A stretch of 64,000 nt of DNA. Source: Adineta vaga (Eukaryota; Animalia; Rotifera). Numbering within the stretch: the first letter of the stretch is position 1; the number at the start of each line of letters is the position of its first letter. A program made the position numbers and the translations under genes. The notes under the pieces are model-generated. The model was not told where the DNA came from and made no database searches. It worked only from the letters and a program-made list of their open reading frames with translations. Positions 1-64,000 of the stretch are shown one piece after another. The stretch is from the NCBI GenBank assembly GCA_021613535.1, contig CP075495.1, forward strand, positions 15,376,001-15,440,000, in the 5' to 3' direction.

Positions 1-1166
1 CAGTATTTGTCAGTCGCCTTTTCAGAATCCATGTTGTACTCCATGTGGTGATACATTTTGTAATACATGTATTACAGATTGGATTCAGGCATCAAATAAC
101 TCTTGTCCTCTTTGCCGATGTATTATATCGATAAATACACTTACTCAAGTTCCTCGTGCTCTACGCAATATACTAGATCAACTTCCGGTCAAATGTATTG
201 CATGTGGGCAGACTGAAATACAACGAGTGAATATTGATGAACATATTCAAAAATCTTGTCCTAAGAAAATAGTTGTATGCCTAGCAGCAGATATTACATG
301 TCCATGGATAGGACCACAAGATCAGCTTAATATACACTTATTGAATTGTCGATTTGAACCAGTTAGATCTATAATTACCGAACTTATGGAAAAAAATCAC
401 CATTCAGAAGAACAAAGACATGAATACATGACTCAAATAGTTGAACAAGTGGATGAAATTGAATATCTCAGAGATAAAGTACATCAGCAAGGAGATGAAA
501 TAAGAAGACATGAAAATCAAATTGGACACCTTCGAGAACAAGTAGCACGGTTAAGTACGCAAGCTAATACACACGAACAAGACGAACGACAACTTCAAGC
601 AGAATTAAGAAGAAAAAACAATCAAATAGAATCTTTAACAATTGAACTACGTAAGTGAAAGGATCTGAATAACACGTGTACATATGAAACGTTATCTGTT
701 ACGCATACATTTGTTTCTCTAACTAAATATTTTCTTGAACTCACACTTTTTATTGCTTAATGACGAGATAGAGTCAGAAAGTGTCTTATTTATCTGTATC
801 CAGTAATTATGTTTCCATTAGGAGAATCACTTACAGTCTTGCTCTTTCTCTGCAGATTGATTGATTGAAATGATTGTTCATTTAGAAGAACAACAAGCCA
901 GGATTGGTACACGAATTCGAACTTTATTCGACACTTGTATTGGTACCTGTTCTCGATGCAACGATTGTACTGAAAATGTTCGTTGGCGTCATATTTACAT
1001 TTTTGTTTTTACAGCTATTGCCCTTACTTGTATTATTGCTGCTGTTATTTTTGGCGTTCGTCATCAAAATACTACTGACATTTATCGAGCTGTTTCTCTT
1101 TTCTTTGGTGCTATTTTTTGTACTGCTGCTGCTTTGACTATATATTGCTTAAATCATGATACATAA
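1..1166 (+). CDS. RING finger + TRAF-type Zn finger + coiled coil + 2 C-terminal TM helices; probable membrane-anchored E3 ligase, 5' end outside the window
   Basis: Frame 2 from base 2 reads SICQSPFQNPCCTPCGDTFCNTCITDWIQASNNSCPLCR (RING) and runs into ORF 227..658. Intron GTAAGT 651 .. TTTAG 885 joins IEL to QEQQARIG in frame with ORF 861..1166, which has two hydrophobic segments. Confidence 0.8.
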
Positions 1167-1281
1167 TAAAAATATATGTCGAAAGTTACAGTTGCTTTTT
1201 TTGCCTTTCATCAATCATTATGCTTTATTACGTTCATGAATTTTAAATACAATAAATGGTCATGTCTAACTTATAAATCAA

Positions 1282-2336
1282 CTAGCGGAGTTACCCGCTG
1301 CAAAGAAGACGCAAATTCACTTTTTTCGTCTACAACAGTGCTCTTCTCGTCACGTTCCGAACCTCTCCATTGATATGCACCCGTCGCGTATCAAAATATC
1401 CGGCCACTCTCCTTTCCACTGTACCTTAGTCAGTGTAATCCTACTGGACGTCGCTTAGCGCGTATCAGGTGCCTTCGACAGGTCTTTTTTCAGAAGTTTC
1501 AACATCTTTTCTTTAGGTGTTTCTTACTGGTCTTCTCTCACTATGTATACGACACACAGCTCTGTTCCTTTTAAACCCACTCCTCGACAGATGTGCGTAT
1601 TATCAGACGTCCGCTGCAATCCATTCTCTAGTTTATAAACTCCACTTTCACTCCCTCCCGGTAGAGTAGTCACTTTGCTCGAGATTCAGTTCTTTTTGAG
1701 AACCCAATACATGTCTTGCAGTTGTCCACCTTGGATACAGACAGTTTATCGCCGCTGGATCAACTCTCACCCAATCTCATTCCTCCATCACCCTTGGAGG
1801 TGAGGATCCTCCTCGAATTTCCGTAGAGTCAAGGCGAGTTCTGTGAAATATTTCGTCACGCTGGCTATCGTAGGAACAAAACATATTTCCTATAGTATGA
1901 GTTGGGCGAACTTCACTCAGTCCCTCTCCCTTGCCCCGGATGGTGATACTAAACCCACATCGAACTTCCTTGGGATCTAGGGAAGTCGTGTTTAAAGTTT
2001 GGTGGCCGTAGCTATCACAGGGACTGAATGCATAAAGAACAGACAAACCTCCTTCTCCCTATATATAGATAGATATATGAGCGGTCAGACGTCCTTCACT
2101 ATAAATTTGTTCAACCTTTCGAAATGCTGCAATCCTATTGGTCAGTTTCATAGATTGCCTGTAGGAAGCGTAGAATTCATTTTTTTCGGAACAAAGTAAA
2201 TGTCGACCTTCCCGTGAGTGTAAAGATCGTTTCTGCAAAGTTTCATCGCATTTGCTCGTACGGTCTCCAGATGCATAGCGAACAGACAAACAAACTTTCT
2301 TCTTTATATATATATAGAAGATAGATAGTAGATAGA
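1282..2336 (-). mobile_element. Non-autonomous Helitron-like element
   Basis: Minus-strand 3' end ...GCGGGTAACTCCGCTAG|T, with a GC-rich hairpin and CTAG at 1285-1282. 5' end A|TCTATCTACTATCTATCTTCTATATATATATAAAG...TTTGTTTGTCTGTT at ~2336. Higher GC than the flanks and no credible ORF. Confidence 0.65.
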
Positions 2337-2880
2337 TTTTTACCGTTGAATAATGCCATAATCCCATTACAGCCGGTATTAATCTTTTCATCCAGAAATT
2401 CTAAGTTTATACACTAGGACATTCATTTTATTATCAGTAATCGTAGATCACCCTTTCAAGTATCTTGCTGTTTGGCTGTTGATACACAGCGTAATAATAT
2501 AATAATATGTATGAAATAATCAACAAAAAGATTTTCATTAACATCTAACGTCTGTCGAAAATATTATCGATCTAGATCTTCTACCATATAAACCTATTAG
2601 ATATATATTTTTCACCATTATACATACTATCACATGATTACGAAACAAATGGTGAATACGAGTTGTGTCTATGTCAAAATCAAGAAAATTGTCTAACTCA
2701 CACAGTTTCTATCGTTTTACTGATTAAAACAAATGATTTTTCGCTGAAACGACGCCGTAGCACGTTGACATATATAGAGGTGATTGAAGAATAACACGCC
2801 TATGACATTTATTAGAAAATAAAACAAAAAATCACTAAACGCTTTGATATAACGTTATGATATGAATGTCTGAAAGATAT

Positions 2881-4848
2881 TTAGAGTAATTTGTTTCGTT
2901 CTTCTAACATTATTTGTCTAAATTGATAATAATCTGCATCAGATGTTGGATCAAAATGACCAATACTTTGTTTATCATTAGCAATAAAATCAAAATATTC
3001 ATAATGTTTTGTATCTTCTGGTCCATATGCATAACATTGAATAGTAATACAACAAGTACCAACTAAATCCACATGTTTCAATTGATGTGTTTGATTTAAA
3101 TTTGGTAATAACCATGTTACTGATCCTTGTCGGCAAATTTGTTCAATTGGTTCATATTGATGAGCATTAAGAGTCAATGTTGGATAAAGTCGAACTAAAA
3201 TTTCCCCATGAAGCACTCGAATAATTGCATAAGCATTGCTATGATTATGTATAGGACTAAAATGTCCTGGAGGCCAAATTTCAATAACATAAGTATGACC
3301 TGGTGCATTTCCTTCTCGATAACCAGCTGTTATACGTAAATATGTTGCTCTCATATTTGGTTTTCCAAATCGACTTGCTTTTTCAACTAATTTCTTATGA
3401 CACCAACCATCGGGATTTCGAATACTTGTTTCAATAACATCGGTTAAATTTGGAAATTCATCTGTATTTAATTTAAAATTAATAACATTATCATATAAAT
3501 CACGACAAGGTCCTTCTAATTTTGATGGTGGAAGATATTTATGTTTCACTTGAAAATCATATTGATCTGCTGGAATAACAAACAATGGTGGATCATATAA
3601 AATTGGTTGTTTTCCAATAAAAAAACGAAATTGTTTTTGAAAATCTTTTAAATTCGTTAACATTTGATTATCATGATTTAATTTGATATAAATATAAAAA
3701 ATATCTTTCATCAATTCATATTTTTCTTCTTCTTTCGAAAGATTAATATTAAAAACAGCAAATGATGGTCGAATTTCTCCAATACCATATTTGATATTTC
3801 GATTATTATCATAAAAACTAATCCAATAACGATGCCAATTTCCATCTTCTGGTTGAAGTGTATAAAGAGGATTTGTTGATATTTGAATTTCTTTCGAATT
3901 CACAATTAATTTAACTTGATCTTTTTCAACTGAAAGTATTATTACATAGGCATTTGGATCTTGAGGATTTTCTTTATTTGATAACCATAATTCAAATGGT
4001 ATTGATTTTTGTTGCATAATTTCGACTGTACCTTGACCTTTGACAACAAGTTGATTTGTACAACTATTAGATTTCCATGGACACCAAAATTTACTTGGTT
4101 GATCAAAATATTCAACACTACGATCGTGTATTGGTGGTGTAGTTGCATTAACAACTGTTGATGATCGAGAGGGATGTACTGTTGCAATTGGTTTTGATAA
4201 TTTCTTTGTTTCAAAAGTTAATGTTATCCATCCAATACCTGGACAATCGTCATCATTAAAACGATAATAAGCATCATCAGCTTGTTTCCAATCGCTTGAA
4301 TATCGTTTTCGTTGTCCATTTTCAAAATTTTTCATTCCATCAAATTTCCATAAACAATTATTAAAAGCACATTTATCTGGATTAACATATTTCTGACATA
4401 TAGGACAATAAGATGTCTTTTCATCAATATCTGACATACTAAACTTTTGATAACCAACAGATACAATAACTGTATGTTGATAAGCGTCACATTCCGAATT
4501 TGTACATTGACTTTCAAAACATAAACCAGGTTGAACTTTCAGCCATGATTTACCTGTTGAGGATAATTCTATTCGATTGAAATTATTATCAACATCAAGA
4601 TTAACGTATTTGAATACTAAATTAGAATCAATTAATTCCAATACCGAATTTGTTTGGATATTATAATCAGTTAATGTATTTTCATCATTAAGAACTTCTC
4701 CATCAAACAATAAACTCATTGTTTCGAATTTGATATCATTATGTTTTTGTGCCAAATGTTGTTTCATTTGTTTGATTTTAATTGAAGATTCAATATCAAT
4801 ACGATAAATTTGTTCGGGATTCTTAGATGTTTTTATTGAAATTCGCAT
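2881..4848 (-). CDS. Intronless fusion: ubiquitin-like domain + Cys-rich domain + cysteine dioxygenase-type cupin domain (655 aa)
   Basis: N-terminal UBL (MRISIKT...LLFDGEVLNDENTLTDYNIQTNSVLEL), then PGLCFESQCTNSEC...CPIC...CAFNNCLW. C-terminal IEIWPPGHFSPIHNH...VLHG...NQTHQL carries the 3-His set of CDO-type thiol dioxygenases. Confidence 0.8.
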   Translation of the reverse strand: MRISIKTSKNPEQIYRIDIESSIKIKQMKQHLAQKHNDIKFETMSLLFDGEVLNDENTLTDYNIQTNSVLELIDSNLVFKYVNLDVDNNFNRIELSSTGKSWLKVQPGLCFESQCTNSECDAYQHTVIVSVGYQKFSMSDIDEKTSYCPICQKYVNPDKCAFNNCLWKFDGMKNFENGQRKRYSSDWKQADDAYYRFNDDDCPGIGWITLTFETKKLSKPIATVHPSRSSTVVNATTPPIHDRSVEYFDQPSKFWCPWKSNSCTNQLVVKGQGTVEIMQQKSIPFELWLSNKENPQDPNAYVIILSVEKDQVKLIVNSKEIQISTNPLYTLQPEDGNWHRYWISFYDNNRNIKYGIGEIRPSFAVFNINLSKEEEKYELMKDIFYIYIKLNHDNQMLTNLKDFQKQFRFFIGKQPILYDPPLFVIPADQYDFQVKHKYLPPSKLEGPCRDLYDNVINFKLNTDEFPNLTDVIETSIRNPDGWCHKKLVEKASRFGKPNMRATYLRITAGYREGNAPGHTYVIEIWPPGHFSPIHNHSNAYAIIRVLHGEILVRLYPTLTLNAHQYEPIEQICRQGSVTWLLPNLNQTHQLKHVDLVGTCCITIQCYAYGPEDTKHYEYFDFIANDKQSIGHFDPTSDADYYQFRQIMLEERNKLL

Positions 4849-5318
4849 GGTAGTAGTTTTACTAAATTAAACAATTTTTTACTTTTTGTGATGTCAATGA
4901 AGACTCAAATATTCACACGAAGTTATTCTTATCAATGTTTGTCTTGTGAATGTTATCAGGGAAGGAAAAAACGAAAAATGCATTGAAAATTTTCAATTGT
5001 TTTCGTTTTTAGGACAACGGTTGGTCCAAAATACTCTTCATGAGAAACGGTTTTTTGACTTAAATGACATACTCTTATAATTTCACTATTTGTCAATCTT
5101 TTGATTTTGTTATTACAATTTTACGGTAACGTCTAAACTGATCATTAGTTTTCGTCGACAAAAAATCAATGGATTTTAATGATCAAATATCTCGTATCAC
5201 ATAGGTTTATTTGAACTAGTTCTTAGGATAAGGATAACTGTTGTTGAGTTGAAGAGAGGAACAAGAAAAAAAGAAGATTAGAAATACGAAAGTCTTTGAA
5301 AATAATTTTTCGAAGATT

Positions 5319-6085
5319 TTATAATTTTGAAGCAGCAGCTTTATCCAAATACCAAATCAAATCATTAACTTGACCAATTGGATATTTCGTATTTTTATCT
5401 TTTAGAACTTCTTTAACAATCGTTGATTTACTTTCACCAGTAACAACAACAATTTTATATTTCGATTGATTTATTGTATTTAATGTCAATGTAACACGTT
5501 CAGGTGGTGGTTTTGGTGAATCTTTAACAAATGTTACTAAACCTTGATTAACATTTAAAACCGAATGATCAGGAAATAGACTAGCTGTATGTCCATCTGG
5601 TCCCATTCCAAGTAAAACAATATCAAATGTCTAAAAGAAAAGAAAATTCAAATTTACTTTTTCGAAAAACAAAAGAAAAAGTTCAAATAAACTTGATCAT
5701 CTTCATCCAATATTTCGATTAATTTATTTTCATAATCTTGTGCACATAGTTCAACAGATTTTAAATCAGGATCAATTTGAATAACATTTTTTTCTGTTAT
5801 TGGTAATTTTTTAAATAATTTTGTTTGATAATTTGAATAAGTTGAATCATCCGATGTAAATGGAACAAATCTTTCATCAACAAAAAAAAATCGAATACGT
5901 GCCCATGGTAATTGTAAACGTGGAAGAATTGATACTAATAAATCAATTAATGATCCACCTGATAAACCAATTGTTATTAATTGTTTTTCATTAATTAATT
6001 TTAAAACAATTTCTTCAAGTTGATAACCAAGTTTTTCAGATAAAATTTCATTATCATCAATTATATTGACATTTGATGATGACAT
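5319..6085 (-). CDS. PGLS: 6-phosphogluconolactonase, copy 1 (exons 6085-5693, 5630-5319)
   Basis: IGLSGGSL, FFVDERFVP, FDIVLLGMGPDGHTASLFP and DSPKPPPERVTLT motifs; 62-bp GT-AG intron keeps the frame. Confidence 0.95.
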
Positions 6086-6297
6086 TCTTTTCTAAAAATC
6101 TAAAACATACTTTTTTTAGAGAATATCATAAAAATTAGATCAAGAAAATGTTTCCAATTCATTAATCTAAGAATATCGATGGATAGATCTCAGTACCTAA
6201 GTTTTATAGATAAACTCTGACTCTCATTTATTCCATTGCAACAAAATTAATCAGAATGTTTATTTTATCATAAAATAAGAAAAAAAAATCTCATTTT

Positions 6298-7323
6298 TTA
6301 ATTTTTCATATTTTCAAAAAGAATCGATCTTAATTTTTGATAACAATCTAATCTTAATTTTGCATAATTAATATAATCAAAATCCAATAATGAAACATGT
6401 GATTGAACTAACGCCCAAAGTCCCCACATTAAATGTGAAAGTGCAGAAAATTGATCAATTAAATGACATAATTTATCATCAATAATTTGTTTTTCTATTC
6501 CACGTGTTTGAAAATAGACTTTTAACCAACGTTTTTGTTCGTCACATGTTGGATATAAACTAAAATCAGCATCATCAACACCAGCATATTCTACAAAATG
6601 ATTTGCAATATCAAATAAAGCATAATTAATATGTGTATATTCAAAATCAATAAAAGATATTTCATCATTTTTTTTATCATAAATAATATTTTTAACTAAT
6701 AAATCATTATGACAAAGAACAAGATCTTTATTTAATTGTGGATTTGGTATTAATTGAGGAAGAATTATTGTTTCAATTATATCAATATCAGATATCAGTT
6801 GAGAAATATCTTTTATATGATTTTCTTCAATTAAATTAATAAATTTTCGTATTAATGTAATAACAAATGGTTTTTCATTTTGTTCTTTTAAAGGAATATT
6901 ATGAAATTGTGCTAATTTAATTGCAATTAATTTAGAAATGTTTTCTTCTCGTACATTTTCTCTTGAACATGCTTGACCAGGTGCAAATTCATAAATAAGT
7001 CCATTATGAAATTGAATTAAAACACGTTGAGATAAAACTTTATTTTCCGATAATTGAGTCATTGCATTTAATTCAGCATGACGATCAATAAATAATTCCG
7101 TATGTTCACCAAATAATTTAATAACTAATGCATCAGATTCATCATCAAGTGTTCGAGTATTAAAAAGACCTAAGATAGAATTTGTTATACCTTCAGTAAA
7201 TGTTACTAAACGTGTATTTGAAGAATTCCAATCAGGTCGAATAACAGATATTACATTGTAAATATCATTAGAAAGATTTGTTAAAGATAATGTTATATCT
7301 TTAATAATTGGATATGAAATCAT
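6298..7323 (-). CDS. ETNK1: Ethanolamine kinase, copy 1 (intronless, 341 aa)
   Basis: FTEGITN, FGEHTELFIDR, LCHNDLLVKNIIY (Brenner motif), FIDFEY...FDIANHFVEYAG, SHLMWGLWALVQ. Confidence 0.92.
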   Translation of the reverse strand: MISYPIIKDITLSLTNLSNDIYNVISVIRPDWNSSNTRLVTFTEGITNSILGLFNTRTLDDESDALVIKLFGEHTELFIDRHAELNAMTQLSENKVLSQRVLIQFHNGLIYEFAPGQACSRENVREENISKLIAIKLAQFHNIPLKEQNEKPFVITLIRKFINLIEENHIKDISQLISDIDIIETIILPQLIPNPQLNKDLVLCHNDLLVKNIIYDKKNDEISFIDFEYTHINYALFDIANHFVEYAGVDDADFSLYPTCDEQKRWLKVYFQTRGIEKQIIDDKLCHLIDQFSALSHLMWGLWALVQSHVSLLDFDYINYAKLRLDCYQKLRSILFENMKN

Positions 7324-7606
7324 CTTGAAAAGAAATGAATGAATGAATGAATAACGAATTACGTTTTAATCATTGATATGCTTCATAGATTTCTTCTCTT
7401 TCTTTATTCTCCTTGACTTGATATTTATATGTTTATGAAGCATAGAACAAAGGACTTAAAAGATAGGTAGGAATCTTTTACATACTTTAATCTCGACGTT
7501 ATTGTATAACAATAAATACGAGATTCTGATGTCACGAATAAATAATAAAACAAAACCCTATTCTTATGATATTAACAAAGATAATATCTTAGTTTATTTT
7601 GAAATG

Positions 7607-8455
7607 TTATTTAACAGCAAGAACAAAAATTCTTATTGGAAGAAGTTCACGAACAACTTGTTTTAATTTTGATCGTTGATCTTTAATAACAGTAAAACCA
7701 GCTCGATGAGCAATATCATAAAATTGTTCACCAGTACGAACATAATATTGATCATCAGGATCAAATTCTGGTTCGTGACCATTTGCAACAGAATTATCTT
7801 TTATCACAATTAAACCATCCTTTTTTAATGTTAATTTTAATTTTCTTAAAAGTTTAACAAGATCATCACCATCTAAATAACCTAAAACCCCTGAAAAAAA
7901 AACAAGGCAAAAGAATTTTATCATTTCGAAAATATCAAATTGAAATTTTACATTGTGCCCAAATCATATCATATTTCGGAAAATTTTCTAATTGAAGATC
8001 ACCAATTGAACCAACAAATGCTTTACCAATTTTATCATTTTCTCCATTTTCATCAAATAAAGTTCGTGTTTGTTGACAATAATCATCTAATAAATCATTA
8101 ATATCAATATGATCAAAATAACGAGATAAGAGAGATTTTGTTACACGACCAATTCCACAACCTAATTCAAGACAATATGATGTTTCTAATTTTCCATTTG
8201 ATTGCTAAAAAAAACAATAGAAATAAAGGAATGTTATTTGTGTCGATAAAGACAAACTTTAATTAATGTTTGAATTAATTGATTGGATTCTTGAATATCT
8301 GGATCATGAACTTGTGTATATCCACCTAACATTGTATCAAAAGTGTTTGGTTTTGATGAATAATAATCTCGTGTTATTGTTTGTCTCTCTTAAACATTAT
8401 TACGTTCACCTTATACATGGTAAGGTATTTTTGAAGTTCTCTTCTTTTTCGACAT
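7607..8455 (-). pseudogene. NTMT1: NTMT1/METTL11-family alpha-N-methyltransferase, copy 1, with two in-frame stops in exon 1
   Basis: From ATG 8455 it reads MSKKKRTSKIPYHV*GERNNV*ERQTITRDYY (TAA at 8413-8411 and 8392-8390). The rest, including both introns, is near-identical to copy 3. Confidence 0.8.
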
Positions 8456-8549
8456 GTTTTCAAGAGAGAGAGAGACAATAAACTATTAAATTAAATATGG
8501 ATAAAAATATCAACTGTTTATTTTTTTATATTCAATGGAAGCTTTTCAA

Positions 8550-8588
8550 CCAATAAGATAAAACTAAATATATGTTGTGAGAGGGCAC
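8550..8588 (-). promoter_or_regulatory. Conserved CCAAT box plus GAGGGCAC-like motif upstream of the methyltransferase
   Basis: AACCAATA is kept 80-95 bp upstream of the ATG in all three copies (CCAAT at 8550, 21670, 35887), followed by gagggcac / gagggcac / gagaggac in otherwise diverged DNA. Confidence 0.45.
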
Positions 8589-10657
8589 ACGTGTTTTGAA
8601 AAGGAAGGAAAAATAAAAATGAATGAAATTAATAGGCTTAAATTCCTGAAGTTAAAACTCAAATTAAGTCTATCGAATAATAAATTCAATGACACACTTT
8701 CACTGCGAGTTATAATGGAAAGAATGAAAAATTGTTCAACTTCAATATCAAAAGTTGAAACTTACGTAATTGAGATATAGTTCACAAATAAGATGAAAAT
8801 TAGATTTACAAAATGAGCGAATTCAATGATTGAAATTTCAAAATAAATAAAGAATTCTATTAACTCAGAAATAGACAAATAAAATAGATTAATTCAGTTG
8901 CTAATTGATTGAATTCATTGATTTCCACGTCGAGTGGTAAGCATACAGTGTTTTCAATGGAAATTCGTTTATAATGTGAAAAGATAATTTATATTGCTAT
9001 TATTCGCTTCAGATAACTGAAAGTGTGTTCATTTTGAAAATCCATTTGACAGACTTTTTGTTTGAAATAATTCTAGATATGAAAATTTCTCTCTGTCAAA
9101 CATATCCAACTTTTAAGAGAAAAGAAAATTTAATTATGATAATGTACGATTAATTATTAAAATATTTTCGAATTATTTTAAATCCTATTGACAGAAATGT
9201 TCTTATCTTATCTTAAAAATTGTCAATATTTTTTGCATATAGAGAATACATACGGTGAGACTGAGAGCGAAACCAAATCCACTTGTACTAAATTGACATC
9301 GTTGTTCATAAGAACATGATGGGAAAAGACGTCGTTTGTCCAGGACTTGAAGATATACCTGGAAAAAGTTGTCAACCATTTTCACATGCACTTTGACCGA
9401 AAGAATTAAATGTCATACTATGATTGAATTCCAAAGAATTTGTCAATATTTACTTGTTCTTGAAGATAACAAAAACATAAATGAATATTATCAGAAAAAT
9501 ATGAAAGATTCAAATGAAAATCTCGATAAATTATTCGATAATATTAAATTCCACGGATAGACATGAATTCGCACATCGTTTTATTGAACAATTCATTGAT
9601 ATGAAGACATCGATTCCGTAGAATGTCATTTTATTTCTTTCGTGAGAAACATGTTTTAAAATACTTTTCTAAAGTATAAATTGTACTTTTCAACTTAGAT
9701 ACATTGTTTTATGATGTATTATTGTCAAGATTGGAAGTTAGACATACAAAATAGTAAAAAGTTTTCTTTTCCAGCACAACGATGCTCCTTTAAGCTTGAA
9801 ATTCCAGCAGAAAAGGTTCGTTTGTGTCAAAAAATTTTGAAATGCAGAGAATTTTATGGAAAGCTAGACTGTCTCTGGATCTTTTAGATATGATATGACT
9901 TTTTTGGCCAACATTGCCTTTTAACCGAAAAGTTTTCGTGTGAGATATCTCCCATACCGAGTCGATCTTTTCCCTTCTAGATTAGCTTACTTTGGCGTTT
10001 CAATTCTGGCCTCACTGGTTCCAAGTAGAACTCGAATAGCTTTGTCGACTCCAATCATAAAATTATTTTTCTCTCTCATCCTCCCCCTTAGCTCATCCAA
10101 TACCCCAAACTGTAGATTTTTTTATACAAACGCTCACCAATGACAATTCCAGAAGAACTAACATGAGCTTTACTGTGACTTACGTTGTTTACAATTCGAT
10201 CGTGATTTTCAAACATGTTTTGTTTCTTAAGAATGTAGACGAGGGTGTCTATTCGACATCAAGCCTTCATCCTCGTCCACATCTACACCCTGAAGCACTT
10301 GTGGCTTATGAACAGGAACATGAAAGTGCGAATAGGCAATCCATAGAAAGTCGTTTAAAAATTATTAAAGATGGTGATGAGATTGTTAACAGCGTAAGTT
10401 TGCGTTTTCATTCCAGTAAAAATAAGATGAATAAGAAAAAAATAATTCTATATCTTCGTAAAGATTGAATTTAATTAGCGATACGATTTCTTGAGCTCCT
10501 TGGATTTCGTGACAATTGATATTGTTTCAATTGCTGAGTATCTTGTTATAGTTGTTAAATAGATTTTGAATTCAGAATTCTTCAGAGATTTGTGATTTAG
10601 GGAATCCAGACAGTGTTGGTCTTTATTATTTAATGATCGATTAACAGCATATTTTAT

Positions 10658-12414
10658 TTACAACAATGAAGGAAAATAACAATAATAGTCTTTCGAATGT
10701 ACGAGTGCCATTCGACAGAAATTAATATATTTCAATTGGGCACAATTCGAACGCGTTGTATTTCTTGTGAAATCTTTTGTTACATGTGCCAATTGCTGAT
10801 ATGAAATACAAATCTTGTTCAAACAAGGAAGTCGTGTGCTTGATTCACATAGAAATTGTTCCACATAGTCAACGTGAACTCTGAAATATTCAAGTTCAAC
10901 AAGATGAGAAAAGTGAATTATTGAAGATTTATCTTCATGTTTTTGTTGTTGTTCTTCTTGTTTGTTATTATTAGAAATCTTCAAACGACGAAGTAATGGA
11001 AATGAAGTGGAAATCATAGCAAAGAATTTATGTTCGAATGGATGATCCAAGTCTCTCATACACAAAACACCAACATTATTGAACATACCACCAGGAAAAT
11101 TATGTCTAATATGAGATATACGTTGCATATAAAATGGAAGTGAATAAACATGACATCGCCCAAAATTAAAAACATCATAATCAATATAACAATCAACATG
11201 ATATCCTCTTTCTACAAATGTCTGTCGAATATCATGAGATGTTGGTTTCGGTTCGAATTCATCAAATCTAATATTTTCAGTAATAATATTGAAATGAAAT
11301 TTTTGTAAATTCGGTAATTGGCTGACAAGATAATTATCCAAATAACTTCCATCAATGAAGGAATTTCTTCCACCAAAACGAATAGATAAACTAAGCTGTT
11401 CTAGATATGTCATTCGATGAAGAAACGGCAAAATAACACTATCAAATACATTTGTTATCGTATATACATGTAAAGAAAAAGATTTCAGTTGACATGGAAT
11501 GACCTGCCAGAAGAAAAAATAGAAAATTCATTTTAAAGAAATTTAACTCGTTATTTATTCTATCTAATAATTATTTACCATCTTATTCATGAGTGCCAAT
11601 GAACGACGTATCATCTTTTGCGAATTTCGTCTGATTAATTGTGGATCAATAACATAATCAAGATTCACAATTAATGTTTGTAATTGACTAAGACGACCAT
11701 CAAGTAAATAGAGACAATCATTAATGTTATGCATTTTAATACGTAAATGAACAATACTCGATGAACTACATATTGTCAATGGTAAACCAGTCAATAATGA
11801 TTGAGAAAAAAAAGAATTATTATCAACATCTAAATCCAGGTATTTAAGATTTGTACCTAATATAAAAATACGATTGTATATATAAGTTATTAACTTCACA
11901 TGTAATTCACTCCGAATCTCCTCATTAATCATCAAGACAAGATCAGAGATTTGTTGTAAAACATAAATGTATGTAGATTTCTCTAAACAAATAGATATGT
12001 TTTAATTGGTTCGGTATAATAAATGAATTACATACCATTGAATATCTGATAAGTCATACGAAGTTTGAAATTATTAATAACAAGTTTTCGTAAATTAGGA
12101 TAATTGGTAGCATGAAGAACTCGTGGTAAGATACTTGCTTGAAGAATAAGACACTCCACTTTATCAAATATTCGAGGTAATATATCGATACAAAACCGAT
12201 CGAATATTGTATTACTTCTTGAATCCGTCATTTGATATGGTTCAATTGATATAAGATCGATAAGTCGAGTGAAATCATTATCACATACTACTCGATCAAG
12301 TTTTTTATTAATACCAACCAATGAATATAAAACACTGAGATTGTTGAGTTTCTTCAAGATGTGAAGTAAAATTTCATCAGGCAAATCAATAATGTTCACA
12401 TTTGACTGATTCAT
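10658..12414 (-). CDS. F-box protein with LRR-like C-terminal region (exons 12414-12036, 11982-11579, 11503-10658; ~542 aa)
   Basis: IIDLPDEILLHILKKL...VLYSLVGINKKLDRVV F-box; two GT-AG introns join the three ORFs in frame. Confidence 0.88.
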
Positions 12415-12618
12415 CTTCGTTCTGTTTCACCTTATTCTGAACAACTGAATGTGGATGTATATATCTATATATATGACTGAATTCCGTGAATGTTGATTGT
12501 TTATGTTACGTATATAAATATCGCTTTCTTGTCGTCCGTTGTGATCGTGATGCTACAACTTTGAATACAGTTGACTCGTCCGATGATGAATGAATACAGT
12601 TTTTTTGTTCGTTTATAT

Positions 12619-12769
12619 CAGTCCCAAGCAGACTGAAAAAAATAAGATGGATTAGGTATGAATCAATCACTGACGGTCATCTTTAAGCAAAACTTATATT
12701 CAAATGAATCCATCGTTTTTTTTAGTCAGATTTAAGTTAATTTACTGTCTTTTCGTCTGCTTGGCACTA
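12619..12769. mobile_element. Small MITE, hAT-like termini
   Basis: CAGTCCCAAGCAGAC at 12619 versus GTCTGCTTGGCACTA ending at 12769 (13/15 inverted match); no clear TSD. Confidence 0.45.
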
Positions 12770-14734
12770 CTGGGATATTCGAAGGAAAAAGAAAGAGTCC
12801 TTTTTTGAAGATAATAAACTTTTCTTGCTTCATATAAGAGAATGTTGACAAGTCGCATGGTTTTTTTCGATGAAGTAAAAGAGAAGATAGATAGTACATT
12901 TCTCATCAAATTCGATAGAAAAAGAATATCAATGAAAATAACATTCTTTCATATCGTGGGAGGAACAGCAAAGCAAGTAAAAGTATTATTATCACTAATA
13001 TAAACAAAGATAAAAAGAATTGTTTTTTCTATAATAATACAAAACTCCGAAAATATTTTATTTGATAACAGAATAAACAGACACTTAGTACAAATGAAAT
13101 CATTTGTATTATGAATGATGGTTAACCATTACTTGAAAAGTCATGTGGAACGGACATTGTGATATGTAATGACAATCGTCCTTCCAATCGATTATAATCA
13201 CATGAAGCCTTTAATGATTGACAGAACAGTGAAGAATTTGATAAATTGTATATGAAAACTTTGACTGTTTATAAAGATAGAAGATTTCGTCACGTATTTT
13301 GCTTCTGATTCTATGTACGCCTGATTCTCAATATTTTTCACATACTATCGTATTCTTTATCTGTTTATAAAAAGCAGTTCACACACGAAGTAACACTTAC
13401 ATAAATACTTAATTTTAGTTTTTCACTGCAAAAATTGTATTTCCATCAATATACAGAAAAGAGTATGTATATGTTATTATATGCAAGAGTTTTTTTTTAT
13501 CTTATTCTAGTAAAGAGAAAAAGCGATATGAAGAGTGAAGGATAAAAATCTCTAGTTGAGATTGTAAGTACTAGATAGAATTTTGTCTTACACTTCTTTG
13601 AGTTAAGTTTTTAAGATTTGTTGAGTTGTTACTAATTATAAGCATTGGAACTTGATAAGATAGTTCTAGTGAACATTATTCTATAATGTTGTCTATTTAT
13701 CTAGAATTGATCTACTATGTAATGTTCGAATGTTGAAACGTATTCAATGAAATGTCAGAGGAGAATAAGAAAAACTTCAGTATTAATGATCATTTTTCAT
13801 TTACGTAAAAAATTTGAAGAAGCATTGTAGAAATCATAAACAAACAAAATGAATCGAAGAAAATACTTTATGTTTTATTATCATTTGATTTTTTATCAAA
13901 AATCTGATTGTGTCAATTCATATCACCATTAAAAACTGTTTGCCTATGATATTTTCAACTAAGAATAGATATGATATAATGAGATTGCTATTTGAAAGCA
14001 TCTATTTTTTATTTTTCGATAAATGTTTTGAAAAAAGAACAGTATCTTCACAAGAATTATATCACACAACGATTTTCTAAGTTTGGATATTTTATGTTAT
14101 ATTGAGAAACATCTTATGTTTTCTATGAATCGATTGTTGCTTTCACTTTTCAAATATCGTTGAGAATTGTTCTGGATTTACCTAGTAAAGTATATATCTC
14201 TCTGTCGTCTGCAAATCAAAAACTTCATTTATTCTTCGAGAGTTTTATCAAAGACGATCAGAATTATCATTAATATTATAAACTAAAAATTTCCTATTAT
14301 ATATTTCTATAATTGTAATATTTTCTTATCGAACATCTATGATGCGTGTAAGAGGGATAATATTTTGCATTGACCAATGAGCATGATTGGGTTGGAAGTA
14401 TCTATGAGAAAAGAGCCTCATTTTAGACTTTCTCGTATAGTTTCATTTATAACGATAACTATTTGTAAAACTCACTCAATTATTGTAAATATCCACATGC
14501 TTTAATTCTTCCTGAAAGCGTTGAATTATAAGACTCTTGATCAATTAGAATAAACTTTTGTTTATATCATGATTTTCATGCAAAGGCAGGATTTGTTATC
14601 GCATTCTTATTCATGAACAGTCTAATTTTCATGAAATTATGTATAGATACAACAAATGGCGCAGCAAGACCAGTTACCAATTATTATCCGTTTGGCCGTT
14701 GTTAATCAAGTATTATTTGCTTTTAAGATATGCA

Positions 14735-15416
14735 CAGATGTTCCAAAAACTATCCATACACCTCTGTCATTTATTTTTCTTTGACAAAATTTGAAACTGA
14801 ACATTTTTCATCTGTGATCGTGGTAACTGTGACAATTCTGCATCTCGTGCACTTTTCCTAGGAATTCAACTAGTGAAAAGCATTGAAAACGAGCGGAAAC
14901 ATTAAAATGCAGATTTTCATGTACACAAAATCTTGATTTAAATTGTTTTTGAATGATTTCACCTGGTAGAACACAAAACTCAGAGTAAGATGAGTAGTCA
15001 ACGAACTTTCTACGCGTGACCTACGAATAGTTATGAAGACTTCGAAAACTCAAAAAAGTCGTTTTTTGATGTTTCTATCAGGTTTTTTTGGTATTTTTTG
15101 AGTTTTCGAAGTCTTCATAACTTTTCGTAGGTCACGCGTAGAAAGTTCGTTGACTACTCATCTTACTCTGAGTTTTGTGTTCTACCAGGTGAAATCATTC
15201 AAAAACAATTTAAATCAAGATTTTGTGTACATGAAAATCTGCATTTTAATGTTTCCGCTCGTTTTCAATGCTTTTCACTAGTTGAATTCCTAGGAAAAGT
15301 GCACGAGATGCAGAATTGTCACAGTTACCACGATCACAGATGAAAAATGTTCAGTTTCAAATTTTGTCAAAGAAAAATAAATGACAGAGGTGTATGGATA
15401 GTTTTTGGAACATCTA
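14735..15416. mobile_element. Foldback / long-TIR MITE with Tc1/mariner-like termini
   Basis: Arms 14736-15057 and 15094-15415 (322 bp each) are reverse complements with one mismatch seen; 36-bp spacer. The terminus CAGATGTTCCAAAAACTATCCATAC resembles Tc1-type TIRs; TA on the right flank. Confidence 0.85.
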
Positions 15417-16302
15417 TATATTCATTAGAAGAATATCCTTTCTTTTACTGCAATAGTACAACAACTACCTGGCGGGGAGAATTAACCATCATTGTAACCA
15501 TCTATCTGATCCAGTAAAGGAGAATGATAGTCGAGTTGACGATCGAGAAGATACTTGGAGCCGAATTCGCTACATACAACCGATATATGGTAGGTTTCAG
15601 TACGTTCAATAATATTTTTTCGAATATTCTTTCTTTATTTCATTTTTTTCGATAACGCGAGGCAGTATTTGGCTCAACATCAGCCACCAAATCAAGAACA
15701 AAATCCATAATTCCTCCAAATTCTTTGTGAAAATTGAATCAAATTTGAATTCGCAACTAATTTATTCTTAATATGCACAACATTCTATATCGACAAATGT
15801 CGGTCTACATTATATATTAAAATATATATAGAAATCGCATGTCTTCAATTTTTTCCATATATTCTCCATTTGTTTAAGTATCCTGATTGTTCTTAAACGC
15901 ACATTAACTTGCTGTAATTGTGAATATTAATATTTCAAAAGAATATTCAGATACATTCATGAAATATACAAATAATTAACCGTCAGTTTGTTATTTTATA
16001 TCTCTCAAAACGGTTGAATATATTATTTTTTCAGTTCAGATTGAAGTATGTCTTGAGCGATCCAAAACTTTCCGTTGTTATTCACTTGATGAAAACATAT
16101 ATAATTCACTGAATATGCTGTTCTGTTCATTAAATTATGTTTGGCAATGAATATTGCAGTAACATGCGAAATCGATATAGATCAGTGTACAGAAGGAATC
16201 GATGTTTTTAAAACTCATTCATACATTTTTATTTTTATCTTTGGAACAAAATAATCTTGTGAGGTTTAGAATGTTATTGAAAGATATGAAACTACAGTAA
16301 TA

Positions 16303-16521
16303 TCATAGATGAATGTGATGTTTTTCTCCATTGGTTCGTGTCAAATCTTTTGTGAAATCGTGCATCAATCTTTGAAAAGTACGATAATCGACATGAAGTT
16401 TGATATGATTTGTCAGACGTATATTGTTTCTATCTGGAAATTCTTCTAAATAATCATCATGAGAACAATTAATGATAAGTAGATGAAGATATGGATATTT
16501 TAACATTTTGGTTGCTTTCAT
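16303..16521 (-). pseudogene. Remnant C-terminus of an F-box family gene
   Basis: KYPYLHLLII..HDDYLEEF...HVDYRTFQRLMHDFTKDLTRTNG aligns with HFSHLVELE..HVDYVEQF...ISYQQLAHVTKDFTRNTTRSNC of the 10658 gene; no N-terminal part found. Confidence 0.65.
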
Positions 16522-16813
16522 TTGACTGTGAATCTTTTTTGTAGCTTTTTGAGAAAAAAAACAATTATCTGATAACTTGTCTTAAACTTTTGATTCCTAT
16601 TTCATTTACAAAATGAATTTTATTTGTAAAAAGAATTTCGAGAAAATAAATGTCATTTTTCTTCGACTACTTGGTATTAAGAATATAATGAGAAATAATC
16701 AATTCAAACTGATTTCTTTTATTTATTTTTTCTCATATAAACAGACTACAACAAATAAAATAAAGCACTACGTTGTAGCGTTCTATATACAAAATTAAAA
16801 TACCGAAATGATA

Positions 16814-17154
16814 TGGGAGTGACCAATTTGACTGATACCCCAAGATACGGAATAGGAAATGATACTATTCTAAGGAGGCGTATATAATGAATTTTATACC
16901 AAATGAAAGTTCGTCAAAAATGGTATTTATTAATACTGAAAAATAAGGATTTTGTGAACTCTATAATATTAAAAAGGAGAAATCTTCTACATTGAAAAAT
17001 ATTAAAAAATTCACAAAATCCTTATTATTTAGTATTAATAAATACCATTTTTGACGAGCTTTCAGGTGGTATAAAATTCATTATATACTCCTCCTTAAAA
17101 TAATATCATTTCCTATTCTGTATCTTGGAGTATCAGTCAAATTGGTCACTCCCA
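16814..17154. mobile_element. MITE with long imperfect TIRs and TA target duplication
   Basis: TA|TGGGAGTGACCAATTTGACTGATAC ... GTATCAGTCAAATTGGTCACTCCCA|TA; ~135-bp arms with scattered mismatches. Confidence 0.85.
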
Positions 17155-17169
17155 TATATTATTATTTAT

Positions 17170-18460
17170 TTAATGATGTTGGGTACAGTTGTGATTGATC
17201 AGATGATCTTGAACTAGATGAATTTCGTTGTAGTTGGCGTGAATGTAAAGTATTTGAAATATTCTTTTACAAATAATCGAACTTGGCATTTATGAAAGCG
17301 GAAAATGTGAAGAAGGATAAAACTTTTCCATTAATTCTAGTATAAGTCCAAGATTCCTTGTTACAATTCTGTGATTTTATACAGTTGATGTAGGATTTTA
17401 TTTTCTCGTTGGTGTTGTTAAGAAAATAAAAGTCATATTTGATAAAAATACATATAATATAACACTTTGTTCTTTCCAGTCTTTATATTTTCATGTACTT
17501 AAACTATGTCGAAATTGATACGCGCAATGTCGTAAACCAAATATTAATACAACAATATTTGTTGATATAATTATAATTGGTAAAATAAAAATCAAATCTG
17601 TTAATGAGTATGTGTAGTCATAAGGGTATGTAATATGCATTATCATATGAGAATAGTATTGAATTATTAAAGTGTTACAAAGCAATATGAAATATCATAA
17701 GGTAAAGCAAGAAACGGATAATTATAAATAATAGCAAATATAATAAGAAACATTGTTATTATAAATTCAACGTTTTCGAGTTATTAAATAACGTCGATCA
17801 GTTTTCTATACTTTTAAATTACGTTTAATGCCTAAAAAACCGATTTTTCTGTTGCTTCATCTAATGCACAAAGAAATAAATAAGATACGGTTAGTTTTTG
17901 TTGTGATGATGATTGCATACCTAAAATGATAATGAGTGATATACTACAACATAAATAAAGTGTAAGTTTTACAAATGTGTATCAATAATGATTATGAATT
18001 GTAATGGAGTAAAGATACTAAACATATTGATTGTTGATAACATTCTTTGGCAACAGCTTGTGAATAAATTGATTTGTGAAACATATGTGTTGTTGATTTT
18101 AATGTAAAATATGAATAGAATTATTAGATGAGTTTACATCCTTTAAAATTTATCATAATAATACTTGTTTTCTAAACGTTGTGAAAAAAGATTTTGGTTG
18201 TAATAAATGATTCAATATAAATCAATGCATCTGTAACAAAAGTTTTTTTTTCAACGTCTTGCTACAATCATCTTACGAATACCTAACATTCGAGTCATTC
18301 ATGATTTAACAAAAACGAATCAATCCGATAATATAATATCTAATTAAATCATTTGCTAACAAATTCTTTTCGAATCAAATCATTACAATATTTCTATTAT
18401 TTCGCAAGAGAAGAATGCAATACCTATTTCCAAATCATAATTATTATAGAAGTCTTTATT
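17170..18460 (-). pseudogene. Heavily decayed gene with hydrophobic segments downstream of PGLS copy 2
   Basis: Stop-riddled protein-like frame, an intron-like GTAAAAC...TTTTAG at ~17970-17921, and hydrophobic ORF 17491..17685. Positions 18150-18560 are homologous to ~32330-32770 behind PGLS copy 3. Confidence 0.3.
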
Positions 18461-18585
18461 TAAATGAAGACTTTCATATTATATATCTTTATTGGAACTA
18501 TTCCTCATGATAAAAATAAATGTTGTGAAAATAAAGGGATTAGAAAAGCGAAAGTTTTTGAAAATAATCATTCGAGAGTCGTTCT

Positions 18586-19346
18586 CTATAATTTGGAAGC
18601 AGCAGTTTTATCAAGACACCAAATCAAATCATTAACTTGACCAATTGGATATTTCGTATTTTTATCTTTTAGAACTTCTTTAACAATCGTTGATTTACTT
18701 TCACCAGTAACAACAACAATTTTATATTTCGATTGATTTATTGTATTTAATGTTAATGTAACACGTTCAGGTGGTGGTTTTGGTGAATCTTTAACAAATG
18801 TTACTAAACCTTGATTAACATTTAAAACCGAATGATCAGGAAATAGACTTGCTGTATGTCCATCTGGTCCCATACCGAGTAAAACAATATCAAATGTCTG
18901 AAAGAAAAGAAAATTGAAATTTACTTTTTGAAAGAAAAAACAAAACAAACTTGATCATTTTCATTTAATAATTCATTTAATTTATTTTCATAATCTTGTG
19001 CACATTGTTCAACAGATTTTAAATCTGGATCAATTTTAATAACATTTTTATCAGTTAAAGGTAATTTTCGAAATAATTTTGTTTGATAATTTGAATAAGT
19101 TGAATCATCTGATGTAAATGAAACAAATCTTTCATCAACAAAAAAAAATCGAAGATGAGCCCAAGGTAATTGTAAACGAGGTAGAATTGATTGTAAAAGA
19201 TCAATTAATGATCCACCTGATAAACCAATTGTTATTAATTGTTTTTCTTTGATTAATTTTAAAACAATTTCTTCAAGTTGATAACCAAATTTTTCAGATA
19301 AAATTTCATTATTATCAATTATATTAATATTTGATAAAGAACACAT
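18586..19346 (-). CDS. PGLS: 6-phosphogluconolactonase, copy 2 (exons 19346-18951, 18897-18586)
   Basis: Same motifs as copy 1; 53-bp GT-AG intron. Confidence 0.95.
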
Positions 19347-19437
19347 TTCTTTTTCTAAAAGAAAAGCATTTGAAATATAAAAAAAGAATGTCTTGTCAAT
19401 AGATTTATTTTCTCATAAATAAAAGAAGAAAAGAATG
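19347..19437 (-). promoter_or_regulatory. 91-bp intergenic region: poly(A) signal, U-rich tract and unpaired 3' splice acceptor (candidate trans-splice site)
   Basis: Minus strand: stop TAA, AATAAA (19409-19404), TTCTTTTTTTATATTT, then TTTTCTTTTAG|AAAAAGAA-ATG. No GT dinucleotide between the stop and the acceptor; repeated at 33554-33644. Confidence 0.5.
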
Positions 19438-20463
19438 TTAGTTTTGGACATTTTCAAAAAGAATATTTCTTAAATTTTGATAACAATCTAATCTTAATTT
19501 TGCATAATTAACATAATCAAAATCCAATAATGAAACATGTGATTGAACTAAAGCCCAAAGTCCCCACATTAAATGTGAAAGTGCAGAAAATTGATCAATT
19601 AAATGACATAATTTATCATCAATACTTTGTTTTTCTATTCCACGTGTTTGAAAATAGATTTTTAACCAACGTTTTTGTTCATCATTTGTTGGATATAAAC
19701 TAAAATCTGCATCATCAACACCTGCATATTCTACAAAATGATTTGCAACATCAAATAACGCATAATTAATATGTGTATATTCAAAATCAATAAATGAAAT
19801 TTTATCAGATTTTTTATCATAAATTATATTTTTAACTAATAAATCATTATGACAAAGAACAAGATCTTTTCCTAATTGAGGATTTGGTATTAAATAAGGA
19901 AGAATTTTTGTTTCAATAATATTAACATCAGATATTAATTGACAAATATCTTTTATATGATTTTTTTCAATTAAATTAATAAATTTTCTTATTAATTTTA
20001 TAACAAATGGTTTTTCATTTTGTTCTTTTAATGGAATATTATGAAATTGTGCTAATTTAATTGCAATTAATTTTGAAATGTTTTCTTCTCGTACATTTTC
20101 TCTTGAACATGCTTGACCAGGTGCAAATTCATAAATAATTCCATTTTGAAATTGTATTAAAACATGTTGAGATAAAACATTATTTTCCGATAATTGAGTC
20201 ATTGCATTTAATTCAGCATGACGATCAATAAATAATTCTGTATGTTCACCAAATAATTTAATAACTAATGCATCAGATTCATCATCAAGTGTTCGAGTAT
20301 TAAAAAGACCTAAGATAGAATTTGTTATACCTTCAGTAAATGTTATTAAACGTGTATTTGAAGAATTCCAATCAGGTCGAATAATTGAGATTAATTCATA
20401 GATTTCTTCAGAAATATTGGTTAAAGATAAACTTTTATCTTTAATAATTGGTTGAGAATTCAT
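19438..20463 (-). CDS. ETNK1: Ethanolamine kinase, copy 2
   Basis: 341-aa ORF with the same choline/ethanolamine kinase motifs as copy 1. Confidence 0.92.
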   Translation of the reverse strand: MNSQPIIKDKSLSLTNISEEIYELISIIRPDWNSSNTRLITFTEGITNSILGLFNTRTLDDESDALVIKLFGEHTELFIDRHAELNAMTQLSENNVLSQHVLIQFQNGIIYEFAPGQACSRENVREENISKLIAIKLAQFHNIPLKEQNEKPFVIKLIRKFINLIEKNHIKDICQLISDVNIIETKILPYLIPNPQLGKDLVLCHNDLLVKNIIYDKKSDKISFIDFEYTHINYALFDVANHFVEYAGVDDADFSLYPTNDEQKRWLKIYFQTRGIEKQSIDDKLCHLIDQFSALSHLMWGLWALVQSHVSLLDFDYVNYAKLRLDCYQNLRNILFENVQN

Positions 20464-20740
20464 CTTGAAATAAACAATTCTTTTTATTATTATTATATAT
20501 ATTTTTCTTTCTTTTGTTTATTATCCTACACTTGATATTTCTATAGAAAATGATTAATCGAACTACTTACGTGTTTTGTAAATATTTTTCATTCGCTATT
20601 ACTCATCTATTCAAACCGTTCTCGATCTGGTTGAAAGAGTGTTTCTACTATAGATAAACTAACGAACCAATCGAAGAATGAAATAAATTGAAACAAATAG
20701 AAATATTCTTGTGAATATTAACAAGTTTTTATTGTCAATG

Positions 20741-21590
20741 TTATTTAACAGCAAGAACAAGAATTCTTATTGGAAGAAGTTCACGAACAATTTGTTTTAA
20801 TTTTGATCGTTGATCTTTAATAACAGTAAAACCAGCTCGATGAGCAATATCATAAAATTGTTCACCAGTACGAACATAATATTGATCATCAGGATCAAAT
20901 TCTGGTTCTTGACCATTTGCAACAGAATTATCTTTTATCACAATTAAACCATTCTTTTTTAATGTTAATTTTAATTTTCTTAAAAGTTGAACAAGATCAT
21001 CACCATCTAAATAACCTAAAACCCCTGAAAAAAACAACAAGATAAAAGAATTTTATCATTTCGAAAATATCAAACTGAAACTTTACATTGTGCCCAAATC
21101 ATATCATATTTTGGAAAATTTTCTAATTGAAGATCTCCAATTGAACCAACAAATGCTTTACCAATTTTATCGTTTTCTCCGTTTTCATCAAATAAAGCTC
21201 GTGTTTGTTGACAATATTCTTCTAATAAATCATTTATATCAATATGATCAAAATAACGAGATAAGAGAGATTTTGTTACTCGACCAATTCCACAACCTAA
21301 TTCAAGACAATATGATGTTTCTAATTTTCCATTTGATTGCTGAAAAAAACAAAAGAAATAAAGAGATGTTATTTGTGTCTATGAAGACAAACTTTAATTA
21401 ATGTTTGAATTAATTGATTGGATTCTTGAATATCTGGATCATGTACTTGTGTATATCCACCTAACATTGTATCAAAAGTTTTTGGTTTTGATGAATAATA
21501 ATCTCGTGTAATTGTTTGTCTTTCTTGAACATCTTCACGTTCACCTTCCATACGTTCAGGCACTTCCGAAGTTTCTTTCTTTGTCGGCAT
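20741..21590 (-). CDS. NTMT1: NTMT1/METTL11-family alpha-N-methyltransferase, copy 2 (3 exons)
   Basis: TFDTMLGGY, DIQES, CLELGCGIGRVTKSLL (SAM motif I), YDMIWAQW-VLGYL, GLIVIKDN and ELLPIR match the NTMT1 motif order; two short GT-AG introns. Confidence 0.85.
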
Positions 21591-23164
21591 ATTTTCACGA
21601 GAAAAGAAATTTTAAATAATGAATATCAATATCTACTGTTTCTTCATATTCAATGATAGCTTTATTCAACCAATAAGAAAAAATTGTATGTATATATATG
21701 TAAGAGGGCACGTACGTCTTAGAAAAGAAGGGAACAAATAAAGGAGAACAATAATTGAAATTTGTGAACGTAAATTTAAAATAAATTGGATTCAATAATA
21801 TATTATGACTAGTTTGCGATCAAAAATTATTGTTTCAATCTAAAGATGTTTCGAATGAAAAATTCAATAGCACGCTTTTTCTATAAATTGTAATCGAAAA
21901 AATAAAAATATTACCGAACTTCAATATCAAAATTTGAAATTCACATAATTGAGATATATTCTTGAAAACAATTAGGCTAAAGGTAATCTATTATCTAAGA
22001 AATTTCATTTATTAAATGTATGGTGAGACAAATGGATATCACTACAACTACATACAAATCTAGGCATTCATAGTCACAGAAGATTAACGTAGTATTTTAA
22101 AGAATGATCGAACGCAAGCGAGTGAATTTTCTAATTTATTTTCTGCTTTTGTCTATCGATTCGAGGTGAAATTTGGAAAAAGATCTACATAGGTGTTTGT
22201 GTGAAAAAGGAAAACGAAAAACACACATGTGTAGTGATATTGACTCAATTTCAGTGATGTAAAAGACAAAACGGCAGATTTATTATTCGAACTTAACTAT
22301 TATTGGTGGATTCAAACACAAATATGACATCCATAGTTCCATTTTCATATTCGTCTCTCGACAAATTCCTCAGAAATGGTGGATACGCTCGACATCGTAT
22401 AGAATGTATCACATTGGTCACACGTATCTATTATCGTAATACTCTGCCGTCTTGGAATACTATTGTTTATTGTATGTTGTCATATTGGCATTAAATAATG
22501 GAGTATTATGGAAAGAGCGCAACATTTAAATTTAAATGACCGTACTGGAACTTCTCAGGTAGATGATACAGAAGGACCATTTATTCTGTATATGCGTGAT
22601 AGAAAAAAGTAATATATGCAACGAAAATAGAACAAGATGTTTAGTTATCTTTTTTTTCCCCTGCATACGGAGCTTTTCGATCAGCAAATACTTAAATGTA
22701 GCTTACGTCCCTACGTCTACTATATTCATTTGGACTGGTTTCTTATTATACTTGTATTATGCCATCTTTTCTTTCTTTTTATTTTTTTCTTGTTCTTTTA
22801 TTAATACCAGTCTTCTATCTACATATTACATACATTGTTGTAGCACAAGCTGTAAAAATTTTCTATTTCTGTGTTAACTGTCATTAAATGCATATGGTCA
22901 TGTATATGACTAGCTGTACAGAATAGTCAAGAATCGTATGTGCTTTCGAGTGAAACGACTATTAAATAAAAGCATAATTAAAAAAAAGTATGTATCACAT
23001 GTTGTTCTTTCTGGCCGAGATTGACAGTCCTGACAAAAAGATCGTCAAAATTGAATAGAATGACGTCTGTAATATATATAAACGAAATAATAATTCATAT
23101 AATAGTCTATTAAATTTCAATCTGAATTTACAGAAAAAAAGAGAGTTTTTTTCCAACGGAAAAC

Positions 23165-23505
23165 TGAGGACTTAGGACTAAAAACTAAAGATTAAAGACT
23201 AAGAAAAACAAGGACTGACGGACTAGCGAACTAACTGGGCTTACGGATTCGCAGACTCAGAACGATTAACACATTTTAGTCCGTTAGTCCGTCGAAGGCG
23301 TAAAGGTCAGGGTGATGAGTACAGTGCCTAAGTGAGGATGTAAGACAGGATGATGAAGGTGATAGCTGATGGTTATAAGGGCGGTATCTGATTGGTGGTA
23401 TCTTAATTAAATTCACCTGATATGTTCGAATTGTAAGGAATTTATTATTTTCTATATATTGATTAGAAGTGTATTGATTTGTTAGTCCGATTAGTCTTGG
23501 TACTG
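23165..23505. mobile_element. Degenerate DNA-transposon remnant with GGACTAA/TTAGTCC subterminal repeats
   Basis: Clustered GGACT(A/G)A repeats at 23168-23235 and inverted TTAGTCCG repeats at 23277-23290 and 23482-23496, ending TTAGTCTTGGTACTG (similar to the 12619 MITE terminus). Left end not found. Confidence 0.4.
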
Positions 23506-24355
23506 AATATATATGCGATGACCGTTGTTTTTTTCAAAATTCAATTTGAAATATAAAAAACCATAGACTCTAATGATTATGAGAGAAGAAAAAGTTAAAT
23601 TTAGGTAGTAGATGATTATTTCTCCGTTGATGAAAAACGTAGGTATAGACTGTTATTTAACCAATCGTTATTATTTTCGTCTTTTTCGCAACAAAAGTTC
23701 TTTTCTTTTACAAATGATGTTCAGTTCAACGGGAATTTTGTTTTATGATTTAGTTATTACAAGTGAAACGAAAGCAAACACAACTGATAAACATTCATAA
23801 CAGCACAAAGATGAAACTAGTTCAATGTTTGCTATTACTGGAATCCGTTCACTGGAATAATTTACTTACCGCTATCCATCAAATGTCAATGAAAATTATT
23901 TTGATTACGATGGAGCTAGTTAGATTAGAACGTCAGCTAATTCAAATGGCAGAAAATATTTTATTAATGATCTTCTCTAGATCTTCATGTCTACGAAAAA
24001 CGTGATGCTTACCATACTAATGAAGTATTGATTCAATTCGTTTTTTCGACCTAGTCATTCAAATTTGTATAAATATCCTGATTTCGTTGTTGGTTCAATC
24101 CACTTTTTTGTCATGTCTTTTTTTAGATTGTTCATATGTCGATGAGTTCTGATGAATAACTTTCAATTTACATGGTAACAATATGTATATGAAACATAGA
24201 ATTTGGAGACGTGACTGTCTAAAAGTAAGATAGGTGTTCACACTCACCCTAATTTATTAATATTAACTTGCCTTTATTGTTGTGATCAAGTCGTTAAATG
24301 TCTTCTGAATAACAGATCTTAAGGAGAACTAACAAACCAGCATGAACATATTAGT

Positions 24356-24660
24356 GTGGAAAATATTTCAACTATAAATACTGTTCATTATTCATGTTTT
24401 CAAAGACACTTTCATATTGCACAAAACTTAATCGATTTTACTAATGCTAATGTTACTCACACTATCAATAATTATTCTTCATTATTATATGGAATTATGA
24501 AAAATCGTTTAAATGTTGTTCAATTGCTTATTAAGAATCAATATTCGTATATTGTAATGCTACTCGAACATTTGATAGAAAGAGACACTCACCATTAACG
24601 TGTGCATGTTCGATAAATAATTATTTATTTGTTCAATATTTACTTTAGAATGGAACTGAT
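24356..24660 (+). pseudogene. Ankyrin-repeat gene remnant
   Basis: TVHYSCFQRHFHIAQNLIDFTNANV, SLLYGIMKNRLNVVQLLIKN and, after a frameshift, PLTCACSINNYLFVQYLL*NGTD: degenerate ANK repeats with a stop. Confidence 0.6.
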
Positions 24661-25239
24661 AGATTTTCTATCAGCCTAAGATCGAATTTAATCAATACAG
24701 TATTGAAGTATAGTTAATCCATTATTTGAATAGCTTTCTTTACATTTTAAAGTAAAATGCTATTGCAAAATGCTCAAAATGAACCATTATTCCCATAGTA
24801 TAATGAATTATCTACTGAGCTGTATCGAAAAAAATAGTGATGATGATAGTTTAATAGTATGTATTATACTTGATAAACTGTCTCTATATATAGAATGGTG
24901 TAGAAAAATATACTCCTCTTTCCTATACTTTTAGATCATACTTCGATTGATTATTTATAGCAATAAAGTCTCAACGATACTAGTTTGTCTATCATGTGTC
25001 ATGGTTATATAATTGAATATTATCTGCAATATTCAGTCTTTTCTAGATCTTCAGTTTTTATTTCTCTTTTCTTTAACCTTTTCTCTTGCTTCTTCAGAGA
25101 CTTTACCGTATATTCGTATCATCATACACAAAGATTAATGTTTCTTTCACGGTACTTGATGTGCAATACTGTATTGTATGGAAAGTAAAGAAAATAAAAT
25201 TAAGTCTAGTATTAACACTCCTCACTTTTGTTTTTCATG

Positions 25240-25400
25240 TAAAAAGGAAAAATGTTGGTTTTTTATTAAAATACGAACCAGACTTGACATTCAAGTAACA
25301 GCTTTCTACAATGAATTGCGTAGTGTTTTCGGTGATGAAGCTCCTTCCTTCCTAACAGTTACAAGACGGACACAATGGTTTCGCAAAGGTATAAAAATAA
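25240..25400 (+). mobile_element. Mariner transposase N-terminal HTH fragment
   Basis: KEKCWFFIKIRTRLDIQVTAFYNELRSVFGDEAPSFLTVTRRTQWFRKG matches the Mos1-type HTH pattern (EL..V.GD.APS..TV..W...F..G); no DDD domain follows. Confidence 0.75.
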
Positions 25401-27227
25401 TTTGGAGAAGAACAACGACTCGATATATCCTCATCCCTCATTTCTTTGTACTCTTTAAATGTTACGTGTTCTCAGACAAGAAACTAGTTTCAATTCGATT
25501 TATTTAACCAATTGGAATATGTATGTTCGGGATCCTGGTACTGACCGGAGTGTTCCTATCTGTTTTAAGGAGGAGGGTGTGTGTGTGTAGAGTATTCTTT
25601 TTCTAGTCTTTGTTCTTTCTTTATAGGTTGCTTATTGATGTATATATAATATATTAGATGGAAGGTCATGTTTATCAGTTCAGTGTTTGTTTTCACTATA
25701 TATTTATACCAATACGTCAGCTCGAAACAAGCGAACACTATCAAATCTCACTTTTACGAAGATTATATTTTGTACAATATCATCTTCATGAATTGAGGAT
25801 TTCATTCCAAGTGTTGAAGAATATTTTATTAAATGTTTACTATTAGAACGTCTTTTGCAATCAACATTTCAATGTTCATATAATCAAGAATGTGTTCAAT
25901 ACATGTCATTTTTTATTAGTTTATTATTTCTACCAAAACTTTTAAAATCAACCTCAATCAAAACATTCAATAAATAATATAATTAACAATATTGCGAATG
26001 AATATTTATTGAATCTCAGTTAATAAATATTCCTTATGAAAATTTCTTTGATTAATGCAATCCAAATTATGTTCATATATTGAGAGTGAACAATATCACC
26101 TCTTTGATGCTATCATAGGATCACTTAGTTTTTATGATGGAATCAGTATTCTACTAAAATCTGTCGTTCCACTATAGATACATCTATCCTATAAATTAAG
26201 CAACAAATTTTGTCGAAAAAACCATCAAAGAACTTCCTGTTTAACTTTTCTTGATCGCTATGACAAAGTTGCTGTTATATTTCAACATACAAATGAAATC
26301 ATTGGGCTTTCATTGTTTTTAAGTGAAAATAGAGCAGTTTAGTGGCAACAATACAAGCAGTAACCGTCGTCTATATTGAATAGTTGTGAAGTTCTTTAGA
26401 CGATTCACTTGATTATTATCTGAATATTAGCCTACATGGCGACATGGTGCAAAAGCGAATGCGCATTCGTTCATGGATTTGCTCTCCTTCTTCATATTCT
26501 CAAGAAAATGAAGTGAGGCAAATCAAGTTTCATCTTTATAGCATTTTCTTTTGTTTCCATGAAGTTGGGACATCATTCAAAGATATTTCAGTGTTTTTCT
26601 CATTTGAAATTCACAAAACTTTACCACATGTGATCTAAATAAAAATAAAACATCCAATATAACACAACATCTTTCTGAAAGTCAAATGAAACTTTCAATT
26701 TATGAATATGTCCAAGGCAAAATTAAGTTTCAGGCAAAATTAAACCCAGTCAAAATTCATTTACAGATTGGCGCGAAATTAAAATTTTTTCGTTTAAATA
26801 ATATGTTTGCTGATATTTTCGTAATTTAAATTTGAGAAAGTATATGCAGATCAATATGAAATTACATGATTGTCACTGTCTCCATGCTCCCCTGATCGTA
26901 GATTAGTATTAATAGGGGAAAATATTGAAACCAACCACAACTCTAAGCAAAATGATTCATTATAATTGTAGATGATTTTTCACAGAAGGCCTAGGTCGAA
27001 ATTGAGTATTTCTAAACAACCAGAAAAACATGATCAATCCTCCTCCTCCTTTTTTGGTCGGAAAACTGAGTTTTAACGGGAACAAATATGTTGCAACACG
27101 CTGCAACTACAGAGATAGTAAATAGAAAAAAAATGAATAATTCCGAGAAAAAATTCAAGGTGAAATGAAATGCATCATCCTTGCTTCACTTTTTTTTCAG
27201 TCAAAGTGGTTCGGTCATACTAATTGT

Positions 27228-27357
27228 CAGAGATGAGCAAGTCAAGTCAATAGAAGTTAAAGTAGTTTTCGGAAAAAAATCGTTCAAATCGAGTCAAGTC
27301 AAGTCAAGTCAAGTCGAGACGAGGCGAGTCAAGTCCGATTTGACTTATCCGTCTCTG
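27228..27357. mobile_element. hAT-like MITE with internal (TCAAG)n repeats
   Basis: CAGAGATGAGCAAGTCAA ... TTGACTTATCCGTCTCTG termini; flanks CTAATTGT / CTAAATAT match 6/8, a degenerate 8-bp TSD. Confidence 0.65.
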
Positions 27358-27382
27358 CTAAATATGATTCATTAAACATCCA

Positions 27383-27572
27383 CCCATGTAAAAAAAGTTG
27401 CAAAAATCATGATTTTTATTAGAAATCCGATGAGAGATCGATTTAAATGGCACGATTTTAATTGATTTTTTCAATTTAATTGATTACTAAGCTATTTAAA
27501 TCGTGCCATTTAAATCGATTTCTCATCGGATTTCTAATAAAAATCATTATTTTTGCAACTTTTTTACATGGG
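27383..27572. mobile_element. Palindromic MITE with CCC termini and 2-bp TSD (CMC/EnSpm-like)
   Basis: CA|CCCATGTAAAAAAAGTTGCAAAAAT ... ATTTTTGCAACTTTTTTACATGGG|CA; ~76-bp near-perfect arms. Confidence 0.8.
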
Positions 27573-27610
27573 CAGCTAAATACTCTTTTAACTAAATTCA
27601 AATTGTATTT

Positions 27611-27778
27611 CGTACAACTTGCGAACTCTACATCTTCCTGAAACATCATTCAATTTTCATAGAGTACAACTTGCGAACTCTACATCTTTCTAAACTATAA
27701 TAGATTTTCAATCGTATACTACTTGCGAACTCTACATCTTCCTGAAACATCATTCAATTTTCAATAGAATACTACTTT
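27611..27778. repeat. Tandem repeat, ~52-53 bp unit x ~3
   Basis: ACTTGCGAACTCTACATCTT recurs at ~27617, 27669 and 27721; units 1 and 3 also share CCTGAAACATCATTCAATTTTCA. Confidence 0.8.
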
Positions 27779-28260
27779 ATGCTGAATTTTTCTAACTATA
27801 CTTGTAAATTCAGAACAAAACACGTTCAAACCAATCGAAACTATCGTAACTTAATTTCACTAACTTGTCATCCCTATCTACACTTACTAACAATTTCAAT
27901 CTGTAAGATTCGAGTTCAATTTTGCCTGACCCAAATATTTCCTTCGTAATTATGTCGTATGACATTTGAAAATGTATATGTACTTTTCTAGAACGTATTA
28001 TAATTAATCAGTCTTTCTATAATCTATCGTTTTTGTTGGAACATAATTTCGATACATGTAGTGTGAATCAATCTATTCAATTACTCGTATATAGTTTTAA
28101 CAAATGAAGTTTAACAAATTCTTTTCCATTCCTTCTATTACCCGTATCATATGTATAGTATGAATCATTTCAACTATAGTAGGGACATTACATGTATATA
28201 TCGCTTGTTTAACAAAGTAAACGAACCTCGTCATTCATATCAAATAAAATATCAGTCGAC

Positions 28261-29901
28261 ATGACTTTTGAATTAATGCCAAACGAAACATTAATTGAAT
28301 GCTTTCAATATCTAAATGGAGTAGATATATTTTATTCTTTCGACCAATTAAATAATCGTTTTTCAAAGCTTATTAGAAGTATTCCCTTACATCTAAACTT
28401 TTACCAGTTAAAAAAGTCATTGTACCATCAGTTTTGTCAATCAATGATATCAAATCCAAAAATGAAACAAAAGATAGTGTCTTTACAATTATCTAATGAA
28501 TATACAAATGGTCAAATTAGTTTTTTATTGTCATTGTTCTCATTGAATGAATTTACTCATCTTCGATCGTTAAAATTATTTAACTTACATGATGATAATG
28601 TTCAACGGATATTACCTATGTTACCATGTTTATTCAATCTTCATTCCTTTTCATACACATGTCAAGAAAATGGTAGTTTACAGATGATGGATGTTATTCC
28701 CAAATTAAATACTCGAATATTATCAATATCCGAATTTAATATTCTCTCACGAGTTACTCGTAAAACAATGTTACATATTATATCATTGAATATCAACCAA
28801 TGTGTTGTTGAAGATTTATTTCATCTATTTCAATGTACAATGATATTGAAATACTTAAGAATTCAATATTTTCATCATGATGATGCTCCAGATAATATGA
28901 TTTTGATTAACATGTCTAGTCTAAATCATTTTATTATTAATGATTTTCAAATCAAAGACTTTGAAACTATTGAATTTCTTCTTACTAAAATGTCAAATTT
29001 AACATTTCTCTCTATATCATCATCTCAATGTCAAATGATCAATGCATTTCGTTGGCAAAATCTCATCACAAATTCACTTAATCATCTACATACATTTCGA
29101 TTTTGTTTTGATTATGTTGATAATAATCGTCAAAAGATGAATGAAATCATTAGAGAATGTCAAGCATTCCAAACAACATTCTGGTATGAACATCATTGTT
29201 TTACAAACTATGAAATCGATGAATTTAGATTACTCGTTTTTACAACACCATATATTCGGAAACAATATGAATTATTTCCAGTGACACGAAAATTCATTTA
29301 TGAATTTAATCATACAAGTCTTTTTGACAATGTAACACATTTAATTTTACATAAAGATTCAATTCAAACAAGATTTCATTACTTTCCAAATGTTACATCA
29401 TTAACATTCAAAAGTTCATATTATTGTCCATTAAGTACTGATGATTTAATTGAAAATTTGTATGAAATTATAAATCCATCGAATATTAAACATTTAACAA
29501 TTGAAGGTGGATACGATACATCAATCGAAAAAATAATCAACCAGCTCACAAATATGAATTCGTTAACAACTAGAAAAACCATTTTATTGTCGTTATTGGA
29601 GAATCAAAAATTATGGGAAACACTCAATAAAAAAATTATTAATTTAAACATATCTGATGGTTATTTATTTACTGACAACGATGTTGAACATGGTTTTTTA
29701 AATTCAATCCATATGATATTTTCAAATATTGAACGACTAGAATGTGACTTAACAGATGTTGATGTATTGATATTCTTCTTAACAAGTTGTTCTAAATTAT
29801 CAATGATCAGTTTAGGATATATTAGCCGTGAAATTCATTCATGGATTGAATCAAATGCATCAAGTTTTGATATTTATTTTGATTTCAAATGGATTAAATG
29901 A
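28261..29901 (+). CDS. F-box protein with LRR-like region, intronless (546 aa)
   Basis: MTFELMPNETLIECFQYLNGVDIFYSFDQLNNRFSKLIR F-box, followed by LxxLxL repeats. Confidence 0.88.
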   Translation: MTFELMPNETLIECFQYLNGVDIFYSFDQLNNRFSKLIRSIPLHLNFYQLKKSLYHQFCQSMISNPKMKQKIVSLQLSNEYTNGQISFLLSLFSLNEFTHLRSLKLFNLHDDNVQRILPMLPCLFNLHSFSYTCQENGSLQMMDVIPKLNTRILSISEFNILSRVTRKTMLHIISLNINQCVVEDLFHLFQCTMILKYLRIQYFHHDDAPDNMILINMSSLNHFIINDFQIKDFETIEFLLTKMSNLTFLSISSSQCQMINAFRWQNLITNSLNHLHTFRFCFDYVDNNRQKMNEIIRECQAFQTTFWYEHHCFTNYEIDEFRLLVFTTPYIRKQYELFPVTRKFIYEFNHTSLFDNVTHLILHKDSIQTRFHYFPNVTSLTFKSSYYCPLSTDDLIENLYEIINPSNIKHLTIEGGYDTSIEKIINQLTNMNSLTTRKTILLSLLENQKLWETLNKKIINLNISDGYLFTDNDVEHGFLNSIHMIFSNIERLECDLTDVDVLIFFLTSCSKLSMISLGYISREIHSWIESNASSFDIYFDFKWIK

Positions 29902-31632
29902 AGTCTTTGGTGATTGGGTGAATCCTTTGAGGATCTCAAATAAATTTATATGACTAGAAAACTTAACATAGTATGATATGAAATCAATCTTTTTTTTAAA
30001 CAAAATATACTTTCAATTAGTATTTCTCATAAACTAATGATTTTCGTCTGTAATTTTTGTGATTCATATAAAAATAAATTTCATAATTATATTCTATTGA
30101 AAACGAAATAAAAGATGAAATCAATGAAAAAACAATGTAACCAAAGATAGCTTTCTCAGATTCTTTTCTCGATTGTAGTTTGCATTATATCGAGATCATT
30201 TGATAGAATCAAAGTGGAAGTTATACTTGAATGAATGATCTATTTAGATTCATTACAACTTTCCAAGACTCGTCATGAGTAGATTTTATGTTCCATTCTT
30301 CGAATCTAGACCATTGTCTTTCTATCAGATATGTCTATATGATGGCACGCCAGTTTTTGTTTTGAGGAACAATAAGAAAATACATGGTTTCAAGTGTGAT
30401 ACTATACAACTCGATAAATCTAATAGATTAGTAGTAATTACGTTGTAGTCGAATAATTCTCTTTATAAAAGTCATAAGATTTTTTAAATTTTATTGTCCT
30501 TCTTCTTTACTTTTTCTTTTTTGTCAAATATGATTGAATCGATATGAAAACTGTCATAGAAATTGATATAGTAAAGACAAAAAAACCATGAGCATTTATT
30601 TTGAGTATTAACAAAAAAAAATTAATAAAGCAAGTCTATGATTAGATCAAGTTCAGATGATATTGGTCTTGTCAAGCGATTCTTGTCATTCAACAATTTA
30701 AAATCAAGATGAATATCGAAATTTGATGCATTTGATTTAATCCATGAATAGATTTCATAGCTAATGTATCCTAAATTGATCATTGATAACTTTGGATATC
30801 TTTCTAATAACAATAACAATTCATCAACTTTTTCAATATCATATTCAGATCGTTTACATCTTAATGAAGGTTTTGAATATAATGAATGAAATGTCTTTTC
30901 ATTAATACAATGATTAATAGAAATGTTCAGTTTTCGAAGCTTTGTATTCAATAATTCATGCGATTTACAATCATGTAATAAAATATATTTGTCAGTTGTT
31001 AACGAATTCATATTTGTGAGCTGGTTGATTATTTTTTCGATTGATGTATCGTATCCACCTTCAATTGTTAAATGTTTAATATTCGATGGATTTATAATTT
31101 CATACAAATTTTCAATCAAATCATCAGTACTTAATGGACAATAATATGAACTTTTGAATGTTAATGATGTAACATTTGGAAAGTAATGAAATCTTGTTTG
31201 AATTGAATCTTTATGTAAAATTAAATGTGTTACATTGTCAAAAAGACTTGTATGATTAAATTCATAAATGAATTTTCGTGTCACTGGAAATAATTCATAT
31301 TGTTTCCGAATATATGGTGTTGTAAAAACGAGTAATCTAAATTCATCGATTTCATAGTTTGTAAAACAATGATGTTCATACCAGAATGTTGTTTGGAATG
31401 CTTGACATTCTCTAATGATTTCATTCATGTTTTGACGATTATTATCAACATAATCAAAACAAAATCGAAATGTATGTAGATGATTAAGTGAATTTGTGAT
31501 GAGATTTTGCCAACGAAATGCATTGATCATTTGACATTGAGATGATGATATAGAGAGAAATGTTAAATTTGACATTTTAGTAAGAAGAAATTCAATAGTT
31601 TCAAAGTCTTTGATTTGAAAATCATTAATAAT
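28933..31632. repeat. 639-bp inverted repeat inside the two F-box ORFs (28933-29571 vs 31632-30994)
   Basis: Arms match with two differences seen (AAG/AAC giving QKM/QNM, and a silent TTA/TTG); flanking coding sequence is strongly diverged. Confidence 0.9.
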
Positions 31633-31986
31633 CAATTTTTCAATATGAGTATCACGTAGATTGAATTGATCAACTGCAACAGTATAATTAAATAGATGCT
31701 CGACTTTAATATATTTTAACATTGGAAAACATTGAAATATTTGAATTATTACTTCCAATTCACAGTTAATAATACTTAATGATTGAATTAACATTTGTTC
31801 ATACATATTAAATAAATGTTGATGGAATTGTGAACAAGAAATATGTAATGAAATATTTCGAATAAGTTTAGAAAAACGATAATTTAATTGATCAAACGAA
31901 TAAACAATATCTGTTGCATTAAGATATTTGAAGCATTTCATGAAAATTTCATTTGGTAGAAATTCTAATTTCATTGCGATAGACAT
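30622..31986 (-). CDS. F-box protein with LRR-like region, intronless (454 aa), convergent paralog
   Basis: MKLEFLPNEIFMKCFKYLNATDIVYSFDQLNYRFSKLIR F-box; ~213 central residues almost identical to the 28261 gene. Confidence 0.88.
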   Translation of the reverse strand: MSIAMKLEFLPNEIFMKCFKYLNATDIVYSFDQLNYRFSKLIRNISLHISCSQFHQHLFNMYEQMLIQSLSIINCELEVIIQIFQCFPMLKYIKVEHLFNYTVAVDQFNLRDTHIEKLIINDFQIKDFETIEFLLTKMSNLTFLSISSSQCQMINAFRWQNLITNSLNHLHTFRFCFDYVDNNRQNMNEIIRECQAFQTTFWYEHHCFTNYEIDEFRLLVFTTPYIRKQYELFPVTRKFIYEFNHTSLFDNVTHLILHKDSIQTRFHYFPNVTSLTFKSSYYCPLSTDDLIENLYEIINPSNIKHLTIEGGYDTSIEKIINQLTNMNSLTTDKYILLHDCKSHELLNTKLRKLNISINHCINEKTFHSLYSKPSLRCKRSEYDIEKVDELLLLLERYPKLSMINLGYISYEIYSWIKSNASNFDIHLDFKLLNDKNRLTRPISSELDLIIDLLY

Positions 31987-32792
31987 CTTATTTGAAATGA
32001 GAAGTGAATGATTATTGTCGTATATGATTTATATATATATGTATACATGTTTTTTATCAAAAGTATGTCCGCTGACGAAGCTGAAATATTCACATAAAAA
32101 TTAGACGATTATTTTGTAGATAAAATTGAAATATTTAGCATAATGAACAGCTTTTCCTGACAGTAGTGTATAATAAATTGAACAGGATGAGGGTGTTTTT
32201 ATTAGGAGAGTTCTAATATTGTTATGATGTCGATTCCTTGGAAAATAAACTGCTATAATTTCATACACTTTACTGTGTGAAGTCGTTTGATTTCTATAGA
32301 CACTTGCCTCTCATGGAGATTTCAATGAATATCTATCGTGTTCTTTATTTACAATTATTTAACTTGAATGTGTAATACTTTTTTTCAAACATTGTTAATA
32401 AACTTTGACTGTAATAAAGAATTTAATAAAATCAATATGTGTAACAAAAGTTTTTTCTCAATATCTTACTACGATCATCCTACGACTACCAAATATAGAA
32501 GTTATTAATGATTCTATAAAAATGAATCAATCCGAGAATATTTTATCTAATTACATCATTTACTAATAAATTTCATTCGAGTAAAATCATTACAACTTTT
32601 CTACAATATCTTAAGAGCAGAATGCAATATCTATTTCCGAATTATAAGTATAAGAAAAGTCTTCATTTAAATGCAGATTTTTATATCATATATGTTTATT
32701 GGAACTGTTCCTCATCATAAAAAACGAATGTTGTGGAAAAAAGGGACTAGAGAAGGGAAAGTCTTTGAAAACAATCGTTTGAAATTGATCTT

Positions 32793-33553
32793 TCACAGTT
32801 TTGAAGCAGCATCTTTATCCAAATACCAAATAAGATCATTAACTTGACCAATGGGATATTTTGTACTTTTATCATTTAGAACTTCTTTAACAATTGTTGA
32901 TTTACTTTCACCAGTAACAACAACAATTTTATATTTTGATTTATTTATTGTATTTAATGTTAATGTTACACGTTCAGGTGGTGGTTTAGGTGAATCTTTA
33001 ACAAATGTGACTAAACCTTGATTAACATTCAAAGCAGAATGATTAGGAAAAAGACTTGCTGTATGTCCATCTGGTCCCATTCCAAGTAAAACAATATCAA
33101 ATGTCTGAAAGAAAAGAAAATTGAAATTTACTTTTTGAAAGAAAAAACAAAACAAACTTGATCATTTTCATCCAATATTTCATTTAATTTATTTTCATAA
33201 TCTTGTGCACATTGTTCAACAGATTTTAAATCTGGATCAATTTGAATAACATTTTTTTCTGTTATTGGTAATTTTTTAAATAATTTTGTTTGATAATTTG
33301 AATAAGTTGAATCATCCGATGTAAATGAAACAAATCTTTCATCAACAAAAAAAAATCGAAGATGAGCCCAAGGTAATTGTAAACGTGGAAGAATTGTTAC
33401 TAGTATATCAATTAATGATCCACCTGATAAACCAATTGTTATTAATTGTTTTTCTTTGATTAATTTTAAAACAATTTCTTCAAGTTGATAACCAAGTTTT
33501 TCAGATAAAATTTCATTATCATCAATGATATTAATATTTGATAATGATGACAT
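32793..33553 (-). CDS. PGLS: 6-phosphogluconolactonase, copy 3 (exons 33553-33158, 33104-32793)
   Basis: Same motifs as copies 1 and 2; 53-bp intron. Confidence 0.95.
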
Positions 33554-33644
33554 TTCTTTTTCTAAAAGAAAAGCATTTGAAATATAAAAGAAGAATGTCT
33601 TGTCAATAGATTTATTTTCTCATAAATAAAAGAAGAAAAGAATG

Positions 33645-34670
33645 TTAGTTTTGGACATTTTCAAAAAGAATCGATCTTAATTTTTGATAACAATCTAATC
33701 TTAATTTTGCATAATTAATATAATCAAAATCCAATAATGAAACATGTGATTGAACTAAAGCCCAAAGTCCCCACATTAAATGTGAAAGTGCAGAAAATTG
33801 ATTAACTAAATGACATAATTTATCATCAATAATTTCTTTATCAAATCCACGAATTTCAAAATAAATTTTTAACCAATATTTTTGTTCATCATTTGTTGGA
33901 TATAAATTAAAATCAGCATTATCAACACCAGCATATTCAACAAAATGATTTGCAATATCAAATAAAGCATAATTAATATGTGTATATTCAAAATCAATAA
34001 ATGAAATTTTATCAGATTTTTCATCATAAATTATATTTTTAACTAATAAATCATTATGACAAAGAACAAGATCTTTATTTAATTGTGGATTTGGTATTAA
34101 TTGAGGAAGAATTATTGTTTCAATTATATCAATATCAGATATCAATTGGGAAATATCTTTTATATGATTTTCTTCAATTAAATTAATAAATTTTCGTATT
34201 AATGTAATAACAAATGGTTTTTCATTTTGTTCTTTTAAAGGAATATTATGAAATTGTGCTAATTTAATTGCAATTAATTTTGAAATATTTTCTTTTCGTA
34301 CATCTTCTCTTGAACATGCTTTACCTGGTGCAAATTCATAAATAATTCCATTTTGAAATTGTATTAAAACACGTTGAGATAAAACTTTATTTTCCGATAA
34401 TTGAGTCATTGCATTTAATTCAGCATGACGATCAATAAATAATTCTGTATGTTCACCAAATAATTTAATAACTAATGCATCAGATTCATCATCAAGTGTT
34501 CGAGTATTAAAAAGACCTAAGATAGAATTTGTTATACCTTCAGTAAATGTTATTAAACGTGTATTTGAAGAATTCCAATCAGGTCGAATAATTGAGATTA
34601 ATTCATAGATTTCTTCAGAAATATTGGTTAAAGATAAACTTTTATCTTTAATAATTGGTTGAGAATTCAT
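33645..34670 (-). CDS. ETNK1: Ethanolamine kinase, copy 3
   Basis: 341-aa ORF with CHNDLL and FIDFEY motifs. Confidence 0.92.
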   Translation of the reverse strand: MNSQPIIKDKSLSLTNISEEIYELISIIRPDWNSSNTRLITFTEGITNSILGLFNTRTLDDESDALVIKLFGEHTELFIDRHAELNAMTQLSENKVLSQRVLIQFQNGIIYEFAPGKACSREDVRKENISKLIAIKLAQFHNIPLKEQNEKPFVITLIRKFINLIEENHIKDISQLISDIDIIETIILPQLIPNPQLNKDLVLCHNDLLVKNIIYDEKSDKISFIDFEYTHINYALFDIANHFVEYAGVDNADFNLYPTNDEQKYWLKIYFEIRGFDKEIIDDKLCHLVNQFSALSHLMWGLWALVQSHVSLLDFDYINYAKLRLDCYQKLRSILFENVQN

Positions 34671-34947
34671 CTTGAAATAAACAATTCTTTTTATTATTAT
34701 TATATATATTTTTCTTTCTTTTGTTTATTATCCTACACTTGATATTTCTATAGAAAATGATTAATCGAACTACTTACGTGTTTTGTAAATATTTTTCATG
34801 TGATATTACTCATCTATTCAAACCGTTCTCGATCTGGTTGAAAGAGTGTTTCTACTATAGATAAACTAACGAACCAATCGAAGAATGAATTAAATAGAAA
34901 CATAGAGAAATATTCTTGTGAATATTAATAAGTTTTTATTGTCAATG

Positions 34948-35796
34948 TTATTTAACAGCAAGAACAAAAATTCTTATTGGAAGAAGTTCACGAACAACTT
35001 GTTTTAATTTTGATCGTTGATCTTTAATAACAGTAAAACCAGCTCGATGAGCAATATCATAAAATTGTTCACCAGTACGAACATAATATTGATCATCAGG
35101 ATCAAATTCTGGTTCGTGACCATTTGCAACAGAATTATCTTTTATCACAATTAAACCATCCTTTTTTAATGTTAATTTTAATTTTCTTAAAAGTTTAACA
35201 AGATCATCACCATCTAAATAACCTAAAACCCCTGAAAAAAAAACAAGGCAAAAGAATTTTATCATTTCGAAAATATCAAATTGAAATTTTACATTGTGCC
35301 CAAATCATATCATATTTCGGAAAATTTTCTAATTGAAGATCACCAATTGAACCAACAAATGCTTTACCAATTTTATCATTTTCTCCATTTTCATCAAATA
35401 AAGTTCGTGTTTGTTGACAATAATCATCTAATAAATCATTAATGTCAATATGATCAAAATAACGAGATAAGAGAGATTTTGTTACGCGACCAATTCCACA
35501 ACCTAGTTCAAGACAATATGATGTACCTAATTTTCCATTTGATTGCTAAAAAAAACAATAGAAATAAAGGGATGTTATTTGTGTCGATAAAGACAAACTT
35601 TAATTAATGTTTGAATTAATTGATTGGATTCTTGAATATCTGGATCATGAACTTGTGTATATCCACCTAACATTGTATCAAAAGTGTTTGGTTTTGATGA
35701 ATAATAATCTCGTGTTATTGTTTGTCTTTCTTGAACATCTTCAAGTTCACCTTCCATACGTTGTGGTATTTCTGAAGTTGCTTTCTTTTTCGACAT
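34948..35796 (-). CDS. NTMT1: NTMT1/METTL11-family alpha-N-methyltransferase, copy 3 (exons 35796-35599, 35545-35293, 35231-34948)
   Basis: Spliced frame is intact: DTMLGGY, LELGCGIGRVTKSLL, IWAQWVLGYL, IVIKDN. Confidence 0.85.
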
Positions 35797-37075
35797 GTTT
35801 TCAAGAGTGGAAAAACAATAAACTTCTAAATTGTGGATCGGAATATCTACTTTTTATTCTTTTATATTCAATGGTGACTATTTTAACCAATAGGAATGAA
35901 ATGTAAATATCTCTCGAGAGGACGTATCTTGACAAAAGAACGAAAATGGAATGAATTGATCAAATGTTGTAATTTGATTGAAAATTATTCATTATGACAA
36001 TGGTGAATCACATAAAAATTATCTAGCCTGATCTATGCATTACAAGTAAAAACTTCGAACGTATAATGTTCTTACAGTCAGTGTCCTAGAAAAAGAATGA
36101 TTGGCTTCACGGATATCAACGAATATAATATATAGATCCTTACGAATCACGTATCAATTTTATCAGTACGATCAACAATTGCTGAAACTATGGAATTTAC
36201 AGAGAAAACGAAATGTAATGATTTAGTTAATCTTTCAGGAATTTAATATTTTTCTCTTCATCGTTTGGAAATATTGGGTACATCGTTATAAATGACGTAG
36301 TCTCATAGTAATCTTCATTTAAATCTTTTTACAATTATTCTTTTATGATATTTTTGAAGTAGATGTGAATATGGATTTCAGTCAGAATGATACAACTTAA
36401 GCAATAATGACAAGTAAATTCTTGGTTTTTGCTACGTCTGGGCTTATAGTAACTAGGGTGAGAGGAAAATTCCTTTCATTATATCGTTCTATTATCTATG
36501 GTCAAGGGAATGAATACCAGTACAACTACATAAATCCAGGCATCATTAGATGACGAAATAAATTGGACTGAGAGTGATAGAACGCAAAAGAGATTGTGAC
36601 GTCCAGTATATGATTAAGCGATTATACGATATCACATAAGTTACATACAGCTTTTGACTTCGCCATGATTCAGTGATCCAGGGTAAAGTTTAAACACAAT
36701 CAGTGATAGAAAAGTATACATGTGATTGTTTGTTAGAGAGAGAGAGAAGAAAACACACAAATAATATTAACAAATCATTTCCAGCGACAAGAAGTACTAG
36801 ATCACTCCACGTTTTATACTAACGCAACGGTTTGAACTTGTATAATTCATTGAATATTGATCAAAATGACTTTGTTTCCACGTCTCTATTCATCTCACGA
36901 TGACTTTCGAAACAATGGTGGACATATCAGACGTCGAATAGTACGTATGTCCATTATTACTTTTGCGGACGTGCAAACAATTCAAGAAAAAGGTCGTCCT
37001 TCTTGAAGAAAATGAAGCATATATAACTGAGTAATGATAGTGACAAAAAGAGAGAATTGAGGTGAGGTAATAGAC

Positions 37076-37485
37076 ATGGCTATATCGCTGACCAAAGAAC
37101 AGGTATGAAATCTGCTGTTGAAAAGAGCTTTCTTCATTTAGTATCACTTCCCCATAATACAATTCAACTTTTTTCTCACTCAATATTCAGTTGATCAAAA
37201 ATTTTATTTTATGTTTTAGTTGTTAAAAGTCAAGACCAAACAAAAGCAAGTGACAAGTGATTATGACGAGGCAAGAATAAAACTGGCTCAATGTTCACTT
37301 CTTTATGAACCCACTAGATGGATCCATTTGTACAGAGTTATACAACAACTCTCAGTTCAACTGAATTCCATCACTATTGAGCTACAAAAACTCGAAGGTA
37401 GTTTAACTTGAATTAATACATGACTTGATTGTTGATTCTTTTAGAAATTCACATCAATCAAAGACGTGGCAAATTGGCATATTAA
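37076..37485 (+). CDS. Small three-exon helical/coiled-coil protein (~81 aa), unknown function
   Basis: Exons 37076-37102, 37220-37397 and 37445-37485 join via GTATGA..TTTTAG and GTAGTT..TTTTAG to give MAISLTKEQ-LLKVKTKQKQ...ELQKLE-EIHINQRRGKLAY*. Confidence 0.5.
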
Positions 37486-38036
37486 CTTATGTTCAATGAT
37501 TCATTTGTCTTATTTCAATGAAATCATTTGAATATTTGTGCAATTGTTGGAGATCGTGTTGTTTTTTCTTAATTCTTATTTCGTGGTATTATTCAAATTA
37601 TTCATTACGTTATTGAATTTTGTTGATTAATAAATCAAAATAAATCCCTAATTATTCATGAAAGATAAACAATTTCAAAGATTAATATCGATCTCACGAA
37701 TTTCTTCGAAAAAAAAACTAATTGTTCGAGAATCGAATTTTATGTCATAGGTGCAGGAGTATAGACAAAGTTTGAAAAAAGTAAAAGTTTATCGTGATTT
37801 TCTTGACAGATCGATAACGAAGATTACACACTCGACGTTGTAAAAAACACAATAGTAGAAGAAAAGCAAAAGACAGTCAATCGGCATGATTCGTTTATTC
37901 GCTCTTTTGAATGACATTTTAAATGCCAATAAGATTTCGTCATACATCATAGAAGAGGACACGTCTTAACAGAAGAAACGCAAATGAAAAAGAAAATGTT
38001 AATGGAATATTTTCGAAAATTTTGAAAAAAATCAAA

Positions 38037-41000
38037 ATGACAAGTACAGGACAATTACCAATACCATGGAAAAGTACAGCAGCAACTTTATTCAATCCGT
38101 ATTTGAATGCAAATCAAAGATCAAATATTACTCGTCAACAATCAGGTCGTTCACGCACATCAACTGCTACTCAACAGGCACGAGTTCCACCAGAAAGTCT
38201 TGTTGGTGCTGGAAATCGTAAAGTAACTTCATCTGAATCGCAGAAAAGACCACGATCAAAACATTTTCCAAGTTCAAATGCAGCACAAGAAGTTTCTATT
38301 TATGTTCAACAAATGATTCATTGTCAAACTGATCTGGAAAATGAAGAGAAATTCAAACGTACAATGAATACATCACATGAAAGAAATTTTCATAGAAAAA
38401 GAACTGATTTAACCAGAGAACAAACAAAAGGTAAAATTTTATTTTTTTGTTTTAGAGAAAAATATTTTGTTATTTTTTATTATATTTTAGTATCTTCATT
38501 TGAATTAGATGAATTTTTTAATTCAACAAATGAGCAAATGTCACGTGTTGCATCAAAATTGCTTACTCATGAATCTGATTTTTATGAACATTGTCCTCAT
38601 CGAAAAGAAAGGTTTGTTTTATTTTTACAAACGACAAATCGATCATTTCATTTGATATCTATATCGAGACAACAATTTATTCTTTAGTCCGAAATATAAA
38701 CCAAATAAAAAACGTCCAGGTTTTACATTGGCTGACATGTGTAATGTAGCTACGAATGTAGGAGATAAATTAATTCAGAGTAGAGAAAAGGTATTCTAAT
38801 ATAAAATAATGTATAACTAACGAAATCTAATATTTGTGGTTTGAATTTAATTGATCTTTCATTATCGTTTCATTTATATGTTTATCTAATCAATTAGGTT
38901 GGTCTTGAAACTATTCGTGGTTTTCGTTTACCATCAGCACGATTAACTTATGAACCACATGAACATTATCCAACTGATCCATCATATCTTCTTGGTCAAC
39001 CAATTGTTCAGTAACTTATTTTGCATTCAAATAAAAAAATGAATTTTATCCTTTGATTGTTTTTTAGTGATCGAGTTCATTTAAATGATATATTAAATGA
39101 TGATAATTATTCGAAAGAAACTATCGTAGAATTTGTTGATCATGATGCGATAGATGAACGAATTTCACGAGCAAGTCGAAATCATCCAAAATCAGCAACA
39201 TCAACACAATCAAAGATTATTGAATTAAAAGATTGGAGAGGAAAAATTACTCAAGGAAGTTTACCTGAGTATATAATTTAATCATGAACTTTTCAAGTAA
39301 ACAAAAAAAAGTCAATCTATTTTCTTTGTAGTGTTCGAAGTCAATCTCGACGACAACGTTCAGAATCAGTTGAATCTCCTCAACGACCATGTACAGCTGC
39401 AAGTAATTTCTCAAAATCACGACCTGAATCAACCGATGAATTATTGAATGATGATGATGAAAGAGAAGAAGAAGAAATTGTTAGTAAAATTTATTTCTTT
39501 TCGAAATTAAATTCTTTGGAGTTTTTTTACATAGAAAATTTCCAAATCTGAAAATGTTCGTAGTGCACCAGTTAGTTCAGCATTAAAAAATCCATCGACT
39601 TATCAACAACGACAACGAAGTTATCCACTCAATGTTCGAATTCATGATGTAAATTCTAAACAAGAACATGAACAAGTAATATATACATGACATATCTTTC
39701 TATTTCTTTTTCTTTTCCTTTTCGTTTAAGAATATCAATAGAGATAAATCTATTCAATATCCTCAGGAAAATGGTAAATAAAAATAAAAGATATCTTTCA
39801 AATGAAATTTCTTTTTTTATTTAGTCGATCCATCGATGTCCAGATCTGTAAATGAAGATCAAGGTAATGAAATGATTATTCGTCCATCATCTGAATCAAT
39901 ACTTTCAACACGAACAACACCAATAACAATGTTTACACGAGAATCTCAACAACATCATGAAAATTCTCTACCAAATAAACCAAATTATAAATTAATTCGA
40001 AGTTCAACATGTCATGTTTATCGAACAATTCCTGAAATCAATGAAAATACAAATCTAAATCCATTAAATGAACAATTTAGTCAATTATCACTTCCTCAAT
40101 TGGAACTTTTAGAAAACTATGATCCATTAATAAGTACAAAAATCGGTGCACCTTTTATACCTGCTCAAATGTTAGCAAGACCTCGTGATGCTCAACTTTC
40201 AGCTAAACGTTCACCCGAAGAAATTGAACGAGATTATCCAAAGTAATTATTCATCTTTTATTTCTTATTCAATAAAAACGATGAAATCTTTTTTCTTTAG
40301 AAAAAATGGTCAACCCGTTTTTGAAATTCGTACATCACGTTCAACACATAATTTAATTGATATTGCTCAAACACTTCAATCAAGTCGATCTAAACGAATA
40401 CCTGTGGAAAGACAAACAACATTTGAAAGACCAGAAAATGAAGAACCAGTTGAAGAAAGTTTACATATTAAATCAATTGATAATCCAAATCGATTAGCTA
40501 TTGAACTTTATACACCATCGAAACAAACTTCTGTCATTCAACAAACCAATTCATCAAAATTATCAACAAAACAAAGTTCAAGTATATCAGATTATCTTTC
40601 AATTTTAGATAAACAATCAACTGAAATTGAATCGTAAGATTTTTCTCGAGAAAAATTCTTTCTTCTATTTATTTCCTAGTTCTAAAACTGATGAACCTAT
40701 TCAATCGAATCTAAGTATTATTAATATTCGAACACAACAAGGTTAATCAATCATATGTATTGATCATAATTAGACTCGATTTTCTTTTATAGAAGTCGAT
40801 CAAATTCGTCCACGAAAGAAACTTCCGTCAAAACGTTTAACATTTCCAACTACAATTGTTACAAATCTGAACTCAAATTCTCCCCGGCAACCAAATTCAA
40901 AAGCACAAGGACGACCAATTCCAAGTGTTTTTCTTACACAAGATCCAGTAAAAACGTTTTACTTTCTTTTTTTCTTCTTTCTCATTCGAATACCTTTAGG

Positions 41001-42387
41001 ATGAATTCAATTATTCGACATCTGTTTATCGTCATGCAAAAAATGATGTAGATATTAAACGTGTATTCAAAGGATATGTTAAACAAAATCTTCATCGAAA
41101 ATTATCAGCTGATGAAAGAAAAAAACGTGAAGAACAACAACAAGCTGCTGTGAAAATTCAAAGGTATGGGCAAAGGAAAAAGATTTTCAACGTAGGAAAA
41201 TTATTATGGTTCTTTATATAGAGCTTTTCGAGAACATTTACAACGACGAGATGAAATTGAAAATCGTCGACCATTATCAAGTGAAAAACGTCAACGAGAA
41301 AAAATTCATCGACAAGTTCTTTCAGCTAAACGTGCACAATATGTTGAACAAAAATTAACGGAACAAACAAGGTTTCATTGAATGTTGGTTTTCTTTATAT
41401 TTGAAATTCTTTCCGTTTAGAATTGATAAAGCAAATAAACAACTAAAACAATTAATTAATGATACAGGACCATCTGTTGAAGTTTTTGGGTAAAGTTTTT
41501 ATTTATTTTTTTATTATTCAGAAGAGAAAATCTTTGTTTTATTTAGACAATTCAATCAAGTTGAAGCACAATTTTCCAAAGCAACACTTAATCGAGCTGC
41601 AACATGTATTCAACGATGGTGGAAAGGTTTTATTATTCGACATCGAGCAAAATCTTTAAGAGAAGAAGTTTGTTTTTCTATTGAATCATGTTTTTTTTTT
41701 CTTCTTTTCTTTAATTCATTCAAGGTTGCTACATTTGGATCAACATGGTCAGAATTTATTTTACATTATCGTGATGTTATTCGACGAATACAAAAAATGC
41801 GTGAATCAAAATATGGACAATTTCATTTTAGTCGTGATCAAGCAAAAGATTTTCTAACAACTGAAAAAAGTATAAGTATTTCGAATTGATTTTCTAAATA
41901 AATCTTTTGATATTAAATAGAATTAACAACTATTTATAATACAATGTCGTTTAATGATAAATTAGATCAAGATGAAATTGAACATTTCTTTCAATGTTGT
42001 GATTTTTCAGCAACATCAAATGAAATTCAACAAGCATTAAAAGCTGTTTTTAAATGTAATTGATCTCTTTCAAATTCTCATTTCCCTTCTTTTTCTTTTT
42101 GTTAAATCTTTCTAGATTATCCTTCGAAGAAAAATGATGGATTAACAAAAGAAATGGTGTTTGATACTGTTTATTATATTTATCCACCATTAGGAACAGG
42201 ATTAGAATCAACAAGACAATCAACATGGGTTCGACCGATTATCGATGGAGAAGATGAAACTGCGATTCAAGGTTAGAAAATTATACTGAGCAAGGAATTT
42301 TATTATGAAAAATTTCTTTTAGGTACACCTTTCTTGGAATCAATTGATATGAATGCTGTTTATAAATTCTTGGGCAAACCTCATTGA
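38037..42387 (+). CDS. IQCM: IQ-motif protein, IQCM-like (many short introns)
   Basis: IQ motifs QQAAVKIQRAFREH and NRAATCIQRWWKGF. C-terminal HFFQCCDF...YIYPPLG...STWVRPIIDGED matches the IQCM C-terminal block as recalled. Stop TGA at 42385-42387. Confidence 0.75.
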
Positions 42388-42468
42388 GATATTTTCATGG
42401 GTGCTTTATTTAACATTTATTTTTAATTAAATAAACTTCTTCGTCTTTTCTATGAGTTAATTTTATTT

Positions 42469-42831
42469 TCAATTTGAATAGTGTGCTTTCACGTTAATCA
42501 CTTGATTTTGATCGTTAAATTCAAAATATTCCATAGCAATCATATTATTCACACTTTTATAATGAATAATTAAAGAATTAACAGATAGAGAAGTGCTTAA
42601 TAATTCAAAATGTAAAGCAGGAAATTTTTCTAATGCTCGAGAAAAATAATCTTGTAAATCTTTTTTGTTTGAAATTGTTCCAGTTGGATCATTATTAAAT
42701 TGAACAATTAATGGTGATGTAAAATGAATTGCATCATCATCGTAATGACTCATAATCTTATGAATATCATGACTATTCCATGAATCAATCCAGTCTTTTG
42801 TAAAATGGTTTGCAAATTCTTTGCTAATCAT
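42469..42831 (-). CDS. SnoaL-like / NTF2-fold protein, bacterial type (120 aa, intronless)
   Basis: MISKEFANHFTKDWIDSWNSHDIHKIMSHY...FTSP...YFSRALEKFPALHFEL...VNSLIIHY is the typical bacterial SnoaL_2 pattern. Confidence 0.85.
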   Translation of the reverse strand: MISKEFANHFTKDWIDSWNSHDIHKIMSHYDDDAIHFTSPLIVQFNNDPTGTISNKKDLQDYFSRALEKFPALHFELLSTSLSVNSLIIHYKSVNNMIAMEYFEFNDQNQVINVKAHYSN

Positions 42832-43061
42832 CTTTTTTTGTACAATCGACAAATAAATAATACACGAAATACATATCAACCATCATTGATTTTAAATATT
42901 GTTTTGCCTCTTTTCGAAGAACAAAAAAGAGGGCGTTTGATATAGGCAAGAAAATCTTTACATACTATATCATTTGATCATGAGTTGCCTAGTTCGAATT
43001 ATAATATAAATGCACATTTAGCTATATAATATCACTTCGAAAACAAATGACAAAACTTGGA

Positions 43062-43518
43062 CTAGATGGGCTTAACCGATTTTTCTTCGACAACTTTCAT
43101 AGGATTTGTATTTTGATGAACGATTTGACTTGAAACGTTTTCGATAATTTCATCCATTAATGATCTAGTAGTAAAATTAATTTCACGCATCAAGGCATCA
43201 GTTAAAGCTTTATCTTGTTGGTTCAACTCATTATAAGCTTGTTGCCATTCAAGATCGAGTTCGTTCTAAGCTTGGACGACTCCATCGTTGGAAGATGGAA
43301 AATAGTTCTACAGTATACAGTAAACTAATTGTTTATTATTTGCGCTTTTCGATTAATAAAATATATTCTTCAGTTTTACCTCTCGAGTTGTTTCTAGAGG
43401 CGTAAGTCAGATGTGAAAGCAGGGGGACGTCACGGCTCACACGCCCACTTATGCGACTAGTTTTTCACGTAAGACTTGAATGGCATGGGCATATGGTCGT
43501 TGTAATAGAAAAGACATT
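43062..43518 (-). pseudogene. Disrupted paralog of the 48798-49198 gene
   Basis: MSFLLQRPYAHAIQVLRE[65-bp insert]TTRE, intron, then NYFPSSNDGVVQA*NELDLEWQQAY...REINF; carries an in-frame TAG and an insertion. Confidence 0.75.
43395..43459. mobile_element. 65-bp mini element (hAT-like termini) inserted in exon 1 of the pseudogene
   Basis: TAGAGGCGTAAGT ... ACTTATGCGACTA (10/13 inverted match); GC-rich; absent from the intact paralog at 49133-49198. Confidence 0.55.
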
Positions 43519-43532
43519 TGAATTTGAATTAC

Positions 43533-43679
43533 GCCAGGTCAATCAATCCTAACCAACGGATTCCGGTCCGGATTTTGCCGAAATACATCAAAATCCGACG
43601 AAAACCGATAACTTTTCGAGATATTCTGATCGAAATTACGCGGAACCGACCGGATTCGATGTATCCATTTTGACCTGGG
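43533..43679. mobile_element. MITE with CCAGGTCAA termini
   Basis: (G)CCAGGTCAA ... TTGACCTGGG with internal CGGATT/AATCCG repeats; absent from the paralogous upstream region at ~49200-49300. Confidence 0.6.
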
Positions 43680-44438
43680 TGAAATAAAGTTCAAATAAAA
43701 TAATTCTTTTTTTTTCGAATCAGATATCCAAGACGATTAAAAGTATTTCAACATGAGATACGAACTTGATTTATTGAGAAGCACATATTGTATATACTCT
43801 TTCCGAATACTTTCACTATTCAATATTCGGAATAAAAAGATGGTACGAAATTTAAATTTCCTAATCGATCTATATAAACCATTTCAAATAAAATAAGAAT
43901 TTCTAAAAGTTAATCAAGAATAAAAATGCGGAGACTTCGGATTTTATCCGAAAGTTAGAATGATCTCATATTACCATTACGCCGCGAGTATCCATCTTAA
44001 AACAGACCAGTGTTTCTTCTGAAAGGTGAGGAATCTGACTGAATTTGGTCATTACTCAACGAGATACCACGCCGGATTTTACAACGTTTCCCATAATTTG
44101 AAATAAGCTAAATTTTGAGAATTCTTTATAGGATTCGTCACTAATTCTGACGCTGTATATAATGCGACTCTCATAAATCCACCATTATTATTCCAAAATA
44201 AAATTTGCACAGCATTTATCTAATTATTCTAACTAAATTTATCTAGCTGCATCTAGGATTTGTTTGAGTATGTCAAATATCTTTCAAAGAATTTCATCTA
44301 ATTTCTAATCAATTTGACACGATTTCCGGTGCATTTCAGGATGTATTATCTAGATTTCAATCACTTACTCTCATAAACCTCTACAATCAGTTGCAGAAAA
44401 CACCATAGAAATGACATAGAAAACCACTACTATATATA

Positions 44439-44878
44439 CAGTAAAACCTTTTTATAGTGGACACTGTCGGGACCATTCAAAAGTGTCCACTGTAAAGAGA
44501 TGTCCACTATATAGAGGTGAGGTATTTTATAGAAAAGCTCGTTCAAACACAGAGTAAATATGTTTTGTCGATACCTAAGGGTTCCTAGTGAACAATACAA
44601 GATGCTACTGTGTATTATTAATTGTTCTTATATGCATTTTTGCTCTCGATAACTTCATAGTTGTCAAAAATCTAGTCGAATTTCTCTTATGAGCATCCAT
44701 ACACTTGTCAAAAATCTTCATCGTATATAATTATATTTCAAATGTCCACTATACAGAGGTCCATTTCCTGCAAAAACTAACATCTGGTACTTTCAAAACT
44801 GTCCACTATGTAGAGGTTCACTTCCAGCAAAAAGCGGTCCGTCGGACCTCAAAGTGTGCACTATGAGAGGTTCTACTG
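44439..44878. mobile_element. pogo/Tigger-type MITE with TA target duplication
   Basis: TA|CAGTAAAACCTTTTTATAGTGGACAC ... GTGCACTATGAGAGGTTCTACTG|TA; internal GTCCACTAT..AGAGG repeats. Confidence 0.85.
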
Positions 44879-45746
44879 TATAGTTGTTTTTTTGCCAAAC
44901 AAAACGGCAAACGAGTAGTCGTCCGAAACTTCGATGAAAATTGAATACGTGTAAAGTCGATTCTGGGAGCGATTGAAAAGGGTTAATTACTGTTTGTAAT
45001 TGTGATATTGGTAAGAGAGATAGTTCATTATCAGCTAATCTGTAATTATCAATCATTTGAAAAGAAGATATAGTTCAGGTATGAATGATAATATTGGTTG
45101 AATACGATTCCAATTATTTTGTGTTATTTTATATAAAGTTAACGAACGAAGTTGACAAAATTGTGAATAATACGAGAAAGAAGACCAATATTAACAAATG
45201 GCATTGTTACTAAATAGTATATATATGGATTTTGTCGAAAAGTTTAAAAATTTCAAAATACAATAATATTTAACGTTTGATCGATAACGCCGATAATTAA
45301 AATAGTAAAACCTTCATAAATTGATATTTGTTCTCCGAGGTATATTAATGACATAGCAAATGATGATAAAAAGTGCTGTTTTAGTACTGAAATATATAGA
45401 AATAAATGTATACTACAAAAAAGGTATGAGAAAACATAGAGAAGGATTAGTATTTTTGCAATAACTCAGGTATAGCTAATCCAATCAGGCTCATCTTCAA
45501 ACTCGAGGGAGATATTGATTGATATTTACATCAAATATTTTAGTCGAATTAAAAGTTTTGTATTCTCTCACAGTTTCTGCGTGCACCAAGAATAGCAATG
45601 TCAATCTTCGATGGTTTCTTTTTTTGTAAAATATCTGTTTTCCATAGTTTATGAAAAACTAATGAAAAGAACACAAAGAAAACTCTAGATAAAAAAGTTA
45701 ATTAATAATCTTTGCCGTATGTCAAAAAAGAAATAGGAAATTGTAT

Positions 45747-46987
45747 TCATTTTCGAGTAAATGGATGATTTATCACTTGACGAATATTTGCTCTTCGACG
45801 TGGATCACGTACTAACGTACGACGAAGCATATCAAGTAAAGCACGATCTGGATAAGGTGGTAATCTAGGTGGTGGATTTGCAGCTAATATTGGATGATAA
45901 GTTGGTGCAGTACCGTAAACCATAAAATAAAGTATAGCACCTAATGACCATATATCTGCTTTTGGACTATAATGACGTCGAACACCCTGAATATCTTCCA
46001 TGACTTCCGGAGCACTTTTTTTAAGAAAAATAAAAATTCTAAATATTCATTGATTATTTAAAACTTACCTAAAACCAAAAGTGCCTAATCTAGCATCACT
46101 ATGACGAAAAGATACATCGTTTTGAATATTTTTAATAGAAAAAAAATGTCTTACTGTAAGGCATCATCCTTTTTAGCTATACCTAAATCACCGATTTTAA
46201 GCGTTGCTCCGAAAAGAATTAAATTATCTGGTTTTAAATCCATATGAACAATTCGATTTTTCTGAAGTGTCTTTACAATACTAACTGTTTGACGCCAAAA
46301 TTCTTTAATCATATCTATATCAATTGCTGGACCAGGTGTTTGAGTCATTTGTTGTAATCGAAGAACTAATGTTGTTAAATTTTCTTGACCTAATTCCATA
46401 ATAATATAAGCTATGAAAGAAAAACAATAATTATATTTCTAACAAAAAATTTTTCTTTATCTTTTTACCATGTCCAGCTCGAGGATCAAAACCAAAATTA
46501 TGAATAACAATAACATGATTTGTTTCTTTTCGTAATCGATTTAATTGAGCAACTTCAGTTAAAAACGATTGAACACGACCTTCCATTACTGGACGTGGCA
46601 TATTATTTAACATAATCACTTTAATAGCAACGGGTGTTCCATTAGGCATTTTTGATCGATAAACGGCACCTATTCATCAGATTAGAAATATAATCTACTT
46701 AATATCAGTATTAAGTTTATATTTACCAAAACCACCATCACCTAAACATGCTTCAAATACATATGGTCGACCATTAATAACAAACCGTCTACCAACAAGT
46801 GCACGATTAGCAGGTTGACGACACTTCCCATCTGGATAACTTCTATGATATGCTACGGGATAATTTCTAGAATAATCTCTAGGATAAATTCCATAATGAT
46901 TAATAGGTAAACCTATGTGATAAAAACAGATGTATTTTATTTGATCTTTTCAATATAATTTCAATACAAACTTGATGCTTTTCCCAT
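45747..46987 (-). CDS. Ser/Thr protein kinase, Mps1/TTK-like kinase domain (6 exons, ~318 aa)
   Basis: Exons 46987-46972, 46912-46727, 46669-46469, 46410-46155, 46098-46069 and 46014-45747 total 957 nt. Motifs LGDGGFG, VAIK, IVHMDLKPDN, DLG, SAPE, KADIWSLGAILYFMVYG. Confidence 0.85.
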
Positions 46988-47939
46988 ATTATTTATAATA
47001 TAATTATAGATTCGTTTATTTATTGATGTAAATAAGATTGAAGAGAAAAAAACATGTTTGTATAGGTAAATAAACGTTTAGTTTAGGAGAAAAAGAAAAA
47101 AAAAACAGAAATATCTTTTCACAGTTAATGTACAAATGCGAAAAGTCACATCATTTCAGAGAATAAAATCAACTTGTTATAGTGCTTTTGATTGTAAATA
47201 GGCGATGAAAGTGACTACCAATTAAAATAAAAGCGTTAAAAAATGTAAAAACGTGTTCCATATAAATTGATGAAATTAACAGGTAGAATAAGAACATGTT
47301 TTCTTCCGATGTAATTATTCCACTTTAATTATACTTAAACGTAAATATTTTTCTTAGAGTATCTTCTACGGAACGTTGATTAAAAGTTTTGACAGACGTC
47401 ATTTTAACATTGTACAGAAATATAATTAATTACGATTTCAGTGATCAACAGAAAAAGAAGTAAATAATCTGTATATAACTCACGTAAAAAAGAGAAGAAA
47501 ATATTGAAAAACAAAGTTTTAGAATCTATGTCACGTTGTTCATAATTAATTTTAAGATATGAATAAATGTTGTTTAGATTTGATATAACAATTGATGTCA
47601 TTTTCTTATATACATTTTTGGATAAATATCTTTTTCAATATGTACACAATTATTAAATATCATAACAATTTAAAGAACAAATTCGAAATCTCTTGTTTGT
47701 AATGGATGATGTAAGAAAAGATCATCTGACGAATTCGTTTATCTACTGATTATTAATTTGCAATTCGTCTTGATTGTATTGATATGTAACTTATAAGATC
47801 AAATAATTTCGAAATATGATTAATCATTTCTTTCATTCTCTATAATTATATTCACATTAAATATCAAGTAGAGGAATAACAAAAACAATATGACATTACT
47901 CAAGGACATAACGAAATAGCATTAGTTATGAAGTAAAAA

Positions 47940-48446
47940 AACTGGAAACCGAAAACCTTGTGTTTGTATAGGGTGGGTGTGGGTCTGAATATAATATAGA
48001 CACTCACATCAACACCCTGCACCTTTCCATAATTCATGAAAAATTATATTTGAAAGCACACCATTGGTATATTCATTAGATTAAAATATTGCAAACCTCC
48101 ACCTGAGGCAAAAAATGTAGAAATTGGTACGAAAAGAAAAAGAGGCAGACCATCGAAAGCAAAAAAGCTTTATTAATTCAATGATCAGTTATATATATTT
48201 CATTTTTCTTTTTTTTCTTGCCAATTGCAAAGAAAAATAATGTAGTTTTCCTTTTGTTCTTGCTTAGATATGAAATTATTACTGTTGTGTAATAAACTAT
48301 TTATTGTTCATTTAATATTATAAACGTGCTCAAACAATGTTTTCTTATTGCTCGAAAGTTACTGCTAAATCATGTTTTTATTATTGCTCATTCTAATATT
48401 CTTATTGCTCATTCCAATATTTTTATTGCTCAAATAAATACAAGCC
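47940..48446 (+). mobile_element. Decayed MULE transposase C-terminus (SWIM finger + AT-hook) and subterminal repeats
   Basis: CTFP*FMKNYI*KHTIGIFIRLKYCKPPPEAKNVEIGTKRKRGRPSKAKK (degenerate CxC..CxH, RGRP) with stops and a frameshift; TTATTGCTC repeats at 48345-48432. Confidence 0.75.
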
Positions 48447-48797
48447 AAATACATATCAACCATCATTGATTTTAAATATTGTTTTGCCTCTTTTCGAAGA
48501 ACAAAAAAGAGGGCATTTAACATCGACACACGGATGTTCACTTAAAGAATGGAGTTGTACAATTACGGAATTCATTCCAATATTGTTCTTATCAATAAAA
48601 ATCTTTTTATATCATCATGGTTATTTACTAACTAGTTTCATTTGTCGACAAATATTTATATCTATACAAAAAAATTTTCATTTAAATGAAACAAACAAAA
48701 ATATAACTAGAAAAAGAAACTATGTCTAATTTCAATGAAGTAATATATCGATAAATAAAAATCTGAAACATTTATTATTAACTTGTAGTAGACGATT

Positions 48798-49198
48798 TTA
48801 ATTGGACTTGTTTTCTTTAAAATTTCCCATGTGATTTGTTTGTTCATGATTAATTTTGGTCGAAACTTTGTCGACCATTTCATTTAATAACGATTTGGTT
48901 ATAAAGTTTATTTCGCGAATTAACATATCATTTAATGTTTTTGTATGTGCTTGATATTGTTGTTCTAGATCGTCATAAGCTTGTTGCCATTGTAAATCAA
49001 CCAAATCAAGTTCATCATGTGCTTGTGTAACAGCATCACTAGACGATGGACAATAATTCTAAAATATACAGCAAATCACATGTTCATTATTTATGTGTTT
49101 CTTGATTAATAGAAAATGATTCTCAATCTTACTTCTCGAGTGTTTTCTCGCAAAACTCTAATAGCTTGACCGTATGGACGTTGTAATGGAGACGTCAT
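48798..49198 (-). CDS. Small two-exon helical protein (108 aa), unknown function (exons 49198-49133, 49058-48798)
   Basis: MTSPLQRPYGQAIRVLRENTRE/NYCPSSSDAVTQAHDELDLVDLQWQQAY...; GT-AG intron in frame; paralog at 43062-43518 has the same intron position. Confidence 0.7.
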
Positions 49199-50347
49199 TG
49201 GAATTGAAATAAATGGATTTTCAAAAAAGCATTTCTTTTTTTATCAAAACAAAGATCGAAGACGAAGAAAGCGTTTTTAAGACGGGATACGTACTTGATT
49301 TATTACGAAACACATGTTGCATATAGAATAAAATGTGTGAAAGTATCTATTATACAAAATATACCTTAAGTTTTTAAAATGGATAAAATCGAATAGTGTA
49401 TCAGAAAACGTTTAAACAAAGTCTCTAAAATTTGTGAATAATATTTTTTCTTGTAGTTTCGATTTATTCAACATTTTCTAATATATTTATCTTGTATGTC
49501 TTATGAATTAAGATGTACTTTAGTGACGTCTTTCAAACGATTTATAAAATTCAATGGATGTTCGTCTTCGATAGACTCTAATACACGTAATAGGGAAAAG
49601 TGTTTTCAGACCCGATGACTGACAGAAAATGAAGATTTCTCTTTCTTTGATATGAATGTAATTTCCTATCTTTCGTTACTACTGATTATACACATCTGTC
49701 ATTGAATATAATACACACTACAACCAGAGATACCCATCGCAGTTATACATGAGTCGCTACACTGCCATGTACATCTCTTATTAAAACGATACATTTAATT
49801 GTTTAGGATGGCAGAAATTTATACTAATTCAATAGTATGTTTGTGCTGAACAATAAGATATATATAGGATGTAAGTTAATGAACAGCAAGCAACTCATCT
49901 TATTGTCTTTGATTTTAAGCACATATAACTAGTCCATCCATGCTATTAGAAAACAATATTTTGAAGATGCTAGTATTCAGAAGCTTTGTATCTTGTGATC
50001 TTATTCTTGATATAGTTTGCGTGAATTGATTTCACTGAATATTACCAATATTTACCTTTCTCGTATTAATTATTTATTCATTTATTGAATGAAAATTACC
50101 AAGCATGCGTATATATTATGCATTACCTTTATTAATTATTTTTCTATTCGAATGACGTTATATTTTCATTTGAATATTAAATAATATTATAGATAATATC
50201 TCTTCATGATAGAAAGGATATGCACTAAGAGCATGTGTTACCTATAAGGAGGTGAATATCAAGTCTGTTTTTTTTTCTTCCTCTCAGTATATATATACTT
50301 CTTTTTTAACATAATCAATCGACTATTTACAGGTATATCGGAAAGTC

Positions 50348-52958
50348 ATGGCTCAAAGTACTCAACCATTTTTACGTATAGAAATATTAAAATTTCAAAT
50401 AAATAATCAAAAACAAACCATTGATTTAAGTAGAGTGAAAACAGAAATTGAAATCAAAGAAAAAAGTCAATCAACACAAACATGTATGTCTTTGTTTCTA
50501 TATATATGAAATCAATATTGATTGATTTTTCTTTAGTACGAATAAAAAAGCCTGTTTATAGTGAAACAAATCAATGTATACGATTTGATATTGGTTTATT
50601 TATTAATATAGAACGAATTATTTCTATTCGATTATTTTATAAAGATATTTTATATACATTTGATTCCGATTTAAAAGTTCTTCATAAATCAGCAGATGGA
50701 TTTCGACATCAAGTAACTAATTTTCGGTTCTTTTGTTTTCAAGAAAATTTCTTTTAATTTTACTTTTTTTTAGTTTAATTTTACACCAAAATCTCAAGTT
50801 GAAATGATTATTGAATATAAAGGTAAATTGATATTATAGAAATAAATAAATAAGATTTATCTTTCTATAAAAATAGATCCATCCGTTCGATTAGAAACAC
50901 AAAATCCTATTAAAATGCATAGTCAGCGTTATGCAGAACGATATCAAACAATTTATAAACATTTTGGTCATCGATTTGTTGCTAAAATCTTTAAAACACC
51001 CATATTTTGTTCGATTTGTAGTGAAATTCTTTGGTATAAAACTTTAATTTACTTATCGTTAATACATTTTTATTTCTTTGTTTTTTCCAAGGGGTTTTAC
51101 TTATAAAGGTTTTCAATGTCAACGATGTGATTGTGTTGTTCATAAAGAATGTTATGATCGTTGTGTTCATCCATGTATAGGAAAAAAATATTCCGATGTA
51201 AGTCAATATCTCATTCAATTCCTCAACAATCTTATAGGATTTTTCTTCTTCTAAGTTTGATGTTTCAAAAGCTCATCAATTTGAACGTCAAACATTTTCG
51301 TTACAAACAATGTTCTGTGATCATGATGGAAGTTTTATTCGACCAGGACATGCTTATAAATGCGCAGGTATATTTTGAAAAGAATGAAAATATTTAGATA
51401 TTGTTTTTTTAGAATGTTTATTGGTTGTTCATCGACGATGTCAAACAAAAGTTGGTAATTATTGTGGATGTAAAGGAAAAACTTTAGAAGATTATGAACA
51501 ATGGAAAGAAAATGTTTGTCAAATGAAAAAAAGAAAATAAGAAAGATGATTTTTCATAGTTTTGTTTATTTAGAATAAAACAGATTCAGATTATAATTAT
51601 CAATATAATGGAGATTTATGTGAAATCTATACAAAATTAACAAATACAAATAAATCAAATGAGACACAAGAAGTTATTCAACGTATGTCAAAAGCTTATC
51701 AACCAAATATAACTGCAGGTTTTGATTTAAATCAAATACAATTTTTACGTATCTTAGGTCGTGGAATGACTAGTTCGGTTAGTGAAATTTAATTTTCATT
51801 TTATAATTTGATCAATTTTTCAATTTTATAGGTCTATTTAATAAAACGTGATGAATCATTTTATGCAATGAAAACACTTCGTAAAAATCTTATTCTCGAA
51901 GGTCAAAATCTTAGTTATATACAATCCGAACGAAATATTCTTACTCGTTGTCAATCAAATCCATTTATAGTTCAACTTTTTTATGCATTTCAAAATGTTG
52001 AACGATTATTTTTTCTTTTGGAAGTTGCTCGTGCTGGAACTTTATTTGATTTACTTGAACATCAAGCACCAAAACCGTTTCGACATGAACGTATCGTTTT
52101 CTTTATTGGTGAAGTAACATGTGCATTAATGTTTCTTCATTCTAAATATATTGTATGTTATTTTAAAAGAGAAAGATCTTGTCGATAAAATATCTTTATT
52201 TTTTGTTTAGGTTTATCGTGATCTTAAACCTGAAAATCTATTTCTTTTTGATGATGGACATTTAAAACTTGGTGATTTTGGTTTATCCAAAGAAAATATT
52301 GATGAAAATCATAAAACAAGAACAATGTGTGGAACAGCTGAATATATTGCTTATGAAATTTATCATAAAGATTGGTATGATGAAAATATTGATTGGTGGT
52401 CATTAGGAATTTTAATATTTGAATTATCAACATTTCGAACACCATTTTATGCAAATAATAGTACAGATATAACACAAAATGTTCTTTCAAATCAAGTTAT
52501 TTATCCTGAAAGAATGAAAGAAGAAGTTAAACAAATTATTTCTGGTTTACTTGAACGTGATCCAAAAGAAAGATTAGGAAATATCAATTCTCCACATGGT
52601 TTAATAGGAAATCAACCTTTTTTTCAGTAAATCAAATTTTTACTTTTTATCATTTGTAAATATAATTATTTTATAGAGAACCATATACTTTGGATGCTAT
52701 TAAATCACGTCGTATTTCACCACCATGGATTCCGAATGTATGTTTATGAAATTTTCTTCATAGAATTTATATTTGAGAAAAAAAAAATCTAAACTTTTCA
52801 ATTTAAATTTTTAGTCATTATTATCATTAAAAGCAACAAGTAAAACTCCACAATTATCTGAACTTGATCCAAAAGATACAATTTTATTATTATCAACACC
52901 AGCAAATGCTTTTCGTAAATTTTCATATGTTAGTCCAAATACTATGGATCTTTTTTGA
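50348..52958 (+). CDS. Divergent novel protein kinase C (delta/theta-like): C2-like, C1A, C1B and AGC kinase domains
   Basis: PFLRIEI N-terminus; HRFVAKIFKTPIFCSIC..LWG...GFQCQRCDCVVHKEC; HQF...FCDHDG...YKCAECLLVVHRRC; YAMK, VYRDLKPEN, DFG, TMCGT; hydrophobic motif FRKFSY; many GT-AG introns. Confidence 0.85.
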
Positions 52959-53175
52959 AAAAAAAGATTTCGGTATTTATATATATATATCTTGTTTACT
53001 TTTTTTCTCAAACATTCGATAATCTATTATCTTTTTTTGACATATATTTCAAAGTTAAATTCAAACATTCATTCGACTAATGATTGTTTGACTTAAATTA
53101 TTAAATTTGATCTTACTATGAGAAATATAATACATAAATTAAATTAAGAAGAAAGTTACTGTTATTGTGTAATGT

Positions 53176-54253
53176 TCAAATATCATCGGTAGTATTTCTT
53201 TTTGTTTCTATTGGTGTAAGTTTCATATTTTGGTTGCTATTTAAATGTAATAATTCTTCTCTTCGTAAAGATTTTTTCTTGAAAGTGAAAACGTCTGAAA
53301 TCATTTCACTTACTGAACGTGTAAAATGAATAATCGTAAGAATACTTAATGCACAAGCAATTGAAATAAACATGAATCCGATACGATGTGAATAAGCAGG
53401 TGCATGTCCAAGAGATAAAGCTTCCATAATAATAAATATTGAATAAGGTCCACCAAGAACGAGAAGAATTGAAATTAGTATAAGAATACGTTGAGTTAAG
53501 ATCATTTGTCGATGTGCACGATGAATATTATATCGATAAGTACCTAAAAATACATTATAGATAAGATTTACAATATTTTGATGATATGTATAGAAAAAGA
53601 TAATTGATATTACCATTAGTATTTCTTTGTCCAATAGATTGTCTAATTTTATAATATATAATCATAATTAATGTTAAAGGTGTAAGATAATTCGTTGAAC
53701 AAATATAAACAATTGCTTTACTATTATCAATGGCAATTTGACATAAATATTCATGTTCAATAAATACTTGATTATTTCCAATAATAATCGGTAAAAGTTG
53801 TAATATTGCAAAACTCCATTGAATATAAATTGCATTAGTATATAATTTTAAACGTTTCCATGATATTTGATGATAATAAATTGTTCCAATTAAACGATAA
53901 CATGCTTGAATAACATATGAATAAATAAGTGAACAAAAACAAATATGTGCAATATAACCACGTATATGACAAAGAAATAGATTTTGTAATTCTATTGAAA
54001 TTTGTAATTGTTGACGTTTTATATCACGATATAAAACATTAATTGCAATTGAAAGTGTATCACTAGATAAAATAAATATACTTATTGTAGAATTTAATGT
54101 TAAAATATTTGCAATTGTATGTAATGAACGATTATATAAAATAATTAATATTAATATTAAAGAAAATATAATACCAATACAACTGGATAAAATTGTAATT
54201 AGATTTATTAGAAGAGAAAGTGAAAATGATTCGTTTAAATCAGTTGAATTCAT
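53176..54253 (-). CDS. Rhodopsin-like 7TM receptor (exons 54253-53614, 53543-53176)
   Basis: Seven hydrophobic helices, an N-terminal N-glycosylation site, LCHIRGY...YSYVIQACYRL in TM3 and an extracellular YLCQI; in-frame intron. Confidence 0.85.
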
Positions 54254-55311
54254 TTCGAAAAGATAAATATTGATAATTTTAAGGATAAGTTTTAAAATAT
54301 TGTTTTCTTCTAGAAATCTTAAAAAAATCTCGGGCGGAAGATTTTTTTTCTATCTAATTAAACTGAAATTTATGTTTATTTTTACCTTTTCTTAATAGAT
54401 AATATGATTCGGCAATATTTTTATTATAAAGCCTTGTTTTATTCTTTTTTTCCTCTATATTCTAAAATGAAAGACTTCGGATAAATTATAATTATAAATA
54501 GAATAATAATGGATATGCTTTATAACTGTTTTTTGCTCTATTTCATAGGAGAATAACACGTCGACTTATATTAAAGAAAAGTGTCTTTATTAAGTTTTAT
54601 TTCTCTTAACTTTGAAGATAATGAATTCTTACAAAGTAAAAAAGAAAACAAATGAAATTGTCTTATTCTATAAATTATCATTCTTTCAAATGAAATATGA
54701 TATTTTATGCAAGAAAATTCTAATTAAATATCATATTACTCATGAACATTTATATTTCCTTTCTTTTTACTCGTTGTCTTAAGAAATACGATATAAAGAT
54801 GATAATATTATCTCTTTTGTTAGTTCCTTGTATCAAATTAACCAAGACACGACATATCAACACACCATTTGTTCACACAACATTGTCTATGAAGACAAAA
54901 AAAATGAGACGAAGAAGATGAACCTTGCAATACATGGAAATGTCGTCTTTATAGAAATAAAAACAATAAATTTCATATAAGGTAGATCTAGAAATGCAGA
55001 AAATACATTCTGTTATTCTCTTTTGTTATTCATTAAAGATTATTTCTTTTTTTTTGTCTAAAATATCACTCACACATACCTTTCATCGAGTTAATATTTA
55101 TTGAATAGATTATTTTACAAACAAAAAATAAAAATTCATAAAGAAATATTTTCAACTGTTTTTTTTTTCTCCATAATTTTTGTTTTGATAATCTAAAAGA
55201 AAGATTGAAACTTTTGTGGAAATATAGATTTTACTCATATAGCAATTTTCTACTCTTTATTGATTTATTCTACATAAATGTACTGTTTTGTAATAGCTTT
55301 TTTGATTTTTA

Positions 55312-58300
55312 TTAAAATATGTTTCGAAATTGATGATGAGCTTTGTAAAATTCTTGTTTATACATTGTTGATGGTACAACAAATAAAATAAAAGTTAATG
55401 TAGGTGGAACTAATGATATAAAATATCCTAAAAGAAATAACCATGGATTACTTGTTATAGTTATACAATCTGATGCAAATGTTATGAAAATACGTGGAAT
55501 AACAAGAATAATTAAAACAAATGGAGCAATAAAATGAAAACTATTAATTATATAATCCATTATAAGAATTATTGATTTATATTCAACAATACATAAAAAA
55601 CGTTTTTCATTATCATTATTATTATTTTCATCATATAATCTTCGATGTATTGGATCATGAATATTTGTTATAATTGATATTAAGAAAAGAATATATATAG
55701 AATATTTAGCAATGAATTTCGTTTGTTTCTGATTATAATTAAGTCCTTTTTTCTGTTATAAATGCTCTTTCAATTGACACAAATGTCGTTAACCATTTAT
55801 CCATTGTTAAACAAAATCGAAGAAGAAAATCTATTGAATAATATTCAAATTTTAAAAATAAATTATTTTGAATTAATCTAATTTGCATAGAAATTAAAAT
55901 AAAAAATTTCAATGTAAAAATACTCATTGTTAATAAAACAATAATTGATGAATTTAAAAGATAAATTTCACAACTAGATTCACGAATTTTCTTACTTTTA
56001 AATGTTATTAATGATAAAATACCATTTATAAATCATCTAATAATAAGAATTAAACTTATACTAATACTTATTAAAACTATATGTGTTTATTTAAAAATAT
56101 TTCTATTAATTTGTGTATAAACACTAAGTATTGCATCAAGTGAAAGACTAAAACTATTTGTAGTTAATTCACAACGTTCTCTATAATAACAATCACGACA
56201 TTTAGAATTTTCTTGAAGACATGTACCATTATGTTTACATTGATTATTTCTTGTAGAAATTGTTTGTGATGAACGATCAAAATCGAAACAATTCGATAAA
56301 TATTGATGACAAAAACAAAATTGTTGCTCATCATAAAAACAAGATAATGATAAATTTATTTGACAAGGAATATGATAATATTTTATTCGATGAAGAAGAT
56401 TATAATTACGAAAGGTTTTATTAAATAATTCATTAATATGTAAACAATGATCAAATAAAGTTAAGTGTTTTTCTAAAATTATTTTATATTCATATTTCTT
56501 TTGTATAAAATTTAAATAATAAGTTTTATCTAATAATTCATTAAGTATAATATGAAAAGAAAGTGACCAATTAATAAGAATTGAATTTTGTTCTTTTTCT
56601 ATTCTTTTAAATATTGTTATACGTCCAGGAAAATCATCAATTTTAACTTCAATAAAATGAATAAATATCATTGGATATAAATTAAAAGATTTATCAAATG
56701 ATAAAAGAAGTTTTGTTTGAATAAATTCACATTTTTTACCCATAAAATCTTTTGAACAAATACATATAAATTCATTTTCATTTATTCTTACACATATACC
56801 ATCATTCATACATGAATCATTTTGACAAATATGATCAGATATTAAACATCGAGAACCTATTTTATTCAATGGACAAATACATAATGATCGATTATTACTT
56901 AATTTATCAAGATTTAATGATTGATTTGAACATAAAGAATTATATTTAATTGAACAAAACTTTCCTGACCATCCTTTATAACATTGACAAAAATGTTGAT
57001 TCATTTCATCATTAAGATATTGAATACATTTTCCATTAATACATTGTTTATCTGAACAAATTTCAATATGATCAAAATTATTTGAAATATTTAATTGATA
57101 AACAAGACGATGAACAGGTAAAAATGAATAATCAATCGATTTTATGAAACTTTCACGATAATTTAATGTTATTTGTTCATAAATATCAATATGTACGAAA
57201 TATTGTCGTTGAAAATCGTTCGATCGTATTGAATATAATAAATAATGGCTTCATAATGATCATCAATCAATGAAATAATAAAAAGAAAAGGAGTTTTTGA
57301 AGAATTTGTTGGTGCACGAAATTGTAAAGTAATACTAAGTCGTTGATTCTGATATTGACAAGTAGTTCCATAATAACTCGGTGGACAAAGACAAATATTA
57401 CGTGTTAATTGATTTGATTTATCTAACCAAAGTTTTAAAGGAAAACCACGATGACAAGGTGTTTGATAGAAAGCGAATTTTTCGAGATAAAGAGAAACTG
57501 AATCTATTTCTGGTCAAGGATCAATGGAATTTCAGCTGTATTTAAACTTTGATCAAATGTAAAGTATTTTTTTAATTGACTTTGTGTATCAAAAAAACCT
57601 TTTACAAAGTACTTTGGCAATAATCGAACCATACAATTGATATTTTTGTGTACAAATACCTTCATCACCTTTTGGATATCTAAGATCATTCTCTTGACAA
57701 ATTTCTTCATCTTCTTTTGTAATACAATCATAATTACCATCACATAGTGTATTACCACCAATACAAGCTAATCCTTTATGAGTCATACAGAAAAATGAAG
57801 GTCGAAAATGGTCTTGAATACCATCGATACAAAATGTTGGTTCATCAGCAGCTCCAAGACAATTAATAATTCCATCATTAGCTTTTTCAATTGGTAAACA
57901 AATTAATTGTTTTGTTTGATTTGAAATACAAACATGATGATTTTGTTAATAATTTAATAAAGATATGTATGGTAAATCACAATCAACTTCATCAGTACCA
58001 TTAAGAAAATGCCAATAACCATCACAACGATTATATATATATGAAGAGTTGGCCAATGTTCACAATTAGTTTCATCTGTTTCATTTTCATATCCGGGAAA
58101 TTCAGATAATAATTGAGAAGTTTTATCGCAAATTGTTTGGAATGAAATTCTTTTTTGGAAATGTAATCGTTCAGAACTTTCATCAACACAAAAATGTTCA
58201 CCTGATCCTTTACAATCACACATTTGTCCATCATTAACTTGTCTAATAGCAATATATTGATTCACTGAAGGACATTTAAACACGTTAGGAAATTGTTCGA

Positions 58301-59850
58301 TTGACTGAGCATCATCAAGTTTAGACAAATCTTCGTCATCTTCATAATAACAATCCTTGACAACATCAAAAACTTGAGTTTTTGAAATCATTTTTAATGA
58401 ATTCATACATCGATACATATCTGATTGATTATAAACTGTAGAATCATTGTTAATTAATTTTGTAACTCTATGTAACCATCTTCCGACAGGTCCAATAAAT
58501 CGTTGTAACCATCTGAGATCCCAAAACATAAATCTACCAAAATTTGAATCCGCAAAAAGACGACAAGTTCTATTATGAGATAATAAAATTGTTTTACCAT
58601 CATTAGGTACATAAACATATGTTTCATTATAACAAACATATGTAGGTTCAAGTGGACGCGACGAATATACAAGTTTACTTTTATTGTATGCCAAATAGAT
58701 ATGACCATTAAGAATTGGATATTCAGGAATATATATTATTTCTGAACAATCATTATCAATTATTTGTTGACAAATACCTGTTCCACAAAATATTGAACAT
58801 TCTGTTTTCGGAGGATAATAATAATTTGTCATCGTTGGTTCCAATGAGTCTGGCATTTGTATTATACATTTCAATACTTTCCAACAATTATCATGTATTA
58901 ATTTTGGTTTAATCGAGAAAAATGCTTTTGATAAGAGAATTTCACGTTGAGATTTACATGAACTAGTAAGAACAGTTCTACTGCCTGTCTTCATATTATA
59001 TTTCTTATTACATGATACATCTTCATATTTAAATATTGGCTCATTTGTAATGAAACTGAATTTCTCCAAAGCACTTGCGTCTGCCCAAATTTCGTCCGTT
59101 TGATCGAGACATTCAGGAGAAAATGGAATATCATGAGGAAATGATAATGGTATACATTGTCCATAAGAACATTCATATTCATTTTCTTGACATCGATGAA
59201 GTTCAAGTTGCCAACAATCTTTTTCATCTATTTCTTCATTATAAGACAATCAACTTTTCCATCACAAATTTCTGTCCAATCAAGACATGATGGAGATGGA
59301 CCACGATCACATTTTAAATGCTGATAACAAGTCAATTCAGTTAGTTTATATCGATTAAAGAAATAATAATGATAAATAATTTCATTCAATGATAGATTAT
59401 TAAGATAAATATTGTTTAGGAAACTGTATTGACATCTTGAACCAAAATAAGGTTTAGTACAATTATAAAAGATTTTGTTTACTAATTGTGTTCTTTTTGT
59501 ATCTGAAAACTCATCTAAATAAATTTGATATTCTTCAATAAGATCAATTGATGCTGACCATTGATATATAATTGTTCAGTTGTTACATGCTATTCTGATA
59601 CTTGAGAAAAATTTAATTTTTGATCGATATTATTGTCTACAATGTGAAATTTTGATGGCCATTCATACATACAATAAGATAAGATTTGACGAGTATCATA
59701 TATTGCTTCAAATCGAGCAGGAATATTCAAACAATCATGTTGAATATCATCATTTTCATATTCCCAATTTGTTAAATGAAAATTTACATGATATTCCAAA
59801 TGTACGAAACGTATAGAGAAGAAGAAGAAGAGAATTCTTTTAAATAACAT
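55312..59850 (-). pseudogene. Large LDLa/EGF-repeat ectodomain 7TM receptor, broken by multiple frameshifts
   Basis: Signal-like start at 59850, LDLa motifs (CQENEYECSYGQCI, CDGNYDC..KEDE), EGF motifs (CMNDGIC..CICSKDFMGKKC) and 7TM pieces (DKWLTTFVSIER, HFIAPF, FILFVVPS). Split over at least six ORFs; one break is a (TA)n slip at ~58035. Confidence 0.8.
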
Positions 59851-60557
59851 TTTCTTTCGAATGAATACGAATGAGAAAATATCAAGATTTTATATCTACA
59901 TTCATATATTAGATCTTTTTCTCTCTTTAAAAAAAGCTTTATATCCGTCGGCAGTTAATGGTAATCAACGCTTTACGCAGAGCATTTGTTTTGCATGTTA
60001 TCATTTTGCTAATCAACAGGAAACCTGCCAAATGCTATTAGATTCTTTTTTATATCGTGTAAATTCATAGTTGTGATGAATTATATTTCAAGGACTTTAA
60101 AACAGGTGGAAACTTATTTTTTCACATATTATTTTATACAATCATAAAGTCAAGTGGAACGAATATGGGAATCGATAGATTATGATAGATGTGTATGTTT
60201 CTACCTTCCCTTACATATAGATTGATGTTCATTTACCAAAAAGATTGAATTGTATGTGGGGCATTTTATGACTATGTATGACACCTATGTATCAAAACAT
60301 TGAGATAAATAAAGAAAGATGTTTTTTTTTATTCAATTGGTGATAGATGAGAATAGAAAGAAAACAAAGTGGCCTGTTAAGATAAAGAAGAATATTGAAG
60401 ATGTATGTAAATAATGTTATCTAAGAGAAAGAATAACCTTGAAAGTTTATCGTTGTTAAAAATAAAAAAAAATGAAATTTGTGATGTATGTCGATTCTAT
60501 ATAACTTTATATTCAGATTCAAATATTTTCAGATTAAAAGCTTCAAATAGTTTAATC

Positions 60558-61076
60558 ATGGTTGATATTATTCAAACAAATCTACCTACATCAATTGATA
60601 CTGATCCAACATCTGACCAAATCGTGCGTCATTTACGTCATGCTAATAAAATTGCAAATCGAGCATTATATTTTGGTCATCATCCTTTTGGTTGTATACT
60701 TGTTGGTCCGGATAATGAAACGGTACTAATGGAACAAGGCAATGTCGATACAGTCAATCATGCTGAATCAACACTTGCACGAAATGCGTGTACAAATTTT
60801 TCTTCAGAATATCTTTGGAATTGTACACTTTATACAACATTTGAACCATGTGTTATGTGTGCAGGAACATTGTATTGGGCAAATATTGGACGTATTGTTT
60901 ATGGCGCAACAGAAAAACATCTTCTTGAATTGACAGGTGATGATACAAAGAATCCAACACTTGATATACCTTGTCGTTATGTATTTGAACATGGACAGAA
61001 AGATATCAAAGTCTGGGGTCCATTTCCTGAACTTGAAGTAGAATTAGTTGAACCTCATCAAAACTTTTGGAAATAA
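60558..61076 (+). CDS. Zn-dependent nucleoside/cytidine-deoxycytidylate deaminase family protein, bacterial type (intronless)
   Basis: GHHPFGCILV, HAE, TLYTTFEPCVMCAGTLYWANIGRIVYG (HxE...PCxxC). Likely start is the ATG at 60558 rather than 60414. Confidence 0.9.
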   Translation: MVDIIQTNLPTSIDTDPTSDQIVRHLRHANKIANRALYFGHHPFGCILVGPDNETVLMEQGNVDTVNHAESTLARNACTNFSSEYLWNCTLYTTFEPCVMCAGTLYWANIGRIVYGATEKHLLELTGDDTKNPTLDIPCRYVFEHGQKDIKVWGPFPELEVELVEPHQNFWK

Positions 61077-61118
61077 AGAACAAAAATTTATTTATTTGAA
61101 AGAAAAAAGTAATATTAT

Positions 61119-63022
61119 TTAAGGTATTGGTGTAATTTTGAGCATTTGCACAGCATGTCGTTCGATACTTGGAGATGTATAACTATTATAAAACATGCCT
61201 ATATTTTTTTGAGCCCATAGATCTCTAACATGTGCTTGTTGATTAGCACGCTAATCTAAATCAGTCCATTTAACTGTAATTATTTCACTATCCGTACTAT
61301 TGCGATTAAATAATAGAACAGCTTGTGATCCATCAGACAATGGTCCAGCCCATATTTCAATATTTTGTTGAACTGTTAAACATTGATTACTTTTCATATT
61401 TCGAATTATTCCATTTGTTTCATTCCATATCCATATATCATCACACGAAGATATATTCAGCAAACGTTCATCTTCATTGTGTAAAGATAGACTAAATAGA
61501 AGGTCGATATTTAAGTGTTATTTTAGAATTTTTTCAAAGATATTAACTCACCATTGGTTGTTCTGTCGAGAAATAATCCTTTGTTTATGATTATCTATAA
61601 TCCATTGTTGATTTTTACTTTGACATGAAGTCGTAATTATATTCGTCAATTCATTGGAATCACCCTTGTCAATTGTTAAACATTGTCCATTCATGACTGA
61701 TTTGATCTGTCCATCATTGACATCATAAATCCATTTTTGTCGTTTATTATTAGTTCTCAATGGAGCACATTCAGTCATGAATACAGCACTTGACAATTGT
61801 GAAGATGATACAACAATCTTTTTGCCTTGTATTCCTAGTGAATCTTGATTAACAGCAATTACTTCACGATTTAAATAAATATTTAAAGTAGCTTGACTCA
61901 TGTTAGTTACATCACCACCAATTAAAAGTGGAGCTTTACTAATAGCCCAAAGAGAAAAGTAAGAAATATATTCTGTATTTGTCATACCACCATTGCCAAT
62001 TCGTAACACTAAATGATAGATTTGTCGCTAACATACAGAGCGTTCTTGTAAAAAGGAAACTCACTATCAGGATCATTCCAACCACCTGGTCCAGCTTTGT
62101 CAGCAAATTGATTGTTCTATATAAGATAAAAAGAAGCTTTTCATATCAAAATGTCTTCTTTACTATATCTATTGTATGAGTCATTGATTCCCAATTATCA
62201 GAAATATCGTCTGTTGTTCGCCAACTATTTCCAACATCAGCGGCCCACAATGCAGGTGTATCCACACCCCATTCTATCCAAACGTATAATCACAAGAAAA
62301 ACTATACTTTTCCCCTTTTTTAGACATTTAACTTACCACATAACGAATAGAAAATTGGTCGACCAGTGGCATTCAATGCATCACGCATAACTGGATAACG
62401 AACTTCTGGTTTAGTACCATCTGTATTACAATTATCATATTTCAAGAAGTCAATACCCCATGAAGCATATGTATTAGCATCCTTTGTTTCATAACCTAAA
62501 GAACCAGGTCGACCAGCACATGTCTTATATCCAGCATCTATGAATCAACAAAAGGACATAATAACTAGAGAAAAGAAATCCTTACCAGAATAGAGACCAA
62601 ATTTAAGTTTTCGTGAATGGACATAATCAACTAGTGCTCGAATCCCACTTGGGAAAACAATTGGATCAGCTAGAATTGTACCATTGACATCTCGACCTAC
62701 TTGCCAACAATCATCTAGGTTAACTAGAATCAACAAAGAAAAGTTTTGTAAGAAAATAAGTATTAGCAAAACAAACTGTATTCATAGCCAGCTGCAGCAA
62801 GACCACTATTAATAATAATATCAACCGTTTGTTGAATTCTCTTTTCGGAATAATTACACCAAAAATTATACCAACTATTCCAACCTGAAATGAAATTTTT
62901 ATACTTATGACATAAATATTTGTTCTATTTCTACCCATTTGTGGAGTTCTTCCAAGAATTAGTAAGTCCAAGGATAGATTTACTAATGCAAAAATAAAGC
63001 AAAACTTTGCTACGCTCTTCAT
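61119..63022 (-). pseudogene. GH27 alpha-galactosidase with inserted ricin-B (CBM13)-like domain; premature stop near the C-terminus
   Basis: [50 protein letters not shown] and QxW ricin repeats. In-frame TAG at 61253-61251 comes before the conserved VRDLW and the natural stop at 61121-61119. Confidence 0.8.
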
Positions 63023-63269
63023 CTAGCACTTTTGAAAAAAAAAGAGTAGCAAAATGCAGATGATATGATACTGTCCTTATCATTTATTTCCTATGTGCCG
63101 CTAAAATTGATAATTATTTGCTGTTCTAATTCAATCAAAAAGGCATTCATCTTAGAAATTGTATTTTATTGTCGAATAATTTTGAATAATAAGTTGATTA
63201 AGAAAGCAATTTAAAGCAAACGAGAATAAAGCATAAAAAGATATTGTTTCAAAAATTACGATTAAAGTT

Positions 63270-64000
63270 TTATTGAGTTTCTGTACTCGAAGACACTCGG
63301 GCGGATCGACGACACTGACGAACAAGCTGAAGAACTATACCTATTCCATGCCAAACAATCAATCGTAAAGCAATTGTTAGTCCACCATAGAGTCCTAATA
63401 AAGTCGTCAATATGTAAATGAAATCATTTTGCTTAACATATGAATATTGACATGTTGCAGGAGCACATTCATGAAAATAACTTGAATAATTTGATATATT
63501 AGACCAAGTTTCAATAAAAAGATTATCAATTAACGAACCAATTGTTGTTGTATTTGATATATGTTGAATATTAGCAGATAAGTTGAGAGCTATTAGTGAA
63601 GTTGAAACATTGATCAATGTTGTAAGTATATTTAGACATGTTTGATCATATAGACATTCAAATGTTGATACACGAAGTCCAAAGACTGCTGAACATCCAG
63701 CATTAAAACCTAAAAAATCAGACTGAGTTGATCGATAAAGTGCCACAAATCTTATTATAATTACCTGGAAAAGTAATTGTAGTATTGGTACTCGGTCTCA
63801 AAAAGTTTAATGTTCTTGAACATGTTGACATGCCTGCAGCACAAATACATGTATTATTATTGTATGTAACTGGAACGGTACGAAATACGTAAGATTCTTC
63901 TAAAGTCGAATATGTCATTTTCCAACTCGACATAAATTGATCTTGAAGTTGATTGGATTGATGTGCATTTATAATAAACGTAAATGTATCACGAAAATTC
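63270..64000 (-). CDS. C-terminal part of a large Cys-rich membrane protein (5' end outside the window)
   Basis: CICAAGMSTC...FPG/FNAGCS...STFECLYDQTCL...NYSSYFHECAPATCQYSY...TTLLGLYGGLTIALRLIV; 55-bp intron 63764-63710 joins the two ORFs. Confidence 0.75.

Follow-up and report, generated by a model that had tools for sequence, protein, structure and literature searches.

In the SL2-type operons of C. elegans, neighbouring genes are separated by a spacer of about 100 nt that carries an AAUAAA, a U-rich stretch and an unpaired 3' splice site near the downstream ATG. The operons of tunicates (Ciona, Oikopleura) and the SL1-type operons of C. elegans use one class of spliced leader (SL) for operon and non-operon genes. 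Among the Gnathifera, the chaetognath Paraspadella gotoi has operons too, defined there by a gene spacing of under 250 nt and by an SL on one or more of the genes (PMC12460157). These operons have no operon-specific leader and hold genes of a housekeeping type, and independent origins have been argued for them (PMC12460157). The same paper names rotifers among the lineages with trans-splicing and operonic transcription, and gives no catalogue of rotifer operons.

For bdelloid rotifers, the 23-nt sequence of the SL is given in PMC3795323. The work of Pouchkina-Stantcheva and Tunnacliffe (2005), as cited in PMC1925144 and PMC3795323, concerns SL addition to single bdelloid mRNAs, and a statement cited in PMC1925144 reports that more than 50% of bdelloid mRNAs are trans-spliced. 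According to PMC7986045, no rotifer operon had been reported by 2021. We found no report of polycistronic units or operons in rotifers in the literature searched, the reach of which stopped short of the 2005 SL paper.

Our analysis concerns a 64,000-nt stretch of the Adineta vaga genome (the window; 28% GC), taken from an assembly of 100.8 Mb in 6 contigs. In it, genes for an NTM1-type methyltransferase, a choline/ethanolamine kinase and a 6-phosphogluconolactonase (PGLS) follow one another head to tail on the minus strand, in this order of transcription. Coordinates are window positions unless a genome contig is named. The best explanation for this unit, to which we give a probability of about 0.62, is that it is an SL-resolved operon of a bdelloid rotifer.

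Like the SL2-type operons of C. elegans, the unit combines co-oriented, unrelated genes with the same spacer layout, and its downstream (PGLS) mRNA receives an SL. Unlike them, it has no evident dedicated downstream leader (11 nt of the SL are seen), its SL RNA is unrelated in sequence, and its precursor is one that we infer. The likeness to tunicate and SL1-type operons is found in relatives of A. vaga, where kinase and PGLS lie 17-24 nt apart and where, in one lineage (L033), the poly(A) signal overlaps the stop codon and the acceptor follows directly; the spacers of the A. vaga window, in contrast, measure 91-212 nt and are not near zero. With the chaetognath operons the unit shares the larger clade Gnathifera, the kind of spacing and SL use by which operons are defined there, and genes of a housekeeping type, but the SL sequences differ. 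It agrees with bdelloid SL trans-splicing in the 23-nt leader, in the GT donor after the SL and in the joining to an AG close to the ATG, whereas the SL work of 2005, as cited, deals with SL on single mRNAs.

Self-comparison of the window reveals three copies of a block of about 3.5 kb with a mutual identity of 91-93%. A fourth copy, which has decayed, is found 18 kb ahead of the window.

5265-8617: block copy 1
18159-21742: block copy 2
32373-35910: block copy 3
Genome contig 2, 15356516-15359929: fourth, decayed copy (L013)

The duplicated segment, present in three to four copies, contains just a promoter-like block and the three genes. A genome search finds four copies of PGLS, all within this cluster of blocks and none elsewhere. 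In the fourth copy, the methyltransferase is interrupted by three stop codons in exon 1, and of the kinase only two fragments are left (aa 206-235 and 309-340); the promoter block with its ATTGG, a TTTTTAG acceptor and an intact two-exon PGLS are all kept.

The window has further features of its own. The methyltransferase of copy 1 shows in-frame stops in its N-terminal region, upstream of the conserved RDYYSSKP motif (8380-8460, minus strand), so that this gene may start at a later ATG or may be decaying. An inverted repeat of about 660 nt, 98.8% identical, occupies 28933-29588 and 30977-31635 with its arms about 1.4 kb apart, and self-complementary stretches (88-95%) lie between the block copies at 14736-15415, 16807-17160 and 27383-27572; all of these may be foldback or transposon remains.

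The features of copy 2, in order of transcription, and the corresponding junctions of the other two window copies are as follows.

21670-21674, minus strand: ATTGG (inverted CCAAT) in the promoter-like block, about 80 nt upstream of the methyltransferase ATG
20741-21590, minus strand: gene 1, NTM1-type protein N-terminal methyltransferase (Pfam PF05891); exons 21590-21393, 21339-21086 and 21023-20741
20706, minus strand: poly(A) addition site of the methyltransferase mRNA, 35 nt past the stop codon
20466-20705, minus strand: methyltransferase-kinase spacer beyond the poly(A) site, 240 nt
20464-20465, minus strand: AG of the TTTCAAG acceptor at the kinase ATG, a probable SL trans-splice site
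19438-20463, minus strand: gene 2, ethanolamine/choline kinase (Pfam PF01633, E 2e-60), intronless, 341 aa; stop codon 19440-19438
19347-19437, minus strand: kinase-PGLS spacer, 91 nt, 47% T
19404-19409, minus strand: AATAAA, presumed poly(A) signal of the kinase, read from the sequence
19355-19356, minus strand: AG of the acceptor TTTTCTTTTAG, the SL trans-splice site of PGLS; first exon base 19354
18586-19346, minus strand: gene 3, PGLS (Pfam PF01182 on both exons, which were scanned separately); exon 1 19346-18951, intron 18950-18898, exon 2 18897-18586, stop codon 18588-18586
33554-33644, minus strand: the same 91-nt junction in copy 3 (kinase 34670-33645; PGLS ATG 33553)
6086-6297, minus strand: 212-nt junction in copy 1 (kinase 7323-6298; PGLS ATG 6085)

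The junction between kinase and PGLS has the layout of an operon spacer. An earlier note, made from the letters of this DNA, had described a gap of 91 bp in copies 2 and 3 that holds an AATAAA, a U-rich tract and an acceptor 8 nt before the PGLS ATG, with no GT donor. Both gaps are indeed 91 nt long, and each of these elements is in place: the copy 2 spacer reads ...CTTTTCTTTTAG/AAAAAGAA-ATG (slashes mark splice points here and below), its TTTTAG ends 8 nt before the ATG, and no GT dinucleotide occurs in positions 19437-19347. Copy 1 likewise has an AATAAA, followed by tandem acceptors in the arrangement TTTTAG/ATTTTTAG/AAAAGA-ATG. The 3' end of the kinase mRNA presumably lies behind the AATAAA at 19409-19404, where a contig of run X16 (contig 8) ends at 19404 without a tail, and any kinase poly(A) site would be at most about 50 nt from the PGLS acceptor.

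Chance levels, computed from the word frequencies of the 28% GC window, place these elements in proportion. A TTTTAG falls within 20 nt of a given point with a probability of about 1%, any pyrimidine-rich acceptor within 20 nt with about 5%, and an AATAAA within 91 nt with about 20%. Taken singly, such a junction is only mildly unusual and no more than suggestive; that it recurs in several copies and species goes far beyond what chance would produce. The low divergence of the spacer was considered as a sign of conservation and set aside: between copies 2 and 3, one of the 91 spacer letters has changed, compared with 5% of the kinase coding sequence, and this contrast is not significant (p = 0.056).

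The other two genes of the block fit the remaining claims of the earlier note, which had the kinase ATG follow TTTCAAG in all copies and gave the first gene a conserved CCAAT box and no acceptor. TTTCAAG immediately precedes the kinase ATG in all three window copies, and a YYYNAG stands in this position at 0.4% of all ATGs in the window. The nearest named relatives of the kinase are bdelloid 'ethanolamine kinase' proteins, the bdelloid matches being 60-76% identical, and its dN/dS between copies is 0.38-0.50. Adineta vaga is itself among the bdelloids to which the protein matches are assigned. Upstream of the methyltransferase, the ATTGG block is conserved in copies 1-3 and recurs in A. steineri and R. 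socialis as CCTCTCACA...CATTGGTT...ACCATT; the sequence before the methyltransferase ATG has no AG acceptor near that ATG. In A. steineri (L026:1-1956) and R. socialis (L034:1-1029), a large gene encoding an IQ domain lies divergently upstream of the methyltransferase at a distance of 200-270 nt, which suggests a conserved bidirectional promoter region. From the methyltransferase stop codon to the kinase ATG the distance is 277 nt in copy 2 and 277-283 nt across copies, and this spacer is the least conserved part of the block between copies 1 and 2.

Transcripts of the locus were read from Logan contigs of four public runs from four studies, aligned to window positions 18100-22100. The methyltransferase has two GT..AG introns on the minus strand, 21340-21392 (53 nt) and about 21024-21085 (62 nt), which are absent from the contigs of three and four runs, respectively. 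The contigs are RNA-derived, because both of these introns have been cut out. All three genes are expressed: contigs cover the methyltransferase, the kinase and PGLS, the last on both of its exons. The 3' end of the methyltransferase mRNA is directly observed in a contig of run X4, which carries 20 untemplated T (plus strand) before 20706, the poly(A) tail of this mRNA, with an AATAAA about 21 nt upstream of the addition site.

The 5' end of the PGLS mRNA comes from a contig of run X17 with a loose end beyond 19356 that reads CTTGGTAAG on the plus strand. In the sense of the mRNA, the contig reads CTTACCAAG+AG/AAAAAGAAATG, that is, CTTACCAAG-AG-AAAAAGAA-ATG. This end corresponds to the final 11 nt of the SL, of which 9 are untemplated, and the junction falls precisely on the PGLS acceptor that had been predicted. 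Nine untemplated letters would match the SL by chance with a probability of about 4e-6, and the 11 nt fit the two commonest genomic variants of the SL. PGLS is thus SL trans-spliced, as observed in one contig of one run over 11 nt of the SL, and the SL tail that had been foreseen at 19354 is where it was expected. A cis-spliced exon in the window, and in the kinase ORF in particular, was considered as the source of the loose end; its sequence, CTTACCAAGAG, is absent from the window, and such an exon is therefore excluded. The earlier note had spoken of a polycistronic unit processed by SL addition: the second half of this claim is borne out by the X17 contig and by 59 genomic SL sites (below), and the polycistronic half keeps the standing of a proposal.

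Two further sets of contigs bear on the other acceptors. In runs X1, X4 and X17, contigs of the copy-1 type open with AAAAGAATGTCATC, precisely at the base that follows the second AG, which is compatible with an SL site there and no proof of one. At the kinase, contig 10 of run X16 (477 nt) aligns to 19998-20465 and continues for 9 unaligned letters beside a repeat at 20472-20522. This overhang past the AG has the same geometry as the SL-bearing PGLS contig, and the kinase acceptor is a probable site of SL addition.

No contig among those listed for the four runs bridges the kinase-PGLS gap or the methyltransferase-kinase spacer, and contig depth at 20512-20645 is zero in all four. The absence of bridging contigs is weak evidence, because contigs drop rare precursors. 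Environmental Logan/ENA contigs were considered as bicistronic RNA and rejected: they retain introns, hence are DNA, and are silent on co-transcription.

The A. vaga genome encodes the leader that the PGLS contig carries. The published SL, searched at up to 2 mismatches, has 59 sites in the genome, compared with 0 for a reversed control pattern. Most sites are TGCTTATTACAACTTACCAAGAG, and each has a GTAAAT donor behind ...CCAAGAG; the sequence in L001, for example, reads ...TGCTTATTACAACTTACCAAGAG/GTAAAT.... The sites are arranged as SL RNA genes, in which 22 of the 23 nt of the SL are templated; many form head-to-head pairs, often 154 nt apart, and arrays lie on contig 5 at 9.88-9.93 Mb and 10.91-10.93 Mb. 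There are at least three variants of the SL RNA gene (...TTACAACTTACC..., ...TTAAAACTTACC... and ...TTACAAATTACC...), and the genomic SL variants differ among themselves by single bases.

One head-to-head pair of SL RNA genes (L001:1405-1773; genome contig 1, about 2551064-2551432) matches the whole model, 1-275, of Rfam RF00885, the 'MIR821 microRNA precursor family', with 128.6 bits and an E value of 1.2e-25, under the gathering score of 249 for the family. MIR821 is a rice family, and rotifer cDNAs once turned up in a rice EST set; the basis of RF00885 may therefore be a pair of bdelloid SL genes and not a plant miRNA.

Comparison across bdelloids shows how far the gene order extends. Kinase and PGLS follow each other in this order in A. 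steineri, in two species of Rotaria and in six environmental lineages of bdelloids. The methyltransferase stands in front of them in A. steineri, R. sordida and R. socialis and in three of the environmental lineages. Two further lineages have the pair of kinase and PGLS: in L027 the contig does not include the upstream gene, and in L033 no methyltransferase is called upstream. The distance from kinase to PGLS ranges from 17 to about 1030 nt.

A. steineri: methyltransferase to kinase 1004 nt, kinase to PGLS 350 nt
R. sordida: methyltransferase to kinase 998 nt, kinase to PGLS 972 nt
R. socialis: methyltransferase to kinase 1887 nt, kinase to PGLS about 1033 nt
L028: methyltransferase to kinase 75 nt, kinase to PGLS 154 nt
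L029/L030: methyltransferase to kinase 101 nt, kinase to PGLS 176 nt
L032: methyltransferase to kinase 46 nt, kinase to PGLS 128 nt
L027: upstream gene off the contig, kinase to PGLS 17 nt
L033: no methyltransferase gene called upstream, kinase to PGLS 24 nt

What the kinase-PGLS spacers have in common is the acceptor. TTTTAGAT, that is, TTTTAG/AT, is the only 8-mer shared by most of them (8 of 10 loci), and at the kinase start YAG/ATG is kept in 9 of 10 distinct loci. The spacers between methyltransferase and kinase contain no promoter-like block, and the 8-mers they share are AT-rich words only. In L033, an AATAAA overlaps the kinase stop codon and a TTTTAG follows 4 nt later; the same lineage carries a TATA-like box some 85 nt ahead of the kinase. 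A Rotaria sordida gene model (P0010, 561 aa; L025:4001-6849, GCA_905250125.1) fuses kinase and PGLS across the 972-nt spacer and is probably an annotation artefact of the tandem pair.

A tree of the kinases groups L027 and L033 with the contig 5 paralog of A. vaga in the other paralog clade (support 98/100), and both branches of the kinase duplication include Adineta and Rotaria. Since kinase and PGLS are adjacent in both paralog clades, their adjacency, as judged from the tree, is older than the kinase duplication. The contig 5 paralog lies among different neighbours and is not followed by PGLS, but it does have an acceptor, 1 nt ahead of its ATG; an acceptor therefore marks trans-splicing, not membership of an operon. 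Part of the conservation of order may equally be plain microsynteny, since the divergent IQ-domain gene is likewise conserved in A. steineri and R. socialis.

Taken as an operon, the unit would work as follows. Transcription would start at the CCAAT-type promoter upstream of the methyltransferase and run on through the kinase into PGLS; in a minimum version, one precursor would serve kinase and PGLS. The upstream messages would be cleaved and polyadenylated behind their AATAAA, and the 22-23-nt SL would supply the downstream mRNAs with capped 5' ends, its trans-splice sites being the AG that abuts the kinase ATG and the AG located 8 nt ahead of the PGLS start codon. We consider it probable that kinase and PGLS are co-transcribed and resolved by the SL, and somewhat less likely that all three genes share one transcript. 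The case for co-transcription is a comparative one, and a shared precursor would be the more likely reading because two lineages have spacers of 17 and 24 nt and the order occurs in both paralog clades. The limited space for a promoter between kinase and PGLS counts for an operon as well, as do the duplication of the block as promoter plus three genes and the decayed fourth copy, in which promoter block, acceptor and intact PGLS were kept.

The same facts have to be weighed under other arrangements. In the chief alternative, the three genes would be separate, tightly packed units. Kinase and PGLS would each be driven by a compact promoter of their own, placed in the spacer or towards the 3' end of the preceding gene, and the SL, although real, would only trim short outrons, with no polycistronic precursor. 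The figure of more than 50% trans-spliced bdelloid mRNAs, as cited in PMC1925144, would accommodate such units, as would the acceptor of the contig 5 paralog with no PGLS behind it and the lack of contigs over the spacers (none bridging among those listed, zero depth at 20512-20645). The longer spacers of A. steineri and Rotaria (350-1900 nt) have space for internal promoters and count against an operon, and the conserved divergent IQ gene illustrates that microsynteny can last without one. However, the 91 nt from stop to ATG in copies 2 and 3 must also hold the poly(A) signal and site of the kinase, and spacers of 17 and 24 nt in two lineages, like the 46-101 nt between methyltransferase and kinase in three, would put a promoter inside the upstream coding sequence. 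Moreover, the acceptor is the sole conserved spacer element found, whereas gene 1 has a promoter block shared across genera, and the adjacency recurs in both kinase paralog clades. We therefore regard separate units as a possible but rather unlikely arrangement.

A compromise between the two, which we think doubtful, would be a two-gene operon of kinase and PGLS driven from the 277-nt spacer, with the methyltransferase as a separate upstream gene. This A. vaga spacer could have room for a promoter: the methyltransferase poly(A) site maps 241 nt before the kinase acceptor, and the spacer, the least conserved part between copies 1 and 2, is free of contigs. L033, with its TATA-like box ahead of kinase and PGLS and no methyltransferase called upstream, would suit such an arrangement. 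Against this, the spacers between methyltransferase and kinase measure 46, 75 and 101 nt in three lineages, each ending in YAG/ATG, and the decayed fourth copy keeps the methyltransferase promoter block ahead of its intact PGLS. Finally, the junction might be a look-alike that arose by chance, and the PGLS mRNA might begin at a capped start of its own or with a cis-spliced exon located in the kinase ORF. At 28% GC, AATAAA and T-rich stretches ending in AG are common, an AATAAA being expected in about 20% of 91-nt stretches. The RNA contig nevertheless has the 3' end of the SL at exactly the AG of the PGLS acceptor, its loose end matches nothing in the window, and the acceptor is conserved in 8 of 10 loci, so that a chance resemblance is extremely improbable.

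The SL-resolved operon thus remains our preferred reading, and the locus lends itself to a test case: it offers an SL site confirmed by RNA, several diverged copies with differing spacers and one natural copy in which the upstream genes have decayed. It is also relevant to annotation, as the public Rotaria model that merges kinase and PGLS into one protein illustrates. SL trans-splicing in bdelloids has been known since 2005, and the operon would be the new part. We lean, by a modest degree, towards the view that bdelloids have true SL-resolved operons and that the pair of kinase and PGLS, with the methyltransferase in front, is an ancient one, older than the kinase duplication and among the first documented in Rotifera; together with the chaetognath operons, it would make operons a recurrent feature of Gnathifera. 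A documented rotifer operon would extend polycistronic transcription, recorded from only a few groups of animals, to another phylum, and would bear on whether operons arise wherever SL trans-splicing exists.
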